Positions 1-64,000 of a DNA stretch of 64,000 nucleotides are shown here, one piece after another. Below the pieces are notes generated by a model. That model searched no databases, was not told the DNA's origin, and saw nothing but the letters and a program-made list of their open reading frames with translations. The stretch is from Paraspadella gotoi (lineage: Eukaryota; Animalia; Chaetognatha). The DNA is taken from positions 24,026,349-24,090,348 of the forward strand of contig CM119268.1 in NCBI GenBank assembly GCA_051294375.1, read 5' to 3'. Within the stretch, counting starts at the first letter, position 1; every line of letters starts with the position of its first letter. Position numbers and translations under genes: made by a program.

Positions 1-69
1 AGAATCAGCGTCTTTAAGTTTTAATATCGATTTGAATAAACTTGAATTTTCTCCCTCATTCTTTTGAAT

Positions 70-116
<47 letters not shown>

Positions 117-1436
117 CTCTCTCTGTCTCTCTCTCTGTTTCTGTATTGTCATTCAAATAGATTAGAGTCATTATTATGAAATTCTCTCGATCCTGAGCAA
201 AGCGTTAAGTTTCGAGAAAAGATAATCCAGACTTCGTCATAATCTGAGGTGAGTTTCTCGAGGTGAGTTCAAAGGAAAAATGAAAATGAAGAAAAAGGAA
301 AGAAAATTAGAATAAATAAAATGTAATGGCTTAAACTTGACGCTCGTAGATAATTAAACGAGTTTATCCTTAAAACTTAGATTTTGAAGAAAATTCCACT
401 CAATTTGTCAATTTGTCGATTTGTCAATCTGTCAATATGATAACCACGATCATATTTGTAATATGAGTCTGGCGACTCGAATGACCAAAGGCTTTATATA
501 TTTAACAACGTATTTTACGAGTTAAGAATATATTTGCTACCACAAGTCAATGATGAAGCAAAGACTTTTTATCACAGATTGTGATAAGTGAAACTCGTTA
601 GATTCACATCTAAATCTAAATCTTCAAACGGAAAAAAGTGAAAAATAAAAAAATACAAAAGAGAATTAAACATTATTGGTGGACAAGTTTAACTATTAAA
701 ATTTCAGATAAATTGGAATACGAAATACAATATAAAATAAAATAAAGTTTAATTGTTGAAGTTGAAATAGTTAAATAAAAATCGTTGCAATATATTTTGT
801 TTGTTCTATTTCTTTTTTACCAAATTCTACCAAATTCATAAATAAAAATATGACCAATTACTAAGATTGGAAAAAAAAGTGTCGCGGTTACTTTCCAGTT
901 ACATATATTACATATATTACTTTCCAGTTATATAAAAGAAAAACGTTGAGAAAACTTCATACGAAACTCTCTTTCTCTCTCTGTCTCTCTCTCTCTTCCA
1001 CTCGCTCTCACTATGGGTCCAAACGAAGTATTAAATTCACTGTCATTTTATCCAGAAATCTTTATAGGAAGGCAGAAGGAGGAGGAGGAGGAGGAGGAGG
1101 AAGAGAACGGACCTTACTTCACCCTTCTCCCCTCTTTCACGGCCTCCACGATTCATCCACAATTTCCATCGAAAGTGAAACTCATAATTCACGATTTCAA
1201 AGTGAAAGACGACGACGACGACTACGACGACGAGACAATTCGAGATTCACGGTCAAAATGATGAGTCGATCACGCGAGGTCAACAAATGTCACNNNNNNN
1301 NNNCTCGCTGCTGTGAATCCGTGAATCAAAGAAGCAGAAAAAGGGAAATCGATTGTGTGGATCCGGATGTAGAACCGGATGTAAAACCAGAAGTAGAACC
1401 GGATGTAGATGAGGATGTGTAGCAATGATAATTTCA

Positions 1437-1488
<52 letters not shown>

Positions 1489-1618
1489 AAGAAGACAAAA
1501 GCCCTTTTGAATGACAGAAAGGAGAAGAAAGGAAAATTCGGCACACCAGACAATATCTAGTATGCGGCACACTAGATATTGTCTAGTATGCGACACACTA
1601 CACACGAGCCAATTCAAT

Positions 1619-1945
1619 CTATGGCTTCTTACTCATTCGTGATTCGACTGCATCAGTGATTCTGAGGTCAATAAAATTCTTTCCATTTCATATCAGTTTC
1701 ACTCTCTTCCTCTGCCTCTTACCGTCTCGCTAATTCGGCTCTCCTCTCTCTCTCTCTCTCCTCTCTTCTCTTCTGTCTCTTCTGCTCGTCTCTCTTCTCT
1801 CTCCTTTCCTCTTCGTCTCTCTCCATCTCTCTCTCTCTCACATCTCTCTTCTCTCTACTCTCGCATTTCTCCAAGCGAAGTTTTCTGCTCCGAGAGAAGG
1901 CCGAGGTGGCACGACCATTTTCGAGTCGAGTGATTGCATTAATGT
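1619..1945 (-). CDS. Possible two 3'-terminal exons of an unidentified gene (charged coiled coil)
   Basis: Minus-strand open frame ...RDEEERREKRDEQKRQKRREERERERRAELAR, donor CG|gtaaga at 1723/1722, a 61-nt intron, acceptor cag at 1662, then in-phase RITDAVESRMSKKP* (1661-1619). No recognisable family. Confidence 0.3.
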
Positions 1946-1976
1946 GTGAGAGAGAGAGAGAGAGAGAATGAGAGAG

Positions 1977-2009
<33 letters not shown>

Positions 2010-2424
2010 CAATTGAATGGGCGTCGCGTGATCAGATTTAAAAGATTCTGCTGAGATCGGTTCTCGTCGATTCAAAGCAAGTCTAAGATGGTGTGTTGGT
2101 AGGTCGCTCTGTCAGTTTATCGGTCGGTCAGTAATTTGGTCGGTCGGTCTGTAAAACAGTCGGTCAGTCGATCCATCATCGCCTGTTGAAGAGAAATGAA
2201 CATTAAATCTTTCTAACATTTTTAATATTATATTAATATTATATTTTTTCTTTCTTTCTCTTTTCTTTCTTTCTGTCTTTATTTCTGTTTGTCGTTTTTA
2301 CTTTCTTTCGATTTTTTATTCTTTTCTCTTTCCTAAATACTTTTGGTTTTAATTTTTTTCCTGAACAGAAGAGCAAAGTTCAAAGGGGAAATAACCAATA
2401 ACGTTTCTCTGCGCATAAAAACAA

Positions 2425-2458
<34 letters not shown>

Positions 2459-2655
2459 NNNNNNNNNNNNNNNNNNNNNNNNNNNNNNNNNNNNNNNNNN
2501 NNNNNNNNNNNNNNNNNNNNNNNNNNNNNNNNNNNNNNNNNNNNNNNNNNNNNNNNNNNNNNNNNNNNNNNNNNNNNNNNNNNNNNNNNNNNNNNNNNNN
2601 NNNNNNNNNNNNNNNNNNNNNNNNNNNNNNNNNNNNNNNNNNNNNNNNNNNNNNN

Positions 2656-2693
<38 letters not shown>

Positions 2694-3240
2694 AACTCAA
2701 ACCTCCAATCGGTTGAGAGAGAAGATGCGATTTTCGGAGGTCATTTGAAGGTCAGTTAGGGATCATTTGAAGGTGACTTAAAGGTCATATAAAGGTCATT
2801 TGAAGGTCATCTGAAGGTCATTTGAAAGTCATTTGAAGGTCACTTAGAGTTTAATCTAAGGCCAAATCGAGGTTACTACGTTATATAAATGTAAAAAAAA
2901 ATTTGTGTTGTCTTTACAAAATTGATAAATAAATTAAAGTGAATGGAAAAAAAAATTGAGAAGAAAAATTGAATCTTGACTCAAAAGAAAAAGAAAATAG
3001 TAAATGAATAGAAAATGAATAAAAATAATATTTTTTTGAAAAGAAACAATCAAATGAGAAAGGATTTTAAAGGCTGAGGTGTTGTTTTGTGATGGAGGCC
3101 CTAAACCAAGATAGCCTGTCCAAAGTCAGGGGCAAGATAGCTTTTTTATTAATTGATTGGATATATATTGTTTTGGTAGCAACAATTTCATAAAAAAGAA
3201 ATAATTAATATCACTAATATTTCACGACTTTGAAAATTCT

Positions 3241-3281
<41 letters not shown>

Positions 3282-3666
3282 CATTTGACAATAAGTGACA
3301 AGAAATTCTGCAAAAACGACGCGCGACCGTGACCTTTGAGGTCATGACAAAAAGACGATGACGATGAAGACGACGATGAAGACGACGATGAAGACGACGN
3401 NNNNNNNNNNNNNNNNNNNNNNNNNNNNNNNNNNNNNNNNNNNNNNNNNNNNNNNNNNNNNNNNNNNNNNNNNNNNNNNNNNNNNNNNNNNNNNNNNNNN
3501 NNNNNNNNNNNNNNNNNNNNNNNNNNNNNNNNNNNNNNNNNNNNNNNNNNNNNNNNNNNNNNNNNNNNNNNNNNNNNNNNNNNNNNNNNNNNNNNNNNNN
3601 NNNNNNNNNNNNNNNNNNNNNNNNNNNNNNNNNNNNNNNNNNNNNNNNNNNNNNNNNNNNNNNNNN

Positions 3667-3698
<32 letters not shown>

Positions 3699-3701
<3 letters not shown>

Positions 3702-4441
3702 TCGCTCCGTGAATGTCGTACCCCTTCCGATAAATCATTTTTCTCCATCGGCCGCAGAGAAGAGTGGGGAGTCTCGACGTCACCATTCTAAGGAAATGAA
3801 GTTATCAGCGACGTCATCGTCCAGTTATGATGACGTCATCATGGCATGTGATGGGTAGGATTACTACATCAAGATGCGTAGGATTACTACATCAAGATAG
3901 TGAAACACTCAAGCGTTGTGACTCTGTGATAGTGAAGCTGAATTTAAAAAAAATATTATCATAACGGCGGTGTTTCTATAATTATTTTACTGGAATTATA
4001 AATATTAACAGCTACTATTTATTACTAAGAATATATATATATATATATTTCATAATATACGACTACCAAATGAACGTTATCGCCCACGTGATCAAAGAGA
4101 ATTTAGATGATTCTAATCTTTTGTTTTCATAAGATTTGGTTGACGAAACGAGAGATGGCAGTCAAAACTAATAAAAACAATTCAACAAAAGACAATTGAA
4201 TGAGTGCATCCATTCTTATGTATATTTACTTTTTTATTTATATCCCGATATTTATATATATATTTATATATATTTATTTATATAAACCAGGATATTTTTT
4301 AAAATAATATATTGGACCTAAATAATAATAATGAATTAAATTAAGCCATATTAAGAGCACAGGTAAGAAGTAAGACGAAAACGTTAAAGTTAATATTAAT
4401 AATAATTTAAACGAGCTATAGCCTATAATAGATGATGAAAC

Positions 4442-4524
<83 letters not shown>

Positions 4525-4673
4525 TATGATTAGTTTAAATAACTATATAACCAAGAATTCCTAAAATGCCTATCTCTCCGGGGAGCGGCGGATCAGGTGC
4601 TGCAGGACGGCGGATCAGGTGCTGCAGGACGGTGAGTGAGGTGCTGCTTCGAATCACTGAAACTCGACAGTGA
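3699..4673 (+). CDS. Possible exons of an unidentified gene
   Basis: An open frame ending ..DDVIMACDG with donor GG|gtagga at 3854 joins in phase to acceptor aag at 4555 (IPKMPISPGSGGSG..). GC-rich relative to flanks. No recognisable domain, and the 5' part lies in an N-gap. Confidence 0.25.
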
Positions 4674-5390
4674 ACTAGAAAGTAGCTGCATATGCGGCAG
4701 CAGCGGAGATCGAATCAAGGGGCGGATCACAGCAGCCGCAGCTGCAATGTGCCGCGTCGCCTTTTGGCTGCTGCGAAAGCAAGGAAATATGCGGAATTTT
4801 AAAAATAACAAAATATAAAATAAGGAAATTCTTCTTAAAAACAAAAATAAATCATATTAAAGAATATTAACTTTTATTTAATAAATGGTTTCGAATGTTT
4901 ATTTTTTTCTTTTACAAAAATAATCTCCATAATTTTTAAGTAATTTTTAACGATTTTTTTCCCCTTAAGCTATGACAGAAAACATTTTCTTGACAAACTT
5001 TATTCTTTTTATCGATTTTCAAAGTTTTTAAAAGTTGTATGAATTCTTTATATAATTCTATTTTAACTTAAAATTATCTAAAAACTTTTTTGATCGTAAT
5101 TAATCAAACGAACGATAATTTTCTTTCATATTTTTATTTTATATTTTTAAAATTAAACCAATTACCAAAGAGAGATATACTAAAGAAATGAATTAATTTC
5201 TTTCTTAAAAATTAATCAAGTAAAAAGTTATCTTTCCTTCATTTTTACCCTAAATTTTCTTTTTTGTTCGAAACAGAAAACTTTTTTTAAAAGATAAAAA
5301 ACATAAAAAACAAGAAAGAAGCGAAATAAATCAGATTCAAACAGAAACCGAACGATTTTCGTTCCTTAAAGATCGAATCGAACAGCTGAT

Positions 5391-5511
<121 letters not shown>

Positions 5512-5677
5512 CAGTTTCTTTATCTCGTACTCCAGACAGTCAACGTTTTTTCTGCTTCCAACTCAAAATCTGATTTTTTTGTTTCTGGACACAAATTTAA
5601 ATCACGAACTTTGGACCAAATAAAAAACAAAACAAAAAATTGGTTACGTCGTAAGAAAACAATAAAAAAGGACAAAG

Positions 5678-7591
5678 ATGGGAAGTCAAGGACAAGGAGG
5701 ATATCAGTCGGGCGACAGATTGGGACAACTTCGTGGACAGGTGAGACAAATATGAAAAGTCCAGGACAATGAGAAGATCAAAATTAATATATATTAAAAA
5801 ATATTAAGTTTCTCTAAAAAAAGTAACTTTTTAATTTTTTTTTAAAAGGCAACGTGATTTGTAATCTAAAATTAACCATTAAATCATTCCATTGGATTTT
5901 TGATTATTGTTATTTAAGTTAGTTTCCACTTTTTTCACTTTCCTTTTTCCTCCCTTTCATTTTTCCTCCCTTTCCCTCCCTTTTTCCTCCCTTTCCTTTT
6001 TCCTCCCTTCCTTTTCCTCCCTTTCCTTTTTCCTCCACTTTCCTTTTTTCTCCCTTTCCTTTTTCCCCACTTTCCTTTTTCCCCACTTTCCTTTTCCTCC
6101 CATTCCTTTTTCCTACACTTTTCTTTTTCTTCCACTTTCCTTTTTTCTCCCTTTCCTTTTCCCCCTTTCCTTTTCCTCCCATTTCTTTTTCCTCCCTTTC
6201 CTTTTTCCTCTCTTTCTCTCCCTTTTTCCTCCCTTTCCTTTTTCCTCCCATTTCTTTTTCCTCCTCTTTCCTTTTTCCTCCACTTTTCTTTTTTCTCCCT
6301 TTCCTTTTTCTTCCACTTTCCTTTTTCCTCTCTTTTTCCTTCCTCCTTCAGGTTGACGAGGTTCGGGGAGTCATGTCTCAGAACATCGAGCGAGTGATGG
6401 AGCGGGGAGAGCGTCTGGACGATCTTGTTGACAAGACTGGAGCGCTGGAGCAGAACGCAGTCAAGTTTAGGCAGACGTCGAAGAAAGTGAGTATAGGAAC
6501 TTAAATCATTTAAAATAAATACATAAATAAATAAAATACTTTGCCTCATTTCAACAGCTTATAGAACAACATTATAACACTATTTTGGGAAGGAAACCTT
6601 GTACTCTGGGAGAGAATAAACTGGACTGTTAGTGTTAGTTCTGTTTTGAACAGGAAGAGAGGACTTAACCCAACTTAGCCTGTACAATGTATACAATACA
6701 ATACAATGTGTACATTGTACAGTAGAGTGATGTGAAAATGATACAATTTTAGAACATAAAAATAAAAACCAATAGAAATACTTTGGTAAATTTTAAGATC
6801 GGATGTGGATTCCTTGCGAAAAGTTGATATAAGAAAGTATATTTCTTTTTTAAAAATGTTTTCATTAAGTTGGTCAAAAATATAAAAAACTATATTTAAA
6901 ACGCCGATTTTCAATTTCCAGCTTAAAAATATAGTTTTTTGTAATTTTAACCTACTTAATGACATCATTTTTAAAAAAGATTTATATTTTCTTTTATCAA
7001 CGAGGAATCTGAATCTGTTCTCAGAATTTAAAAAAAATATTTTCAAATTTTAACATTATATAAAATTATAAATTATAAGGGTAGTACTATATGGAAAATA
7101 AGCTGACTGGGCTACTATATTTATAAAAAAAAGAAAAATAACTACAGATTAGTATTCACTAAAGTCAGGGGCAAGATAGCTTATTTATTTCATAATCCTT
7201 ATATTCTTTGTACCAATTTCATAGCAATACAAAGAAATTAATCTCTATTACAGTTTATACTGTTAATAAGAGAACCTGGCTTTCCCATCAATAAAATTAT
7301 TTTATATTTCTTTATGATAAATTTTTTTTTTTCATTTGAGGTAAAACGCAAAATGTGGTGGAAAAACACGAAAATGACTTTGATTTTAGTTGTTGTTGTC
7401 GTCGCGATTATCCTCATCATCATTTTCAGGTAAATTAATTCTTTTTGTTACTTGTTTTTAGTTACTTGTTTTCGATTTTGTGATTTAGTTAATAATGTAT
7501 TGAAAGATTATTCCCATAATTAATCTTGCTTATTATATTAGGTTGTTACAACTTAATTGCAAGCATGCGGCGGTTTCTTGCTGTTACATGT

Positions 7592-7681
<90 letters not shown>

Positions 7682-7933
7682 TTAAAAAGTTTAAATGCTG
7701 AAATATCAAATTAAAAGTAGACCTATAGTTATTTTGCCTAAAAATATTTCCTAAACATCATTAGCAAATTTAATTAATACGTTTGCTGTTAATAAAATGT
7801 TTGTTTTTATCGCGTGTCTTTATAAGTTGAAATAAATTATTAATAATTAGTTCTTCTTTCCAGCACCGTGAACTTCTCCAGCAGCAGCAGCGGAGGGGGC
7901 GGCTCCTCTGGGAACTCCTCCAAATCTACTTGA
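5678..7933 (+). CDS. VAMP8: VAMP8/endobrevin-like R-SNARE (synaptobrevin family, no longin domain), about 118 aa, 4 exons
   Basis: Exons 5678-5740, 6352-6486, 7341-7429 and 7864-7933 have GT..AG introns with consistent phases (0,0,2). Protein: MGSQGQGGYQSGDRLGQLRGQ|VDEVRGVMSQNIERVMERGERLDDLVDKTGALEQNAVKFRQTSKK|VKRKMWWKNTKMTLILVVVVVAIILIIIFS|TVNFSSSSSGGGGSSGNSSKST*. It has an R-SNARE motif with zero-layer R, WWKN and a C-terminal TM helix. The VAMP8 versus VAMP7-like subtype is inferred. Confidence 0.9.
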
Positions 7934-8479
7934 CTCCAGTGAATCAACTGAAGTCTATAAAACACTCCAGTAGATTCGAGTTGATTCTTTCCATTTGACT
8001 ACAGTTAGTTATTTTCGAAAAAGTTTGAGTCACTAACATTCCTGACGTTTTAATGAAGACGAGGATGACGACGACGACGACGACGACGATACTTCCAAAT
8101 TCCTTTGCATCACTGCTATTAAATACAGTTTTTTTGTGTGTTACGTCTTTAGGATTTGGCTAATTACTGACAATTTTTGTAAATAATTTTGATTTGAAAC
8201 GAAATTTTAAAAAAGTTCATTCTTGTTGTAAATGTTATATTAATTTGTTCTACTGATATTGATAATAATCTTGCCAATTTGCCATTTGCAATTACATTAT
8301 CCTAAAATATTACTAGTGAAATAAACTGTTCGATCATTTTAACATTTTTATTTTTTTGATTTTGAAGGTAAGCTCTCTCTCTCTCTGTTATTATATGAGT
8401 AATAATTTCTCAAAAACGTAGCTTTTAAAGGCAGTGTAAAACACTGGCCTCAAGCCCCACTTTTGCTTTCAATATTTCA

Positions 8480-8535
<56 letters not shown>

Positions 8536-9060
8536 CTTTGATCTAAAAGACACAATTCAATTAATCATTAAACTCGTTCCCTGAATTTGACACAAGTGAA
8601 TCTGAAATATAGAGAAATCAAGCAGAGATATAAATTTAATATTTTGATTGGATTTATTTCATAAGCAAAAATCCTTTGTTTTAACACAAATTATCTTCGA
8701 CTCATTCCAAAGCCTGAAAGCGGATCTTTTGTTTCCCTAAGAATATGAGACATGCGCCCTCTCTCGGAGAATGAATGAACAAAGACATACTGTGTGTCCT
8801 AATGGTACTGTTTGTTAACTTTTACATTTCGTGCGGAAGTGTATTGTTAAATATTATCTCTAATGAGATAAAAATGTCAAGGATAAGTTCTTTCCTTTTA
8901 GGATACTAAATTTCGTATTCAATTCTTATAATTTTTTTATTGCAAAAACAATCAATGTAATTACGTCTTAGTTTTAACTTTTTTATTTTTTTTATTTTAA
9001 AATAAATTTTATTAAAATAGTTATGTAGAAAAATCAAAATGGTTGCTATTTATTCAAATA

Positions 9061-9092
<32 letters not shown>

Positions 9093-9500
9093 AAAAAATA
9101 ATATGAATATGATAAATAATTTTAAATAATATTGCATTGTAGCTGAAAATATAAGGTTGTTTTTTGTTATCCTGTATCTAAAGACACAATTTAAAAAAAT
9201 ATTTAATCAATAAAATAAAAATATTTATTAAATATTAAAAAATATATAATTTAATAATTTTTTAAAAAGTAATTTAAAAAAATACCAATTACTTTATATA
9301 ATAACTGCAGTAGTTTGCTTTGTTCATTTTTTAAATTTTAGGCATCCTATAAAATGGTATATACTTGTGCGCTTTTCATGAAAATAAATTCTTGTTTTTC
9401 GATCTGGAATAGGAGCAGTAAGCAGTAAGCAGTACCATTGGGACACCGTGCTTTTTACGTTTGCTGAATAAATAAATAAACCTGGGTCATAAAATAACTA

Positions 9501-9860
9501 TATAAAATTGGTACAAACAATATAAAAATTATCCATTCATTTATTAAATAAGCTATCTTGTCTCTGACTTTGGACCGGCTTTGGTGGTTTAAGGCCTCCA
9601 TCACACTTACAAGATAATAACATAGCAGGTTTCTGCAAGCTTTCAATCAAGACTCTCACAGTCTTATTTATTCACTCCCAGTGAACCTGGCTTCCCTATC
9701 AATGAAGTGGTATATTATTTTAAAGAATGTTTCAATTGTATGAGAAGACCACTCCTTAAGTATTAGATCGGGGAATACTATATTGTACTCCGCACTTGCA
9801 TCATAATACAAGGAGCTGAATTTTATAAAATTGTTACAAGCAATATAAAAATATAAAACC
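9501..9860 (-). mobile_element. Twister-bearing retrozyme-like repeat, slightly more than one full unit (period 323 nt)
   Basis: Reverse complement of the family consensus. Terminal redundancy tataaaattg(g/t)taca at 9501 and 9824. Twister-like core at 9553-9617. Confidence 0.75.
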
Positions 9861-9977
9861 AATATAACCAATATATAAACCAATATAAAAATAAAAATAT
9901 AAAAAATTAAGGATTCTATACAAGGTTTTTATTGTGCTTAATTTAACTTTCATATACTACTTTCAAATATTATATCA

Positions 9978-10187
9978 ATTCATTGATAGGGAATACAGGT
10001 ACTTAGGGAGTGAATAAACGAGACTGTAAGAGAGTCTTGATTGAAAGCTTGTAGGGACCTGCTATGTCATTATCTTGTAAGAGTGATGGAGGCGTTAAAC
10101 CACCAAAGCCTGTCCAAAGTCAGGGCCAACATAGCTTATTTAATAAATGAATGGATAATTATTATATTGGTTGTACAATTTTCATAT
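9978..10187 (+). mobile_element. Twister-bearing repeat, 5'-truncated copy, head-to-head with the 9501-9860 copy
   Basis: Matches the consensus from ttcattgatagggaa to gttgtacaattttcata. Ribozyme core at 10070-10134. Confidence 0.75.
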
Positions 10188-10740
10188 AGAAACATAAGTT
10201 ACTTTTATTCAGATTTTATTCAATTATTTAATTTTATATTATTATTATTCAATAATCAATATTATTATTCAGAACAAAATAATGAGATTAAGCGTTGTTT
10301 TTTTAGGAATAGTATAATTTTCAGTACAATAAACTTGGGATAACTACTATGGTTAAAATTTCGAAAACAATATTTTTTAAAGTAACCTTTCCAATAGTTA
10401 TTCTTTACTTGTCGTTCGTCAAAAGACAATTAACTTCTGAAAAGAAAAAGATTAAACTTATATAAATCGTAATAAACTTAATATAAATTTAATTATTTTA
10501 ATCAAGAAAACGAAAAATATTTAACCTTACGAGGAAAAATTACAAAGACACAATTTTAAAATGAATCAAAATTCGTAAAAATGGATTTGAAAAAGTTTTA
10601 AAATGATAATAATCATGATAAAATAGATAAAATAAATAAATAAGATATTGATCCAGAAGCAATGCAAAGTATTGTAAGCAATGCAATGCGATGCAGTATG
10701 ATCATGAATTGTGTCCAATGTTTCCTCTTTGCTCCTCAGT

Positions 10741-11942
10741 TTTTAGTCGGATCTGCTTATCAGCAGATTCCGACTCTATAATTCACTTTGTCGGTCCGTT
10801 GGTCCCACCCAAAAATATTGTCGGTAAATCATTATTATCATATCAGAAGCTCGAATTATGATAAATTTTGTATAAAAAAATATGTCCGTCTGTCCGTCCG
10901 TCCGTCCCCCCTTAGCAAAAAACTCCAATTACTCGTGATTGGATGGATGGATTGATATGAAATTTTGTGTGTGGGTAGGAAACTGTGTGATTGAGATGGA
11001 TATGAAGTTTCGAGGGAATCGTGCGAGTGGAAATTGGTTTAAATGGAAAAAACAAAAAATCTATTTCACTATTTGAACGTCAATTGCTCATGAGTGGATA
11101 GGGCAATTGACTTGAAATTTTGTATGATGGTAGAAAAGTGTGTGATTGTGCTGGATATAAAATTTCGATGGAATCGTGCGAGTGGAAATGAGTTAAAATG
11201 GAAAAAACAAAAGTCATATTTACTCGAAGTATTTTGACTTAAATTTACTCATAATTATTATGTTTATTAAAAATTGGATAGATAAATTGAAATGGAATTT
11301 TGTCTGTGGGTAAGAAAGTATATGATTAAACTGGATATAAATTTTTGATAGAATCCTAGGAGTGGAAAAGAGTTCAAATTAGAAAATCAAAAGACACATT
11401 TATTTGAATTTTTTAAAGTTTTTCTCTCTCTATCTCTCTCTGATTGATTGATTGATTGATTGACCAAATTATGCCAATTGACAAAAATATGCCAGTTGAC
11501 CAAATTCTGCAAGTTGACCAAATTATGCCAGTTGACCAAATTATGCAAGTTAACCAAATTATGCCTGTTGACCAAATTATGCCAGTTGACCAAATTATGC
11601 CAGTTGATCAAATTATGCCAGTTGATAAATTTATGCCAGTTGACCAAATTATGCCGGTTGACTAAATTATGTTAATTGATTAATTATGTCAGTTGACCAA
11701 ATTATATTAGTTAAACAAATTATGTCAGTTAACCAAATTATGTCAGTTAAACAAATTAAGTCAGTTTACCAAATTATGTCAGTTGACCAAATTATGTCAG
11801 TTGACCAAATGATGTCAGTTGACCAAATTATGTCAGTTGACCAAATAATGCAAGTTGATTAAATTATGCAAGATGACCAAGTTAGCTTATTACCACTTAA
11901 TTATCGTAGGCAGATCCGACATTGTTTGCTCAAACTTGTTTT
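10741..11942 (+). mobile_element. Helentron-associated non-autonomous element (HINE/DINE-1-like), family A
   Basis: 5' TTTTAGTCGGATCTGC-ttatca-GCAGATtCCGAC hairpin, (GTCC)n microsatellite, about 120-bp central repeats and an 18-bp array. 3' subTIR GCAGATCCGAC plus stem-loop (gtttg-ct-caaac), flanked by T runs. Confidence 0.75.
11456..11880. repeat. 18-bp minisatellite (ttatgccagttgaccaaa), more than 20 copies
   Basis: Directly visible, inside the HINE. Confidence 0.95.
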
Positions 11943-12022
11943 AGAGTTTCCTTTATTTTTCACTGTAAGGAAAGGAAAGAAAATGAGAGAGCAAGAGGGA
12001 GAGAGAGAAATAGAGAGAAATC

Positions 12023-12067
<45 letters not shown>

Positions 12068-12263
12068 TAATGAGGGGAGAGAGAGAGAGGAGAGAGAATA
12101 GTATTGAATAGAAAACAACAACGACGACAACCATGACGACGACGACGACGACAGCTCCTTATCTCTCTTTCCCATGTGGCTTCCGTCAACACGACTCTGG
12201 TTTTAAGCCCAAAAATAAATAGAGAGAAAATAAGAATCGATATGAAAGGTGGAGGGAGGGAAG

Positions 12264-12333
<70 letters not shown>

Positions 12334-12884
12334 AGAGTTGGAGAGAGAGAGAAAGGGATGAAGACAAGGAGAGAGGAGTGGGAGGGAGAGAGAGAGAGAG
12401 AGAGTGAGAGGGGGGAACCGCAGGGAGGGAGAGAGTGAGGTAAGATGGGGCAGAGGTTAGATGAAGGGAAAGGGAAGATTTGGGGGGGAAAGGAAAAATG
12501 AAAGAAAGGTAGAAGAGGATAGAAGAGAATAGAATAGAATAGAATAGAATAGAAAAGTATAGAAGAGATTATAATAGAATAGAAAAGAAGAGAAGAGAAG
12601 AGAAGAGAAGAGAAGAGAAGAGAAGAGAAGAGAAGAGAATAGAAGAGAATAAAATAGAATAGAAGAGAATAGAATAGAATAAAAAAGAATAGAAGAGAAT
12701 ATAATAGAAGAGAATAGAATAGAAAAGAAGAGAAGAGGATAGAAAAGAATAGTATATAATACAATAGAGTAAAATAATAGAAGTGACTTTCTTTTCACGT
12801 GTATTTAAGACACTCATTGCATCTTAATCTTGTCTTTTATTCTTTAAAGTTTTAGGATTTCTTGAAGGAGGCGCTCGCAGTCAC

Positions 12885-13097
12885 TAAGATTTGAGGTTTT
12901 TTCCTGTCTTAACAAATGAACAGTCAACTAAAGGCGAATTATATACATTTTTAACGTAAGTGGGACAGACCGACGGAAAAGACATACCGACGGACCGACA
13001 CACCGACCGACGGACCGACACACCGACCGACAGACTGACAGAACGACCCAAAAGTAGTTAGAGAGAGATGCTCCGCGAGTAGTCGCGGCGCAACCAG
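12885..13097 (-). mobile_element. HINE-like element family B fragment (others at 16890-16985 +, 21417-21520 -, 27237-27367 +, 30525-30603 -)
   Basis: Shared 5' TTTTTAGTTGCG..CGACTACTCGCGGAGCA hairpin, (GTCG/GTCC) microsatellite and gtctgtcccactta block. Confidence 0.6.
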
Positions 13098-13436
13098 AGT
13101 GGAAGAGAGAGAAAGAGCGAGACAAAGCCAGAGACAGAGCGCTCGTGTGACAAAATCCGCGTGTGAAAGAAAAAAAAAAGTTAATCCGTGAAATCATCAC
13201 TGATTATAGTTGTTGTTGTCGTTGTAGTTTTCATCATCGTTGTTTTCGTCGTCGTTATTGACGTCGTCGTCGTCGTTGTCTTTGTCTAGAATCAGTTTTA
13301 TGGAAATTTAATTTGCCCTGAGTCCATTGAGCCACGCGAGTCATTCTGCAATATTTCATGGCATCAATGAGAAAATATCCATTGGAAATGAGGGTTGATC
13401 TTTTGTTTGAGAAACAAATACAAAAGTTGAAATTCT

Positions 13437-13469
<33 letters not shown>

Positions 13470-15494
13470 TTCACCATCGTTGTCGTCGTCTTCATCGTTG
13501 TCGTCGTCTTCATCGTTGTCGTCGACGTCATCGTCGTCGTCTTCATCGTCGTCAACCCCTCCTCATCAGTGTCGTCTTTTTCGTCGATGTCGTCTTTGTC
13601 ATTATCGTCAAAGTCAAGATCACTGTAACTTACGACTAATATAAAAATTATCTATAAAAAGTTATCTTGCTTCTTATTTATTTTATAGTAATCCAGGTCA
13701 ACATTTTCAATGTCATTTTTGTCATTTTCAGTCGTCTTCATAAAAAAATCTTCTAAATCTAAAAAAAAAGAAATATTTTTTTGAGATTTTGACATAAGAT
13801 TTGGGAGAAAGTTAAAGATTCGCCAAAAAAAATATTTTGAAAAGAGAAAAAAATAAGAAAATGAGGGAAAAGTGAAAAATAAACCGGAAAGGAAACAATA
13901 ATAAGGTTAAGTTAAATAATAAGACAAATACTAGTATTTATTTTCGCTCAGTGTAAAGTGGAGCTCAATGTCTATCGTCAAAAAACGTTATTTTTAAAAG
14001 AAGTTTAAAAAACTATTATTTTATAAATATTTTATTTCTCGAAGTCTCACATCGTTGAAAATTTTAACGCTACTTCGATCATCGATGATTTAAAATCATT
14101 TAAAATCATTTTTTATTATTAATTAAATTAAAAATATTTCTATTACCAACTAAAATATTTGCTGTAATTTTTTTCCTTTTTAAGTTAATGATATTTTTAA
14201 AAAGTTCAATATTTTTCGTTTAAAGAAAAAACGCAAGAATATTTTCTCTGCGCGAATTCTAACATAATTTTAAATATCTTAGAATATCATTGAATCTTCA
14301 TTTTTGTTTATCATTTCATAAATATTATATTACTACTCCCAACCATCCTAAGGTTTTGATTAGGTTTCCCCACAAAAGTTAATACAATAAAAGTTACGCG
14401 CGATGAGATTTATTATTATTTCTCTTTGTCTGCGTCGAGTGGGAAAGTTAGGGTTAGAAAGGGAGGTTAGGCTGAGGTTAGGCTGAGGTTAGGTTGAGGT
14501 TTGTCTGAGGTTAGGCTAAGGTTAGGCTGTGGTTAGGCTGAGGTTAGGTTTGAAAAGTGAGTTCGGATGTAAGAAAAATATTTATAGCAGAAAATGAAAA
14601 AGTGCAACCACATTTTTCATCGTCGTCGTCGTCGTTGTCATCGTCGCTGTCGCCGTCGTCGTCATCGTCGTCGTCGACATCGTCGTCGTCGTCATCGTTG
14701 CCTCTTTTTCATTTTCTGTCGCGACAAACGAAACTCATTCTCGCCATGAATTTTCAATCACTAAGAAATTGCAATTTCTATGAAATATCTCGCACCATAA
14801 AATCGTCCTTATCACAATTAATGGATTTAAAAACTTAATGATTTGTTAATGAAACTTTTTTAATGTTGATTCTATATTTTTTTTTCGTTTTATAAAAGTG
14901 TAATTTTTAGGATTAAGTCCGACAATATTGAATTTAACTTTATAACAATGTTCTTTTATTTGTTTGAGTATTATCAAACGAAATTTCATTCTTGTATTTC
15001 TACTACCATCCTGTAATAATTGATTCAAGTTTTATATTAACCGAGGTAACAGCGGTCACTATCATTGCCTGTTACGACATAAACAAAATTATGAATTTTG
15101 ACGGTTTGATAGTAATAGCATTAATGACCTGACATCAAATATATAGTATTTACTAAATCGTAAGATAAATTATAGATTGTATATTGCATACTATTGCATA
15201 CTATTGTATACTTTTGCAATGCATAGAGGTCGGTGGGATCAAGAAAAATTGTTGCTTATTTTAATCTTTTATGTGACTTAATTTAAACTGGATTATTAAG
15301 TAAATTAAAAAAAATTAACATTCGAAAAAATAAAAATATAAAGCAGTTACTAAATAAGTAATACTTATATCTATTGTGAATTTAACTACATCATCTTATA
15401 TGCGATTTCCCCCAACGACCTCACTTCGTGTGCTACAAGAAATTAAGATTTTCTACAAATTTCATTTTTAACAGAATCACTAAATACTCAACTG

Positions 15495-18400
15495 ATGCAT
15501 AGCAAATTAGTTATTGACTCTATCATTAATCCTGCCCAATTAAATCCAATCCCACTTAACCTTAATCAACTTAAATCAACCCACACTAATCGATCACACT
15601 TGACCACACTATCCATGGCCCACTCCACACTTTTCTCTTCCTCTTACTCCTCTTCCCGCTTATGCCCCACAACCCTAACCTCTTCCTCTTCCTCCCTTCG
15701 CTCTTCATCTTCCTCCTCTTATTATCACTACCCACTGAACTCCTCTTCCAAATCATCGCTTTCCTCTTCCTCCTCCAATTGGATTCCAACGCGTTTTTCC
15801 TCTTCTTCGACGCCGTTGACGGCGCTGACTGAGATGGAGAAAAATCTTAATAAAGAAGAAGAAGAAATTGATTTTAAGTAAGAAATTCGAATCTTTAAGA
15901 ACCGCGTTCGAATCTCATGTCATTCAAGTTTTTTTTTAATTTGCTAATTTTTATTCGTGGAACAATATAGACTTCTGGTTTATATTATCTGTCAAAAAGT
16001 AATAAAAAAAAACCAACTAAGAAGTCAACTTGGTTCACGTAACTTCTGTTAATTATTTTCGATCAAATGCATGAATAAAAAAAAATGATAATAATTATTT
16101 AATCGTTCATAATTTTTTTATTAAATTTTATTTGTTATCGGCCATAATCGCGCTATTTTAAAAATCGACCTAAATCCTTAAATTTAATTTTAATTTAAAT
16201 AATTAATCTAAATTAGTATAAACAATATAAACATTATCCATTCATTTAATAAATAAGCTATTTTGCTCCTGATTTTTGACAGGTTTTGGTCCCGGAAATT
16301 TTATATTTTATATTAAATATTTAACCCAATTATTAACCCAAATAACTAACCCTAACCATTAATCAAATCCTTAATTTAATCCTTAATCCTAATCCCTTAC
16401 TTACCAATTACTTAAAATCCTTGAATATTAACTGAAAAGGGGCGCTTTCAGATAATAGTACCAATATCCTTCTTTACCCTAACAGATCCAACGAAGCGAA
16501 TTCTTTTTATTCGCGATCGTCGACGCCTGAAATAAATCAAGCTTTGCTCAGCTCCGCAATCCAATCCCCTGGCACAGCAACCCTTATCCCTAGCGCCGCA
16601 ACCGTCGCCCTCAGCTCTGCACCAGCGCCCTCAATCGTTGCGGTCAAACGAAAAAGTGATTTCTCAGACGCTGAAGGAATTGTGGGTTTGTCTGGAGGCA
16701 ACTCACCTTTACTCACTTCGAAAAAGGCGGCGGGCAAAGAAGTAAGCTCATTTGGATATTTGTATATTAAATATTGTATATATTGTCTATGACCTTGGAA
16801 AGGATATATTGAGTTAAGTCCTCATTATTTCTTACAAGATACAAGATATAAAGTCCCTTCATGATTTTAATCAAAACTGTCAGCTTCGTTTTTTAGTTGC
16901 GCACAGAGTTCTCATGGAGCAACTTTATAAGTGTAACTAATTTTTCGGTTGGTCGGTATGTTTGTCCCCCTTACAGTTCAAATGCTTAGGAAGGTTAGGT
17001 TAGGAAGGTTAGGTTAGGTTAGGAAGGTTAGGTGCCGTTAGACCTTTAATGTGCTTATGTATTATACTTGTGCAGTAAGGCGTAGTGAAAGTTGTAGATG
17101 AAAATTCGAATAGTTGTTCATGAACAGTTTTGTACTAAAGAACATTGATATATAATTTTTTTTAATTTATAAATTTTTGCCTACGCCCATATTTATACAT
17201 AGTACTTACCATAGAAAATGTCAGAATTTATAAATAGTTTTTTTTTGTTTTGAAAGCAGATTCGAATTCCCCATAAAAAGTTGATAAAAGAAAATATAAG
17301 TCTTAATCAAAAATTAAAAAAACTATATTATTTTATACTAAAATTAAATTATTGGTTAACTATAACAGTTTTTTAGGATTTTGACCCACTTCATGAAATA
17401 ATTTTCGAAAAAGATTTATAATTCCTTGTATCAACTTTTCGTGAGGAATTCGAATCTGCTTTCAAAATAGGAAAAAAAACATTTTAAAATTTTAACATTT
17501 TTTATGGTGAGTATTATGTATAAATATGGGCCTATGCGAAAATTGAAAAAAAAAATTTATTAAAAATGTTCACAGGTACAAGCCTCTTCATGTTTACAGG
17601 TACAAGCCTCTTCATGTTTACAGGTACAAGCCTCTTCATATTACAGGTACCAAGCCTCTTCATGTTTACAGGTACAAGCCTCTTCATATTACAGGTACAA
17701 GCCTCTTCATGTTTACAGGTACAAGCCTCTTCATTTACAGGTACAAGCCTCTTCATGTTTACAGTACAAGCCTCTTCATGTTTACAGGTACAAGCCTCTT
17801 CATGTTTACAGGTACAAGCCTCTTCATGATCTACTATTCGAGTTTTGATTTTACTTGATTTTAATATTTTTTTTTCTTCGCTTTATTGTGATCATTTAAA
17901 AAGCGATCACATGACTATATATTCAATGGAATGAATAATTTAGAAAATACTGAATTATCTTAATACTTGGCAGACTGGTAAGTTATTATTCAATGCTTCT
18001 TGTGTTTCATATTTGTGAAGTCACGTGACCACGCAAAACTATAGTCACGTGATAATAAAAGTAAATAAGGAATATTTTGTGTAATGTTCGGTTATTTTAG
18101 TTGAAACTTTGCAGAGAAGTGATCAACCCTAGGACATTTGTTAGACATGAATTTTATAGTGATATAACATATGTATAGTCATGTTATTACTAGGGAATAT
18201 ACATGAATAGAAAGTCACTGTGGCGTAAACTGTGGCGTAAACTCTGACGTAAACTGTGGCGTAAACTGTGGCGTTAATTACCGGAATACCTGGCTTCTTT
18301 ATCAGTAAAGAGGTTGAACTTTTTAAATGAATCTCACATTTAAGCGTGACCTAGTTCATGGAATACTTTATTGTAATCATTAGTTTACGTCTTTTTAGTT

Positions 18401-19417
18401 TTCAAAATCGGAAGTCGACATCTCAACTTCACTCATGTCTCTCTCCTCTTCCTCTTCCTCCTTCCCCTTCCCCCTTGCCTCCCTCTCTCCATTCCTCTTC
18501 TCCTCCCACTCTTCCTCCTCCTCCCTCTTCCTCTTCCTCCTTCCCCTTGCCTCCCTCTCTCCATTCCTCTTCTCCTCCCAATCTTCCTCCTCCTCCCTCT
18601 TCCTCTTCCTCCTTCCCCTTCCTCCCTCTCTCCATTCCTCTTCTCCTCCCACTCTTCCTCCTCCTCCTCCTCCCTTCTTCCTCTTTCTCTTCCCCTTGCC
18701 TCCCTCTCTCCATTCCTCTTCTCCTCCCACTTCTTCCTCCTCCTCCCTCTTCCTCCTCCTTCCCCTTTCCTCCCTCTCTTCCTCCTCCCTCCCACTCTTC
18801 CTCCTCTCCTCCCTCTCTCCCTCGTCCACCACATCAGCGGAGATTCTTCACCAACACACGTGAAAGATGGAGACAACAAAATGTGAATTCATCTTTTGCT
18901 TCGTTGAGAAAACTCTTGCCTACTCATCCCCCGGAAAAGAAGTTAAGGTCTGCATTCATTCATTCATTCATTCATTCTATATTTTCATTATTTAATTCAT
19001 TCATTCATTTATTCATTCATTTATGATTCCTTTCATTCCATATATTCATTTATTCATTCAATCATTCCATATATTCATTTAAATTTAGGAAAAACAGTTT
19101 TTGGTGACAAACAACGATTTTTATTTGGCAGAATAGTCGGATATATTTCTACATTCATGTTTTGCGTATCTTTATCAGCGTTTTATTTTGACAAGATTTT
19201 CTCTACAAACATTGAGTTAGAAAGAGAGATAGATAGATAGATAGATAATTGTACATGGACCTAGGTACCTTCTGCAAGAAGGACCTATAAGGTAACAGTG
19301 GGTCCGTTCATTTAAATTTCATTAAAAGGTTTTACAGTTAAAAAGTCTACCAATCAATTATCTGCTAAAGGTCCATACTAATCATAAGTTAGTACTCAAT
19401 TACAAAAAAAGGAGAGA

Positions 19418-19471
<54 letters not shown>

Positions 19472-21221
19472 ACGATATATCCAAGTGGCACTTGGTATTT
19501 TCCCAGGCAGGTCTTTACCTGATCCAAAACTATCCCACTCAACAGCAAAATCCTCTCAGTCTATGAAAAGTCAATGACCCGATCTCATCATCAACATCCC
19601 ACCTTTGTCTGGCCAGGGGGGGCCAGCTCATTTTGAGCTCTTTCTTCACTTATAATTTTACTTATCTGTCATCTTATCTATCTCTCACCACTTACCTCTA
19701 CATTTCATTTTTCAATTTTCACTATTCATTTTTTACTTAATTAATTTATTTAAGTTTAAATTTAAGTTTAACTATTTTATCCATGTTGTACATTGCCAAA
19801 TGTAACTATTTCTCTCTCTATTTCTCTCTCTCTCTCTCTCTTTCTCTCTTTTTTTTTCTCTCTCCTCTCACTTTTTCACAATTTCAACTTAACTTTCCTC
19901 TTCTTCCCTGTCCTTACCTTCACCTGTCCTCACATCTGACTACTATCCTTTGTTGGAAACTCTCTCTCAATTTCTCTCTCTCTCTCTCTGTTTGTAACCA
20001 AAAACTGCTAAATTCCAAAACGCCACGAAAAGAGAGAAACTTAACATAATTATTTTAAATATATTAATTCATTCATTCGATATATTGGTTTATCCCGTCA
20101 TTTATTCTTTCATTCATTCCGTATATTTATTCCTTTATTAATTAGTTTTTCTCATTTCTTCGTTTCTTTTTTCATTCATTTATTCGTTCGTTCATTCCTG
20201 TTTTCTTTTTCTCTCTTTGCTACTCTAAATTTTGTTTTCATTCATTTGTTCATTCATTCAATTAGTTATATATATAATCCAAGATCACCCGGAAATACTC
20301 GTGAAAAGAAAGTCTCTCTAGCAGCCAAGGAACGGGTCCTTGGCTTGGAAACGGGCTCGAGGTGAACATATTTCAATGCCCGACGACAACTCATGTCTAT
20401 ACATATCGTTACGAGTGAAGCAATAAACAAAAGTCTCGTCAGCTAGAAAATCTACAACATATTCTGCAGGTTTTGCGCAGGTTCACTTCGCAGGCTCGTC
20501 TATCGATTTTAACTCAATCAGCTTGGTACTAGGTCAAATCTTAACCCGGTGACTGTCCTACAGAATGCTTGAGGACGATCGTAAATCGCTTTGAGCGAGT
20601 AGCGATCCAGAGGCAGATAACGAAGTAATGGCGTAATTGCGAATAAAAAGTGAATTTAAAGAACATCGAATAAACCTATTGAATTTATTATTCATTGTAT
20701 GATCAAATAACTCATTTTTTAAAATATTTTTTACAGTAAAAACGAAATTCTACGTCTTGCCATTAAATACATTCGCCTTCTTGACGGAGTCATCGAATTT
20801 CAAGATGCAGAAGCAAAAACAAAAGACACGAGAGGAGAAAAAAGTTTCGGTCAAAATCCGAGAGATGGCGGAGAGGTGGAGAATGAGGCCGTGACGGCCA
20901 AATCGAACAAAAGGTCAGTTTGAAGTCTCCTTAGGGTGGGATAGAGGCCTTAAATCTTAAAGCTTTTTTATTAAGGCTAATTTGATATTTATAATATATT
21001 ATTTTTTATATTATTTGTACCAATTTCATTCCAGAGCTAAATTCTCTAACACTGTTTGGACTTCAACTACTGTGTCGGCTGCAGCGTCTTCAGCGGCTGC
21101 AGCGACGGCTGCAACCCCTGCTGCTGCTGCTGCGGGATTCGAATCTCCGACTTTTAACTTTTCAAATTCTCCTGATTCCTGTTTCGATTTTAGTTCAGAA
21201 TCTGAAGGAGAAGAAAATTAA
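15495..21221 (+). CDS. TAL1: TAL1/SCL/LYL1-family bHLH transcription factor (HLH3B-like), 5 coding exons
   Basis: Exons 15495 (or ATG 15615)-15877, 16486-16741, 18838-18947, 20737-20913 and 21035-21221, phases 2,0,2,2 consistent. The b[40 protein letters not shown]|[15 protein letters not shown] is diagnostic of the SCL family. The 5' exons are less certain than the bHLH exons. Confidence 0.88.
17068..17890. mobile_element. Fold-back MITE-like element with subterminal and long internal inverted repeats
   Basis: Subterminal IR aaaattcgaatagt / actattcgagtttt, and internal IR about 17172-17300 versus 17415-17545. A second member with nested insertions lies at 31327-35070. Confidence 0.65.
17566..17828. 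repeat. 24-bp minisatellite (tttacaggtacaagcctcttcatg), about 11 copies
   Basis: Directly visible, inside the fold-back element. Confidence 0.95.
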
Positions 21222-21856
21222 ACTGATGACAAATTTACTGACAATTTGACTTACGAGCTGACATTCAATTGACAAATTGGCAATTAGTTGAAAAAACAAG
21301 AACGGTAAATCAAATGTGTTGCGCCGCAGTGACTGCCTTATCACGTATATTTCTCGTGACATGACATGACGTGACATGACATGACGTGACGCCCTAGCAT
21401 GTGGAGCTAGCAGTCCTTAGAATTGAGGTTTTTTTCTGTCTTAACAAAAGAGCAACCAACTATAGGGAAATTATATGCATTTTTAATGTAAGTGGGACAG
21501 ACCGACAAATTGACTAAAAAATTTACATATAATTGTAAAAAAAAAACATTTGATTGATAAATTAACATTTTCTAATGTTTGATTTTATTTTCTAATTCCC
21601 AACGGAATATAAATTTATTTCTTAGTAAATTGTATCATTTTTGTCGCATTAATATTTTTCCCTCGTAATTTTTAAGGCAAAATGTTTAAATTTAATTGAA
21701 ATAAAATTAATGGAAATTTCTCAGTAAAATTCATTTTTAATTCTTTCTTCTGAGTTAATTAGTCTCCGACGATTTAAATATTAAAATTATAATTAACTTA
21801 TTCAAAAAGTCTTTAAAAAAAGGGTTTATCGCGACGTCAAATCGAAGCCAAGAACG

Positions 21857-24397
21857 ATGAGCCACCGGGGGCAGGGCATGCCTGGCAGGGCGACTGGGAC
21901 GGAACAGGGCATGCCAGACAGGGCGACAGTGACGGGGCAGGGTGTTCCCGGTGGGCCGGTGGGCGAGAGGCAAGGGCCGCATGGAGAAATGAACATTCAA
22001 GGTCCATCAAAGCCAAAACCTCAAAGTAAATTAATTTTATAAATAAATAAATTATTAAATAAAATAATTAAAGGAAGGAGAAATAAAATTAGAATTTAAT
22101 TATAGGAAGATGATATTAATTAGTGTTGATAATGATCACGAAAATGTGAAAGAAAAGAACATATTATTAATAAAGTTGATGATAATCGTTATATTAAAGT
22201 AAAATATGAAGATAATAGTTAAATAGGATAAAATATTGATTTTAATTTAATTTTCTCGAGGTTTTTCGTCAAAACAATCTCGCAATTACTCAGGTATGTC
22301 AATTAAATATTTTGGTAATTTTTATCAAATTGGTTAATCTGTATCAGGTGGTGAAAGGAATTCCATGAGAGATAAGGATCACTGGATAGATATTAGATAG
22401 GTATCTAGTTAAAGGTAGATTCTGACTAGACTCTCATCAAAATAAGAGGGAGTAAGGTGAACACGACTCTGCCCAACTCAAGAGCGAAACCCCTGGTCCC
22501 GGGGATGAAGAGGAGGGGAAGAGGAGGAGGGGATGAAGAGGAGGGGACGACGAGGGGATGAAGTGGAGGGGACGACGAAGGGGAGGCATAAGGAGCTAAA
22601 CCCTGTTTGAGAAAGTGATCCGACAATTAGCTTCAGGAATAACTTGCTTATTGGGTCAATTTATGGTTCTCTATTTTTACTTAATCCTGAACTTATTTCT
22701 ATTCTTAATCTTTATCAAAATTCATAACCAAAAGTATAATCGAATCACTAACCTTAATTCCTGTTTCTAATCTGTAACCGTTATGTAATCCTCAACCCTC
22801 GGCCCTAATCTCTATCCCTAATCTCTATCCCTGTTCAAGATCACTTACTTAATTCCTAATCTCAACCCTAGCCTGATCTTTAACCCTAATAAATAACCTG
22901 ATCTTTAAAGTTAAAAATCCTGAAATGAGAAGTCTTTGGAAAAACAGGCCCTAATTCTTTGCACTGGTTAATTCATTTGTACCCAGAGTCAAATGTCATT
23001 TTCTGTTCTTTAGCTCAACAGAGTCAACGAATGGCAACCACAATTAAAGAGGAAAATGAAGAAGAGGCAATTAAAGCCTCAGTTAAATTAGAAGATATTC
23101 CGACTCTAACTGGATATGAAGGTTTATATATATGGATGATGCAAACAAATAATACAGTCTCATATTGATAAGTAGTTTATGACTATTATCGTTTTACATT
23201 TGCCTCTACGGAAATAGAATTTAATTTTTTTTTTAATTTAAATGTTTTTAACCTTGAAATCGATTCATTGGACAATATTAATACCAAGTTTGGTTGTGAC
23301 ATATTTGTAAGTTGGTTTCCTGCTAATTTCTCTGTGCAAATCTAACGCAGGAACCGGGTTTAACGAAAGTGAATGCCATGCGCCACCTCCCAATCAAATT
23401 AACGTAGCAGACATAATGAACAAAGTGAAAAACCCTGCCGACATTCTAGAGGAGTATGTCATGGATTTTGCCATTACCGGTGAGAAGTATGTCGCCATTA
23501 CTTCTGAGTTCTTTAATTACAATTGGCAATATTGCGTCATCTCAAACTGTATGCCTGTATTTCTGTATGTCTGCATGTCTGTATGTCAGTATGCCGGGAG
23601 CATTCAGAAATGATAAGAATGATGCATGTTATGTTTTACATAATTGAGTTATAAATTTTACTTGATGTTTATTATATATTGTTTATAATATTTATGGTAA
23701 CAATTAAAAACATTAAAACACAGAAGAGGAGATTCGTGATCGAGTTGTGGAACTGGCCCAACAACATCAATGCTGGGGAAAGAAGTTCGGAAGAAGGATG
23801 GAGGTAGATGCATCACTGATGGTGTTGGATATGAAACCTTTTCCTGAACCAGGGAAAATGGAAATTTGTTAATGGCGAAAATGAGATTTAATTAGTTAAA
23901 GAACTCTTTAAGTTTTTTGTAGGAGGGACACACTTAAGAAACTAGTTTGAAGACTCTTTTGATATGTTTAATAGTCCTTAACTTAGGAGCAAGTTTCTTG
24001 GAAACTTGCCTATGTCTCAAACTCTCAATGAATAAAGCGTAAGATGCCTTGGGGTCCCATGGCTAATATAAGAGGTTTTAGAAGTTATGGATAGTCATCT
24101 TCGGCCTACTTAACACCCTAACCACAGATTTCTTATTATTATATTCACTCAAATTTGGTTTATTTTCTTTGATTTTTTGGTCAGATAAAATCTGTTACAC
24201 AATATCCAGGACTTCAATACAGTTTGGATTCTCATTGTGAAGAAAGAAAAACTCGTTGGAAAACTGTTCCTTTTTCGTGAGTTTATTTCTATTTTTGTTC
24301 TTATTTGCTTTTATTGCTTTATTGTACCGGGGTCAAATTAAATAAAATAAATAATACGCAAATAGAATTACTTATAGAAATTAATAGATAAATCGTC

Positions 24398-24480
<83 letters not shown>

Positions 24481-26943
24481 CAAGAGGTGGATTCGTGGAC
24501 GGTCCAGACAAAGGGATGACTCCTTCGCCTTGGGATATTTCAATCCCAAGGAAGGGATTCTTTCAAGAGAACATCGTTAAAGTCGAAGTGATGAAGTGAT
24601 AAAATGATAAAGTGATAAAAAAATAAACTGAAGTGATGATATGATTTAATGATAAAATTTTAAAATGATAAATGGCACCACATTTAAGTAAGTAGACAGG
24701 GATTTCTCTCTGGAGGCGTGGGTTCGAATCCCACCACTGGCACCACATTTAAGTAAGTAGACGAGGATTTCAACATGAAACCAAAGTGGAATTTATTTCA
24801 GTATTTGAACAAACGCAAGACGGTGTCAGAATTTGAGACAGAGTGAATCAGTAAAAAAATGGTCAGTATTTTTACAGAGCCATCGGATCATCGACACGGG
24901 CTGGTTTTCCCCCTGGCATGAAGCCCAACTTGTGATTGGTCCAGTCACTTGGTGGTTCGTCCAATTAGAAAGCAGAATCCGACTTCCGATTCTATTTTTG
25001 GTTCCGATTGCATCTGTGATGAGACAATATGAACATGCAATATTTTTTCAAATAAGAATTTAAAAAAATAATTAAAAAAAGACTTTTAATAAAGAAAGAC
25101 AACTTAATCTAGTCTTTTTATTTGTTTATGAAACCATGAAAAATGAAAAGATATTTCGGCTCCAGTTGCATGCCCTAATTAGCACAAATCCGCCCTAAAA
25201 AAAAAGAGATTGTGTGACTCTCACAGGTGCCTCACACATCCGTGATTCATATCTGCTCTCGATGCGGAGGAAGCGGTGAGCAAATCTGCAGCAACTGCGG
25301 CGGCGAAGGACTCCTAATTTGCTACAAGTATAAATTAGATCATTCAAAAAAAATTCGAAGTAGAATTTAATCAAGCTCATAACAATATATTATTTTTTGG
25401 GATGAGGCGCTATGTAGGCAGAGTACTACTATCCGTATCCTATGTGCCTCCTCAGCCCCAATGGAACGGGGAACAAGGCTTGGGGGCTTTTCTGGACCCC
25501 AAGGCGGTTTACGGCCGTTCGCACTCAACCCGCAGAGGAGGTACCATTGGTGATCCATCCGGGTACCAAATGATCAGGTGCTGATGGCTTTAATGAATGA
25601 GCCACTCTGTCACTACTTAGTACTACATTATAGTCGGAGTGAACATTTCGAAATGTAATTGGATTAATTGATTATCTATTATTAAAGCTCTTGGGGTAGC
25701 GGTTAGGAAATGAATTGGCGTTGCTACTTAATTGATTGATTATCTATTAAAGCTGTTGGGGCAGCGGATGGGAAATGGATTGGCCTTGCTACTTCTGTCG
25801 AGGACGTGGTCTAATACGTTGCATTAATTGCATTGGATCTGGCAGAATGTCTTGCCGAGCTTGTCGCGGATGTCGGTAAATCAGTTGTAACTAACCCTAA
25901 CATTATATATTATATTTTAATCTATGTCCCTCAGGCAGTTAAAGTCATCTGTAGAGTTGATCGTGAGATTTCATAATGTTTCATCTAATTGGGTCTACGA
26001 TCGAACAAATCTTCCTTCTCATCTCTTGAAGAAAGCTCACGGGAAGCGCATCTTCGAGCAATGCTTAGAAAGGGTGGCGCCTATTCAGGTCACAAGGTCA
26101 AATGTCTCAAGGTCAAATGTCTCAAGGTCAAAGGTTTAAGTTCAAAGCAAGAAAGCGGATTTTTAAGAGAAGGAAGAAAATCAATGGAAGTTAAATTTTT
26201 TTATTTAACATTAAATTTAAGTTTAAACTTTAATTAAAATGCTTTATTTGTAACTAATCAAGTTAAGTTACGGGCCGCCAAACATTCGAGTTAATTTTTT
26301 AATAATGTAGGTAATTGAATTATTTCTTTTTTTAAAATAAGAATTTTTTTTCATCAGGGATACAAAGTGAATGAGTTGAACCAAGCAAGTTACGAACTTT
26401 TAAATAAACATTACAAGATACAAGAAAAAGAAAGAATTCACTATCAGGTAAACGAAGATATAGCGCAAATGAAAATTTAAAATAAAAAGGCTAATAACAC
26501 ATGATCATTATGTCCCGGGATTGATCCCCAATGCTAATTATCATGCGGGAAGCGTGAAGACGGCCGTAAACCACCTGGAAAACCCTTAGGCTTGGTTCCA
26601 AGCCCAGCATCTGTTCCATGAACGCTAGACAGGGTTTAAGAAGTTGCATATAGCACTATTCAACACACTGAGCGCCTTATCTACATTTTGGTGAATAGAA
26701 TAATAATTAATTAATTAATTAATTAATTTGAAAATAGATAAATAAAAACATACATAAAATTATTAAAAGTTAGATAAGACTTTATTCTTTCCGCAGGGCC
26801 ACCACGTTGATGTTGTCCCGCTGTCAGAAATCGTTGCAGTTGGTCGACGGGATGCAACAGAATTTGTCTTTTGGATTTATGGTTTCGAGAAAAATATTTA
26901 TTTTCCTGATTATCCCGATAAGAGTTGCTGCAGCTGTTCTTGA
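21857..26943 (+). CDS. SSUH2: SSUH2 (ssu-2 homologue, C3orf32-like) protein with DnaJ-type CxxCxGxG zinc-finger repeats, 12 exons
   Basis: Exons 21857-22025, 22261-22293, 23014-23121, 23351-23479, 23724-23803, 24185-24276, 24485-24587, 25227-25327, 25753-25875, 25935-26088, 26358-26447 and 26797-26943, phases consistent. Motifs include ITEEEIRD, VDGPDKGMTPSPWDI, VPHTSVIHICSRCGGSG..CSNCGGEG..CYNCWGSG..CYFCRGRG..CINCIGSG..CRACRG and the C-terminus FWIYGFEKNIYFPDYPDKSCCSCS*. Confidence 0.9.
24706..24745 (+). pseudogene. 3' half of a tRNA-Leu-like sequence with encoded CCA
   Basis: CTCTCTGGAGGCGTGGGTTCGAATCCCACCACTGGCACCA comprises the variable arm, T arm (GTGGG-TTCGAAT-CCCAC), acceptor strand and CCA. 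No 5' half is present. Confidence 0.7.
25399..25617 (+). mobile_element. SINE-like insertion in SSUH2 intron 8, with a related antiparallel copy at about 26500-26685
   Basis: GC-rich insert sharing ggYggtttacggccg and gatccatcc(c)ggg blocks with the reverse complement of 26500-26685. Confidence 0.45.
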
Positions 26944-27932
26944 CCTTGGAAGAAGCTGCTACAGAATTTGCAGCACCTTTCAGTAATTGTAAAAGAGGAA
27001 TTGCAACAGAATTTGCAGTAATTCGCTTGTGAAGACAAAAAGAATTAGTAAAGTGAATTAAAAAGAGATTTAAAATGAGATTTATGAAGAGATTTTTAAA
27101 GAGACATTAAAATCTACAAACAATTTTAGAATTTGATACTTTTTAAAGCTGTCTGTTCAGACAGTAGTTTAAATTTAATTTAATTAAGTTAGTTAGCTAT
27201 CTGTTTTTGTTCTTATAGCTTTTGAAATATCAAATGTTTGTAGTTGTGCCGCGAGAACTTTGTCATTTTGTCGGTCGTTTGGTCGGTCATTCTGTCGGTC
27301 GTTTGGTCGGTCATTCTGTCGGTCGTTTGGTCCGTCTGTCCCACTTAGGCTTTAAACGCTCATATAAAATTGTATTGTATTGTATTGTATTTATTAATAC
27401 AGCGGGTCCGAGGACCATGGCTCACATTGGTTTTACAAAAACACGCTCATATTAAAGCTCGATTTACCTCGGTTGATCTTTTGTTATTTTTGCTGACATG
27501 GAAAGAATCTCGAAGACAAGCAATTGCGAGCGCTGACTTTTGTTTTAAAAGAAATCGTATTAAAAACAAAAGACATTTTTCCGATCCAGTGCGAGTCGAA
27601 CGCTCTTTGTCCTCAGAATAATAGAAAGAAAGAAAGAAAGTAAGAGAGAAAGAAATAAGGAAAGAAATTCGTTTCTTATTCTTAATAAAAATTTGTTTTA
27701 CTAAATTAAGTTTCTAACAAAAGTTGAAGTAAAGAATAAAAATATTTATGACGAAAACGACGACGAAAACGACGACGATTACGACGACGACGAAATGTGC
27801 AAGATAAGCTTAAAGTGAAAGTAAAGCCTGTCGTCTTAGAAAGAAGAAATAAGGAAAGACAAGACTCGTCGATGAAAAAAGGAGACTTAGAAACAAAGAA
27901 AACCTGAGACTCTGACCGACAAGAAAACGGAA

Positions 27933-30900
27933 ATGGGTCAAGGGTCTTCTCTCAACATTCCTGCTCCCGTTGGAGGCCTACGTTTGTTTTCCATGACCTT
28001 CACTGGAAAATTGGGTCAGTTTGGCTTCTGAGTCAGTTTAGACCCAAACTGACCAGTTTAGATCATTTTCCAATCAGATTATTGAGTCACGTTAAGCTTG
28101 AATATATTCATAAACTCGGGTTACAAACTATTGCTATTAACTATTAATTATTAACTATTGTTAACTTTAAGAAATGTCCTTGGCTAAATTATAATTAATA
28201 TTTATTTTTTCTCTTTAGTTCGAGATTCCGTCTGCCTTCATTATTGCAGAGAGGACGTTATTTCCAGTATAATTGGAATCATCAATGAATTTTGGCCACC
28301 TGGAGTTCAATGGATGGACCTGAGCCAAAGGTTAGACCTTGGAGTTAAATGGGATGGACCTGAGCCAAAGGTTAGACCTTGGAGTTCAATGGATGGACCT
28401 GAGACAAAGGTTAGACTTTGGAGTTAAATGGGATGGACCTGAGCCAAAGGTTAGACTTTGGAGTTCAAGGGATGGATCTGAGCCAAGGTTAGACCTTGGA
28501 GTTCAATGGGATGACTGAGACAAAGGTTAGACCTTGGAGTTAAATGGGATAGACCTGAGCCAAAGGTTAGACCTTGGAGTTCAATGGGATAGTCTTGTGG
28601 AATAATTTGGTTCACTTTCAAAAGATATTAAAATTTTCGAAGTTAGACTTTTAAATAGTAAATTAGATACGCATGATAGTCTGATTGCAAAGAGTCGAAT
28701 GAATTTGCATGTGTGTGGCGGTAAATTCACACCGCCTCACGTCCATCCATCCGTCAGCCAAATCCATTGGCTCAGAGGGGGAACACACCATCCCAGGCGT
28801 AGTGTTCCTTCCACAGTCCTAACGACTTCCCTCTGCGTTGGCAAAGCGAGACCGTCCTAGGGTAACCGCGCCAGTGACTGGAGGCGGTTACTGAGGGTCG
28901 GAAGCCCCAAAGCCACAGTGAGATGCCCCATCTCAATGGTCATCACAGGCAACCCAGCTGTTGCCATAATGTAATCCAGGTTTCATAAACTTTAACTAAA
29001 TTGACTTTCTCTTTTATCTCTCTCTATATAAAAAAATGCTACATTGTACAATTAGCTAATTGATTTTATTCGTTTTTTCAACCAAATTTACTCTTTATGA
29101 CCCTTTTTATTTTCGTTCTCAGGTGATCGGGTTACAGAATCAAACTTAACGGGTCACCTTTTGAAATCTCCGCCGTCGAGGAACTTCCGAGTCCATTTGG
29201 GTCAAAAACCTCATGGCCAACTTTTTTCTTGAAAATGGGAAGAAAAGGTTTGTTCGGAAAAAGGTCAGAATTAAGCAACCGAGTCCCCTCGGTCTGAGAT
29301 AGCAAATTTGATAAATATTTGAATAATTTTTACGTACGTTTCGCCGATTTCAAAAGATAATGTTAAATTGTTACATAATATTAGTATTTTTATATATAAT
29401 TTTATTTAAGGTTGGCAACCCCTCGTCTCGTCCGATCTACGTCGAATGGGTGATGCTTCAACTCTCTTTATGGTCTTGAAGCCAGAAGCCGCCAAGTCTT
29501 TCCAAGAGGCCGACAGAGTCGCCGTTGTCGGTTTACATGAGACGTCAAAACTGCAACTCATTGGCTTAGACGAAGAGACGGTGAGGAATTAGATAATTAA
29601 ATGATTATTTAATTATTAAAAGATTACGGGATTAAATCAAATCGAATTAAATTAAATTAAATTAATTAATGCATTTGAGTCAGTTAATAGATAATCAAGG
29701 GATTAAGTCATTGAAAGATTAAGTGATTAGGTGATTAAGTGATAGAGTGATTAAATGGCTTTGTGATTAGGTGATAAATTGAGTGATTAGGTGATTGAGT
29801 TTAAGGGAGAAAGGGTTTCAATAATAATGTGCTTAAGTGATTATTTATTAACTGATCAAGTTATTTAATTCTTAGGTTGATACTTTACATGTTGTCCTAT
29901 TGGGAACTTGGCACAAAAAAGTCGTCGTGAAGAATTTCACAACTGAAGNNNNNNNNNNNNNNNNNNNNNNNNNNNNNNNNNNNNNNNNNNNNNNNNNNNN
30001 NNNNNNNNNNNNNNNNNNNNNNNNNNNNNNNNNNNNNNNNNNNNNNNNNNNNNNNNNNNNNNNNNNNNNNNNNNNNNNNNNNNNNNNNNNNNNNNNNNNN
30101 NNNNNNNNNNNNNNNNNNNNNNNNNNNNNNNNNNNNNNNNNNNNNNNNNNNNNNNNNNNNNNNNNNNNNNNNNNNNNNNNNNNNNNNNNNNNNNNNNNNN
30201 NNNNNNNNNNNNNNNNNNNNNNNNNNNNNNNNNNNNNNNNNNNNNNNNNNNNNNNNNNNNNNNNNNNNNNNNNNNNNNNNNNNNNNNNNNNNNNNNNNNN
30301 NNNNNNNNNNNNNNNNNNNNNNNNNNNNNNNNNNNNNNNNNNNNNNNNNNNNNNNNNNNNNNNNNNNNNNNNNTTACTTTCTGATCACGTGACCCCAGTT
30401 CTGTGTGGTAATACGACACACACATGTACAAGAAGTATTTACTAATACTATATTAGTCTTCTTAAATTAAATTGAGTCAGTATTTCGTGAATGAATCTGC
30501 CTTTAATTAAAGGAGTATTACCCAATTAAAACGTGAGACAGACCGACTGACTGATAAGTGACTTATAGACTCTCACCACGAGTAGTCGCCGCGCAACTAA
30601 AAATATATTTAATTTTGCGCTGATTGATTTTTTTTAGGAGTTCGTGATCGATGGGAGTCCTTGGGGATTGTTGACCAACGAATTAGACGCAATAAGAAGT
30701 AGAATTATTTTATTGAGAATTTTGGAGACAATGGAGGCCATGGTAGGCATAGCCATGGTAGGCATAGCCATGGTCTAGGCATAGCCCCACTCAATGGTAG
30801 GCATAACCCACTCAATTGTTTCCCAAAAGCGCCCAATTTCTGCTAAAATTTTTAAAAATTAATTAAGATATGATTTTCATCTTCAGGGATGGCATCTCAT

Positions 30901-33900
30901 CATCAACACGAATGTGAGACCAACAACTGATACTTTGTTCTTTCTTCCTTCACCAGAAAGAGTTCACGTTAAACCAAAGGTCAATGGGTCAAAAGGTCAA
31001 GGGGTCGAGAGGTCATGGGGTCGAGAGGTCATGGGGTCTAAAGGTGAAGAATTCAAAAGGTCAAGGGGTCAAGAAGTCAAAAAGGTTAAGGGTTCACGGG
31101 CTCATTAAGTCAAAGGGTCGAAAGATCAGGGGGTCAAGCAGTTAAGGTGTCACGTGGCAAAGAGGGGTCATTTATAGGTCACGGGGTCAAGTGATCAAAT
31201 AGCTTTCTCAAGTAGCTTTCTCGTTCTGTTAAAGATAAACATTTCTCAAGTCTTTTGTCGTCTTTCTCTCTGTTCACCCTTCACTGTGCAAAANNNNNNN
31301 NNNGTCTTTCTCTCTGTTCAACCTTCACTGTGCAAAAAGGCGGAGTGAAAGTTGCAGATCAAAATTCGAATAGTTGATCATGAACAGTAGGCCGGAACAG
31401 GTTGAAAACTAGAAGTTCTCTCAAATAAATAATGGTTAAGTGACTGTTATAGAATATGAAAATAAAAATAATTTTTAAAATTTATCTTATTGATTAGTGC
31501 ACGGAAGCATTTAAAGATTATTTTATTACTATATAAAGTTTAAATTTAAAAAAAAAATTTTTAATAGATTCTGGTAGAGCTTTAAAAGTTAGATAAAGGT
31601 TATTAATACAACTTTTTAAATTGTTTTTTTGTTTTATTAATTTGTTTTATTGATAAAAATTTTAAAAAACATAAAATTCAACCAATGATGATGATGATGA
31701 TGATGATTTTTTAAGGTTTTTTCTATTTTTAACCAATTTATTTTCAAAATTTTAGAAAATTGTAATACTAACTGTCATTTAACTTTTCAAGCTCTATAAG
31801 AATCCGTTCTTAAAAAATAAAATATAAAAAAAAAATGTTGTCATTTATTATATATTAATAAATATTTAAAAGCTTCAGTGTAACAACCCAATGAACTAAT
31901 TCAAAAAGTTGCATTGAAAATCGATTTAGTAATAGATGGAAAAAAGGAATTTTTTGAGAGAACTAGAAGTTATAAAAAGTGTTCAAATTTGGCCCGCCTT
32001 AATGAACAGTCTTGGACTAAACATTGATATATAAATTTCTTTTTTAAATTTTCCTGCAAAAAGGCGGAGTGTGAAAGTTGCAGATCAAAATTCGAATAGC
32101 TTGATCATGAACAGTAGGCCGGAACAGGTTGAAAACTAGAAGTTCTCTCAAATAAATAATGTTAAGTGTGTTAGGAGAATATTGAAAATAAAAATAATGT
32201 GTTAAAATTTATCTTATTGATTAGTGCACGAAGCATTTAAAGATTATTTTATTACTATATAAAGTTTAAATTTAAAAATAAACAAATTTAATAAACTTCT
32301 GGTAGAGCTTTAAAAGTTAGATAAACAGGACTGTGAGAGAGTCTTGATTGAAAGCTTGCAGGGACCGTGCTATGTAATTATCTTGTAAGAGTGATGGAGG
32401 CCTTAAACCACCAAAGCCTCGTCCAAAGCAGGGCAAGATAGCTTATTTATTAAAATGAATGATAATTTTTATATTGGTTGTACCAATTTCATTAAGGTTA
32501 TTAATACACTTTTAAATTTTTTGTTTTTATTAATTTGTATTGATAAAAATTTTTAAAAAACATAAAAAATTCAACCAAGATGATGATGATGATTTTTTAA
32601 GGTTTTTCTATTTTTAACCAATTTATTGTCAAAAATTTTAGAAAATTGTAATACTAATTGTCATTTAACTTTTCAAGCTCTATAAGAATCCGTTTCTTAA
32701 AAAATAAAATATAAAAAAAATTTTTGTCATTTATTATATATTAATAAATATTTAAAGCTTCAGTGTAACAAACCCAATGAAACTAATTCAAAAAGTTGCA
32801 TTGAAAAGCATTTAGTAATAGATGGAAAAAAGGAATTTTTGAGAGAACTAGAAGTGTATAAAAAGTTGTTCAAATTTGGCCCGCCTTAATGAACAGTCTG
32901 GACTAACATGATATATAAATTTCTTTTTTAAATTTTTCATTTTCGCATATGCCCATATTTATACATAGTACTTACCATAGAAAAAAATTGTTCTGAGTTT
33001 TAAAAACGGATTCCTATAAAAAAAGTTGATAAAGAAAATTATATAGGACTAAGCTCTGACAAAAAAAGTCAGAGGGTTTTTTTAATATATTCTTGGACCG
33101 GCCAACTGTTAGAATGATGGCAATATTGCTATTTTTAAGTTTCAAAAAAATCCGACCATAAATATAGAAAATATTAACCAAAATCTTCGGCAAAATCCAC
33201 CCCTTCTTTGGAAGATTTTCGCCATATAAGATTTTTTCATGTTGAAAACTCTTTAGAATTCCGACATCTTAGCTCCTCTTTTATCTTTTACCTTATAATA
33301 TAAAAATTTCACCAAAATGGACTAATTCACTTTAACATGATCGTATCTATATTCAAATAACCAAATGAAATGTAAAGAAAATTTTGAGAGCCCTTCAGAC
33401 ATATTGCTATCAGATTCCCTGGATTCGGAAGTTTATTGTAAAATGACAACATACCTTAAATGCGTTGACATTGTATTGAAGTATTGAGAAATCCCTTTAT
33501 TCTTATATATAAAAATTGCATCACAAAATATCTTTCCCGAGCGGAATCCATCTGAATCGAATGGTTCGATGTCAAAATGATGGTAATTTGTCAAGACGAA
33601 AATAACAATGCGAGCCCTTCAGATGCAACAGGATCGGAATCGAGTGTTTCTTACATCTTATTTTCTTACCTGAATTTTCCCAGGCGGCGTTGACATTTAT
33701 TTGTAGTCATTATTTTAACAAAAATCTCCATTGAAAAGTTTCCTCGATTTCTAAGAACGACGTAGACTCCTAAATACNNNNNNNNNNNNNNNNNNNNNNN
33801 NNTCATTTTCGCATATGCCCATATTTATACATAGTACTTACCATAGAAAAAAATTGTTCTGAGTTTTAAAAAGCGGATTCCTATAAAAAGTTGATAAAAG

Positions 33901-36900
33901 AAAATTATATAGGACTAAGCTCTGACAAAAAAAGTCAGAGGGTTTTTTTAATATATTCTTGGACCGGCCAATGTATAGAATGATGGCAATATTGCTATTT
34001 TTAAGTTTCAAAAAAATCCGACCATAAATATAGAAAATATTAACCAAAATCTTCGGAAAATCCACCCCTTCTTTGGAAGATTTTCGCCATATAAGATTTT
34101 TTCAGTTGAAAACTCTTTAGAATTCCGATCTTAGCCTCCTCTTTTACTTTTACCTTTAAATAAAAATTTCACCAAAATGGACTAATTCACTTTAACATGA
34201 TCGTATCATATTCAAATAACCAAATGAAATGTAAAGAAAAATTTTGAGAGCCCTTCAGACATATTGCTATCAGATTCCTGAATTCGAAGTTTATTGTAAA
34301 ATGACAACATACCTTAAATGCGTTGACATTGTATTGAAGTTGAGAAATCCCTTTATTTTATATATAAAAATTGCATCACAAAATATCTTTCCCGAGCGAT
34401 CCAGTCCTTTGAAATCGAATGGTTCGCATGTCAAAATGATGGTTATTTGTCAAGAGAAAATAAAATGCGAGCCCTTCAGATTGCAACAGGATCGGAATCG
34501 AGTGTTTCTTACATCTATTCTGTCTTACCTGAATTTTCCCAGGGGCGATTGACATATTTGGTAGTCAGATTTTAACAAAAATCTCCATTGAAAAAGTCTT
34601 CCTCGATTTCTAAGAACGACGTAGACTCCTAAAATATAAGTCTTAATCCAAAAATCAAAAAACCTATACTGTTTTATACTAAATTAATTATAGATTATTT
34701 ATAATAGTTAAATATAAGTCTTAATCAAAAATTCAAAAAACCTATATGTTTTTATACTAAAATTTAATTATAGATTATTTATAATAGTTTTTAGGATTTT
34801 GACCCACTTAATAAAATAATTTTCTTATAAGAGTTATATTTCCTTGAATCAACTTTTCGTGAGGAATTCGAATCTGCTTTTAAAAATAAGAAAAAAAAAC
34901 ATTTTAAAATTTAGACATTTTGTATGTATAAATATGGGCATATGCGAAAATTGAAAAATAAAAATAGAATTATTTTTATTTAAAAATATTCACAGGTACA
35001 AACCTGTTTGTTACCTACTATTCGAATTTTGATTCTACTTGATTTTAATATTTTTGGTTTACTGTGCAACAATGAGAATCCAAAGAGAATCAGGGACCTC
35101 GTGACCATAATTTATGGGTTAGGGTTAAGTATGGGTTTAGGTATGACATAATGGTTCAGGTATGACATAAGGGTTCAGGTATGACATAAAGAGATGATCC
35201 GATTGTCAGTCTTTTCTTTCCTTCTACAGAACACCGTAGTCACCCAACGAGTTCATCCACCAAAATTAAAAGGAAAATCTTCAATGGAAAGTTCATCGGC
35301 GGAGGCTGGGTCGGTAAGAACAAAGGATTCGTCGGCAAGGACAAAGGATTCGTCGGCAAGGACAAAGGATTGGTCGGCAAGGACAAAGGATTGGTCGGCA
35401 AGGACAAAGGATTCGTCGGAAAGGACAAAGGATTCGTCGGAAAGGACAAAGGATACGTCGGCAAAGACGACATCTGTGTCGGCAATGGAGGCTCCCATGC
35501 AATCATGGTCAAGAAAAGAGGTGAGGAAATTGCCAACAGCAAAATTGTAAATATCAAACAGCAAAATTGTATGCAGTGAAACTTTTGAAGCTAAATGAAA
35601 GGATTTTTTTTGTCGGTATTGCGTCGTTTAATTTATGTAGCGAAATTAATTTCAATAGTTAAAATAAGTTATACAGAAAGGGTTATAGAAAGAAAGAAGT
35701 ATAATTAATTTGAGTTTAAAAAATTTCAATATTTATAATAAAGTGATTTTGCTAACCGAATTATTTCAAGAGAGAAAAAAATAGATTTTTACTAGCAACA
35801 TATCTGTTATTATATTAGAATATTCTTTATACTAAAGATGTTTTTACTTTGATTTATTATTTTTATGTTGTGAAAGTAGACAGAAGACAAAACTGTCATC
35901 CTTCTTCCAATTATATTATCAAATATAAAATAAATGAAATAATAATTAAATATAATACTTACATAAAATAATTTCGACTTTTATTTTAATTTAAACATTT
36001 AGTCTTATTTAGTCTAACATAAAAAAAAAGTAAAAACCTTCAACATTTTAAGACAAATTTTTTGCGGTGTATTTTTAAATAATACAAAGACAGTAAAATG
36101 AAAATAATGATATAATCATTACTTAACCTTTTATAAATATTTTGTCACCTTTTCACTCTATATTTAACCCTATATATATATTTATATATAATTATATATA
36201 TATTATTTATATTATATATATATATATATCTCTCTCTCTCTCTCTTTCTCTCCTAAGACAGAGCCCATCAGAGGAATCCGGTTCTTTCCCTGAGCAGTCA
36301 GTACAGTTTGCTACAGATACGGAACCCGGAATCGGTTCTATGTGGGGAATGGGCCTCATTGCGCAAGACTGTCTTGCTATTGTTGGTGAGGAAAATAAAA
36401 TAATTACAGTTTTAACATTGCATTGACAACCTATTTTAAAGTCTAATTGCGAAAATAATATTCGTATCGCTGTTGTTATGAGATTAGCAAAGTTAATTTC
36501 TTTTTATTTCAAAAACGATTTATTTTTAATACAAAACAGACGTTTGGCTTTAATGCGAGCGAAACATGTCAGTTTTGTATTAAAAATAAAATCGTTTTTG
36601 AAATAAAAAGAAATTCTCTTTGCTAAAGTCTAATTTTAATTTGAAGTTGATATATTTATATATTATTACACTGTTTTTTTTTAACCATGCAGTCCGAAAA
36701 TTTTCTACAATCCTGTACAGTTTCTAGTATTATTTTAAGTGCTTAAAACGATAACAAGGTGTCCTCATCAGATTTTGCGTTAGACCTACGCACAATTGAC
36801 CGGAAGTTGACGTTGACTACAACATGGAATTTTTTCTCATTTCTTTAATTGCAAGATAAGAAAATAGTTTTACAAAAATAATAATTGCCCTAATTTTAAG

Positions 36901-39900
36901 TTACTCTCATTATTTATAAGTTTTACTTTAAAATTTTTGTTTAAAAAAAGCTTCTTACCATAGTCGGGCGTGTCAAAACCGGAAATAACGCTCAAAAACT
37001 GATAAAATACGCACTATTAATAGTTTTTGATCAACTATAAATATAATGGTTTTTCTTGTCATATTATAGGTTGTATCCACAAAGAATTATCATATATATC
37101 ATAAAAAACTATCGATCAGCTCTATAGACTAAATAAACTATCAGTTACAAAAGATTCGTTTCTTAGTAACTGTTAAAATTCAAGAATTAAATATTATTTC
37201 TTTATTCGTTGCTTGAATGAGAACATCATAATGCCACAGGGGATAATGATTTAGTATTACAGCAATAACAACTACAGGAATAAAAAATTTCTAAGTATTA
37301 AAGCCATTCGTGGTGGATTTTATAAGTATAATTTTCTTACTTTTTTGGCAAACATGTTTTGATTCCTTATGAACTAATCATTTTTTAAGGCAGTCCAATA
37401 GTAAAAGTAAATCTGTTCCAGAAAAAGTCAGGTAGAAGAGAGAGAGAGAGAGAAGCAGAGAGAAGCAAATACAAAAGAACCTCTTTAGAAAATGATTTTG
37501 TTGCAGAAGAATCAAAATATTCAGCATGAAGCTAATAAAAATGAACTTGTAAATTTACTTGAACGTATCAACCTTTTAATTCAAGTCTTCATCCGCATTA
37601 GGGAACTTCGTCAACAAGTTTTTACTGTCCAAAAAATCATTGGGAGAGAGAGGAGAGAAGGAAGAAGGAGAGTGAGAATTAGGTGAGGAGTAAGGAGAGG
37701 AGAGAGAGAGAAAGAGAGAGAAAGAGAAGAGAAAAATATTTAAACAAAGATTGAGAAGAAAAGGATAGAGGTCGAGTGGAAGACAGGTTAGGTTTTAGGC
37801 CAGAGAAGAGAGCATAATATTGAAAAAAAAAAACCCATTTTCACTGTTAAAACAAAACAGTTGCTTGAACTACTTCAAACTCTTTCTATTTCCAAAACGC
37901 GACAAGAAACGGATTTCAAATAATGGTATAAATGATAATTTTTTTTTATATAGCTGGATTAAAGGTTTTTAAGGAAAGAAAAAAATGTATCACTATTACT
38001 TCTCTCAGTCTCTCTCTCTCTCTCTCTCTTCTCTGTTGACCATTTCACTTCTTTTCCAAAAACTCCCACGTTCATCTGATCTTCCAACTCTGACCACTAT
38101 CTTTCACGCCACTTTGTGGCTGCGAAACTTTAACGTCTCTTCTCTCTCTCCTCTCTCTCTCTCCTCTCTCTCTCTCTTCTCCTCTCCACACACCATTTAC
38201 TTTTGAAAAATTTTTGATAGTCCTGTCAAAAACATTTCATGAAGACTCGAAAACGAGTCGAAACATGTCTGTTTCTATTAAATAAAATTTGTTGTAGTTC
38301 AAATCTAAACTGGTTGTATTTTTCGCTAAATACAAAACACAACCTGTGAACAAACGAAAGGAATACCACAATAAGGCGAAAAGCAAAAAAAATTATAAAT
38401 CTGATTAACTTTTGAATGCACTGGATATTGTTTTCTTCTCTTCACCTGGAAAGAACTTAAAAATAGGGTATCTCTCTAAAGATTTAACATAAAAACTTTA
38501 TGAAAAAGGGACCTAACTTCCGGCTATAAGTTTTTGAGCAAAAATGATATGCCAGTAAACAAATTACTGATGAAAAACATTAATTAGTAAAGGGTATAAA
38601 AAATTAAAACCAGGATTGGTTAAAATTAGCAAAGGTCATTAAATTGAATGAAATTGAAATGAAACTTTTCGAATAATTTATAGTCCATTGGCTATTAAAA
38701 AAACAAATCTTTTTAAGATGTAATAATTGACTAATATATAGGATTTTTTATGATATGGATGGTAATCCTTTGTGATAAAGCTGTTATATAACAGTAAAAA
38801 ACCATTAACAGTCTGAATAGATCAAAAACTTTTAATAATGACATATTTTAATTGATTATCGAGCACTATTCCGGTTTGGGACACGCCCACTATTGATGAT
38901 AAACCCTTTTTTGAAATCTTTTTGTCTCAGTACTACTTATTAAATAATTATACTAATTGCAGGCTAAGTAAAAAACTACTGCCTAACTTTTCATTTGTAG
39001 TAAAATAAAAATTTCATATTGTAGTCCACGCCAACTTCCGGTAAATTGTGCGTAGGTCTAAAGCAAAATCTGATTGACGACACCTTGTTAATCGTTTTAA
39101 GCTCTTAAAATTATACTAGAAACTGTACAGGATTGTGAAAATTTTCGATTGCATGGTAAAAAAAAAACAGTGTAATATATATTTACTAATAATCTAAATC
39201 TTAACTATTTTTAGTCTGCTTATCAGAGGATCCCAACTCTATAATTCACTTTGTCGTCCGTCGGTCCGTCGGTCCGCCCCTTCAATCTTGTTCGGGCACT
39301 CACAATATCATGTCAGAACATTGAATTATGATAAATTATGCAAAAAATGATGTCCGTCCGTTTGTCTGTCCATCCGTCCGTCCGTCCGTCTGTCCCACCT
39401 TAGCAAAAAACACCAATTACTCGTGATTGGATGGATGGATTTGAATAAATTTTGAGTGTGGATAGGGAAGTGTCTGATTGAGCTGGATATGAAGTTTCGA
39501 TGGAATCGTCCGAGTGGAAATGAGTTTAAATGAAAAAAACAAAAAAATATATTTCACTATTTGAACCCCAATTACTCATGAGTGGATGGGGCGATTGACC
39601 TGAAATTTTGTATGTGGGTAGGAAAGTTTGTGATTAAGCTTGAAATCAGGTTTCGATGGAAATGAGTTTAAATGGAAAAAAACCAAAAAACTGTTTCACT
39701 AATTGATTATGCTTCTTTTTCTTTTTATATTAAATGTAAATGCAAGATGTATTAATTAATCAAATAATTAATCAGTTAATTAATAAATTAGTCAATTAAC
39801 TAATTAATAATTAATTAATCAGTCAATCAATTAAGTCAATCGTTATGGGCATTATTCTCATCGTCATCATTGCTTTTTTCGTGGTTAGTGACGAAAAGAC

Positions 39901-42900
39901 CTAAAAACAATAATTAATTACCTAATTAATTAATTAATTAATTATTTAATTATTAATTATTTAATGTTAATTAATTAATTACCGATAATGATCGTGTGCA
40001 GATCCGACATTGTTTGCTCAAACTTGTTTTAATTTAGGTCGTCCAATGCCATCTGGATCTGACGAAGCAAATCTTAATCGATTAATTAACCACAGTTATC
40101 TTAATGTGAGGCCAAATAAAGATGATCATAGTCGAAAGGCCAAGATTATGTCCAGGTTAATAAGATAATAAATTAACCACCAATGATCTCTATCTATAAT
40201 GTTTTACCAAATATAAACATATAAAAAACAGAAATTTTAACAAAAAACTTTAAAAAACGCTGTTTAAATGATCCAAGGATTCTTTTTCATACTTATGATT
40301 GCCTGAAATGACAAGAAACTAAAATTCGTGTAATATTGAGTCTTTTTAGTTAATAATGTTAATAATTCAGTAATTTGAATCCGAGAGTCAAAAAAAAACC
40401 ATATTTCGTTTAATACTTATTGTTTACTGATATTTTTTAGATGTGAAATAAACATACTCATCAGCTTATGTTTCAAAATTTTGTAGTCATGAGATCGTCT
40501 GGTGATTCTTGCATCAAAAAAGTCACAGTAACTCTGTGAGCGGCGTTCATTGCCATTTCTTGATTAGTATTTTTTTAAAATACCGAATCATTTTTATAAT
40601 TTAGTGATATAACTGTTCAATATAAACCATTCCTAAGCTTCGGATCAGGCTGTAACAAAGTGTTATAAGCGTGTGAAGCGCCCCGTCCCTCTTAAGTGCT
40701 AGGCGGCCACAGGGCTAGAACCCTGTACATTAGGTTAGGTCTCGCCAATGTTTTACCTCATTCACAATAAATGTCTCCCTACTCTCTATGGCGTGGATTT
40801 CACTCCATTAATATTATAGATAAAAAGTGATTCTTAAAAAATCGCGTGAACTCTATACTTTGATATGTATAATATGTATATATTTCTTTTATTTAATCTT
40901 AATTACGTTTTTCGTGAATGTAATGATTTTTAAAAACCAAATCAACTTTTCGCTAATGTGGTTATTATTTAAAAATATTATTTAAAAATATCGCAACATT
41001 TAATTAACAGACCAACGGATTCTTTAATTTAATTTAATTTAATTTATTTAATTTAATTAACGGACCAACGGATTCTTTAATTTAATTTAATTTAATTTAA
41101 TTAATTTAATTTAATTTAATTTAATTTAATTAACAGACCAACGGATTTTTAATTTAATTTAATTTAATTTAATTTAATTTAATTTAATTTAATTTAATTT
41201 AATTAACAACCAACGGATCTTTAATTTAATTTAATTTAATTTAATTTAATTTAATTTAATTAACAGACCAACGATTCTTTCTATGGAGAAACTTTTAATT
41301 CTTGGCGTCATAAAAAGAAATCACGTGACCCTCTTCACGTTTCGCGCGTGATTGTGAAAGATGTGAAGGAAAGTGACTTGGTGAATCGTCGAAGAAAAGA
41401 TAGAAAAGAAATGAAAGATAATGTGTCATATGACGATAATGACAACTCTGGTCTTATAACAAAGATAGAGACAGAGAACGTGTCAGACAGAGAGGGAGAG
41501 ACAGAGAACATTAACGAGGTCCGTGACTCAGAATTCAATTCTGCTGATTTTCGTGACGCATCGGAACTAGAAACAAGAGATATTGATTTTGATCATTTGA
41601 GACCAAAAACTAAAGAAGAGTTAGAATTAGATATTGTTGTGGCTGCAGTTTGGGGAGCAGTTGATGAATATTGGCCTAAAGGAATTCAAAAGCAGAATAT
41701 CATGGTAAGAAATAATTAATATAAAGGAACAACTTGCAAACTCTGTGATTCCAATAAGGGAGAAAATTAAAACAAATTTTATTTATTACGCAAAAACTAA
41801 AAAAATATTTAAAAAAGTTGTTTATCTTTTTATTGAATAATATTGAACAACAATATAATAATTTTTTTCGACCATCCTAATTAATTTATATTAAGTAGTT
41901 AAATTAAAGAATATACCTTTCTAATTTGGAACCATTCAGGATAAAAAGTGTTTAAATCTGTCTCACTTAATTAGCCATGTTTCGTGTCAGAAAAAAATGG
42001 TTTTAATAAATGACAAGAAAATCAAGGAATTATATTTTTTTTTATTTTTTACAGAATGAATATTATTTTTTAAAATTGAGAGGAACTCCTTGGTGGGTTG
42101 ATGGAAAAGAAGCCTGCCAGTCAAAACTCATGATGGCCAAGGTTTGAAACGATAGTAGATACAGTTTTGAAAGTTTATTTTACCTTTTTTTTACAAAGAA
42201 GTAAAAGGTAGATTATAGTATTTGGATTTAGTAAAATATTCAATCTAAATAATTTTTTTAATCTAAATTTTAAATCGCTATTATTTTTTATGAAATTTCA
42301 GATTTTTGAGGCTTTAACTTCCATCGGGTGGATTATTAAATGTTGTCTTGATTCTTCCTGGAAAGACAACGACCGAAATTCTTGCTACTTTGAAAAATGC
42401 AATGCAAAGGACACCAAAGTCGTTGTGGTATCAATTTTTGTTTCTTTTTTTTTTTTGTTATTTTTTGATCCTCATAACCTTTTTTTAACAATTGATTTTA
42501 ATTTCAACTTGATAATCAATTAGATAAGTTACTTTCAAGTTGGTCTGTCTCTTTGTTCCGAAATACCCATTACTTGTGATAGTAAATAAATTTATGTACT
42601 ATCTAGGAAAAAAGTATATAAAATAATTCATTTATTCAATAAAAAGTATACAAAGTATGGGTAAAATATTCTCGGCATTGACTACTGCCTNNNNNNNNNN
42701 CAATATTTGGTATGCCCTTCCTCAGCATTGACTACTGCCTGCATTCATCTGGTCATGCTCTCATACAGCAAATTGAGGTATGACAGTGAAATATTTTTCC
42801 ATATCTTTAACGCAATTCTTTTCAGCCCCAATATTGATGTCGTGCATCTTTCCCTCTTTTCTGAGAGCTATAATAGCACTTTTTTGAACCAAAAAAAGGT

Positions 42901-45900
42901 GCAAGGCCTTTAGCATTACCAAATTAAAAAAACATTTTAAAATATCTCTATTCAAAATAAAAATATAATTAAATACCTAAAATGGTGGAAAACTATGATT
43001 TTTTTTAACATTTTTTATTTGAAGTAACATTATTTTTTTGCCTCTAACTTTTAAACAATTTAAACAAAGCTACTGAAAGGAAATTCAATATAAATTTAGA
43101 AACATTCTGATATTTTTTAAATCAAACAAGTTTTTGAGTAGATATCCTTTATTAAAAATGTCATATACTTTTTTCCTAGATAGTATTAGTAAATATTTTA
43201 ACTTTAAAATTTATTAATCACGCGAATTAAGAGTTATGTGGCGACTTTCAAAACTTTCAATTGACTTTGTCTCCCGATCTCTTTTTCTTTTTTTTTAATT
43301 TCCTTTTTTGTTCACGTTTATTAATGACATAAGATATTTTTGCAACCTTTCCCGCAATTATTTGTTTGCTCTGTTTTCTTTTCAGAAATAATTTAAAAAT
43401 AAGATGTTTTCTTGATGTTTCTAGATCAAAAATAAAATATAATAGTAGTAAGAGTAATTGTAATAGTATATGAACAAAAAAGGAGAAAAAATCCACAAGA
43501 AAAGAAAAAGCATAACAATAGGCAAACAAATATTTACAGAGTTATTAGCAAAAATGCTCAACCATGTAAAATTGGTCACTAGTCATATGTGACATTAGTT
43601 CAATTGTATAATGTCCCCTAATGTTTATTTTAATGAAAATTTGAAAAATTATTTGTTTCACTATTTTCTATTTTTTTATATTTTATAAAGGATTTTTTAT
43701 ATTAATCTATATATTAATATGCAGGACCTGCTATGTCAATTATCGTTGTAAGAGTGATGGGAGGCGCTTAAACCACCAAAGCCTGTTCCAAAGTCAGGGG
43801 CAAGATAGCTTTATTTATTAAAATAATGTAATGTATTTTATAGCTTGGTTGTAGCCATTTTCATAAAATTTTCAGCTGCTTGTATTCTATGAATGCTAGT
43901 CGTATACAATAAGTCATATTCCCCCCGATCTAATTAAACTTAAGGGAGTGGTCTTTTTCATACAATTGAACATCTCTTGAAATATTTTCCACTTCATTGA
44001 TAGGGAAGCCAGCTACTCTGGGAGTGAATAAACAGGACTGTGAGAGAGTCTTGATTAAAGCTTTGCAGACCTGCTATGTCATTATCTTGTAAGAGTTATG
44101 AGGCCTTAAACCACCAAAGGCCTTGTCAAATCAGGCAAGATGTTATTTATTAAATGATGGAGAAATATTTTATATTGGCTGTACCAATTTCATTTAATAA
44201 TATATATATATATGTAGTCGGGCATTGCTAGTTCACCCCGCCTATAGCATGACACCTTCAGTCCGACCTGGTGGCTCATTGATCATATCATATATCTAAT
44301 AATGGCAGCAACAACACGCGACCTTATCAGATTCAAGAACCATATGCCCAAAAATGTTTCCTCTCACTCAATCGCTGACGGTCACCACGGTCATCAGTGA
44401 CTCGTCTCCCGGCTGTCCTCAGCCAGCTCATTGTAAAAGTTATTGTACTGTTTTAGACTTTAGCATTTTCTCTTGTTGATTTTGTATTTGTTGTTGGAAA
44501 TTAAATCATTCTCGACTGAACCTCGTCTCGTTTACTTAGCCACACGTGGTGAGCCCGATAAACGAGTGAATTAAAAAAAAAAAAAAAAAATTTTTAAACA
44601 ACCCAAACGACATTCACGTTTTTGACTCGCATTTCTTTTTTTTTTTCCTTTCATATTTGTGCCAACAATATAATCACCGTTTGTTTTCGTTTTGTGTTGT
44701 ATTTGTGGCATCGTTTAACAGTTGATATAAAACTTGGCTTTCACGGGATCTCACAGACTCCACTCCCTCACGAGCCTCGCCGCCATCGCAAAACCAGATA
44801 TGCAACGCCGCAGACAAGAATAGAAGTGATGGCCGCCCAACAAAATTCAAAACGGCGAAGCACACGCGCGCTGAAGGTGAAGAATGACCCGCTTTGTAGA
44901 AGCAAGCTCGACGACCCCAATTGCCAATCCCCTCAATGGTTCAAAATTTTCCGCTTGGCACAGTCGGGAGTCAACAACCTTTCAACTCAGAGAGGCACGG
45001 TCGCTGAATGTTATGCAAAACTCCAGCCTACGCCTCTCCCGACATCATGCCTGGAGCTGAGGCTGCCCCCACAGCGTCGACTGCGCCCTCGAGTGAATGG
45101 CGCCCCCCAAACTGCGGCGCCCCTCGAAGCTGACGCCAGGGTCGACTTCCCCGCGACCCCAGAAACGCCAAAACTCCCGGCGCTCACCAACAATATTGAT
45201 TCGATGTTGGAACTGCGAACTGCGTTTGAAGATCGCCGACGTCTTCGATGAGCGTACCAGGAAGGCGCACCGCTTGCAGCAATCCCCTTCAGACGTCACG
45301 CCATCTAACCCCAACATTCCAAGAACAAAGGCCAGAGGGCGCCACCTCCAGGCTCGTCACCACCTCAAGGCCGTCATGATGAAAATAAGCCCCAACGGGC
45401 TTGCAAAGTGCTGAGGATGACGTCTTTGAGAGGTAGCACCCCTCATCCAACACCTCGCCGCTCTCCGGTCCAAGCAGCCAGAATCTCACTAAAGCATGAC
45501 TCCTCTCTGCCCTCCTTACTGCCTCCCTGACCTTGCCTCTCGATGCGCGACCTACGTCCAGAAAGAAGACGAGAAGCCTCGACTCTGTAGCCAAACCGGC
45601 ACGCTTTCACATCTCCGTCTGGACAATTCCGGAACCAAAACGCTGCAGTGAACGCCTTCACGTTCACAACACCATTCGAAGAAGAACCCTGTCGCACGTA
45701 CTGTTGAGCCCCGGAAGACATTCGCAGACACGGAAAACCGAGACGGTCCCAATGTCATATGCCAATGCCGCTCAGAGACCTTTTCAAAAAACACCACTAC
45801 GCCTACGAAACCAAACAAATGCAACGCCGACACTCAAACAACCACGAACAGCAACGACGACCACCATCACAGTTTCCGTACTTCAGAACCCGGGCTCCCT

Positions 45901-48900
45901 CCTGGTGAAACTAGATGTTCTTCCATTACATCTATGGCAAGCCAGGGCAAGCCAATGCGATGGACCCACCTGCAGCATAGGCTGTCAAACCGCCAAACGC
46001 CGGCGGCGTGAGTCGCCCGCGTCGCCTTGGCGAACTGATTCCAACCTTATCTCTACCTGCGCGACGCGGGACGCCCGTGGAAGTGGCTCGCGATGGTGCG
46101 TTCAGAGGGCAACCCTCTTCGCCCGCTACCGAAGCTGATGCGCCAGGCAGCAACATCCCGCCGCAGTCCAACAGCGGCACTCGACCGCTGCCAACTTCCC
46201 AACCCTCCACGCCGCAAATGACACACCCATCAAATATCTACGGTCTTCTGAGAGATGCAAATTCGTCTGGCCTCCCGAGCTATCCTTACCTCGTAAGCCC
46301 ATTGCAGATGTGGCCAACGCCCACCTCGGAGCAGATTTCTTGATGGAACACCACCTGGCGCGACCATCGACGCCCGCATCCTGCTCAACTTGATGATGTC
46401 AGGTCATCGCCGGCCATCGGCAAGCCCTTGCCGCAGCACCACTGCGCGTCCACCATGTCCGCGACTCCTGTACTCATCACTGCTTGGACGAGCGACACAG
46501 AACTCACGAAGCTGCGTCTTCAACGCGCACTCCCAAGCATGGGATGAAGCACACATTCAACCAAAGGTCCCCCGGTCTCGCCCGGCCAGACGACTCGCCC
46601 CCGACCATACTCCACTGCTGCAAAGGCAGAGTTCAAGCAGATGGAGGAACTAGCATCATCCGCCGCTCTACCTCCCGCATGGCATCCCCTCTACACGTCA
46701 CCGCGCAAACCAGAGGCCCTCCCTCTCGACCTTGTGGGACTACGGCGCCTAATGGCGCCACCAATGACACCGTTATCCAATCCGCCACTCGATTGGACTT
46801 CAATCAGACATAGCGGGAAAAAAACAGCTTTCTCAAGATCGCATCTCTGCAAAAAGGATACCATCAACCCTGTGCCAAGAATACCGCCAAGAAGACTGCC
46901 ATCATCACCCCCTTCGGCCTCTGGCGAGTTCGACTTCATGCCAATTATGGCTGGAAAAATTGCAGCCCAAGACTTCCAGGAATATTGGATCAGGTCCTCA
47001 ACCCATCCCGCATGTCTTCATTCTACCTGGACGACCTCTTTTTTTAGTCCCATGAAGAGCACCTCGAAGATCTCAAGCGGCTTTTTATATTTCGTTTATA
47101 TATTTCTCGTCGTCAACCGCACTATAATGTGTCTTGGCCCCCAGCTCTTGTTAATTCTCTGGGCTTTACACGTGGACCGCTTTTTTATATTTATATCTCA
47201 GCAAAATTGATGCGATCCGCACATGACTCGCCCACCCATCAAGGGTTGCAGCGTTCCTCGGATGCTGCAAACTACTACCGGCGCTTCATCCCGTATCTCT
47301 CTATCACCTTAGCCTCCGCTTACGAACTTATCACGGGAAAGCGGCGCACTTCGATGGACAGCGCCACAAAGAATGCTATGTCTATTTCACTATTCAATTC
47401 AAGAAATTTCCTTCTTTCGTCCGCCCACACTCTTGTCACCGACGATGGCGCCCCACTCGCCGACTGTAGACGCACTATTCTGTCTTCTTATTGGCTTGCT
47501 TTCTTCTTGGACGTCTGTCTTGATGGTTATGCATGGCAACCATTGGTTTTTCTCTGTCCTGAATGCTTAAATAAGCTCGCAGATCTAAGTGGGCCTCCGT
47601 TTGACAAAACTGTACGCTGCCCATTTTCATGTCTTCTCTACTTTTTCTGTCTTGTCTATTGTCTTTGATGTGTGTGGGTGTAGCTCGTGTTGGGGTTTTC
47701 TCTGTATTCACACTCATTTAGCGACCACATCTCGCTCGTCCCCGCACTCCGGAAAAAAAGGACGAGCACACACAAGCGCCAAACATATCAGCTTGCTGAA
47801 TTGCAGAATTCAACCTCTGACATTCGAACACATCGCCGAAAAGTCAAACATCGTTAGCCATGCCCTTTCCCGACCATTTAGAGGGGAGGTCAGTGTTGTC
47901 TTCGGAAATAGAGGGAGCATCTAATACAACACAAGGTTAATTATCTTAATCTCCTCTTTTTCTTCTAATATAATCATCATCATCATTCTGTTAGAATATT
48001 ATTAATAAAAAATCATAATATTACGAGCCTGAACAGAAAGGGTTGGGAATGGGTAATTTTTTGAGAGGGGACCAAAGTTATATTAAATTATTATATTTAC
48101 TGATATCATTTGATTTTACTTTTTAATCTTAAAAGAGAGTAATTACTATTTAGTTGATCAAACAGCTTTCAACTTTTTAAATTTTTTTCTGCCTCAACCT
48201 AAAGATTTGCTTCAATGAAATCGACAAAATCCGAGCTTTAAACTACGACGAAGATTTCTACTCTTCGTTTGACGAAGCGTTGGAGAAAAGAATGGAGGTC
48301 GTTGCTAAGCGACAGTTTGGAATCGCTTATGAGTGGAAGTTAAAGGGAAGTCCGTGGAAATGGGGACAGTGGCAAAATAAGGGTGAGTAATTGAAGGAAT
48401 GTGCGTTTATTGGCGGGAAAAGTATGGACGTGAAAAGAATTCACAATGTTTTATTTATAAACTTGGAGCAACCTTAATAAAAATCATATTTTCATTCAAT
48501 AAATAAGCTATTTTGAATTAAGGTCTCGTTATCATAATAAAGCCTTTCATTCTTTCAATCAAGTTATTCACTTTCATAGTATTTGGCTTCTTTGTTATAC
48601 TATTTCCTGTGATGATATTGTTTCACGATCTAATACATTACTCATTACTTAAAGAAGTGTCCATTTTATACAATTGAAATATTATTTTAAATATTATGCC
48701 ACTTCATTGATAGGGAAGCCAGGTACTCTGGGAGTGAATATGTCATTATCTTGTAAGAGTGATGGAGGCCTTAAACCACCAAAGCCTGTCCAAAGTCAGG
48801 GGCAAGATAGCTTATTTGTTATCATAATGGTTCTACTGATTTCAATCCATTCATTCAGCTTTAGCTATTCATCTACACCACATTCTTCATTCAATTGGTT

Positions 48901-49076
48901 TTTCTGTCCTCGTTTCTGCTGACACGTCATCAAAATTTGTTCCAACCGACGCTGGAGCTTCATACGCTATGGACGCACATTCTTGGTTTTTCGTTCCGAC
49001 TCCAGATTTAGAATTCATGAGAAGTGGAATGCATGAAAGAGACACTGCAGTCAATAGAAATTCACTGGAAGCTTTG
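27933..49076 (+). CDS. Uncharacterised four-repeat protein of the fungal/invertebrate family with W.xGIQ / FKLxGxPW / GW...D.S / D(V/A)HSWFF repeats (recalled as PTHR38696-like), with N-terminal MGxxxS myristoylation motif
   Basis: Exons 27933-28014, 28219-28330, 29123-29247, 29411-29580, 29876-(gap), 30638-30742, 30887-30979, 35230-35313 (alternative donor 35520), 36262-36385, 40038-40155, 41267-41704, 42055-42141, 42302-42427, 48205-48382 and 48859-49076(+). Repeat cores: EFWPPGVQ..YRIKLNGSPF..GWQPLVSSD; EFVIDGSPW..GWHLIINTN; YWPKGIQ..FLKLRGTPW..GWIIKCCLDSS; EWKLKGSPW..GFSVLVSADTSSK..MDAHSWFF. Single-base homopolymer indels near 28312, 29129, 29170, 29225 and 41273 break the frame as assembled. 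The 3' end is unresolved. Confidence 0.75.
28298..28592. repeat. 40-41-bp minisatellite spanning an exon/intron donor, about 7 copies
   Basis: Unit ccttggagttcaatgggatggacctgagccaaaggttaga. Confidence 0.95.
31389..32001. mobile_element. Nested MITE with 9-bp TSD (Mutator-like)
   Basis: TSD ATGAACAGT at 31380-88 and 32002-10, with the empty site at about 17120-17130. Imperfect terminal and internal inverted repeats (agttctctcaaa / tttgagagaact). Confidence 0.7.
32326..32493 (+). mobile_element. Twister-bearing repeat, 5'-truncated insertion with an empty site visible at about 31591-31600
   Basis: Present in the second copy of the 31330-32050/32053-32940 duplication but absent from the first (agataaaggttatt). 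Confidence 0.8.
35310..35485. repeat. 21-bp minisatellite (gtcggcaaggacaaaggattc), about 8 copies
   Basis: Directly visible. The first copy contains the donor TCG|gtaaga. Confidence 0.95.
36449..36623 (-). mobile_element. Short Penelope-like insertion with inversion (about 60-bp hairpin) and 12-bp TSD
   Basis: Inverted repeat at about 36485-36626 whose loop contains GAGC-GAAAC-ATGTC. Flanking direct repeat TAAAGTCTAATT at 36437-36448 and 36624-36635. Confidence 0.65.
36669..39172. mobile_element. Non-autonomous DNA transposon with long (several hundred bp) imperfect TIRs, CACTG...CAGTG termini, TA flanks
   Basis: 36669-37100 is the imperfect reverse complement of 38740-39172. Termini are ta|CACTGTTTTTTT...AAAAAAACAGTG|ta. 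Superfamily uncertain (EnSpm/CACTA-like or Tc1-like). Confidence 0.8.
38230..38390 (+). mobile_element. Penelope-like pLTR remnant with degenerate hammerhead
   Basis: AAACA-tttcATGAA-GACTCG-aaaa-CGAGTC-GAAAC-ATGTC-TGTTT (stems I and II intact, core mutated). The tail aligns with that of 55879-55982. An oppositely oriented, more degenerate motif lies at 37561-37594 (minus). Confidence 0.55.
39208..40030 (+). mobile_element. HINE/DINE-1-like element, family A, second copy
   Basis: Same 5' end, (GTCC)n, about 120-bp repeats and identical 3' end gcagatccgacattgtttgctcaaacttgtttt. Confidence 0.75.
41001..41280. repeat. Compound repeat: 5 copies of aattaacagaccaacggattcttt separated by (aattt)n
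   Basis: Directly visible. The last copy is the exon acceptor. Confidence 0.95.
43720..44194 (+). mobile_element. Twister-bearing repeat, about 1.4 units in head-to-tail tandem (two ribozyme cores)
   Basis: Cores at about 43740-43809 and 44081-44143, joined by the same spacer seen in 9620-9830. The sequence is indel-noisy. Confidence 0.75.
44213..47895 (+). mobile_element. Degenerate Ty3/Gypsy LTR retrotransposon, CsRn1-like clade, intronic, sense to host gene
   Basis: 5' LTR TG(44213)...CA(44544) with ATTAAA, and PBS TGGTGAgCCCGA (44547-58, tRNA-Trp-like). Frameshifted gag, protease (ADVA..LGADFL..HHL, about 46300-46360), RT (ARPRRLAP, EFKQMEEL, ASPLHV, KTAIITPFGL, YLDD at about 47025) and RNase H (NYYRRFIP, WQPL, SNIV..ALSRP). 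Then a purine tract AGAGGGGAGG at about 47880. No integrase or 3' LTR is recognisable. Confidence 0.85.
48663..48817 (+). mobile_element. Twister-bearing repeat copy with internal deletion, preceded by a degenerate inverted copy (about 48490-48590)
   Basis: Consensus match ccacttcattgatagggaagccaggtactctgggagtgaata...gcaagatagcttattt. It lies in the intron between exons 48205-48382 and 48859. Confidence 0.75.
48746..48810 (+). ncRNA. Putative type-P5 twister self-cleaving ribozyme (best-preserved copy)
   Basis: TTATCTTGT-AA-GAGT-GA-TGG-AGGCCT-T^AA-ACC-AC-C-AAAG-CCTG-TCCA-AA-GT-CAGG-G-GCAAGATAG. P5 9 bp (48746-54/48802-10), P4 CCTG/CAGG, T1 CCA/TGG, T2 AC/GT, conserved GA and UAA. P2 is imperfect and P1 is only the palindrome AGGCCT. 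Confidence 0.7.
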
Positions 49077-49199
49077 GTTAGTCTTTATATCTTATCTTAA
49101 ACTAATAACATCTTATATTAAACTATTCATCATTTAATATATTGTGGAAAAGGCGCTAAGCGGTCTGAAGAGAGCTATCCGCAACTTTTTTAACCCTTT

Positions 49200-49960
49200 C
49201 TAGCACCCATGAAACGTGTGGTCCTTGTGTCCCGCCTACAGCTCTTAGCTCGAATCACCCGGACGCGGCCGCCAAAACGCAAACCGACGGGCACACAACA
49301 CTTTCAACCGGCGTTCAATCGAATAAATGCACTCCAGCCAGATCCAGCCCCAAGCGGCGGGGGTTGGTAGGACAGCGGGACTGGATTCACGCTGGGGCGG
49401 TCGCGCCAGCAGCGTCGGCGTGTGAGAGCCGTCGCGAGCACGTTTTGGACAGCGTCGACGGTGTTCAGAAGCGGCCAGCGCATCAACGAACGCAGCCATC
49501 GACGGTCCCGGGCGGGGCCGTACACGCCGTCCCTCGGAGCAGATTCCGAGCGCCGCCTCACCGCGTTGGCGGCGCCGATGAGATGACCAAGGTTGCTTTT
49601 ACCAACAGGATCGCGACCAGACGCCGACCCGAGATCGTGCCAGATTGTGGCCGAGCCGCCGGTGGCAACAAGGCGACAGCGTAAACCCGGACGAGCGCGT
49701 GCCAGTAATTTCCCTGCGAGAAATACCGCGGAGGACCCGCGAAGTAATTTGGACGGCAACGGTCTCACGCTTCCCTTCGGGAGGGGGACATTGAGATCCG
49801 GTGAACCTAAAAAAGTGGGTCTTATGTAGCTTAGATGGTGCGGTAACTACTCGAGGAAATAACCCTGCCCCTGAGCAGTGATTCCAGATAAGCTCGAAGA
49901 TAGGCGGGTATTTATTGGGCCGGAATATGAGTCCGCTGTCACACTATAATTTCTTCTCAT
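49200..49960 (-). mobile_element. GC-rich degenerate retroelement-like fragment
   Basis: Abrupt GC-rich island with broken reading frames on the minus strand, vaguely like the Cys/His-containing C-terminus of a non-LTR ORF. No diagnostic motif. Confidence 0.3.
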
Positions 49961-51249
49961 GTTTTTAACTCATTGAACCCTGCGCATGGCTAAATCCGTG
50001 GAGAAGAGTGAACGCAGGCGTAGCTGCCCACAATTGGCGTAAAAAGTCCAAAAGGAAAAAGAGTGCAAGCAACAGATAATACTGAAAGCCGTGAAAAAAA
50101 ATGATTGTTGGATCGGTTGATTGAACTGAAGTTGTTTATGATATTGAACGAAACCAGATTGAGCCGGGCTGGANNNNNNNNNNNNNNNNNNNNNNNNNCA
50201 CAGAAATCGTCAATCGATTAATTTCTTTGTCAGTAAATCGGTAATTCCCTGAATAAATAAATATTATCAATGGAAAAAAAAATATTCAGAAATACTGAGT
50301 GGTTTTGATTAATGTAGATACTTTGGATAATATGAAAAGTATAAAAACAAATATTCAGCAGTCCTTAAGCTATTTGGGAATAACTTTGGACCTTTGTTAC
50401 TTAAGAACAGTCACATTAAAAGTTTTAAAAACATTTATTGAAACTTCATGAACGTCGTTTTCTGTCGATGCACAAAACCTCGAAGGATGTTGATAGAATA
50501 ATAGAAAAATGGATATTTTTACGTGACGGGTTTNNNNNNNNNNNNNNNNNNNNNNNNNNNNNNNNNNNNNNNNNNNNNNNNNNNNNNNNNNNNNNNNNNN
50601 NNNNNNNNNNNNNNNNNNNNNNNNNNNNNNNNNNNNNNNNNNNNNNNNNNNNNNNNNNNNNNNNNNNNNNNNNNNNNNNNNNNNNNNNNNNNNNNNNNNN
50701 NNNNNNNNNNNNNNNNNNNNNNNNNNNNNNNNNNNNNNNNNNNNNNNNNNNNNNNNNNNNNNNNNNNNNNNNNNNNNNNNNNNNNNNNNNNNNNNNNNNN
50801 NNNNNNNNNNNNNNNNNNNNNNNNNNNNNNNNNNNNNNNNNNNNNNNNNNNNNNNNNNNNNNNNNNNNNNNNNNNNNNNNNNNNNNNNNNNNNNNNNNNN
50901 NNNNNNNNNNNNNNNNNNNNNNNNNNNNNNNNNNNNNNNNNNNNNNNNNNNNNNNNNNNNNNNNNNNNNNNNNNNNNNNNNNNNNNNNNNNNNNNNNNNN
51001 NNNNNNNNNNNNNNNNNNNNNNNNNNNNNNNNNNNNNNNNNNNNNNNNNNNNNNNNNNNNNNNNNNNNNNNNNNNNNNNNNNNNNNNNNNNNNNNNNNNN
51101 NNNNNNNNNAGTGAAATATTGAAAATGAAATGGAAAAGGATAGTTTGTGTGGGATAGTTAAGATAAAGAGGGAAGAGAAAAATAAGTAAAGAAAGAGCTC
51201 AAAATGTCCTCACATCTGACCACTTTCCTTTACTAAATTCTTTGTTGGA

Positions 51250-51338
<89 letters not shown>

Positions 51339-51371
51339 GTTTGTGAAATAAATTATTTGTGATTTCAAATG

Positions 51372-51406
51372 CTGATGAAGGCTTGAGTTGTAAGCCGAAA
51401 CATGTC
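51372..51406 (+). ncRNA. Minimal type-I hammerhead ribozyme motif of Penelope-like (pLTR) type
   Basis: CTGATGA-A-GGCTT-gagttgt-AAGCC-GAAAC-AT-GTC: intact core, 5-bp stem II, palindromic ACATGT stem III. Stem I is only 2 bp. Followed by AATAAA and an AT-rich tail, preceded by a (TC)n tract. Confidence 0.65.
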
Positions 51407-51919
51407 CAAAGTTAATAAAAAACTTTATTGTTGTTCCACGAAAATTTTCGTTTTTAATTATTCTCAAAAACTATATTTGAAATACTCAAGAAGCTTAAGA
51501 CTAAGAGCATTTTGCACTGGAATTTATTAAAAGAGATATAACCTAACCTAAGCACAACTTCACTGACCTTTTAAACTCAGTGATGGAGCAGCAGTCAGGT
51601 CAGTTGAGCTGTGCGCAGTTTTAAACTCAGTGATGGAGCAGCAGTCAGGTCAGTTCAGCTGTGCGCAGTTCCAAAACAGTTTGCTTCTTTCGGGATTGAT
51701 AGTTGTCAAAAACTATTTACAATAATGGAAATATGTTCTTTATACATTTTTTTATTATCATACCAATTTTCAAAATTTTAATTTAATTTTTACTGCTTCA
51801 AATGAGTTGTTTAATTCATTCCCAAAATAGCTCGAAGACCCAGTATCTTACTTTTTAGTTGCTTTATTAATTATTATCCAAATAATTTATTAGTTTCTTT
51901 TTTTTACAGACTTTTGTAA

Positions 51920-52440
51920 TCTTGTTCTTTTCTATTTTAATCCATTGTTCCTCTCTTTTTTATTTTATAATCTAATCCATTGTTCCTTTTTTTATTTTCT
52001 ATTCTAATCCATTGTTCCTCTCTTTTTTCTTTTCTATTCTAATCCATTGTTCCTCTTTTTTCTTTTCTCTTCTAATTCATTGTTCCTCTTTTTTTTCTTC
52101 TTTATTTTAATCCATTATTCCTCTCTTTTTTCTTCCTTATTTTAATCCATTATTCCTTTTTTTTCTTTTCTATTCTAATCCATTATTCCTCTCTTTTTTC
52201 TTCTTTATTTTAATCCATTGTTCCTTTTTTTCTTTTTTATTCTAATCCATTGTTCCTTTTTTTCTTTTCTATTCTAATCCATTGTTCCTCTCTTTTTTCT
52301 TCTTTATTTTAATCCATTGTTCCTTTTTTTTTCTATTCTAATCCATTGTTCCTCTCTTTTTTCTTCTTTATTTTAATCCATTGTTCTTATTTTTATTTCT
52401 CTATTCTAATCCATTATTCCTATCTTTTTGCTTCTCTATT
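51920..52440. repeat. About 33-bp T-rich minisatellite (ttctaatccattgttcctctctttttt...)
   Basis: Directly visible, about 15 copies. Confidence 0.9.
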
Positions 52441-52527
52441 TTGTTATTGTTGTTGTGTTTTCCATTTCAATTCTTTCTTATTTCGTCGAATTTCAATGAA
52501 ATCCTAACGACGAATTATAAATGAGCT

Positions 52528-52560
<33 letters not shown>

Positions 52561-53086
52561 GCCTCGTAATTTACAGCTTTGAAGTCGTTACGAGCTGTCG
52601 TCGTCGTCTTTGTCGTCGTCGTCTTTGTCGTCGTCGTCTATATCGTCGTCGTTGTTGTTGTTGTTGTTGTTATTGCCAGAAATTATTGTCTTAGGTCCAG
52701 GGTACAGTGGGAAGGGGAAGCCAATTTGTCTAAGGAAAAAAATAATATGGATATTAAACATGATAAAAATTCTGTTTGAGCATCTCTCGATTCCTTGTAT
52801 TTTTTCATTGGCTAAATCTATTCTCATTCGACCACGGGCAGGGTCGTGTCTTGTAATGACAGGCCGTGGTCCTGTCAAGTCATGACCGGCCTCGTTCGTG
52901 TCAAGTCATGACCGGCCACGTTCGAGTCAAGTCATGACTGGCGTAACAAAGTCTTTTTAACAATAATTTTCCCAAAAGGCTTAATTCAAAAGATACATAG
53001 GTTGTATATATAAATAAATATTTTAGAAAAAAATATAAAACGTTTATGTTACAATGTAGAGAGTGAAAAGTTCGGAAGCAGAGACA

Positions 53087-53152
<66 letters not shown>

Positions 53153-53316
53153 TAGATAAGAACAATTTCTTTTTAGAATTAATCTGTACAGTTTTGCTTA
53201 AATAAACCCAAAACGTAAACTTATAAATAAAAAAATAAATGAAAAAATAATAATAAAAAAAATAAGAATTCAATTTGTTTTCTCCAAATTTTGGATGTTC
53301 ATTTGTTGAACTGACA

Positions 53317-53603
53317 ATGTCGACGACTGCGATCCTGGCGGATCAACTCACAAACTATAATGTCAACAAAAATGCAGACGAAGAGGAGAAAGGAGAATCC
53401 TCGGCGGCCTTGGTATGAAATGACATGGCACAGAAGTTAACATGACATGGCACAGAATTTAACATGAGCCGACATTTTTAAACATGGCTGCTTTCAGGCG
53501 CCACTCACCATATTTTCTGACATGGATCCAGACCAAAGAAGCGAAATTAGAGAAATGGCTGCAGCTCTTGGAGAGAAATATCAACCAAACTCTCCAGGTG
53601 AGA

Positions 53604-53659
<56 letters not shown>

Positions 53660-54229
53660 TTCTCTCTTTAAAATACTGCTTAATATTTATTGTCCCATTT
53701 TTAAGGTCAAATGCCAAAGTACAGCGAAGTCGCCAGAGGTAATATCGTTGTTGTTGTTGTAGTCTTTTCTTTCCTCCTCCTACTCCTCCCCCTTCTCCTT
53801 TCTCCACCTTCTCTTTCTTTCTCCTACTTCTCCTCTCCTCTCCCTCACTTCTCCCTCCTCTTCCTCCTCCTCCTCTTCCTCTCCCACCTCTTTCTCCTCC
53901 TCCCTTCCTCCCCTTCCCCTCCTCTTCCCATCCTCCTCCTCATCCTCCTCCTCCTTCCTCCTCCTCCTTTTCTCTCTCCCTCCTCTTTCCCCTCTTCCTC
54001 TTCCTTCTCCCTCCCTAATCCTCTTCCCTCCTCCTTCCTCTTTCCTTCCCCTTCTCCTCCTCCTCCTCCTCCTCCAGAACTGAAGGAGATGTTGGACAAG
54101 AAGTATGCCCCGGAATGGCACGTCTGCGTTGGAGAAGCCTTCGGTTTTCAAGTCACCTACGAATTAGGGAATTTCATTTATCTCTACGTTTTGGGGAATG
54201 TTGCCATTTTGGCCTGGAAATGCGCTTGA
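53317..54229 (+). CDS. DNAL4: Dynein light chain 4, axonemal-like (LC8 superfamily), 126 aa, 4 exons
   Basis: Exons 53317-53412, 53498-53597, 53706-53738 and 54078-54229 (phases 0,1,1). APLTIFSDM..AAALGEKY..ARELKEMLDKKYAPEWHVCVGEAFGFQVTYELGNFIYLYVLGNVAILAWKCA* matches the DNAL4 pattern. Confidence 0.88.
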
Positions 54230-54383
54230 GAGAATCAGGGGTCGGGAAGGGGGAGCGGTTTTTGGGATCTGGAAAAATCAACAGTTGAAAATTGAAGATT
54301 TAAAACTGGCGTGGGGTGTTGAAGGGAAAGAGAGAAGTCATGAGTTGAATGGATTATCTCTGGTTAGATCTGATAACAAAACA

Positions 54384-54415
<32 letters not shown>

Positions 54416-55819
54416 AAAATGGGGATTTAAGTTTTAAAAAAATATTAAACTAAATTAAATATATTATTTTTTTTGTTTTTCTTTTGAAGCAAACGAAAAA
54501 AAGTGGTAGAAAATGGTGTGGCGCGGCGTGGCCTGATCTGGCGTGGCGTGTCTTGGCGTGACGTAATGTGGCGTAGCGTTAAAACTAGATATAACAAATT
54601 TCTTTTGACAATGGCGTTATCGCTTGAGGTTGACGTTAAAGGCCAGTGGCATCCGTTCGTCTCTGTCCGTCTCCCAATTTATCAACTGATTAGAATTGAT
54701 ACATAAACGAAACTTGGCTGATTATGGACCAAATTGACTTGATTGTGGAAAGACATGGCTGAGACGAAGAAAGTAATTCTGGTTTATGAAAAAAATTAAA
54801 TAAAAAACATTAAATTTGAAAGATAAATAATAAACATTAAATTTAACTTAAAAAATTAGCACAAACTCATTCCAGATTAAATTCACTTTTTTTATTTCAT
54901 TTCTTTTATTTCATTGTTTGCATTTAAATTGTTAACTTGCGACTTTTTACAGTCTCTCCGTCCGTCCAAATGCCTGCAATAAAATTCTTTCGCTTAAAAT
55001 TCCGGCTCTTTTTTCCGAATGCCTCCTACTTCGTTTTAATTTTTTAATTTAACCTAAACTAGATACCTCACTCGAGATCCAATATTATGAAGAGACAGTA
55101 ATTATTTTTTTATATATTTTTATCGGGGTCCATGGAGGATGATATAAATATTCACTTTCAAAAAACCGTTTTTAAATTCCTACAATGGTTTCCGAGATAT
55201 AGTCATTAGACCTTTCCATATATAAAAAGTTTTGAAATAAAAAAAGAGTATTGTGTAAAAGGTACCCATACATCATATGAATTTTTTGAACATTTTTTTT
55301 TTAAATTTACAGTAAATGCTGCCAACTTTGAAAAAAATGAAAAAAATGGTAAAAAATATACTTTTTGCTAAATATCTTTAAAAGCTTTATTGTTAGAGGG
55401 ACGAAACCCAAACTATGTTTTAGAGCTGAAAAATTGACTGTTACATGCCTTGGATTATAAATTAAGTTATTTTTTTACTAAGGAAAATTTTTTTAAAACC
55501 TATTGTTTTGGGCAATTTTTGATCAAATTTTTTAAAAATGATATTTTTAACAATGTTTGTGAAATTTTTTTTTTAAATTATGGCGAATTTAATAAAAAGA
55601 TATTTGCCTTTGTTTTGCTGAAAGAATTTTTTAAACAACAGTTATCGGTTAAAAGTTATAATTTTTTAATTTAAAAAAAATCATTTTTTGTTAAAATTTT
55701 TTTTAATTATTAAAATAGGTTTGAACTAGGCTAAGGGAAAAATTTTTACACAGCTTTTATTTAAATCGGAGTTAAAAGTATAACAGTTTTTTTGCATTAA
55801 AAATTTCAATGAAGGCATG

Positions 55820-55982
55820 AACAAAGTTTAGAAGAGAGATTTAACAACGATTTTTATTTCATAGTGAAACGGACATGTGAGTCGAAACATGTCCGTTTCA
55901 CTATGAAATAAAAATCGTTGTTAAGTCTCTCTTCAAAACTTTGTTCTAAATCAAATCACAACGAAACAGAAAGGAAAAAACA
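55820..55982 (+). mobile_element. Short Penelope-like insertion with 5' inversion (about 60-bp hairpin) and 13-bp TSD
   Basis: Inverted repeat 55820-55946 centred on the hammerhead 3' half GAGTC-GAAAC-ATGTC. Flanking direct repeat CAATGAAGGCATG at 55807-55819 and 55983-55995. Confidence 0.7.
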
Positions 55983-58007
55983 CAATGAAGGCATGTGAAA
56001 TTTTTTTTCTTCTTTTGTAATTTGAAAAAGGAAAGACTAAATTACATTTTGATTACAATTAAATTTTCTCTACTCTAGAAATTTGGTGGTTTTTTTTAGT
56101 TAAAGTAAAAAACAAGCAAAAATTTATGAAGTAGCTGGATAAAATGTTTTTTTTATATATGAAAAATGATAAATACAAAAATATTTTCAGATTGATATAA
56201 ACAGTCTGAACATCTACCTTCTTGTCTGTGAAAAAAAATTGTCATTTTTCATTATATCAACTGCAAACAAAAAGCTTGACACGCTGCTTGTTTATCATAA
56301 TAAAATTTTTAAAAAATACATAGCTGGCGACATATTTGACTAAGCATTGTGTTTATTTGTNNNNNNNNNNTTTTTTAGTTAAAGTAAAAAACAAGCAAAA
56401 ATTTTGAAGTAGCTGGATAAAATGTTTTTTTAAATATGAAAAATGATAAATACAAAAATATTTTCAGATTGATATAAACAGTCTGAACGTCTACCTTCTT
56501 GTCTGTGAAAAAAAATTGTCATTTTTCATTATATCAACTGCAAACAAAAAGCTTGACACGCTGCTTGTTTATCATAATAAAATTTAAAAAAAATACATAG
56601 CTGGCGACATATTTGACAAAGCATTGTGTTTATTTGTATTGATAATTTTCTTTTAAATATAACAACCTTTATACAAGGAATTTAATTATATTACTTATTA
56701 TCCGTTTTAATTAAGAAAAAAAAATTCGCGGAATAGTCCATTGGAAAGGGTTCATTGACTGACTTAATGATCGAATTTTTTAGGTTTCTTTACAGCCCCC
56801 ATTTTACAAGACATAAAAGGTCATGATTATCGTGTCAGTATGTCCAGATTATCTGTACCCTTTCTGCAACCTGCATTCTGAATTTTTTTTTCTCTTTCAA
56901 ATGTATTAAATCAAAAAATTTATTTAAAGAACGATCAGTGTGGAGGATGCCATTGGTAAGCCTTAGTTACCCCACTTCCCGATCGAATTTTTAAACGAGG
57001 TTTTTTTTCCATCTATTCGAGACATAACACTAACTATTAGTATTATTAATTTTTAATTTTTTTCATGAAGTTTTGCGTAATCAGAGAAACGTTTAGCGTG
57101 TCTAAAAATATGGAAAAAAAAGAGAAAAACGTTCTGACAAATTTAAAAATTTATGGAAGAATCGACCTAAACTTACAAACCAATCCTAATCATAATTGAT
57201 GTTATAATAACTAATGCTAACTTAATTCTAACCTTTAATCTAAAATTATATTCCGTAACAAAACAAATAAATAACGTAATACCAAATCCTAACCTTTATA
57301 CTACATTAACCTAATTCCGAAATTAAAATAAAATGGGTCGTTCGAGGAAAATAAGGCCTAAAGTCTTTTTCTCTTTTTACGTCAAAAAATAAAAAAAGTT
57401 TCATTTTTGTTCTTTTATTTTGTTTACGTCACGTGATTTCCTTGTTTCTTGTTTCTCAATTTTATTTTGTTTTTGTTCTTTGGAATTCAAAACACGGCTT
57501 CATCAAAGTCAATTGATACCGTGAGTGGAATCTCTCTCTCTCNNNNNNNNNNTCTCTCTCTTTTCTTCTTTCTCTTTTCCAGATTTTCTCTTCTTGAACT
57601 TAATTTTTTTTTCCAGATTTTGAGCCAAAAAACAATTTTATATTTTTAATCTCAAAATATTTTTTTACGGTTTAAACAGAAATTAAATTTTTTTAACATT
57701 TAACTTAAATATGTTGATGTTATACGACTGTGGTCCTAATACGTTGAATCATGTGCATTGACATTGCTTTAATTTTGCAAATTTTAAATTTATTGTTAAA
57801 AATTTGTAGACTTGATGCTTTAAGACAAAAATGACAAAAGTTACTCAAGTTTTGGAAATCATATAATTTGAACACTTCTGGTGTCTCTCTCTCTGTCTTT
57901 CTCGAGTCAATTCGATAAAAGATTAGATAAAGAAAGAGAGAGAGAGAGATAGAGAAAGAGCGATGGAGAGAGATAGAGCCGTTCGTAGAAGGTGGAACCA
58001 GGATATA

Positions 58008-58210
58008 GAAGCCAGGAACTGTGGGAGTGAATAAACGAGACTGTGAGAGAGTCTTGATTGAAAGCTTGCAGAGACCTGCTATGTTGTTATCTTGTAAGAG
58101 TGATGGAGGCCTTAAACCACCAAAGCCTGTCCAAAGTCAGGGGCAATATAGCTTATTTATTAAATGAATGGATTATTGTTTAATTAGTTGTAACATTTTT
58201 ATAAAATTTC
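58008..58210 (+). mobile_element. Twister-bearing repeat, 5'-truncated copy
   Basis: Consensus match with ribozyme core at 58087-58152. Further fragments occur at about 3088-3192, 6585-6630, 7161-7222, 16220-16290 (minus) and 20945-21029. Confidence 0.75.
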
Positions 58211-58425
58211 GGAATTTAATCATTAAATTGAAATAATAATAGAGAAGAAAGAGAGAAAAGAGAATTAATCTGATACGGGAGAACGAAATAGAGAGGGAGA
58301 CAAGAGCGAAAGATAGAGACAGAGTGAAGACCGATAAAGGTCGGAATCCGTCGCATGAAAGCCCATTCTCCATTCGAACCATTGATCATTGGGGGAGTGA
58401 GAGAGAGATAGGGAGGATGAGAGAA

Positions 58426-58508
<83 letters not shown>

Positions 58509-58981
58509 TTGACATTTAAGTATGTGATTCTCACTTTTTTAGCATCAATTTTTTTTGTCCTGTTACTGAAAAGTGACATTTTTATTTTCAAATTTAAAAG
58601 AAAAATTAACAAGGTAAATCAATTTTTTTTAAAATTTTGTAAAACTTATTGTAAAGCTGTTTTGGTTTGAAACCAAATAATGACGGTTTTAAAGATTGAA
58701 GTCCATAACTATTGGTGGATAACACATTAAGCGTTCTAACTTTTAAGTACACTTGTTAAAAAAAAATAAAATGTCATGTAGTTCATATTTATATTATTCA
58801 TTTTCATCTCTCTGCAGTACGTTATTTATTTCTAGCTCAACCTTTGATCTTGTCCTCGCTCTCCCTTTAATCCATGATAAACAATTTTTGCCATCCTTCG
58901 TTTCCATGGTAACGCTTGTTTCCGGTTTAAACGAAACGCCCGCCTATTATTTACCACTGAACCATGAAATTAAATTAGATT

Positions 58982-59083
<102 letters not shown>

Positions 59084-59560
59084 AGGATGCTCAAAAAGAC
59101 AACCCTGATTAGTGATTAATGTCCAGAAATGTTATATAGGAAGTTATTTATTAACAGTGCTTATGTCACATTAAGGAGAAAGACACTAGGTAGAGAAAAT
59201 CGGATAAAGATACTGATAACTAGTATATCAAGTTCAGATTAAAAAAGAAAACAAATTAAAGAAACCGTGTTGTGAGAAGAAAAATTAAAGACAATAGACT
59301 TTAGAATATTGTATAGTCAAAGACTGTCTTCCAAAACTATAAAATATATTAAGAAAATCACATAAAACAAATAAGTCGTATTTTAGGATTAAGAAGTTGA
59401 TCGTTTAAATTTCGCTTTAATTACTAATTTTGCTAGTTTTTATTACTCTTATTACTAGTTTTTTAACGACTCACATCAATTTTCATATACAATTCCCTCA
59501 CAACAAGGCCGTTTAACTAAAGAAAGAGAGAAAGACCTTGTTTGCTTTTGAAATTAAGAG

Positions 59561-59594
<34 letters not shown>

Positions 59595-61477
59595 ATCTCG
59601 TCGTCCATTTTGTCTTTTTTTTCTTTTCTCCTCAACGTAATTTTCAACTTAATTCGATAATCTAATTTTCATATTATAGAAAAATGAGTTTGTTAGCTAC
59701 ACTTATTTTATTTTTATACTTTAAGCAAGTTCAAGCANNNNNNNNNNNNNNNNNNNNNNNNNNNNNNNNNNNNNNNNNNNNNNNNNNNNNNNNNNNNNNN
59801 NNNNNNNNNNNNNNNNNNNNNNNNNNNNNNNNNNNNNNNNNNNNNNNNNNNNNNNNNNNNNNNNNNNNNNNNNNNNNNNNNNNNNNNNNNNNNNNNNNNN
59901 NNNNNNNNNNNNNNNNNNNNNNNNNNNNNNNNNNNNNNNNNNNNNNNNNNNNNNNNNNNNNNNNNNNNNNNNNNNNNNNNNNNNNNNNNNNNNNNNNNNN
60001 NNNNNNNNNNNNNNNNNNNNNNNNNNNNNNNNNNNNNNNNNNNNNNNNNNNNNNNNNNNNNNNNNNNNNNNNNNNNNNNNNNNNNNNNNNNNNNNNNNNN
60101 NNNNNNNNNNNNNNNNNNNNNNNNNNNNNNNNNNNNNNNNNNNNNNNNNNNNNNNNNNNNNNNNNNNNNNNNNNNNNNNNNNNNNNNNNNNNNNNNNNNN
60201 NNNNNNNNNNNNNNNNNNNNNNNNNNNNNNNNNNNNNNNNNNNNNNNNNNNNNNNNNNAATTTTGTTTATTATTATTTTTTATAATGTATGTATCGGTAT
60301 ATACTACTGCTAATAAGTTTAATGTCCCTCGATTGACTGATCTGAATTCCCGGTCAAAAAAAGAGAAAAAAGGTGAAGAAAAAGAGACACCATTTTTTGA
60401 TCAGAGGTTTGACCCTCTTAACCTTCCAAAGAACCTTATTCAATTAAAAAGAACACTGAGAGGGTCAGCTTGAGAGAGAGTGAGACTGTGAGAGAGAGAG
60501 AAGGAGATAGAGAGAGAGCAAGACATAAACTCAAAGAATATCATTTTTCTTTAAATTTGTATGTTCCTAATAGATTTAGTAATTATAGTTTTGGCTCTGT
60601 CTCTATCAATCTCTCGCTCTCTCTTTAGTCTCTTTAGCTCGTAGTTTTAACTCCGATGCTTAAGAAAATTATTTTCCAGATGCAAGAATTCCCACAACGG
60701 TTAACCGGTTGACAATATCTCTCTCTCTCTCTCTGAGCAAACTCTATCTAGAATTTCTTTATTTACTTCTTTCAAGAAGGGAATATGAAGCAGTAGAAAT
60801 TTCTTCAATAGTTAAATAGTTAAATAGTTAAATAAATAGAAAATTGGGATAAAAAGTTTAGATTTTAATTTAGTTTGTTAAAATGAAAAGAAGGAGGAAG
60901 AATAGAGATGAACATATAAAAATATTAATATACAATGTACAATTAAATGCAGACATAAACTCAAAGAATATCATTTTTCTTAAATTTGTATGTTCCTAAT
61001 AGATTTAGTAATTATAGTTTTTGGCTCTGTCTCTATCAATCTCTCGCTCTCTCTTTAGTCTCTTAGCTCGAGTTTTTAATCCGATGCTGTATAGAAAATT
61101 AATTTTCCAGATGCAAGAATTCCCACAACGGTTAACCGGTTGACAATATCTCTTTCTCTTCTCTCTCTCTCTCTCTCTCTCATCTGAGCAAACTCTATCA
61201 TAGAATTTCTTTAATTTACTTCTTTCAGAAGGGAATATGAAGCAGTAGAAATTCTTTCAATAGTTAAATAGTTAAATAGTTAAATAAATAGAAAATTGGG
61301 ATAAAAAGTTTAGATTTTAATTTAGTTTGTTAAATGAAAAGAAGGAGGAAGAATAGAGATGAACATATAAAAATATTAATATACAATGTACATTAAAAAA
61401 ACACTTAAATTGAAGTGGAATGCCATCAATTAAAAAATAATTAAAAAGAAAGAATTGCAAATATTTTTATTATTTCT

Positions 61478-61526
<49 letters not shown>

Positions 61527-61740
61527 TCTCTTCTCTTCCTCTCCCTTTCCCTCTCCCTCTCTATCACTTCCTCTCCTTTCTTCTTTCTTCCAACTACGGA
61601 CCGAAAACGGATATAAACTCCATCGATCTCTTTTTCCTCACAGAGTAGATTTTTGTAACTGAAAAGACTTTTATATCATTGGATAACAAAACCAGATGAT
61701 AATTTCTAGAAACTTGACGGACGGAAAACGCGGTGGAGAG

Positions 61741-61773
<33 letters not shown>

Positions 61774-63046
61774 GAGAGGAGGAGAAGAGAGAGAGTAGAG
61801 AGAGTCTAGGAAACCACGGGGAGAAATATATGAGGAAGAAGAAGAGAGGAGTTGGAGGAGGAGGAAAAGGAGGAAGAAGAAGGATAAAGTAAAAGAACAT
61901 CTTTTCCTGCGGAAAGGAGGAAGAGGAAGCGAAGTAAGATAAGGAATCTCTAAATGTCAAACTCTCTCTTCTCTCTCCCGCTCTTTCTCTCTTCTCTCTC
62001 CTTCTCTTCTCTCTCTCCTCTCTCCTCTCTCTCTCTCTTCTCTCTCCTCTCTCCTTCTCTCTTCTCTCTCTCTCTCTCTCTCTTTTATTATACTCTTCCT
62101 CGAAAACTCCGTCTTATCTCACTCGTTTTTTTCTTCTTGTTCTATTCCTCGCGTTTTCGATTTTCGTTTACTGTATTGCCATTCGCTTTTGCCATTCGTC
62201 ATCTGTTTTGCCATCGCCAAACGCCTTTGCCTGTCCGTTCGTCACGTCTGCCATTTTCCAATCAATCAATCATTGTTTTCTTTTAATTTCTGCTTTCCTA
62301 ATAATGCCCTTACTTTTGCCATCTATTATCCTCTCATTTTTCCATCTACTATCCAATTCTCTTTCTACCTATCTTATTCTTTTTTGCCTCAATCCTATTT
62401 TGTTATTTTTTTATTCTATTTTGGCTTCTATCTTGTACTTAGTGCTACCGATTACTCAATGCAGCAACAGAGTTGCTAAGAGGAATTCTTGGTAAAGCTT
62501 TTCCTTTTAATTTGATTAGTTGAGACCTGAATCGCTCTCTTTACTTTTTTATGTACTATCTATTTGTACAACTTAACCATAAATTAAACTATATAATTTT
62601 CCCCAGTAAGTAGATTGGTATTTCAATAACAAACAAGTTTTATTTATAAAGTTTTCAGTCAAGTTTTTCCAGCTAACATTGTCATTTATCATTTCTGCCA
62701 TAAGACATTAAATACCCTAAAATTTTCAATTAATATTATTTTTACGAAGTATTATTCTTTTTAACTGTTTGTTTTAATTAACAATAGTTTCGTTTTCATT
62801 TCTCTTTATTTTCCCCCAAAATATTATTATTATTCAAATTTTAATTTTTAATTTCTTTTTATTAATTATAGTTTGTTTACCTTTTACTTATTGTTTAATA
62901 CATTATAATTTATTTATTATTTTGATATCTCCTTTTAAACCATCTATCGCTTCCCGTCTGTTTATGGTTCCGCCCTCCACTAAGAATTCTCTGGAGTCAA
63001 ACGCAAGCATCGAAGCATTCTGCATTTTGCGGCGAGTGCAGTACTG

Positions 63047-63126
<80 letters not shown>

Positions 63127-63277
63127 TGTCCCGGGCAGGGGATATCTCTCTCTCTCTCTCTCCTCCTCTCCTCCCTCCCTCTCGTCTCTCTCTCTCTCTC
63201 TCTATTTCTCTCTCTCTCTCTTTCTTTCTAATTTCTATCATTTTTACAAAGAAACTAAAACAAAAAATATTTAAAAT

Positions 63278-63416
63278 ATGGAAACAAAAAGTCAGAAGAA
63301 AANNNNNNNNNNNNNNNNNNNNNNNNNAGAAAAAGAAAAAAGAAAGAGAAATGTTTTATCTTCATTTATTCCTTCTGCTAAAACAACGAAAGCCGTCGTC
63401 GCTGGAGGAATAACTG
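63278..63416 (+). CDS. Probable first coding exon of a mitochondrial carrier (tricarboxylate/citrate carrier-like), partial
   Basis: ATG at 63278 is in frame across a 25-N gap with ...SAKTTKAVVAGGITG followed by a strong donor G|gtaagc. KAVVAGGITG resembles the start of helix 1 of SLC25A1-type carriers. No downstream exon is identified in the window. Confidence 0.5.
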
Positions 63417-64000
63417 GTAAGCAGGGAATGCCGCTTACAAGCTTTGATTGTACATAACAGAACAGGGTCAAATAAAGTGAAATAGGGTCGTACTAGGGTC
63501 ATAAAATTATAATAGGTTAAAAATATGTAGAAAAAAAGTAAATTAAAATGAAAAAGGGAAACGATAGTAAAACAATTAGATGAACCTTTCATTATGCAGT
63601 TCTTATTGTGTAATCATATTATACTAAATACAAAATACAAATTAATTTTAAAAAAAATATTGATTCTGAGTTGAATGCGGGATGAGCAAATTGTCCATTG
63701 TCAATACTTTTGGTAATATATAAACTTCGTTTTGTAGCCAGTTGTTACATAAAATTTTAATGTTTCATTTTATGTTTACGAGAAGATTAATCAAAAGAAT
63801 TAAACTAAACAGATATTGTGAGAGAGAGGCGGTGAGACCAAAGCCGATTTCTGAGTTCACTCAGATTAAATGGTGAGACTTAAGCGAAAGGATTTACATA
63901 TTCATTTTTCTTTTATTAAAAGCTTTATTTCTATCAGTTTAAATTAGAAAAAAACTAAACTAAGAATTTTAGTAAGATGATGATGAATTGAATATTTATG

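What the first reader, a model, noticed from the sequence alone, without database searches (positions are those of the whole stretch)
48746..48810. A type-P5 twister ribozyme with a palindromic 6-nt P1 is the core of the window's commonest repeat
Seen: TTATCTTGT AA GAGT GA TGG AGGCCT TAA ACC AC C AAAG CCTG TCCA AA GT CAGG G GCAAGATAG, recurring at 9553-9617 (minus), 10070-10134, 32378-32442, 43740-43809, 44081-44143, 58087-58152 and partially at about 3090. Established: the twister core is P1-U^AA-P2-T2...P4-U-T1-AA-T2'-P4'-(P5)-AA-P2'-GA-T1'-P1'. Every element maps here in the P5 permutation. Relative to the O. sativa twister as I recall it, the changes are compensatory: P4 CCUG/CAGG vs CCGG/CCGG, T1 CCA/UGG vs CCC/GGG, T2 AC/GU vs GC/GC. 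A 9-bp P5 closes the ends, and the 9.6-kb copy converts its G-U pair to A-U. The predicted cut is U48772^A48773. The unusual part is that P1 is just AGGCCU, too short for a hairpin but self-complementary. Inference: two tandem units could pair P1 intermolecularly, like dimeric minimal hammerheads with palindromic stem III, so only multimeric transcripts cleave. The weak point is P2, which has 3 bp with a bulge or mismatch.
Basis: partly seen in the sequence, partly recalled or inferred. Interest (0 to 1): 0.92.

Follow-up and report, generated by a model that had tools for sequence, protein, structure and literature searches.

The report
Palindrome-paired twister ribozyme in retroelement repeat
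A very common repeat in this animal genome carries the fold of a twister self-cutting RNA whose first helix is shrunk to a six-letter palindrome, which likely lets neighbouring copies pair up to cut, and the same design recurs with other palindromes in the tails of Penelope-like jumping genes that were thought to lack such ribozymes.

Summary
The motif is real. It sits at 48746-48810 and recurs at the listed places, inside a ~340-nt repeat unit with a shared 3' end, variable 5' ends, and tandem and inverted copies. Rfam Twister-P5 matches it at 25.8 bits, below the cut-off of 37.6; core nucleotides, T1, T2 and P4 all map. Copies within the window add decay, not covariation. Independent support came from outside. 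A metagenome contig (L004) has the same spacing with compensatory changes in T1, T2 and P4 and a different palindrome (CAGCTG). It lies behind a Penelope-type reverse transcriptase whose long relatives carry an N-terminal GIY-YIG (Naiad/Chlamys type). A second, decayed family in the window has CGGCCG. By eye, 5 of 23 published Naiad 3' ends hold a P5 twister with a palindrome just before the cut site, whereas 5 of 5 Rfam-grade phage P5 twisters have ordinary 6-11-bp P1 hairpins. Pairing between copies is therefore likely, as in dimeric Penelope hammerheads. 'Only multimers cut' is unproven, because twisters tolerate loss of P1. Cleavage, expression and an autonomous partner in this genome were not shown. 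Verdict: new variant of a known ribozyme.

The parts
48746..48810 (+). Type-P5 twister-fold motif, focal copy. P5 48746-48754/48802-48810; P2 48757-48760/48775-48777 (3 bp, one bulge); conserved GA 48761-48762; T1 48763-48765/48790-48792; T2 48778-48779/48795-48796; one C-G pair 48780/48784; P4 48785-48788/48797-48800
48766..48771 (+). 6-nt palindrome AGGCCT in place of the P1 hairpin; predicted cut between 48772 and 48773
   Evidence: sequence; self-duplex -9.1 kcal/mol, 1-bp hairpin +5.6
48646..48821 (+). Repeat copy holding the focal motif; lacks 46 nt upstream of the motif and stops early at its 3' side
48456..48515 (-). Inverted partial copy (3' end of the unit only) just upstream of the focal copy
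   Evidence: 77% over 60 nt, E 3e-7
43726..44196 (+). Partial tandem: 5'-truncated unit followed by a full unit; cut sites 338 nt apart; many 1-nt indels
9480..9860 (-). Full unit preceded by the last ~30 nt of a previous unit; motif at 9553-9617
9960..10189 (+). 5'-truncated copy, inverted against the 9.6-kb copy with 5' ends facing; motif at 10070-10134
32321..32502 (+). 5'-truncated copy; motif 32378-32441 with indels in P4
58002..58203 (+). 5'-truncated copy; near-intact motif at 58087-58151
3088..3192 (+). Short 5'-truncated copy lacking the 5' strand of P5
16197..16290 (-). 3' fragment of the unit; further fragments at 7161-7223 (+), 16779-16882 (-), 21000-21029 (+)
26541..26621 (+). Second, decayed family with the same layout, palindrome CGGCCG and a longer P3; one mismatch each in T1 and T2
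   Evidence: 19.7 bits; Rfam Twister-P5 15.5 bits, E 0.6
25440..25580 (-). Diverged partner of the second family (73% over 79 nt), inverted against it, same palindrome, core GA mutated; ends approximate

Best explanation
This is a type-P5 twister-fold RNA motif, predicted to self-cleave at U48772^A48773, inside a high-copy ~340-nt repeat that is likely a non-autonomous derivative of the terminal repeat (pLTR) of a Penelope-like element of the Naiad/Chlamys type, and its palindromic P1 would form between two copies rather than within one. Shown: the fold's pairings and core, the unit's tandem, inverted and 5'-truncated layout, and the same ribozyme layout behind a Penelope-type RT elsewhere. 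Inferred mechanism: in a tandem transcript the 3' half of unit n and the 5' half of unit n+1 form an ordinary type-P1 twister whose P1 is palindrome against palindrome (6 bp), and the reciprocal halves can form a second core on the other end of that duplex. Because each copy must supply both P1 strands with one sequence, the sequence has to be self-complementary. Cutting at successive units would release a unit-length RNA (338 nt here) with 5'-OH and cyclic-phosphate ends, to be copied by the RT of an autonomous element in trans, perhaps after circularisation as in retrozymes. I expect pairing to speed cleavage strongly rather than to be an absolute requirement.
For: Fold: Rfam alignment; L004 matches gaplessly over 65 columns with 6 pairs changed on both sides, against 0-2 for slid controls (one of the six is the inner palindrome pair, and all six come from one sequence). 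L004 was found with the six P1 letters left free and was the only one of 27 collection hits with T1, T2, P2, P4 and palindrome all intact. Context: L004's twister lies ~290 nt behind the stop of an RT ORF (YMDD) on the same strand; 15 of its 21 near relatives carry PF26215; 4 of 14 long relatives scanned have an N-terminal GIY-YIG with the RT match at the C-terminus. Window layout: 11 of 13 non-self pieces end 87-99 nt past the cut while 5' ends run from -259 to +62; partial tandems and inverted 5'-truncated neighbours are as described for Naiads, which lack canonical hammerheads (PMC8557442 passages). Palindromes: AGGCCT, CGGCCG (window), CAGCTG (L004), and a palindrome right before N^AA in 5 of 5 Naiad twisters read by eye, one imperfect; 5 of 5 Rfam-grade phage P5 twisters have 6-11-bp P1 hairpins. 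Energy: the swapped two-strand form is ~13 kcal/mol better than two monomers for both the window motif and L004; monomer MFEs pair the palindrome into other helices.
Against: No cleavage or expression data. The Rfam score is below gathering. P1 is dispensable, so a monomer with a 1-bp stem and tetraloop, or no P1, might cut. No RT or GIY-YIG remnant was found in the window, and no genome was available to walk upstream, so the PLE link for this family is by analogy. Within-window changes are mostly disruptive, and the motif is only slightly more conserved than its flanks (0.90-0.95 against 0.79-0.91). The five Naiad twisters have an extra palindromic segment between T1' and the cut-site palindrome and a 4-bp P2, so their geometry differs; two have a U-U in T1. 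18 of 23 Naiad ends and 6 of 6 Chlamys ends seen showed no twister by eye (for Chlamys). Energies omit the pseudoknots and strand concentration. The CGGCCG family was found with a model trained on the palindromes, so it is only partly independent.
Confidence: 0.6

Rival explanations
1. It is a monomeric minimal P5 twister in the same kind of repeat: P1 is one base pair with a tetraloop, or open, and the palindrome is incidental or only tunes folding.
For: Twisters lacking P1 cut at near wild-type rate (PMC5408937 passages); P1 imperfections had no effect among natural type-P1 twisters (PMC11662667 section 32). Most window copies are solo.
Against: A monomer needs only the outer pair, yet the inner four letters are self-complementary in both compact families, with a compensatory change (GGCC against AGCT; chance 1/16 for L004's inner four, 1/64 for all six). 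PMC8501958 passages call P1-less cleavage inefficient.
Confidence: 0.25
2. It is a real twister-type ribozyme, but the repeat is not PLE-derived (for example a SINE-like or RTE-LINE fragment, or a satellite-like unit).
For: No RT in the window. Twisters are known at the 5' ends of RTE/Perere-3 LINEs (PMC8501958; PMC7761336). A fixed 3' end with 5' truncation fits any target-primed element.
Against: LINE-linked twisters sit at the 5' end with the element starting at the cut; here the unit extends ~250 nt upstream of the cut and ends ~90 nt after it, with partial tandems and inverted neighbours. The closest structural match lies behind a PLE-type RT.
Confidence: 0.1
3. It is a dead or chance look-alike: a hairpin-rich repeat with no ribozyme activity.
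For: Below Rfam gathering; monomer MFE is not the twister fold and its z-score is only -1.1; many copies are broken.
Against: All core letters and both pseudoknots are present, with compensatory changes in an unrelated element; the pattern has 0.00 expected chance matches in the window. About 94% of tested natural twisters were active (PMC11662667 abstract).
Confidence: 0.05

Closest known systems
Twister ribozyme, type P5 (Rfam RF02684, clan CL00120)
   Same: Order P2'-GA-T1'-P1-U^AA-P2-T2-P4-U-T1-AA-T2'-P4', closed by P5; conserved core letters; both pseudoknots.
   Different: P1 segment is 6 nt and palindromic (model: 3 bp around 14 nt; phage examples 6-11 bp); P2 has 3 bp; score 25.8 against gathering 37.6; in an animal repeat.
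Dimeric minimal hammerheads of Penelope-like elements and amphibian retrozymes (PMC6765202 and PMC7229834 passages; Lunse et al. 2017 not held, known only through those passages)
   Same: One helix next to the cut reduced to a palindromic stub; tandem copies; pLTR-type position; predicted to work as pairs.
   Different: Different ribozyme class; hammerhead dimers are shown experimentally, this is not; P1 is known to be dispensable in twisters.
Non-LTR retrozymes (PMC7229834 passages; bioRxiv 10.64898/2026.07.22.740005, part 1 of 5)
   Same: Non-coding 170-400-nt unit (338 nt, 36% GC here), tandem copies, one ribozyme per unit, proposed PLE origin.
   Different: Defined by type I hammerheads; here a twister. 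Only partial tandems at two loci; no circular RNA shown.
Naiad/Chlamys N-terminal-endonuclease Penelope-like elements (PMC8557442 passages and supplement)
   Same: Partial tandems, inverted 5'-truncated neighbours, very high copy number, no canonical hammerhead; 5 of 23 published Naiad 3' ends seen hold a P5 twister by eye.
   Different: No ORF is linked to this family in the window; the published Naiad twisters have a longer, two-palindrome P1 segment and a 4-bp P2.
T-variant twisters of Perere-3/RTE LINEs (PMC8501958 passages; PMC7761336 passage)
   Same: Twister with a defective P1 in a retroelement.
   Different: Those sit at the 5' end and take one P1 strand from the target-site duplication; here the motif is near the 3' end, P5-permuted, with an internal palindrome.

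Membership tests
Twister ribozyme (type P5) | Conserved core letters (U^AA, GA, U-NNN-AA loop 4) in the P5 order | tested here: met
   Rfam alignment; invariant columns
Twister ribozyme (type P5) | Pseudoknots T1 and T2 | tested here: met
   3/3 and 2/2 pairs; one compensatory pair each against L004
Twister ribozyme (type P5) | Stem P4, and P5 closing the ends | tested here: met
   P4 4/4 with two compensatory pairs; P5 9 bp here, and a different 5-bp P5 in L004
Twister ribozyme (type P5) | Stem P2 (4 bp in the model) | tested here: inconclusive
   3 bp with a bulge here, 3 bp in L004; imperfect P2 reported as tolerated
Twister ribozyme (type P5) | Stem P1 as an intramolecular hairpin | tested here: not met
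   6 nt only, at most 1 bp plus tetraloop (+5.6 kcal/mol); 6 bp possible between copies. Hence filed as a variant, not a canonical member
Twister ribozyme (type P5) | Rfam gathering score 37.6 | tested here: not met
   25.8 bits; L004 27.3
Twister ribozyme (type P5) | Site-specific self-cleavage | not testable with these tools
   needs in vitro assay
Penelope-like element pLTR (Naiad/Chlamys type) | Partial tandems, inverted 5'-truncated neighbours, shared 3' end | tested here: met
Penelope-like element pLTR (Naiad/Chlamys type) | Linked ORF with N-terminal GIY-YIG and C-terminal RT | tested here: inconclusive
   none in the window; no genome held; RT end present at L004, endonuclease only in its relatives
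Non-LTR retrozyme | Type I hammerhead in each unit | tested here: not met
   no hammerhead family among 65 Rfam matches of the window; minimal hammerheads could escape Rfam
Non-LTR retrozyme | Tandem 170-400-nt non-coding units | tested here: met
   338-nt period; partial tandems at two loci
Non-LTR retrozyme | Linear and circular unit-length RNA in cells | not testable with these tools
   no run on record as RNA; contigs only

The most novel reading that the evidence does not exclude
A natural 'double twister': Penelope-like elements of the hammerhead-less Naiad/Chlamys branch, and a twister-based retrozyme derived from them, use a P5 twister that is switched off as a monomer and cuts only when two tandem copies swap halves through a palindromic P1, the same solution that Penelope hammerheads reached with palindromic stem III.
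Probability: 0.35. Interest if true: 0.85.

Novelty: new variant of a known kind. Interest (0 to 1): 0.72.

Why it matters
Naiad/Chlamys elements were reported to lack canonical hammerheads, which raised doubt about whether Penelope ribozymes do anything for the element (PMC8557442 passages; 'twister' occurs 0 times in its main text). A second ribozyme class in the same position, with the same palindromic-stub design, argues that the element needs cleavage gated by tandem copies, and makes this testable with short RNAs. It would also be a natural twister that works as a pair, and a candidate twister-based retrozyme. I found neither in print: seven library searches listed no such paper, but I read passages of only nine papers, the library lacks most subscription journals, and Roth et al. 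2014 was not read. These motifs fall under the Rfam cut-off, so they are probably under-counted. Other reports of this scan already noted twisters in Naiad tails; the palindrome and pairing argument is what this locus adds.

Tried and rejected
No genome is held for the window. No run on record as RNA was listed; this says nothing about expression. In one search the tandem linker (43850-43929) had no cover in any of 4 runs at 80% likeness; the window copy there is indel-rich, so this is uninformative, and no read-based variant table for a clean copy was obtained. Pfam scan of 122 window frames found no RT or endonuclease; tblastn of 165 RT relatives against the window found nothing at E 0.01. 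The compact pattern gave 1 viral and 10 prokaryote-genome hits, none with the pairings, and 15 of 16 metagenome hits failed too. The L004 protein found no viral loci, no longer relatives by word search and no Pfam family itself. Exact-motif searches of the Naiad/Chlamys consensus file found no compact form, and none of the 30 of 32 eight-letter loop matches shown was a twister; line breaks and other T1 letters limit this. Phage matches with a 6-nt gap were chance hits or junctions of tandem type-P1 twisters (L086 by Rfam; L112 and L050 by eye), not short-P1 monomers. A hammerhead reading of the sequence upstream of the motif was considered by eye and dropped: no Rfam support. Rfam miRNA and snoRNA hits in the window are microsatellite artefacts. 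PMC5785218 was not held.

Full report
Observation. The 65-nt motif is at 48746-48810 and recurs as listed. A core pattern without pairing rules matches 4 window sites against 0.00 expected. The window is microsatellite-rich, gapped eukaryotic DNA, probably an invertebrate animal (inference); no genome is held. One DNA run lays 4447 contigs on the tandem copy, so the family is very abundant.

The ribozyme parse. Rfam Twister-P5 hits 48758-48800 and 58099-58141 at 25.8 bits, under the gathering score of 37.6. Copies within the window do not supply covariation: the 9.6-kb copy mends one P5 wobble but breaks two P4 pairs, three copies have indels, and the motif is only slightly better kept than its flanks.

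Independent example. I scanned three collections with a pattern that fixes core letters and spacing but leaves P1, P2 and P4 free: 1 viral, 16 metagenome and 10 prokaryote-genome hits. One of the 27, L004, has every pairing. It aligns without gaps over 65 columns, scores 27.3 bits on Twister-P5, and changes both sides of 6 of 23 pairs, in T1, T2, P4 and the palindrome, against 0-2 in slid controls. All six come from this one sequence, and the shuffle count is not a probability.

What carries it. In L004 the twister lies about 290 nt behind the stop of an ORF with a YMDD RT motif, on the same strand, with no C-terminal endonuclease. Of 21 near relatives 15 carry PF26215. Long relatives match at their C-termini, and 4 of the 14 that I scanned (of 150 listed) have an N-terminal GIY-YIG. 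That is the Naiad/Chlamys architecture, a clade reported to lack canonical hammerheads and to form partial tandems with inverted 5'-truncated neighbours (PMC8557442 passages). The window family has this layout: 11 of 13 non-self pieces end 87-99 nt past the cut while 5' ends vary widely (pairwise hits end at the same place); 43.7/44.1 kb are a partial tandem with a 338-nt period; the 9.6-kb unit is preceded by the tail of another unit; inverted neighbours flank the 9.6-kb and focal copies. No RT remnant is in the window, so this family's PLE origin is inferred.

Published Naiads. In the supplement of PMC8557442 (stored cut; parts 1-2 and search passages seen) I read by eye the last ~600 nt of 23 of 54 Naiad consensus sequences. 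Five hold a type-P5 twister with P5, a 4-bp P2, T2 and P4 paired and different letters in each: by file order Naiad-4_Chem, Naiad_Mley, Naiad-1_Movir, Naiad_Scon and Naiad_Mmer (names inferred from order; the last two have a U-U in T1). All five have a palindrome right before N^AA (CACGTG, AATCGATT, CACATGTG, AACCGGTT, and one imperfect), plus a second palindrome upstream. Eighteen showed none, nor did 6 of 49 Chlamys-sheet ends. These readings were not run through a model. A second decayed family in the window has CGGCCG in the compact layout, as an inverted pair.

Control. A canonical P5 pattern gave 96 viral loci; 13 passed a loose P2/P4 filter, 11 distinct. I sent six to Rfam: five are Twister-P5 above gathering, all with 6-11-bp P1 hairpins, and one is a junction of tandem type-P1 twisters. 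One of the five (L060) ends in a palindromic hexamer, but within a normal 6-bp hairpin.

Mechanism. A monomer can close at most one P1 pair (+5.6 kcal/mol), whereas the hexamer self-duplex gives -9.1. Monomer MFEs bury the palindrome in other helices; the swapped two-strand form is about 13 kcal/mol better than two monomers for both families, and the unconstrained two-strand MFE of the window motif is itself a swapped duplex with intact P4. These energies ignore pseudoknots and concentration. In a tandem RNA the 3' half of one unit and the 5' half of the next make a normal type-P1 twister with a 6-bp P1, which explains why the sequence must be palindromic (inference). This parallels Penelope and amphibian hammerheads with palindromic stem III that cut as dimers (PMC6765202 and PMC7229834 passages). 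Against a strict requirement: P1 is dispensable (PMC5408937 passages), though PMC8501958 calls P1-less cleavage inefficient (passages). My odds: twister-type ribozyme 0.9; PLE-derived 0.75; pairing between copies matters 0.6-0.65; monomer silent 0.35.

Novelty. Type-P5 twisters are known (PMC10085705 passage), as are twisters at the 5' ends of RTE-type LINEs and hammerhead retrozymes derived from PLEs (bioRxiv 2026.07.22.740005 part 1 of 5). Searches listed no paper linking twisters to Naiad/Chlamys elements or describing a palindromic-P1 twister; I did not open most listed papers, and Roth et al. 2014 and Lunse et al. 2017 were not available to read. Three earlier notes of this scan on other genomes report twisters in Naiad tails or animal repeats; I saw them after my own tests, and they are not independent evidence. 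A search of earlier notes for the palindrome and dimer idea found none holding all the words. Verdict: new variant of a known kind, interest 0.72. Cleavage, expression and the autonomous partner remain open.

Noticed in passing
PMC8557442 supplement S5, 3' ends seen: Naiad tails seem to hold different ribozyme classes in the same slot: hammerhead-like cores in several, P5 twisters in five, and in bivalve, hemichordate and two Clytia ends another shared structured motif that looks HDV-like to me (resemblance recalled, untested).
   Followed up: no
PMC8557442 supplement S5, five Naiad twisters: All five carry two palindromes between T1' and the cut, and the 5' half of the second is complementary to T1' and its neighbour, so a monomer could sequester T1' in an inhibitory hairpin that pairing between copies would release.
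   Followed up: partly
window 44214-50000: A GC-richer stretch that begins with a TG...CA LTR-like segment (about 44214-44545) and holds broken frames that read like a decayed LTR retrotransposon (by eye; no Pfam hit). The focal repeat copy lies within or beside it.
   Followed up: no
window 20571 (+) and 20940 (+): Further GA-NNN-palindrome-TAA stubs (CGATCG and AGGCCT) without an intact downstream core; possibly decayed members.
   Followed up: no
window 49143-49215 (-): 75% like the 3' flank of the second twister family (26613-26685); a third fragment of that family.
   Followed up: partly
L086, L112, L050: Phage contigs with back-to-back type-P1 twisters whose junction mimics a short-P1 type-P5 motif.
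   Followed up: partly
P0047, P0078, P0088, P0096: Penelope-type RT proteins with an inserted PCIF1_WW (PF12237) domain between the N-terminal region and the RT.
   Followed up: no
window 55844-55921: A near-perfect 78-nt inverted repeat (MITE- or miRNA-hairpin-like).
   Followed up: no
loose ends before 43938 and 43989: Many contigs of run X1 continue upstream of the unit with sequence unlike the window's linker, so other copies have other 5' neighbours, possibly an autonomous element.
   Followed up: no
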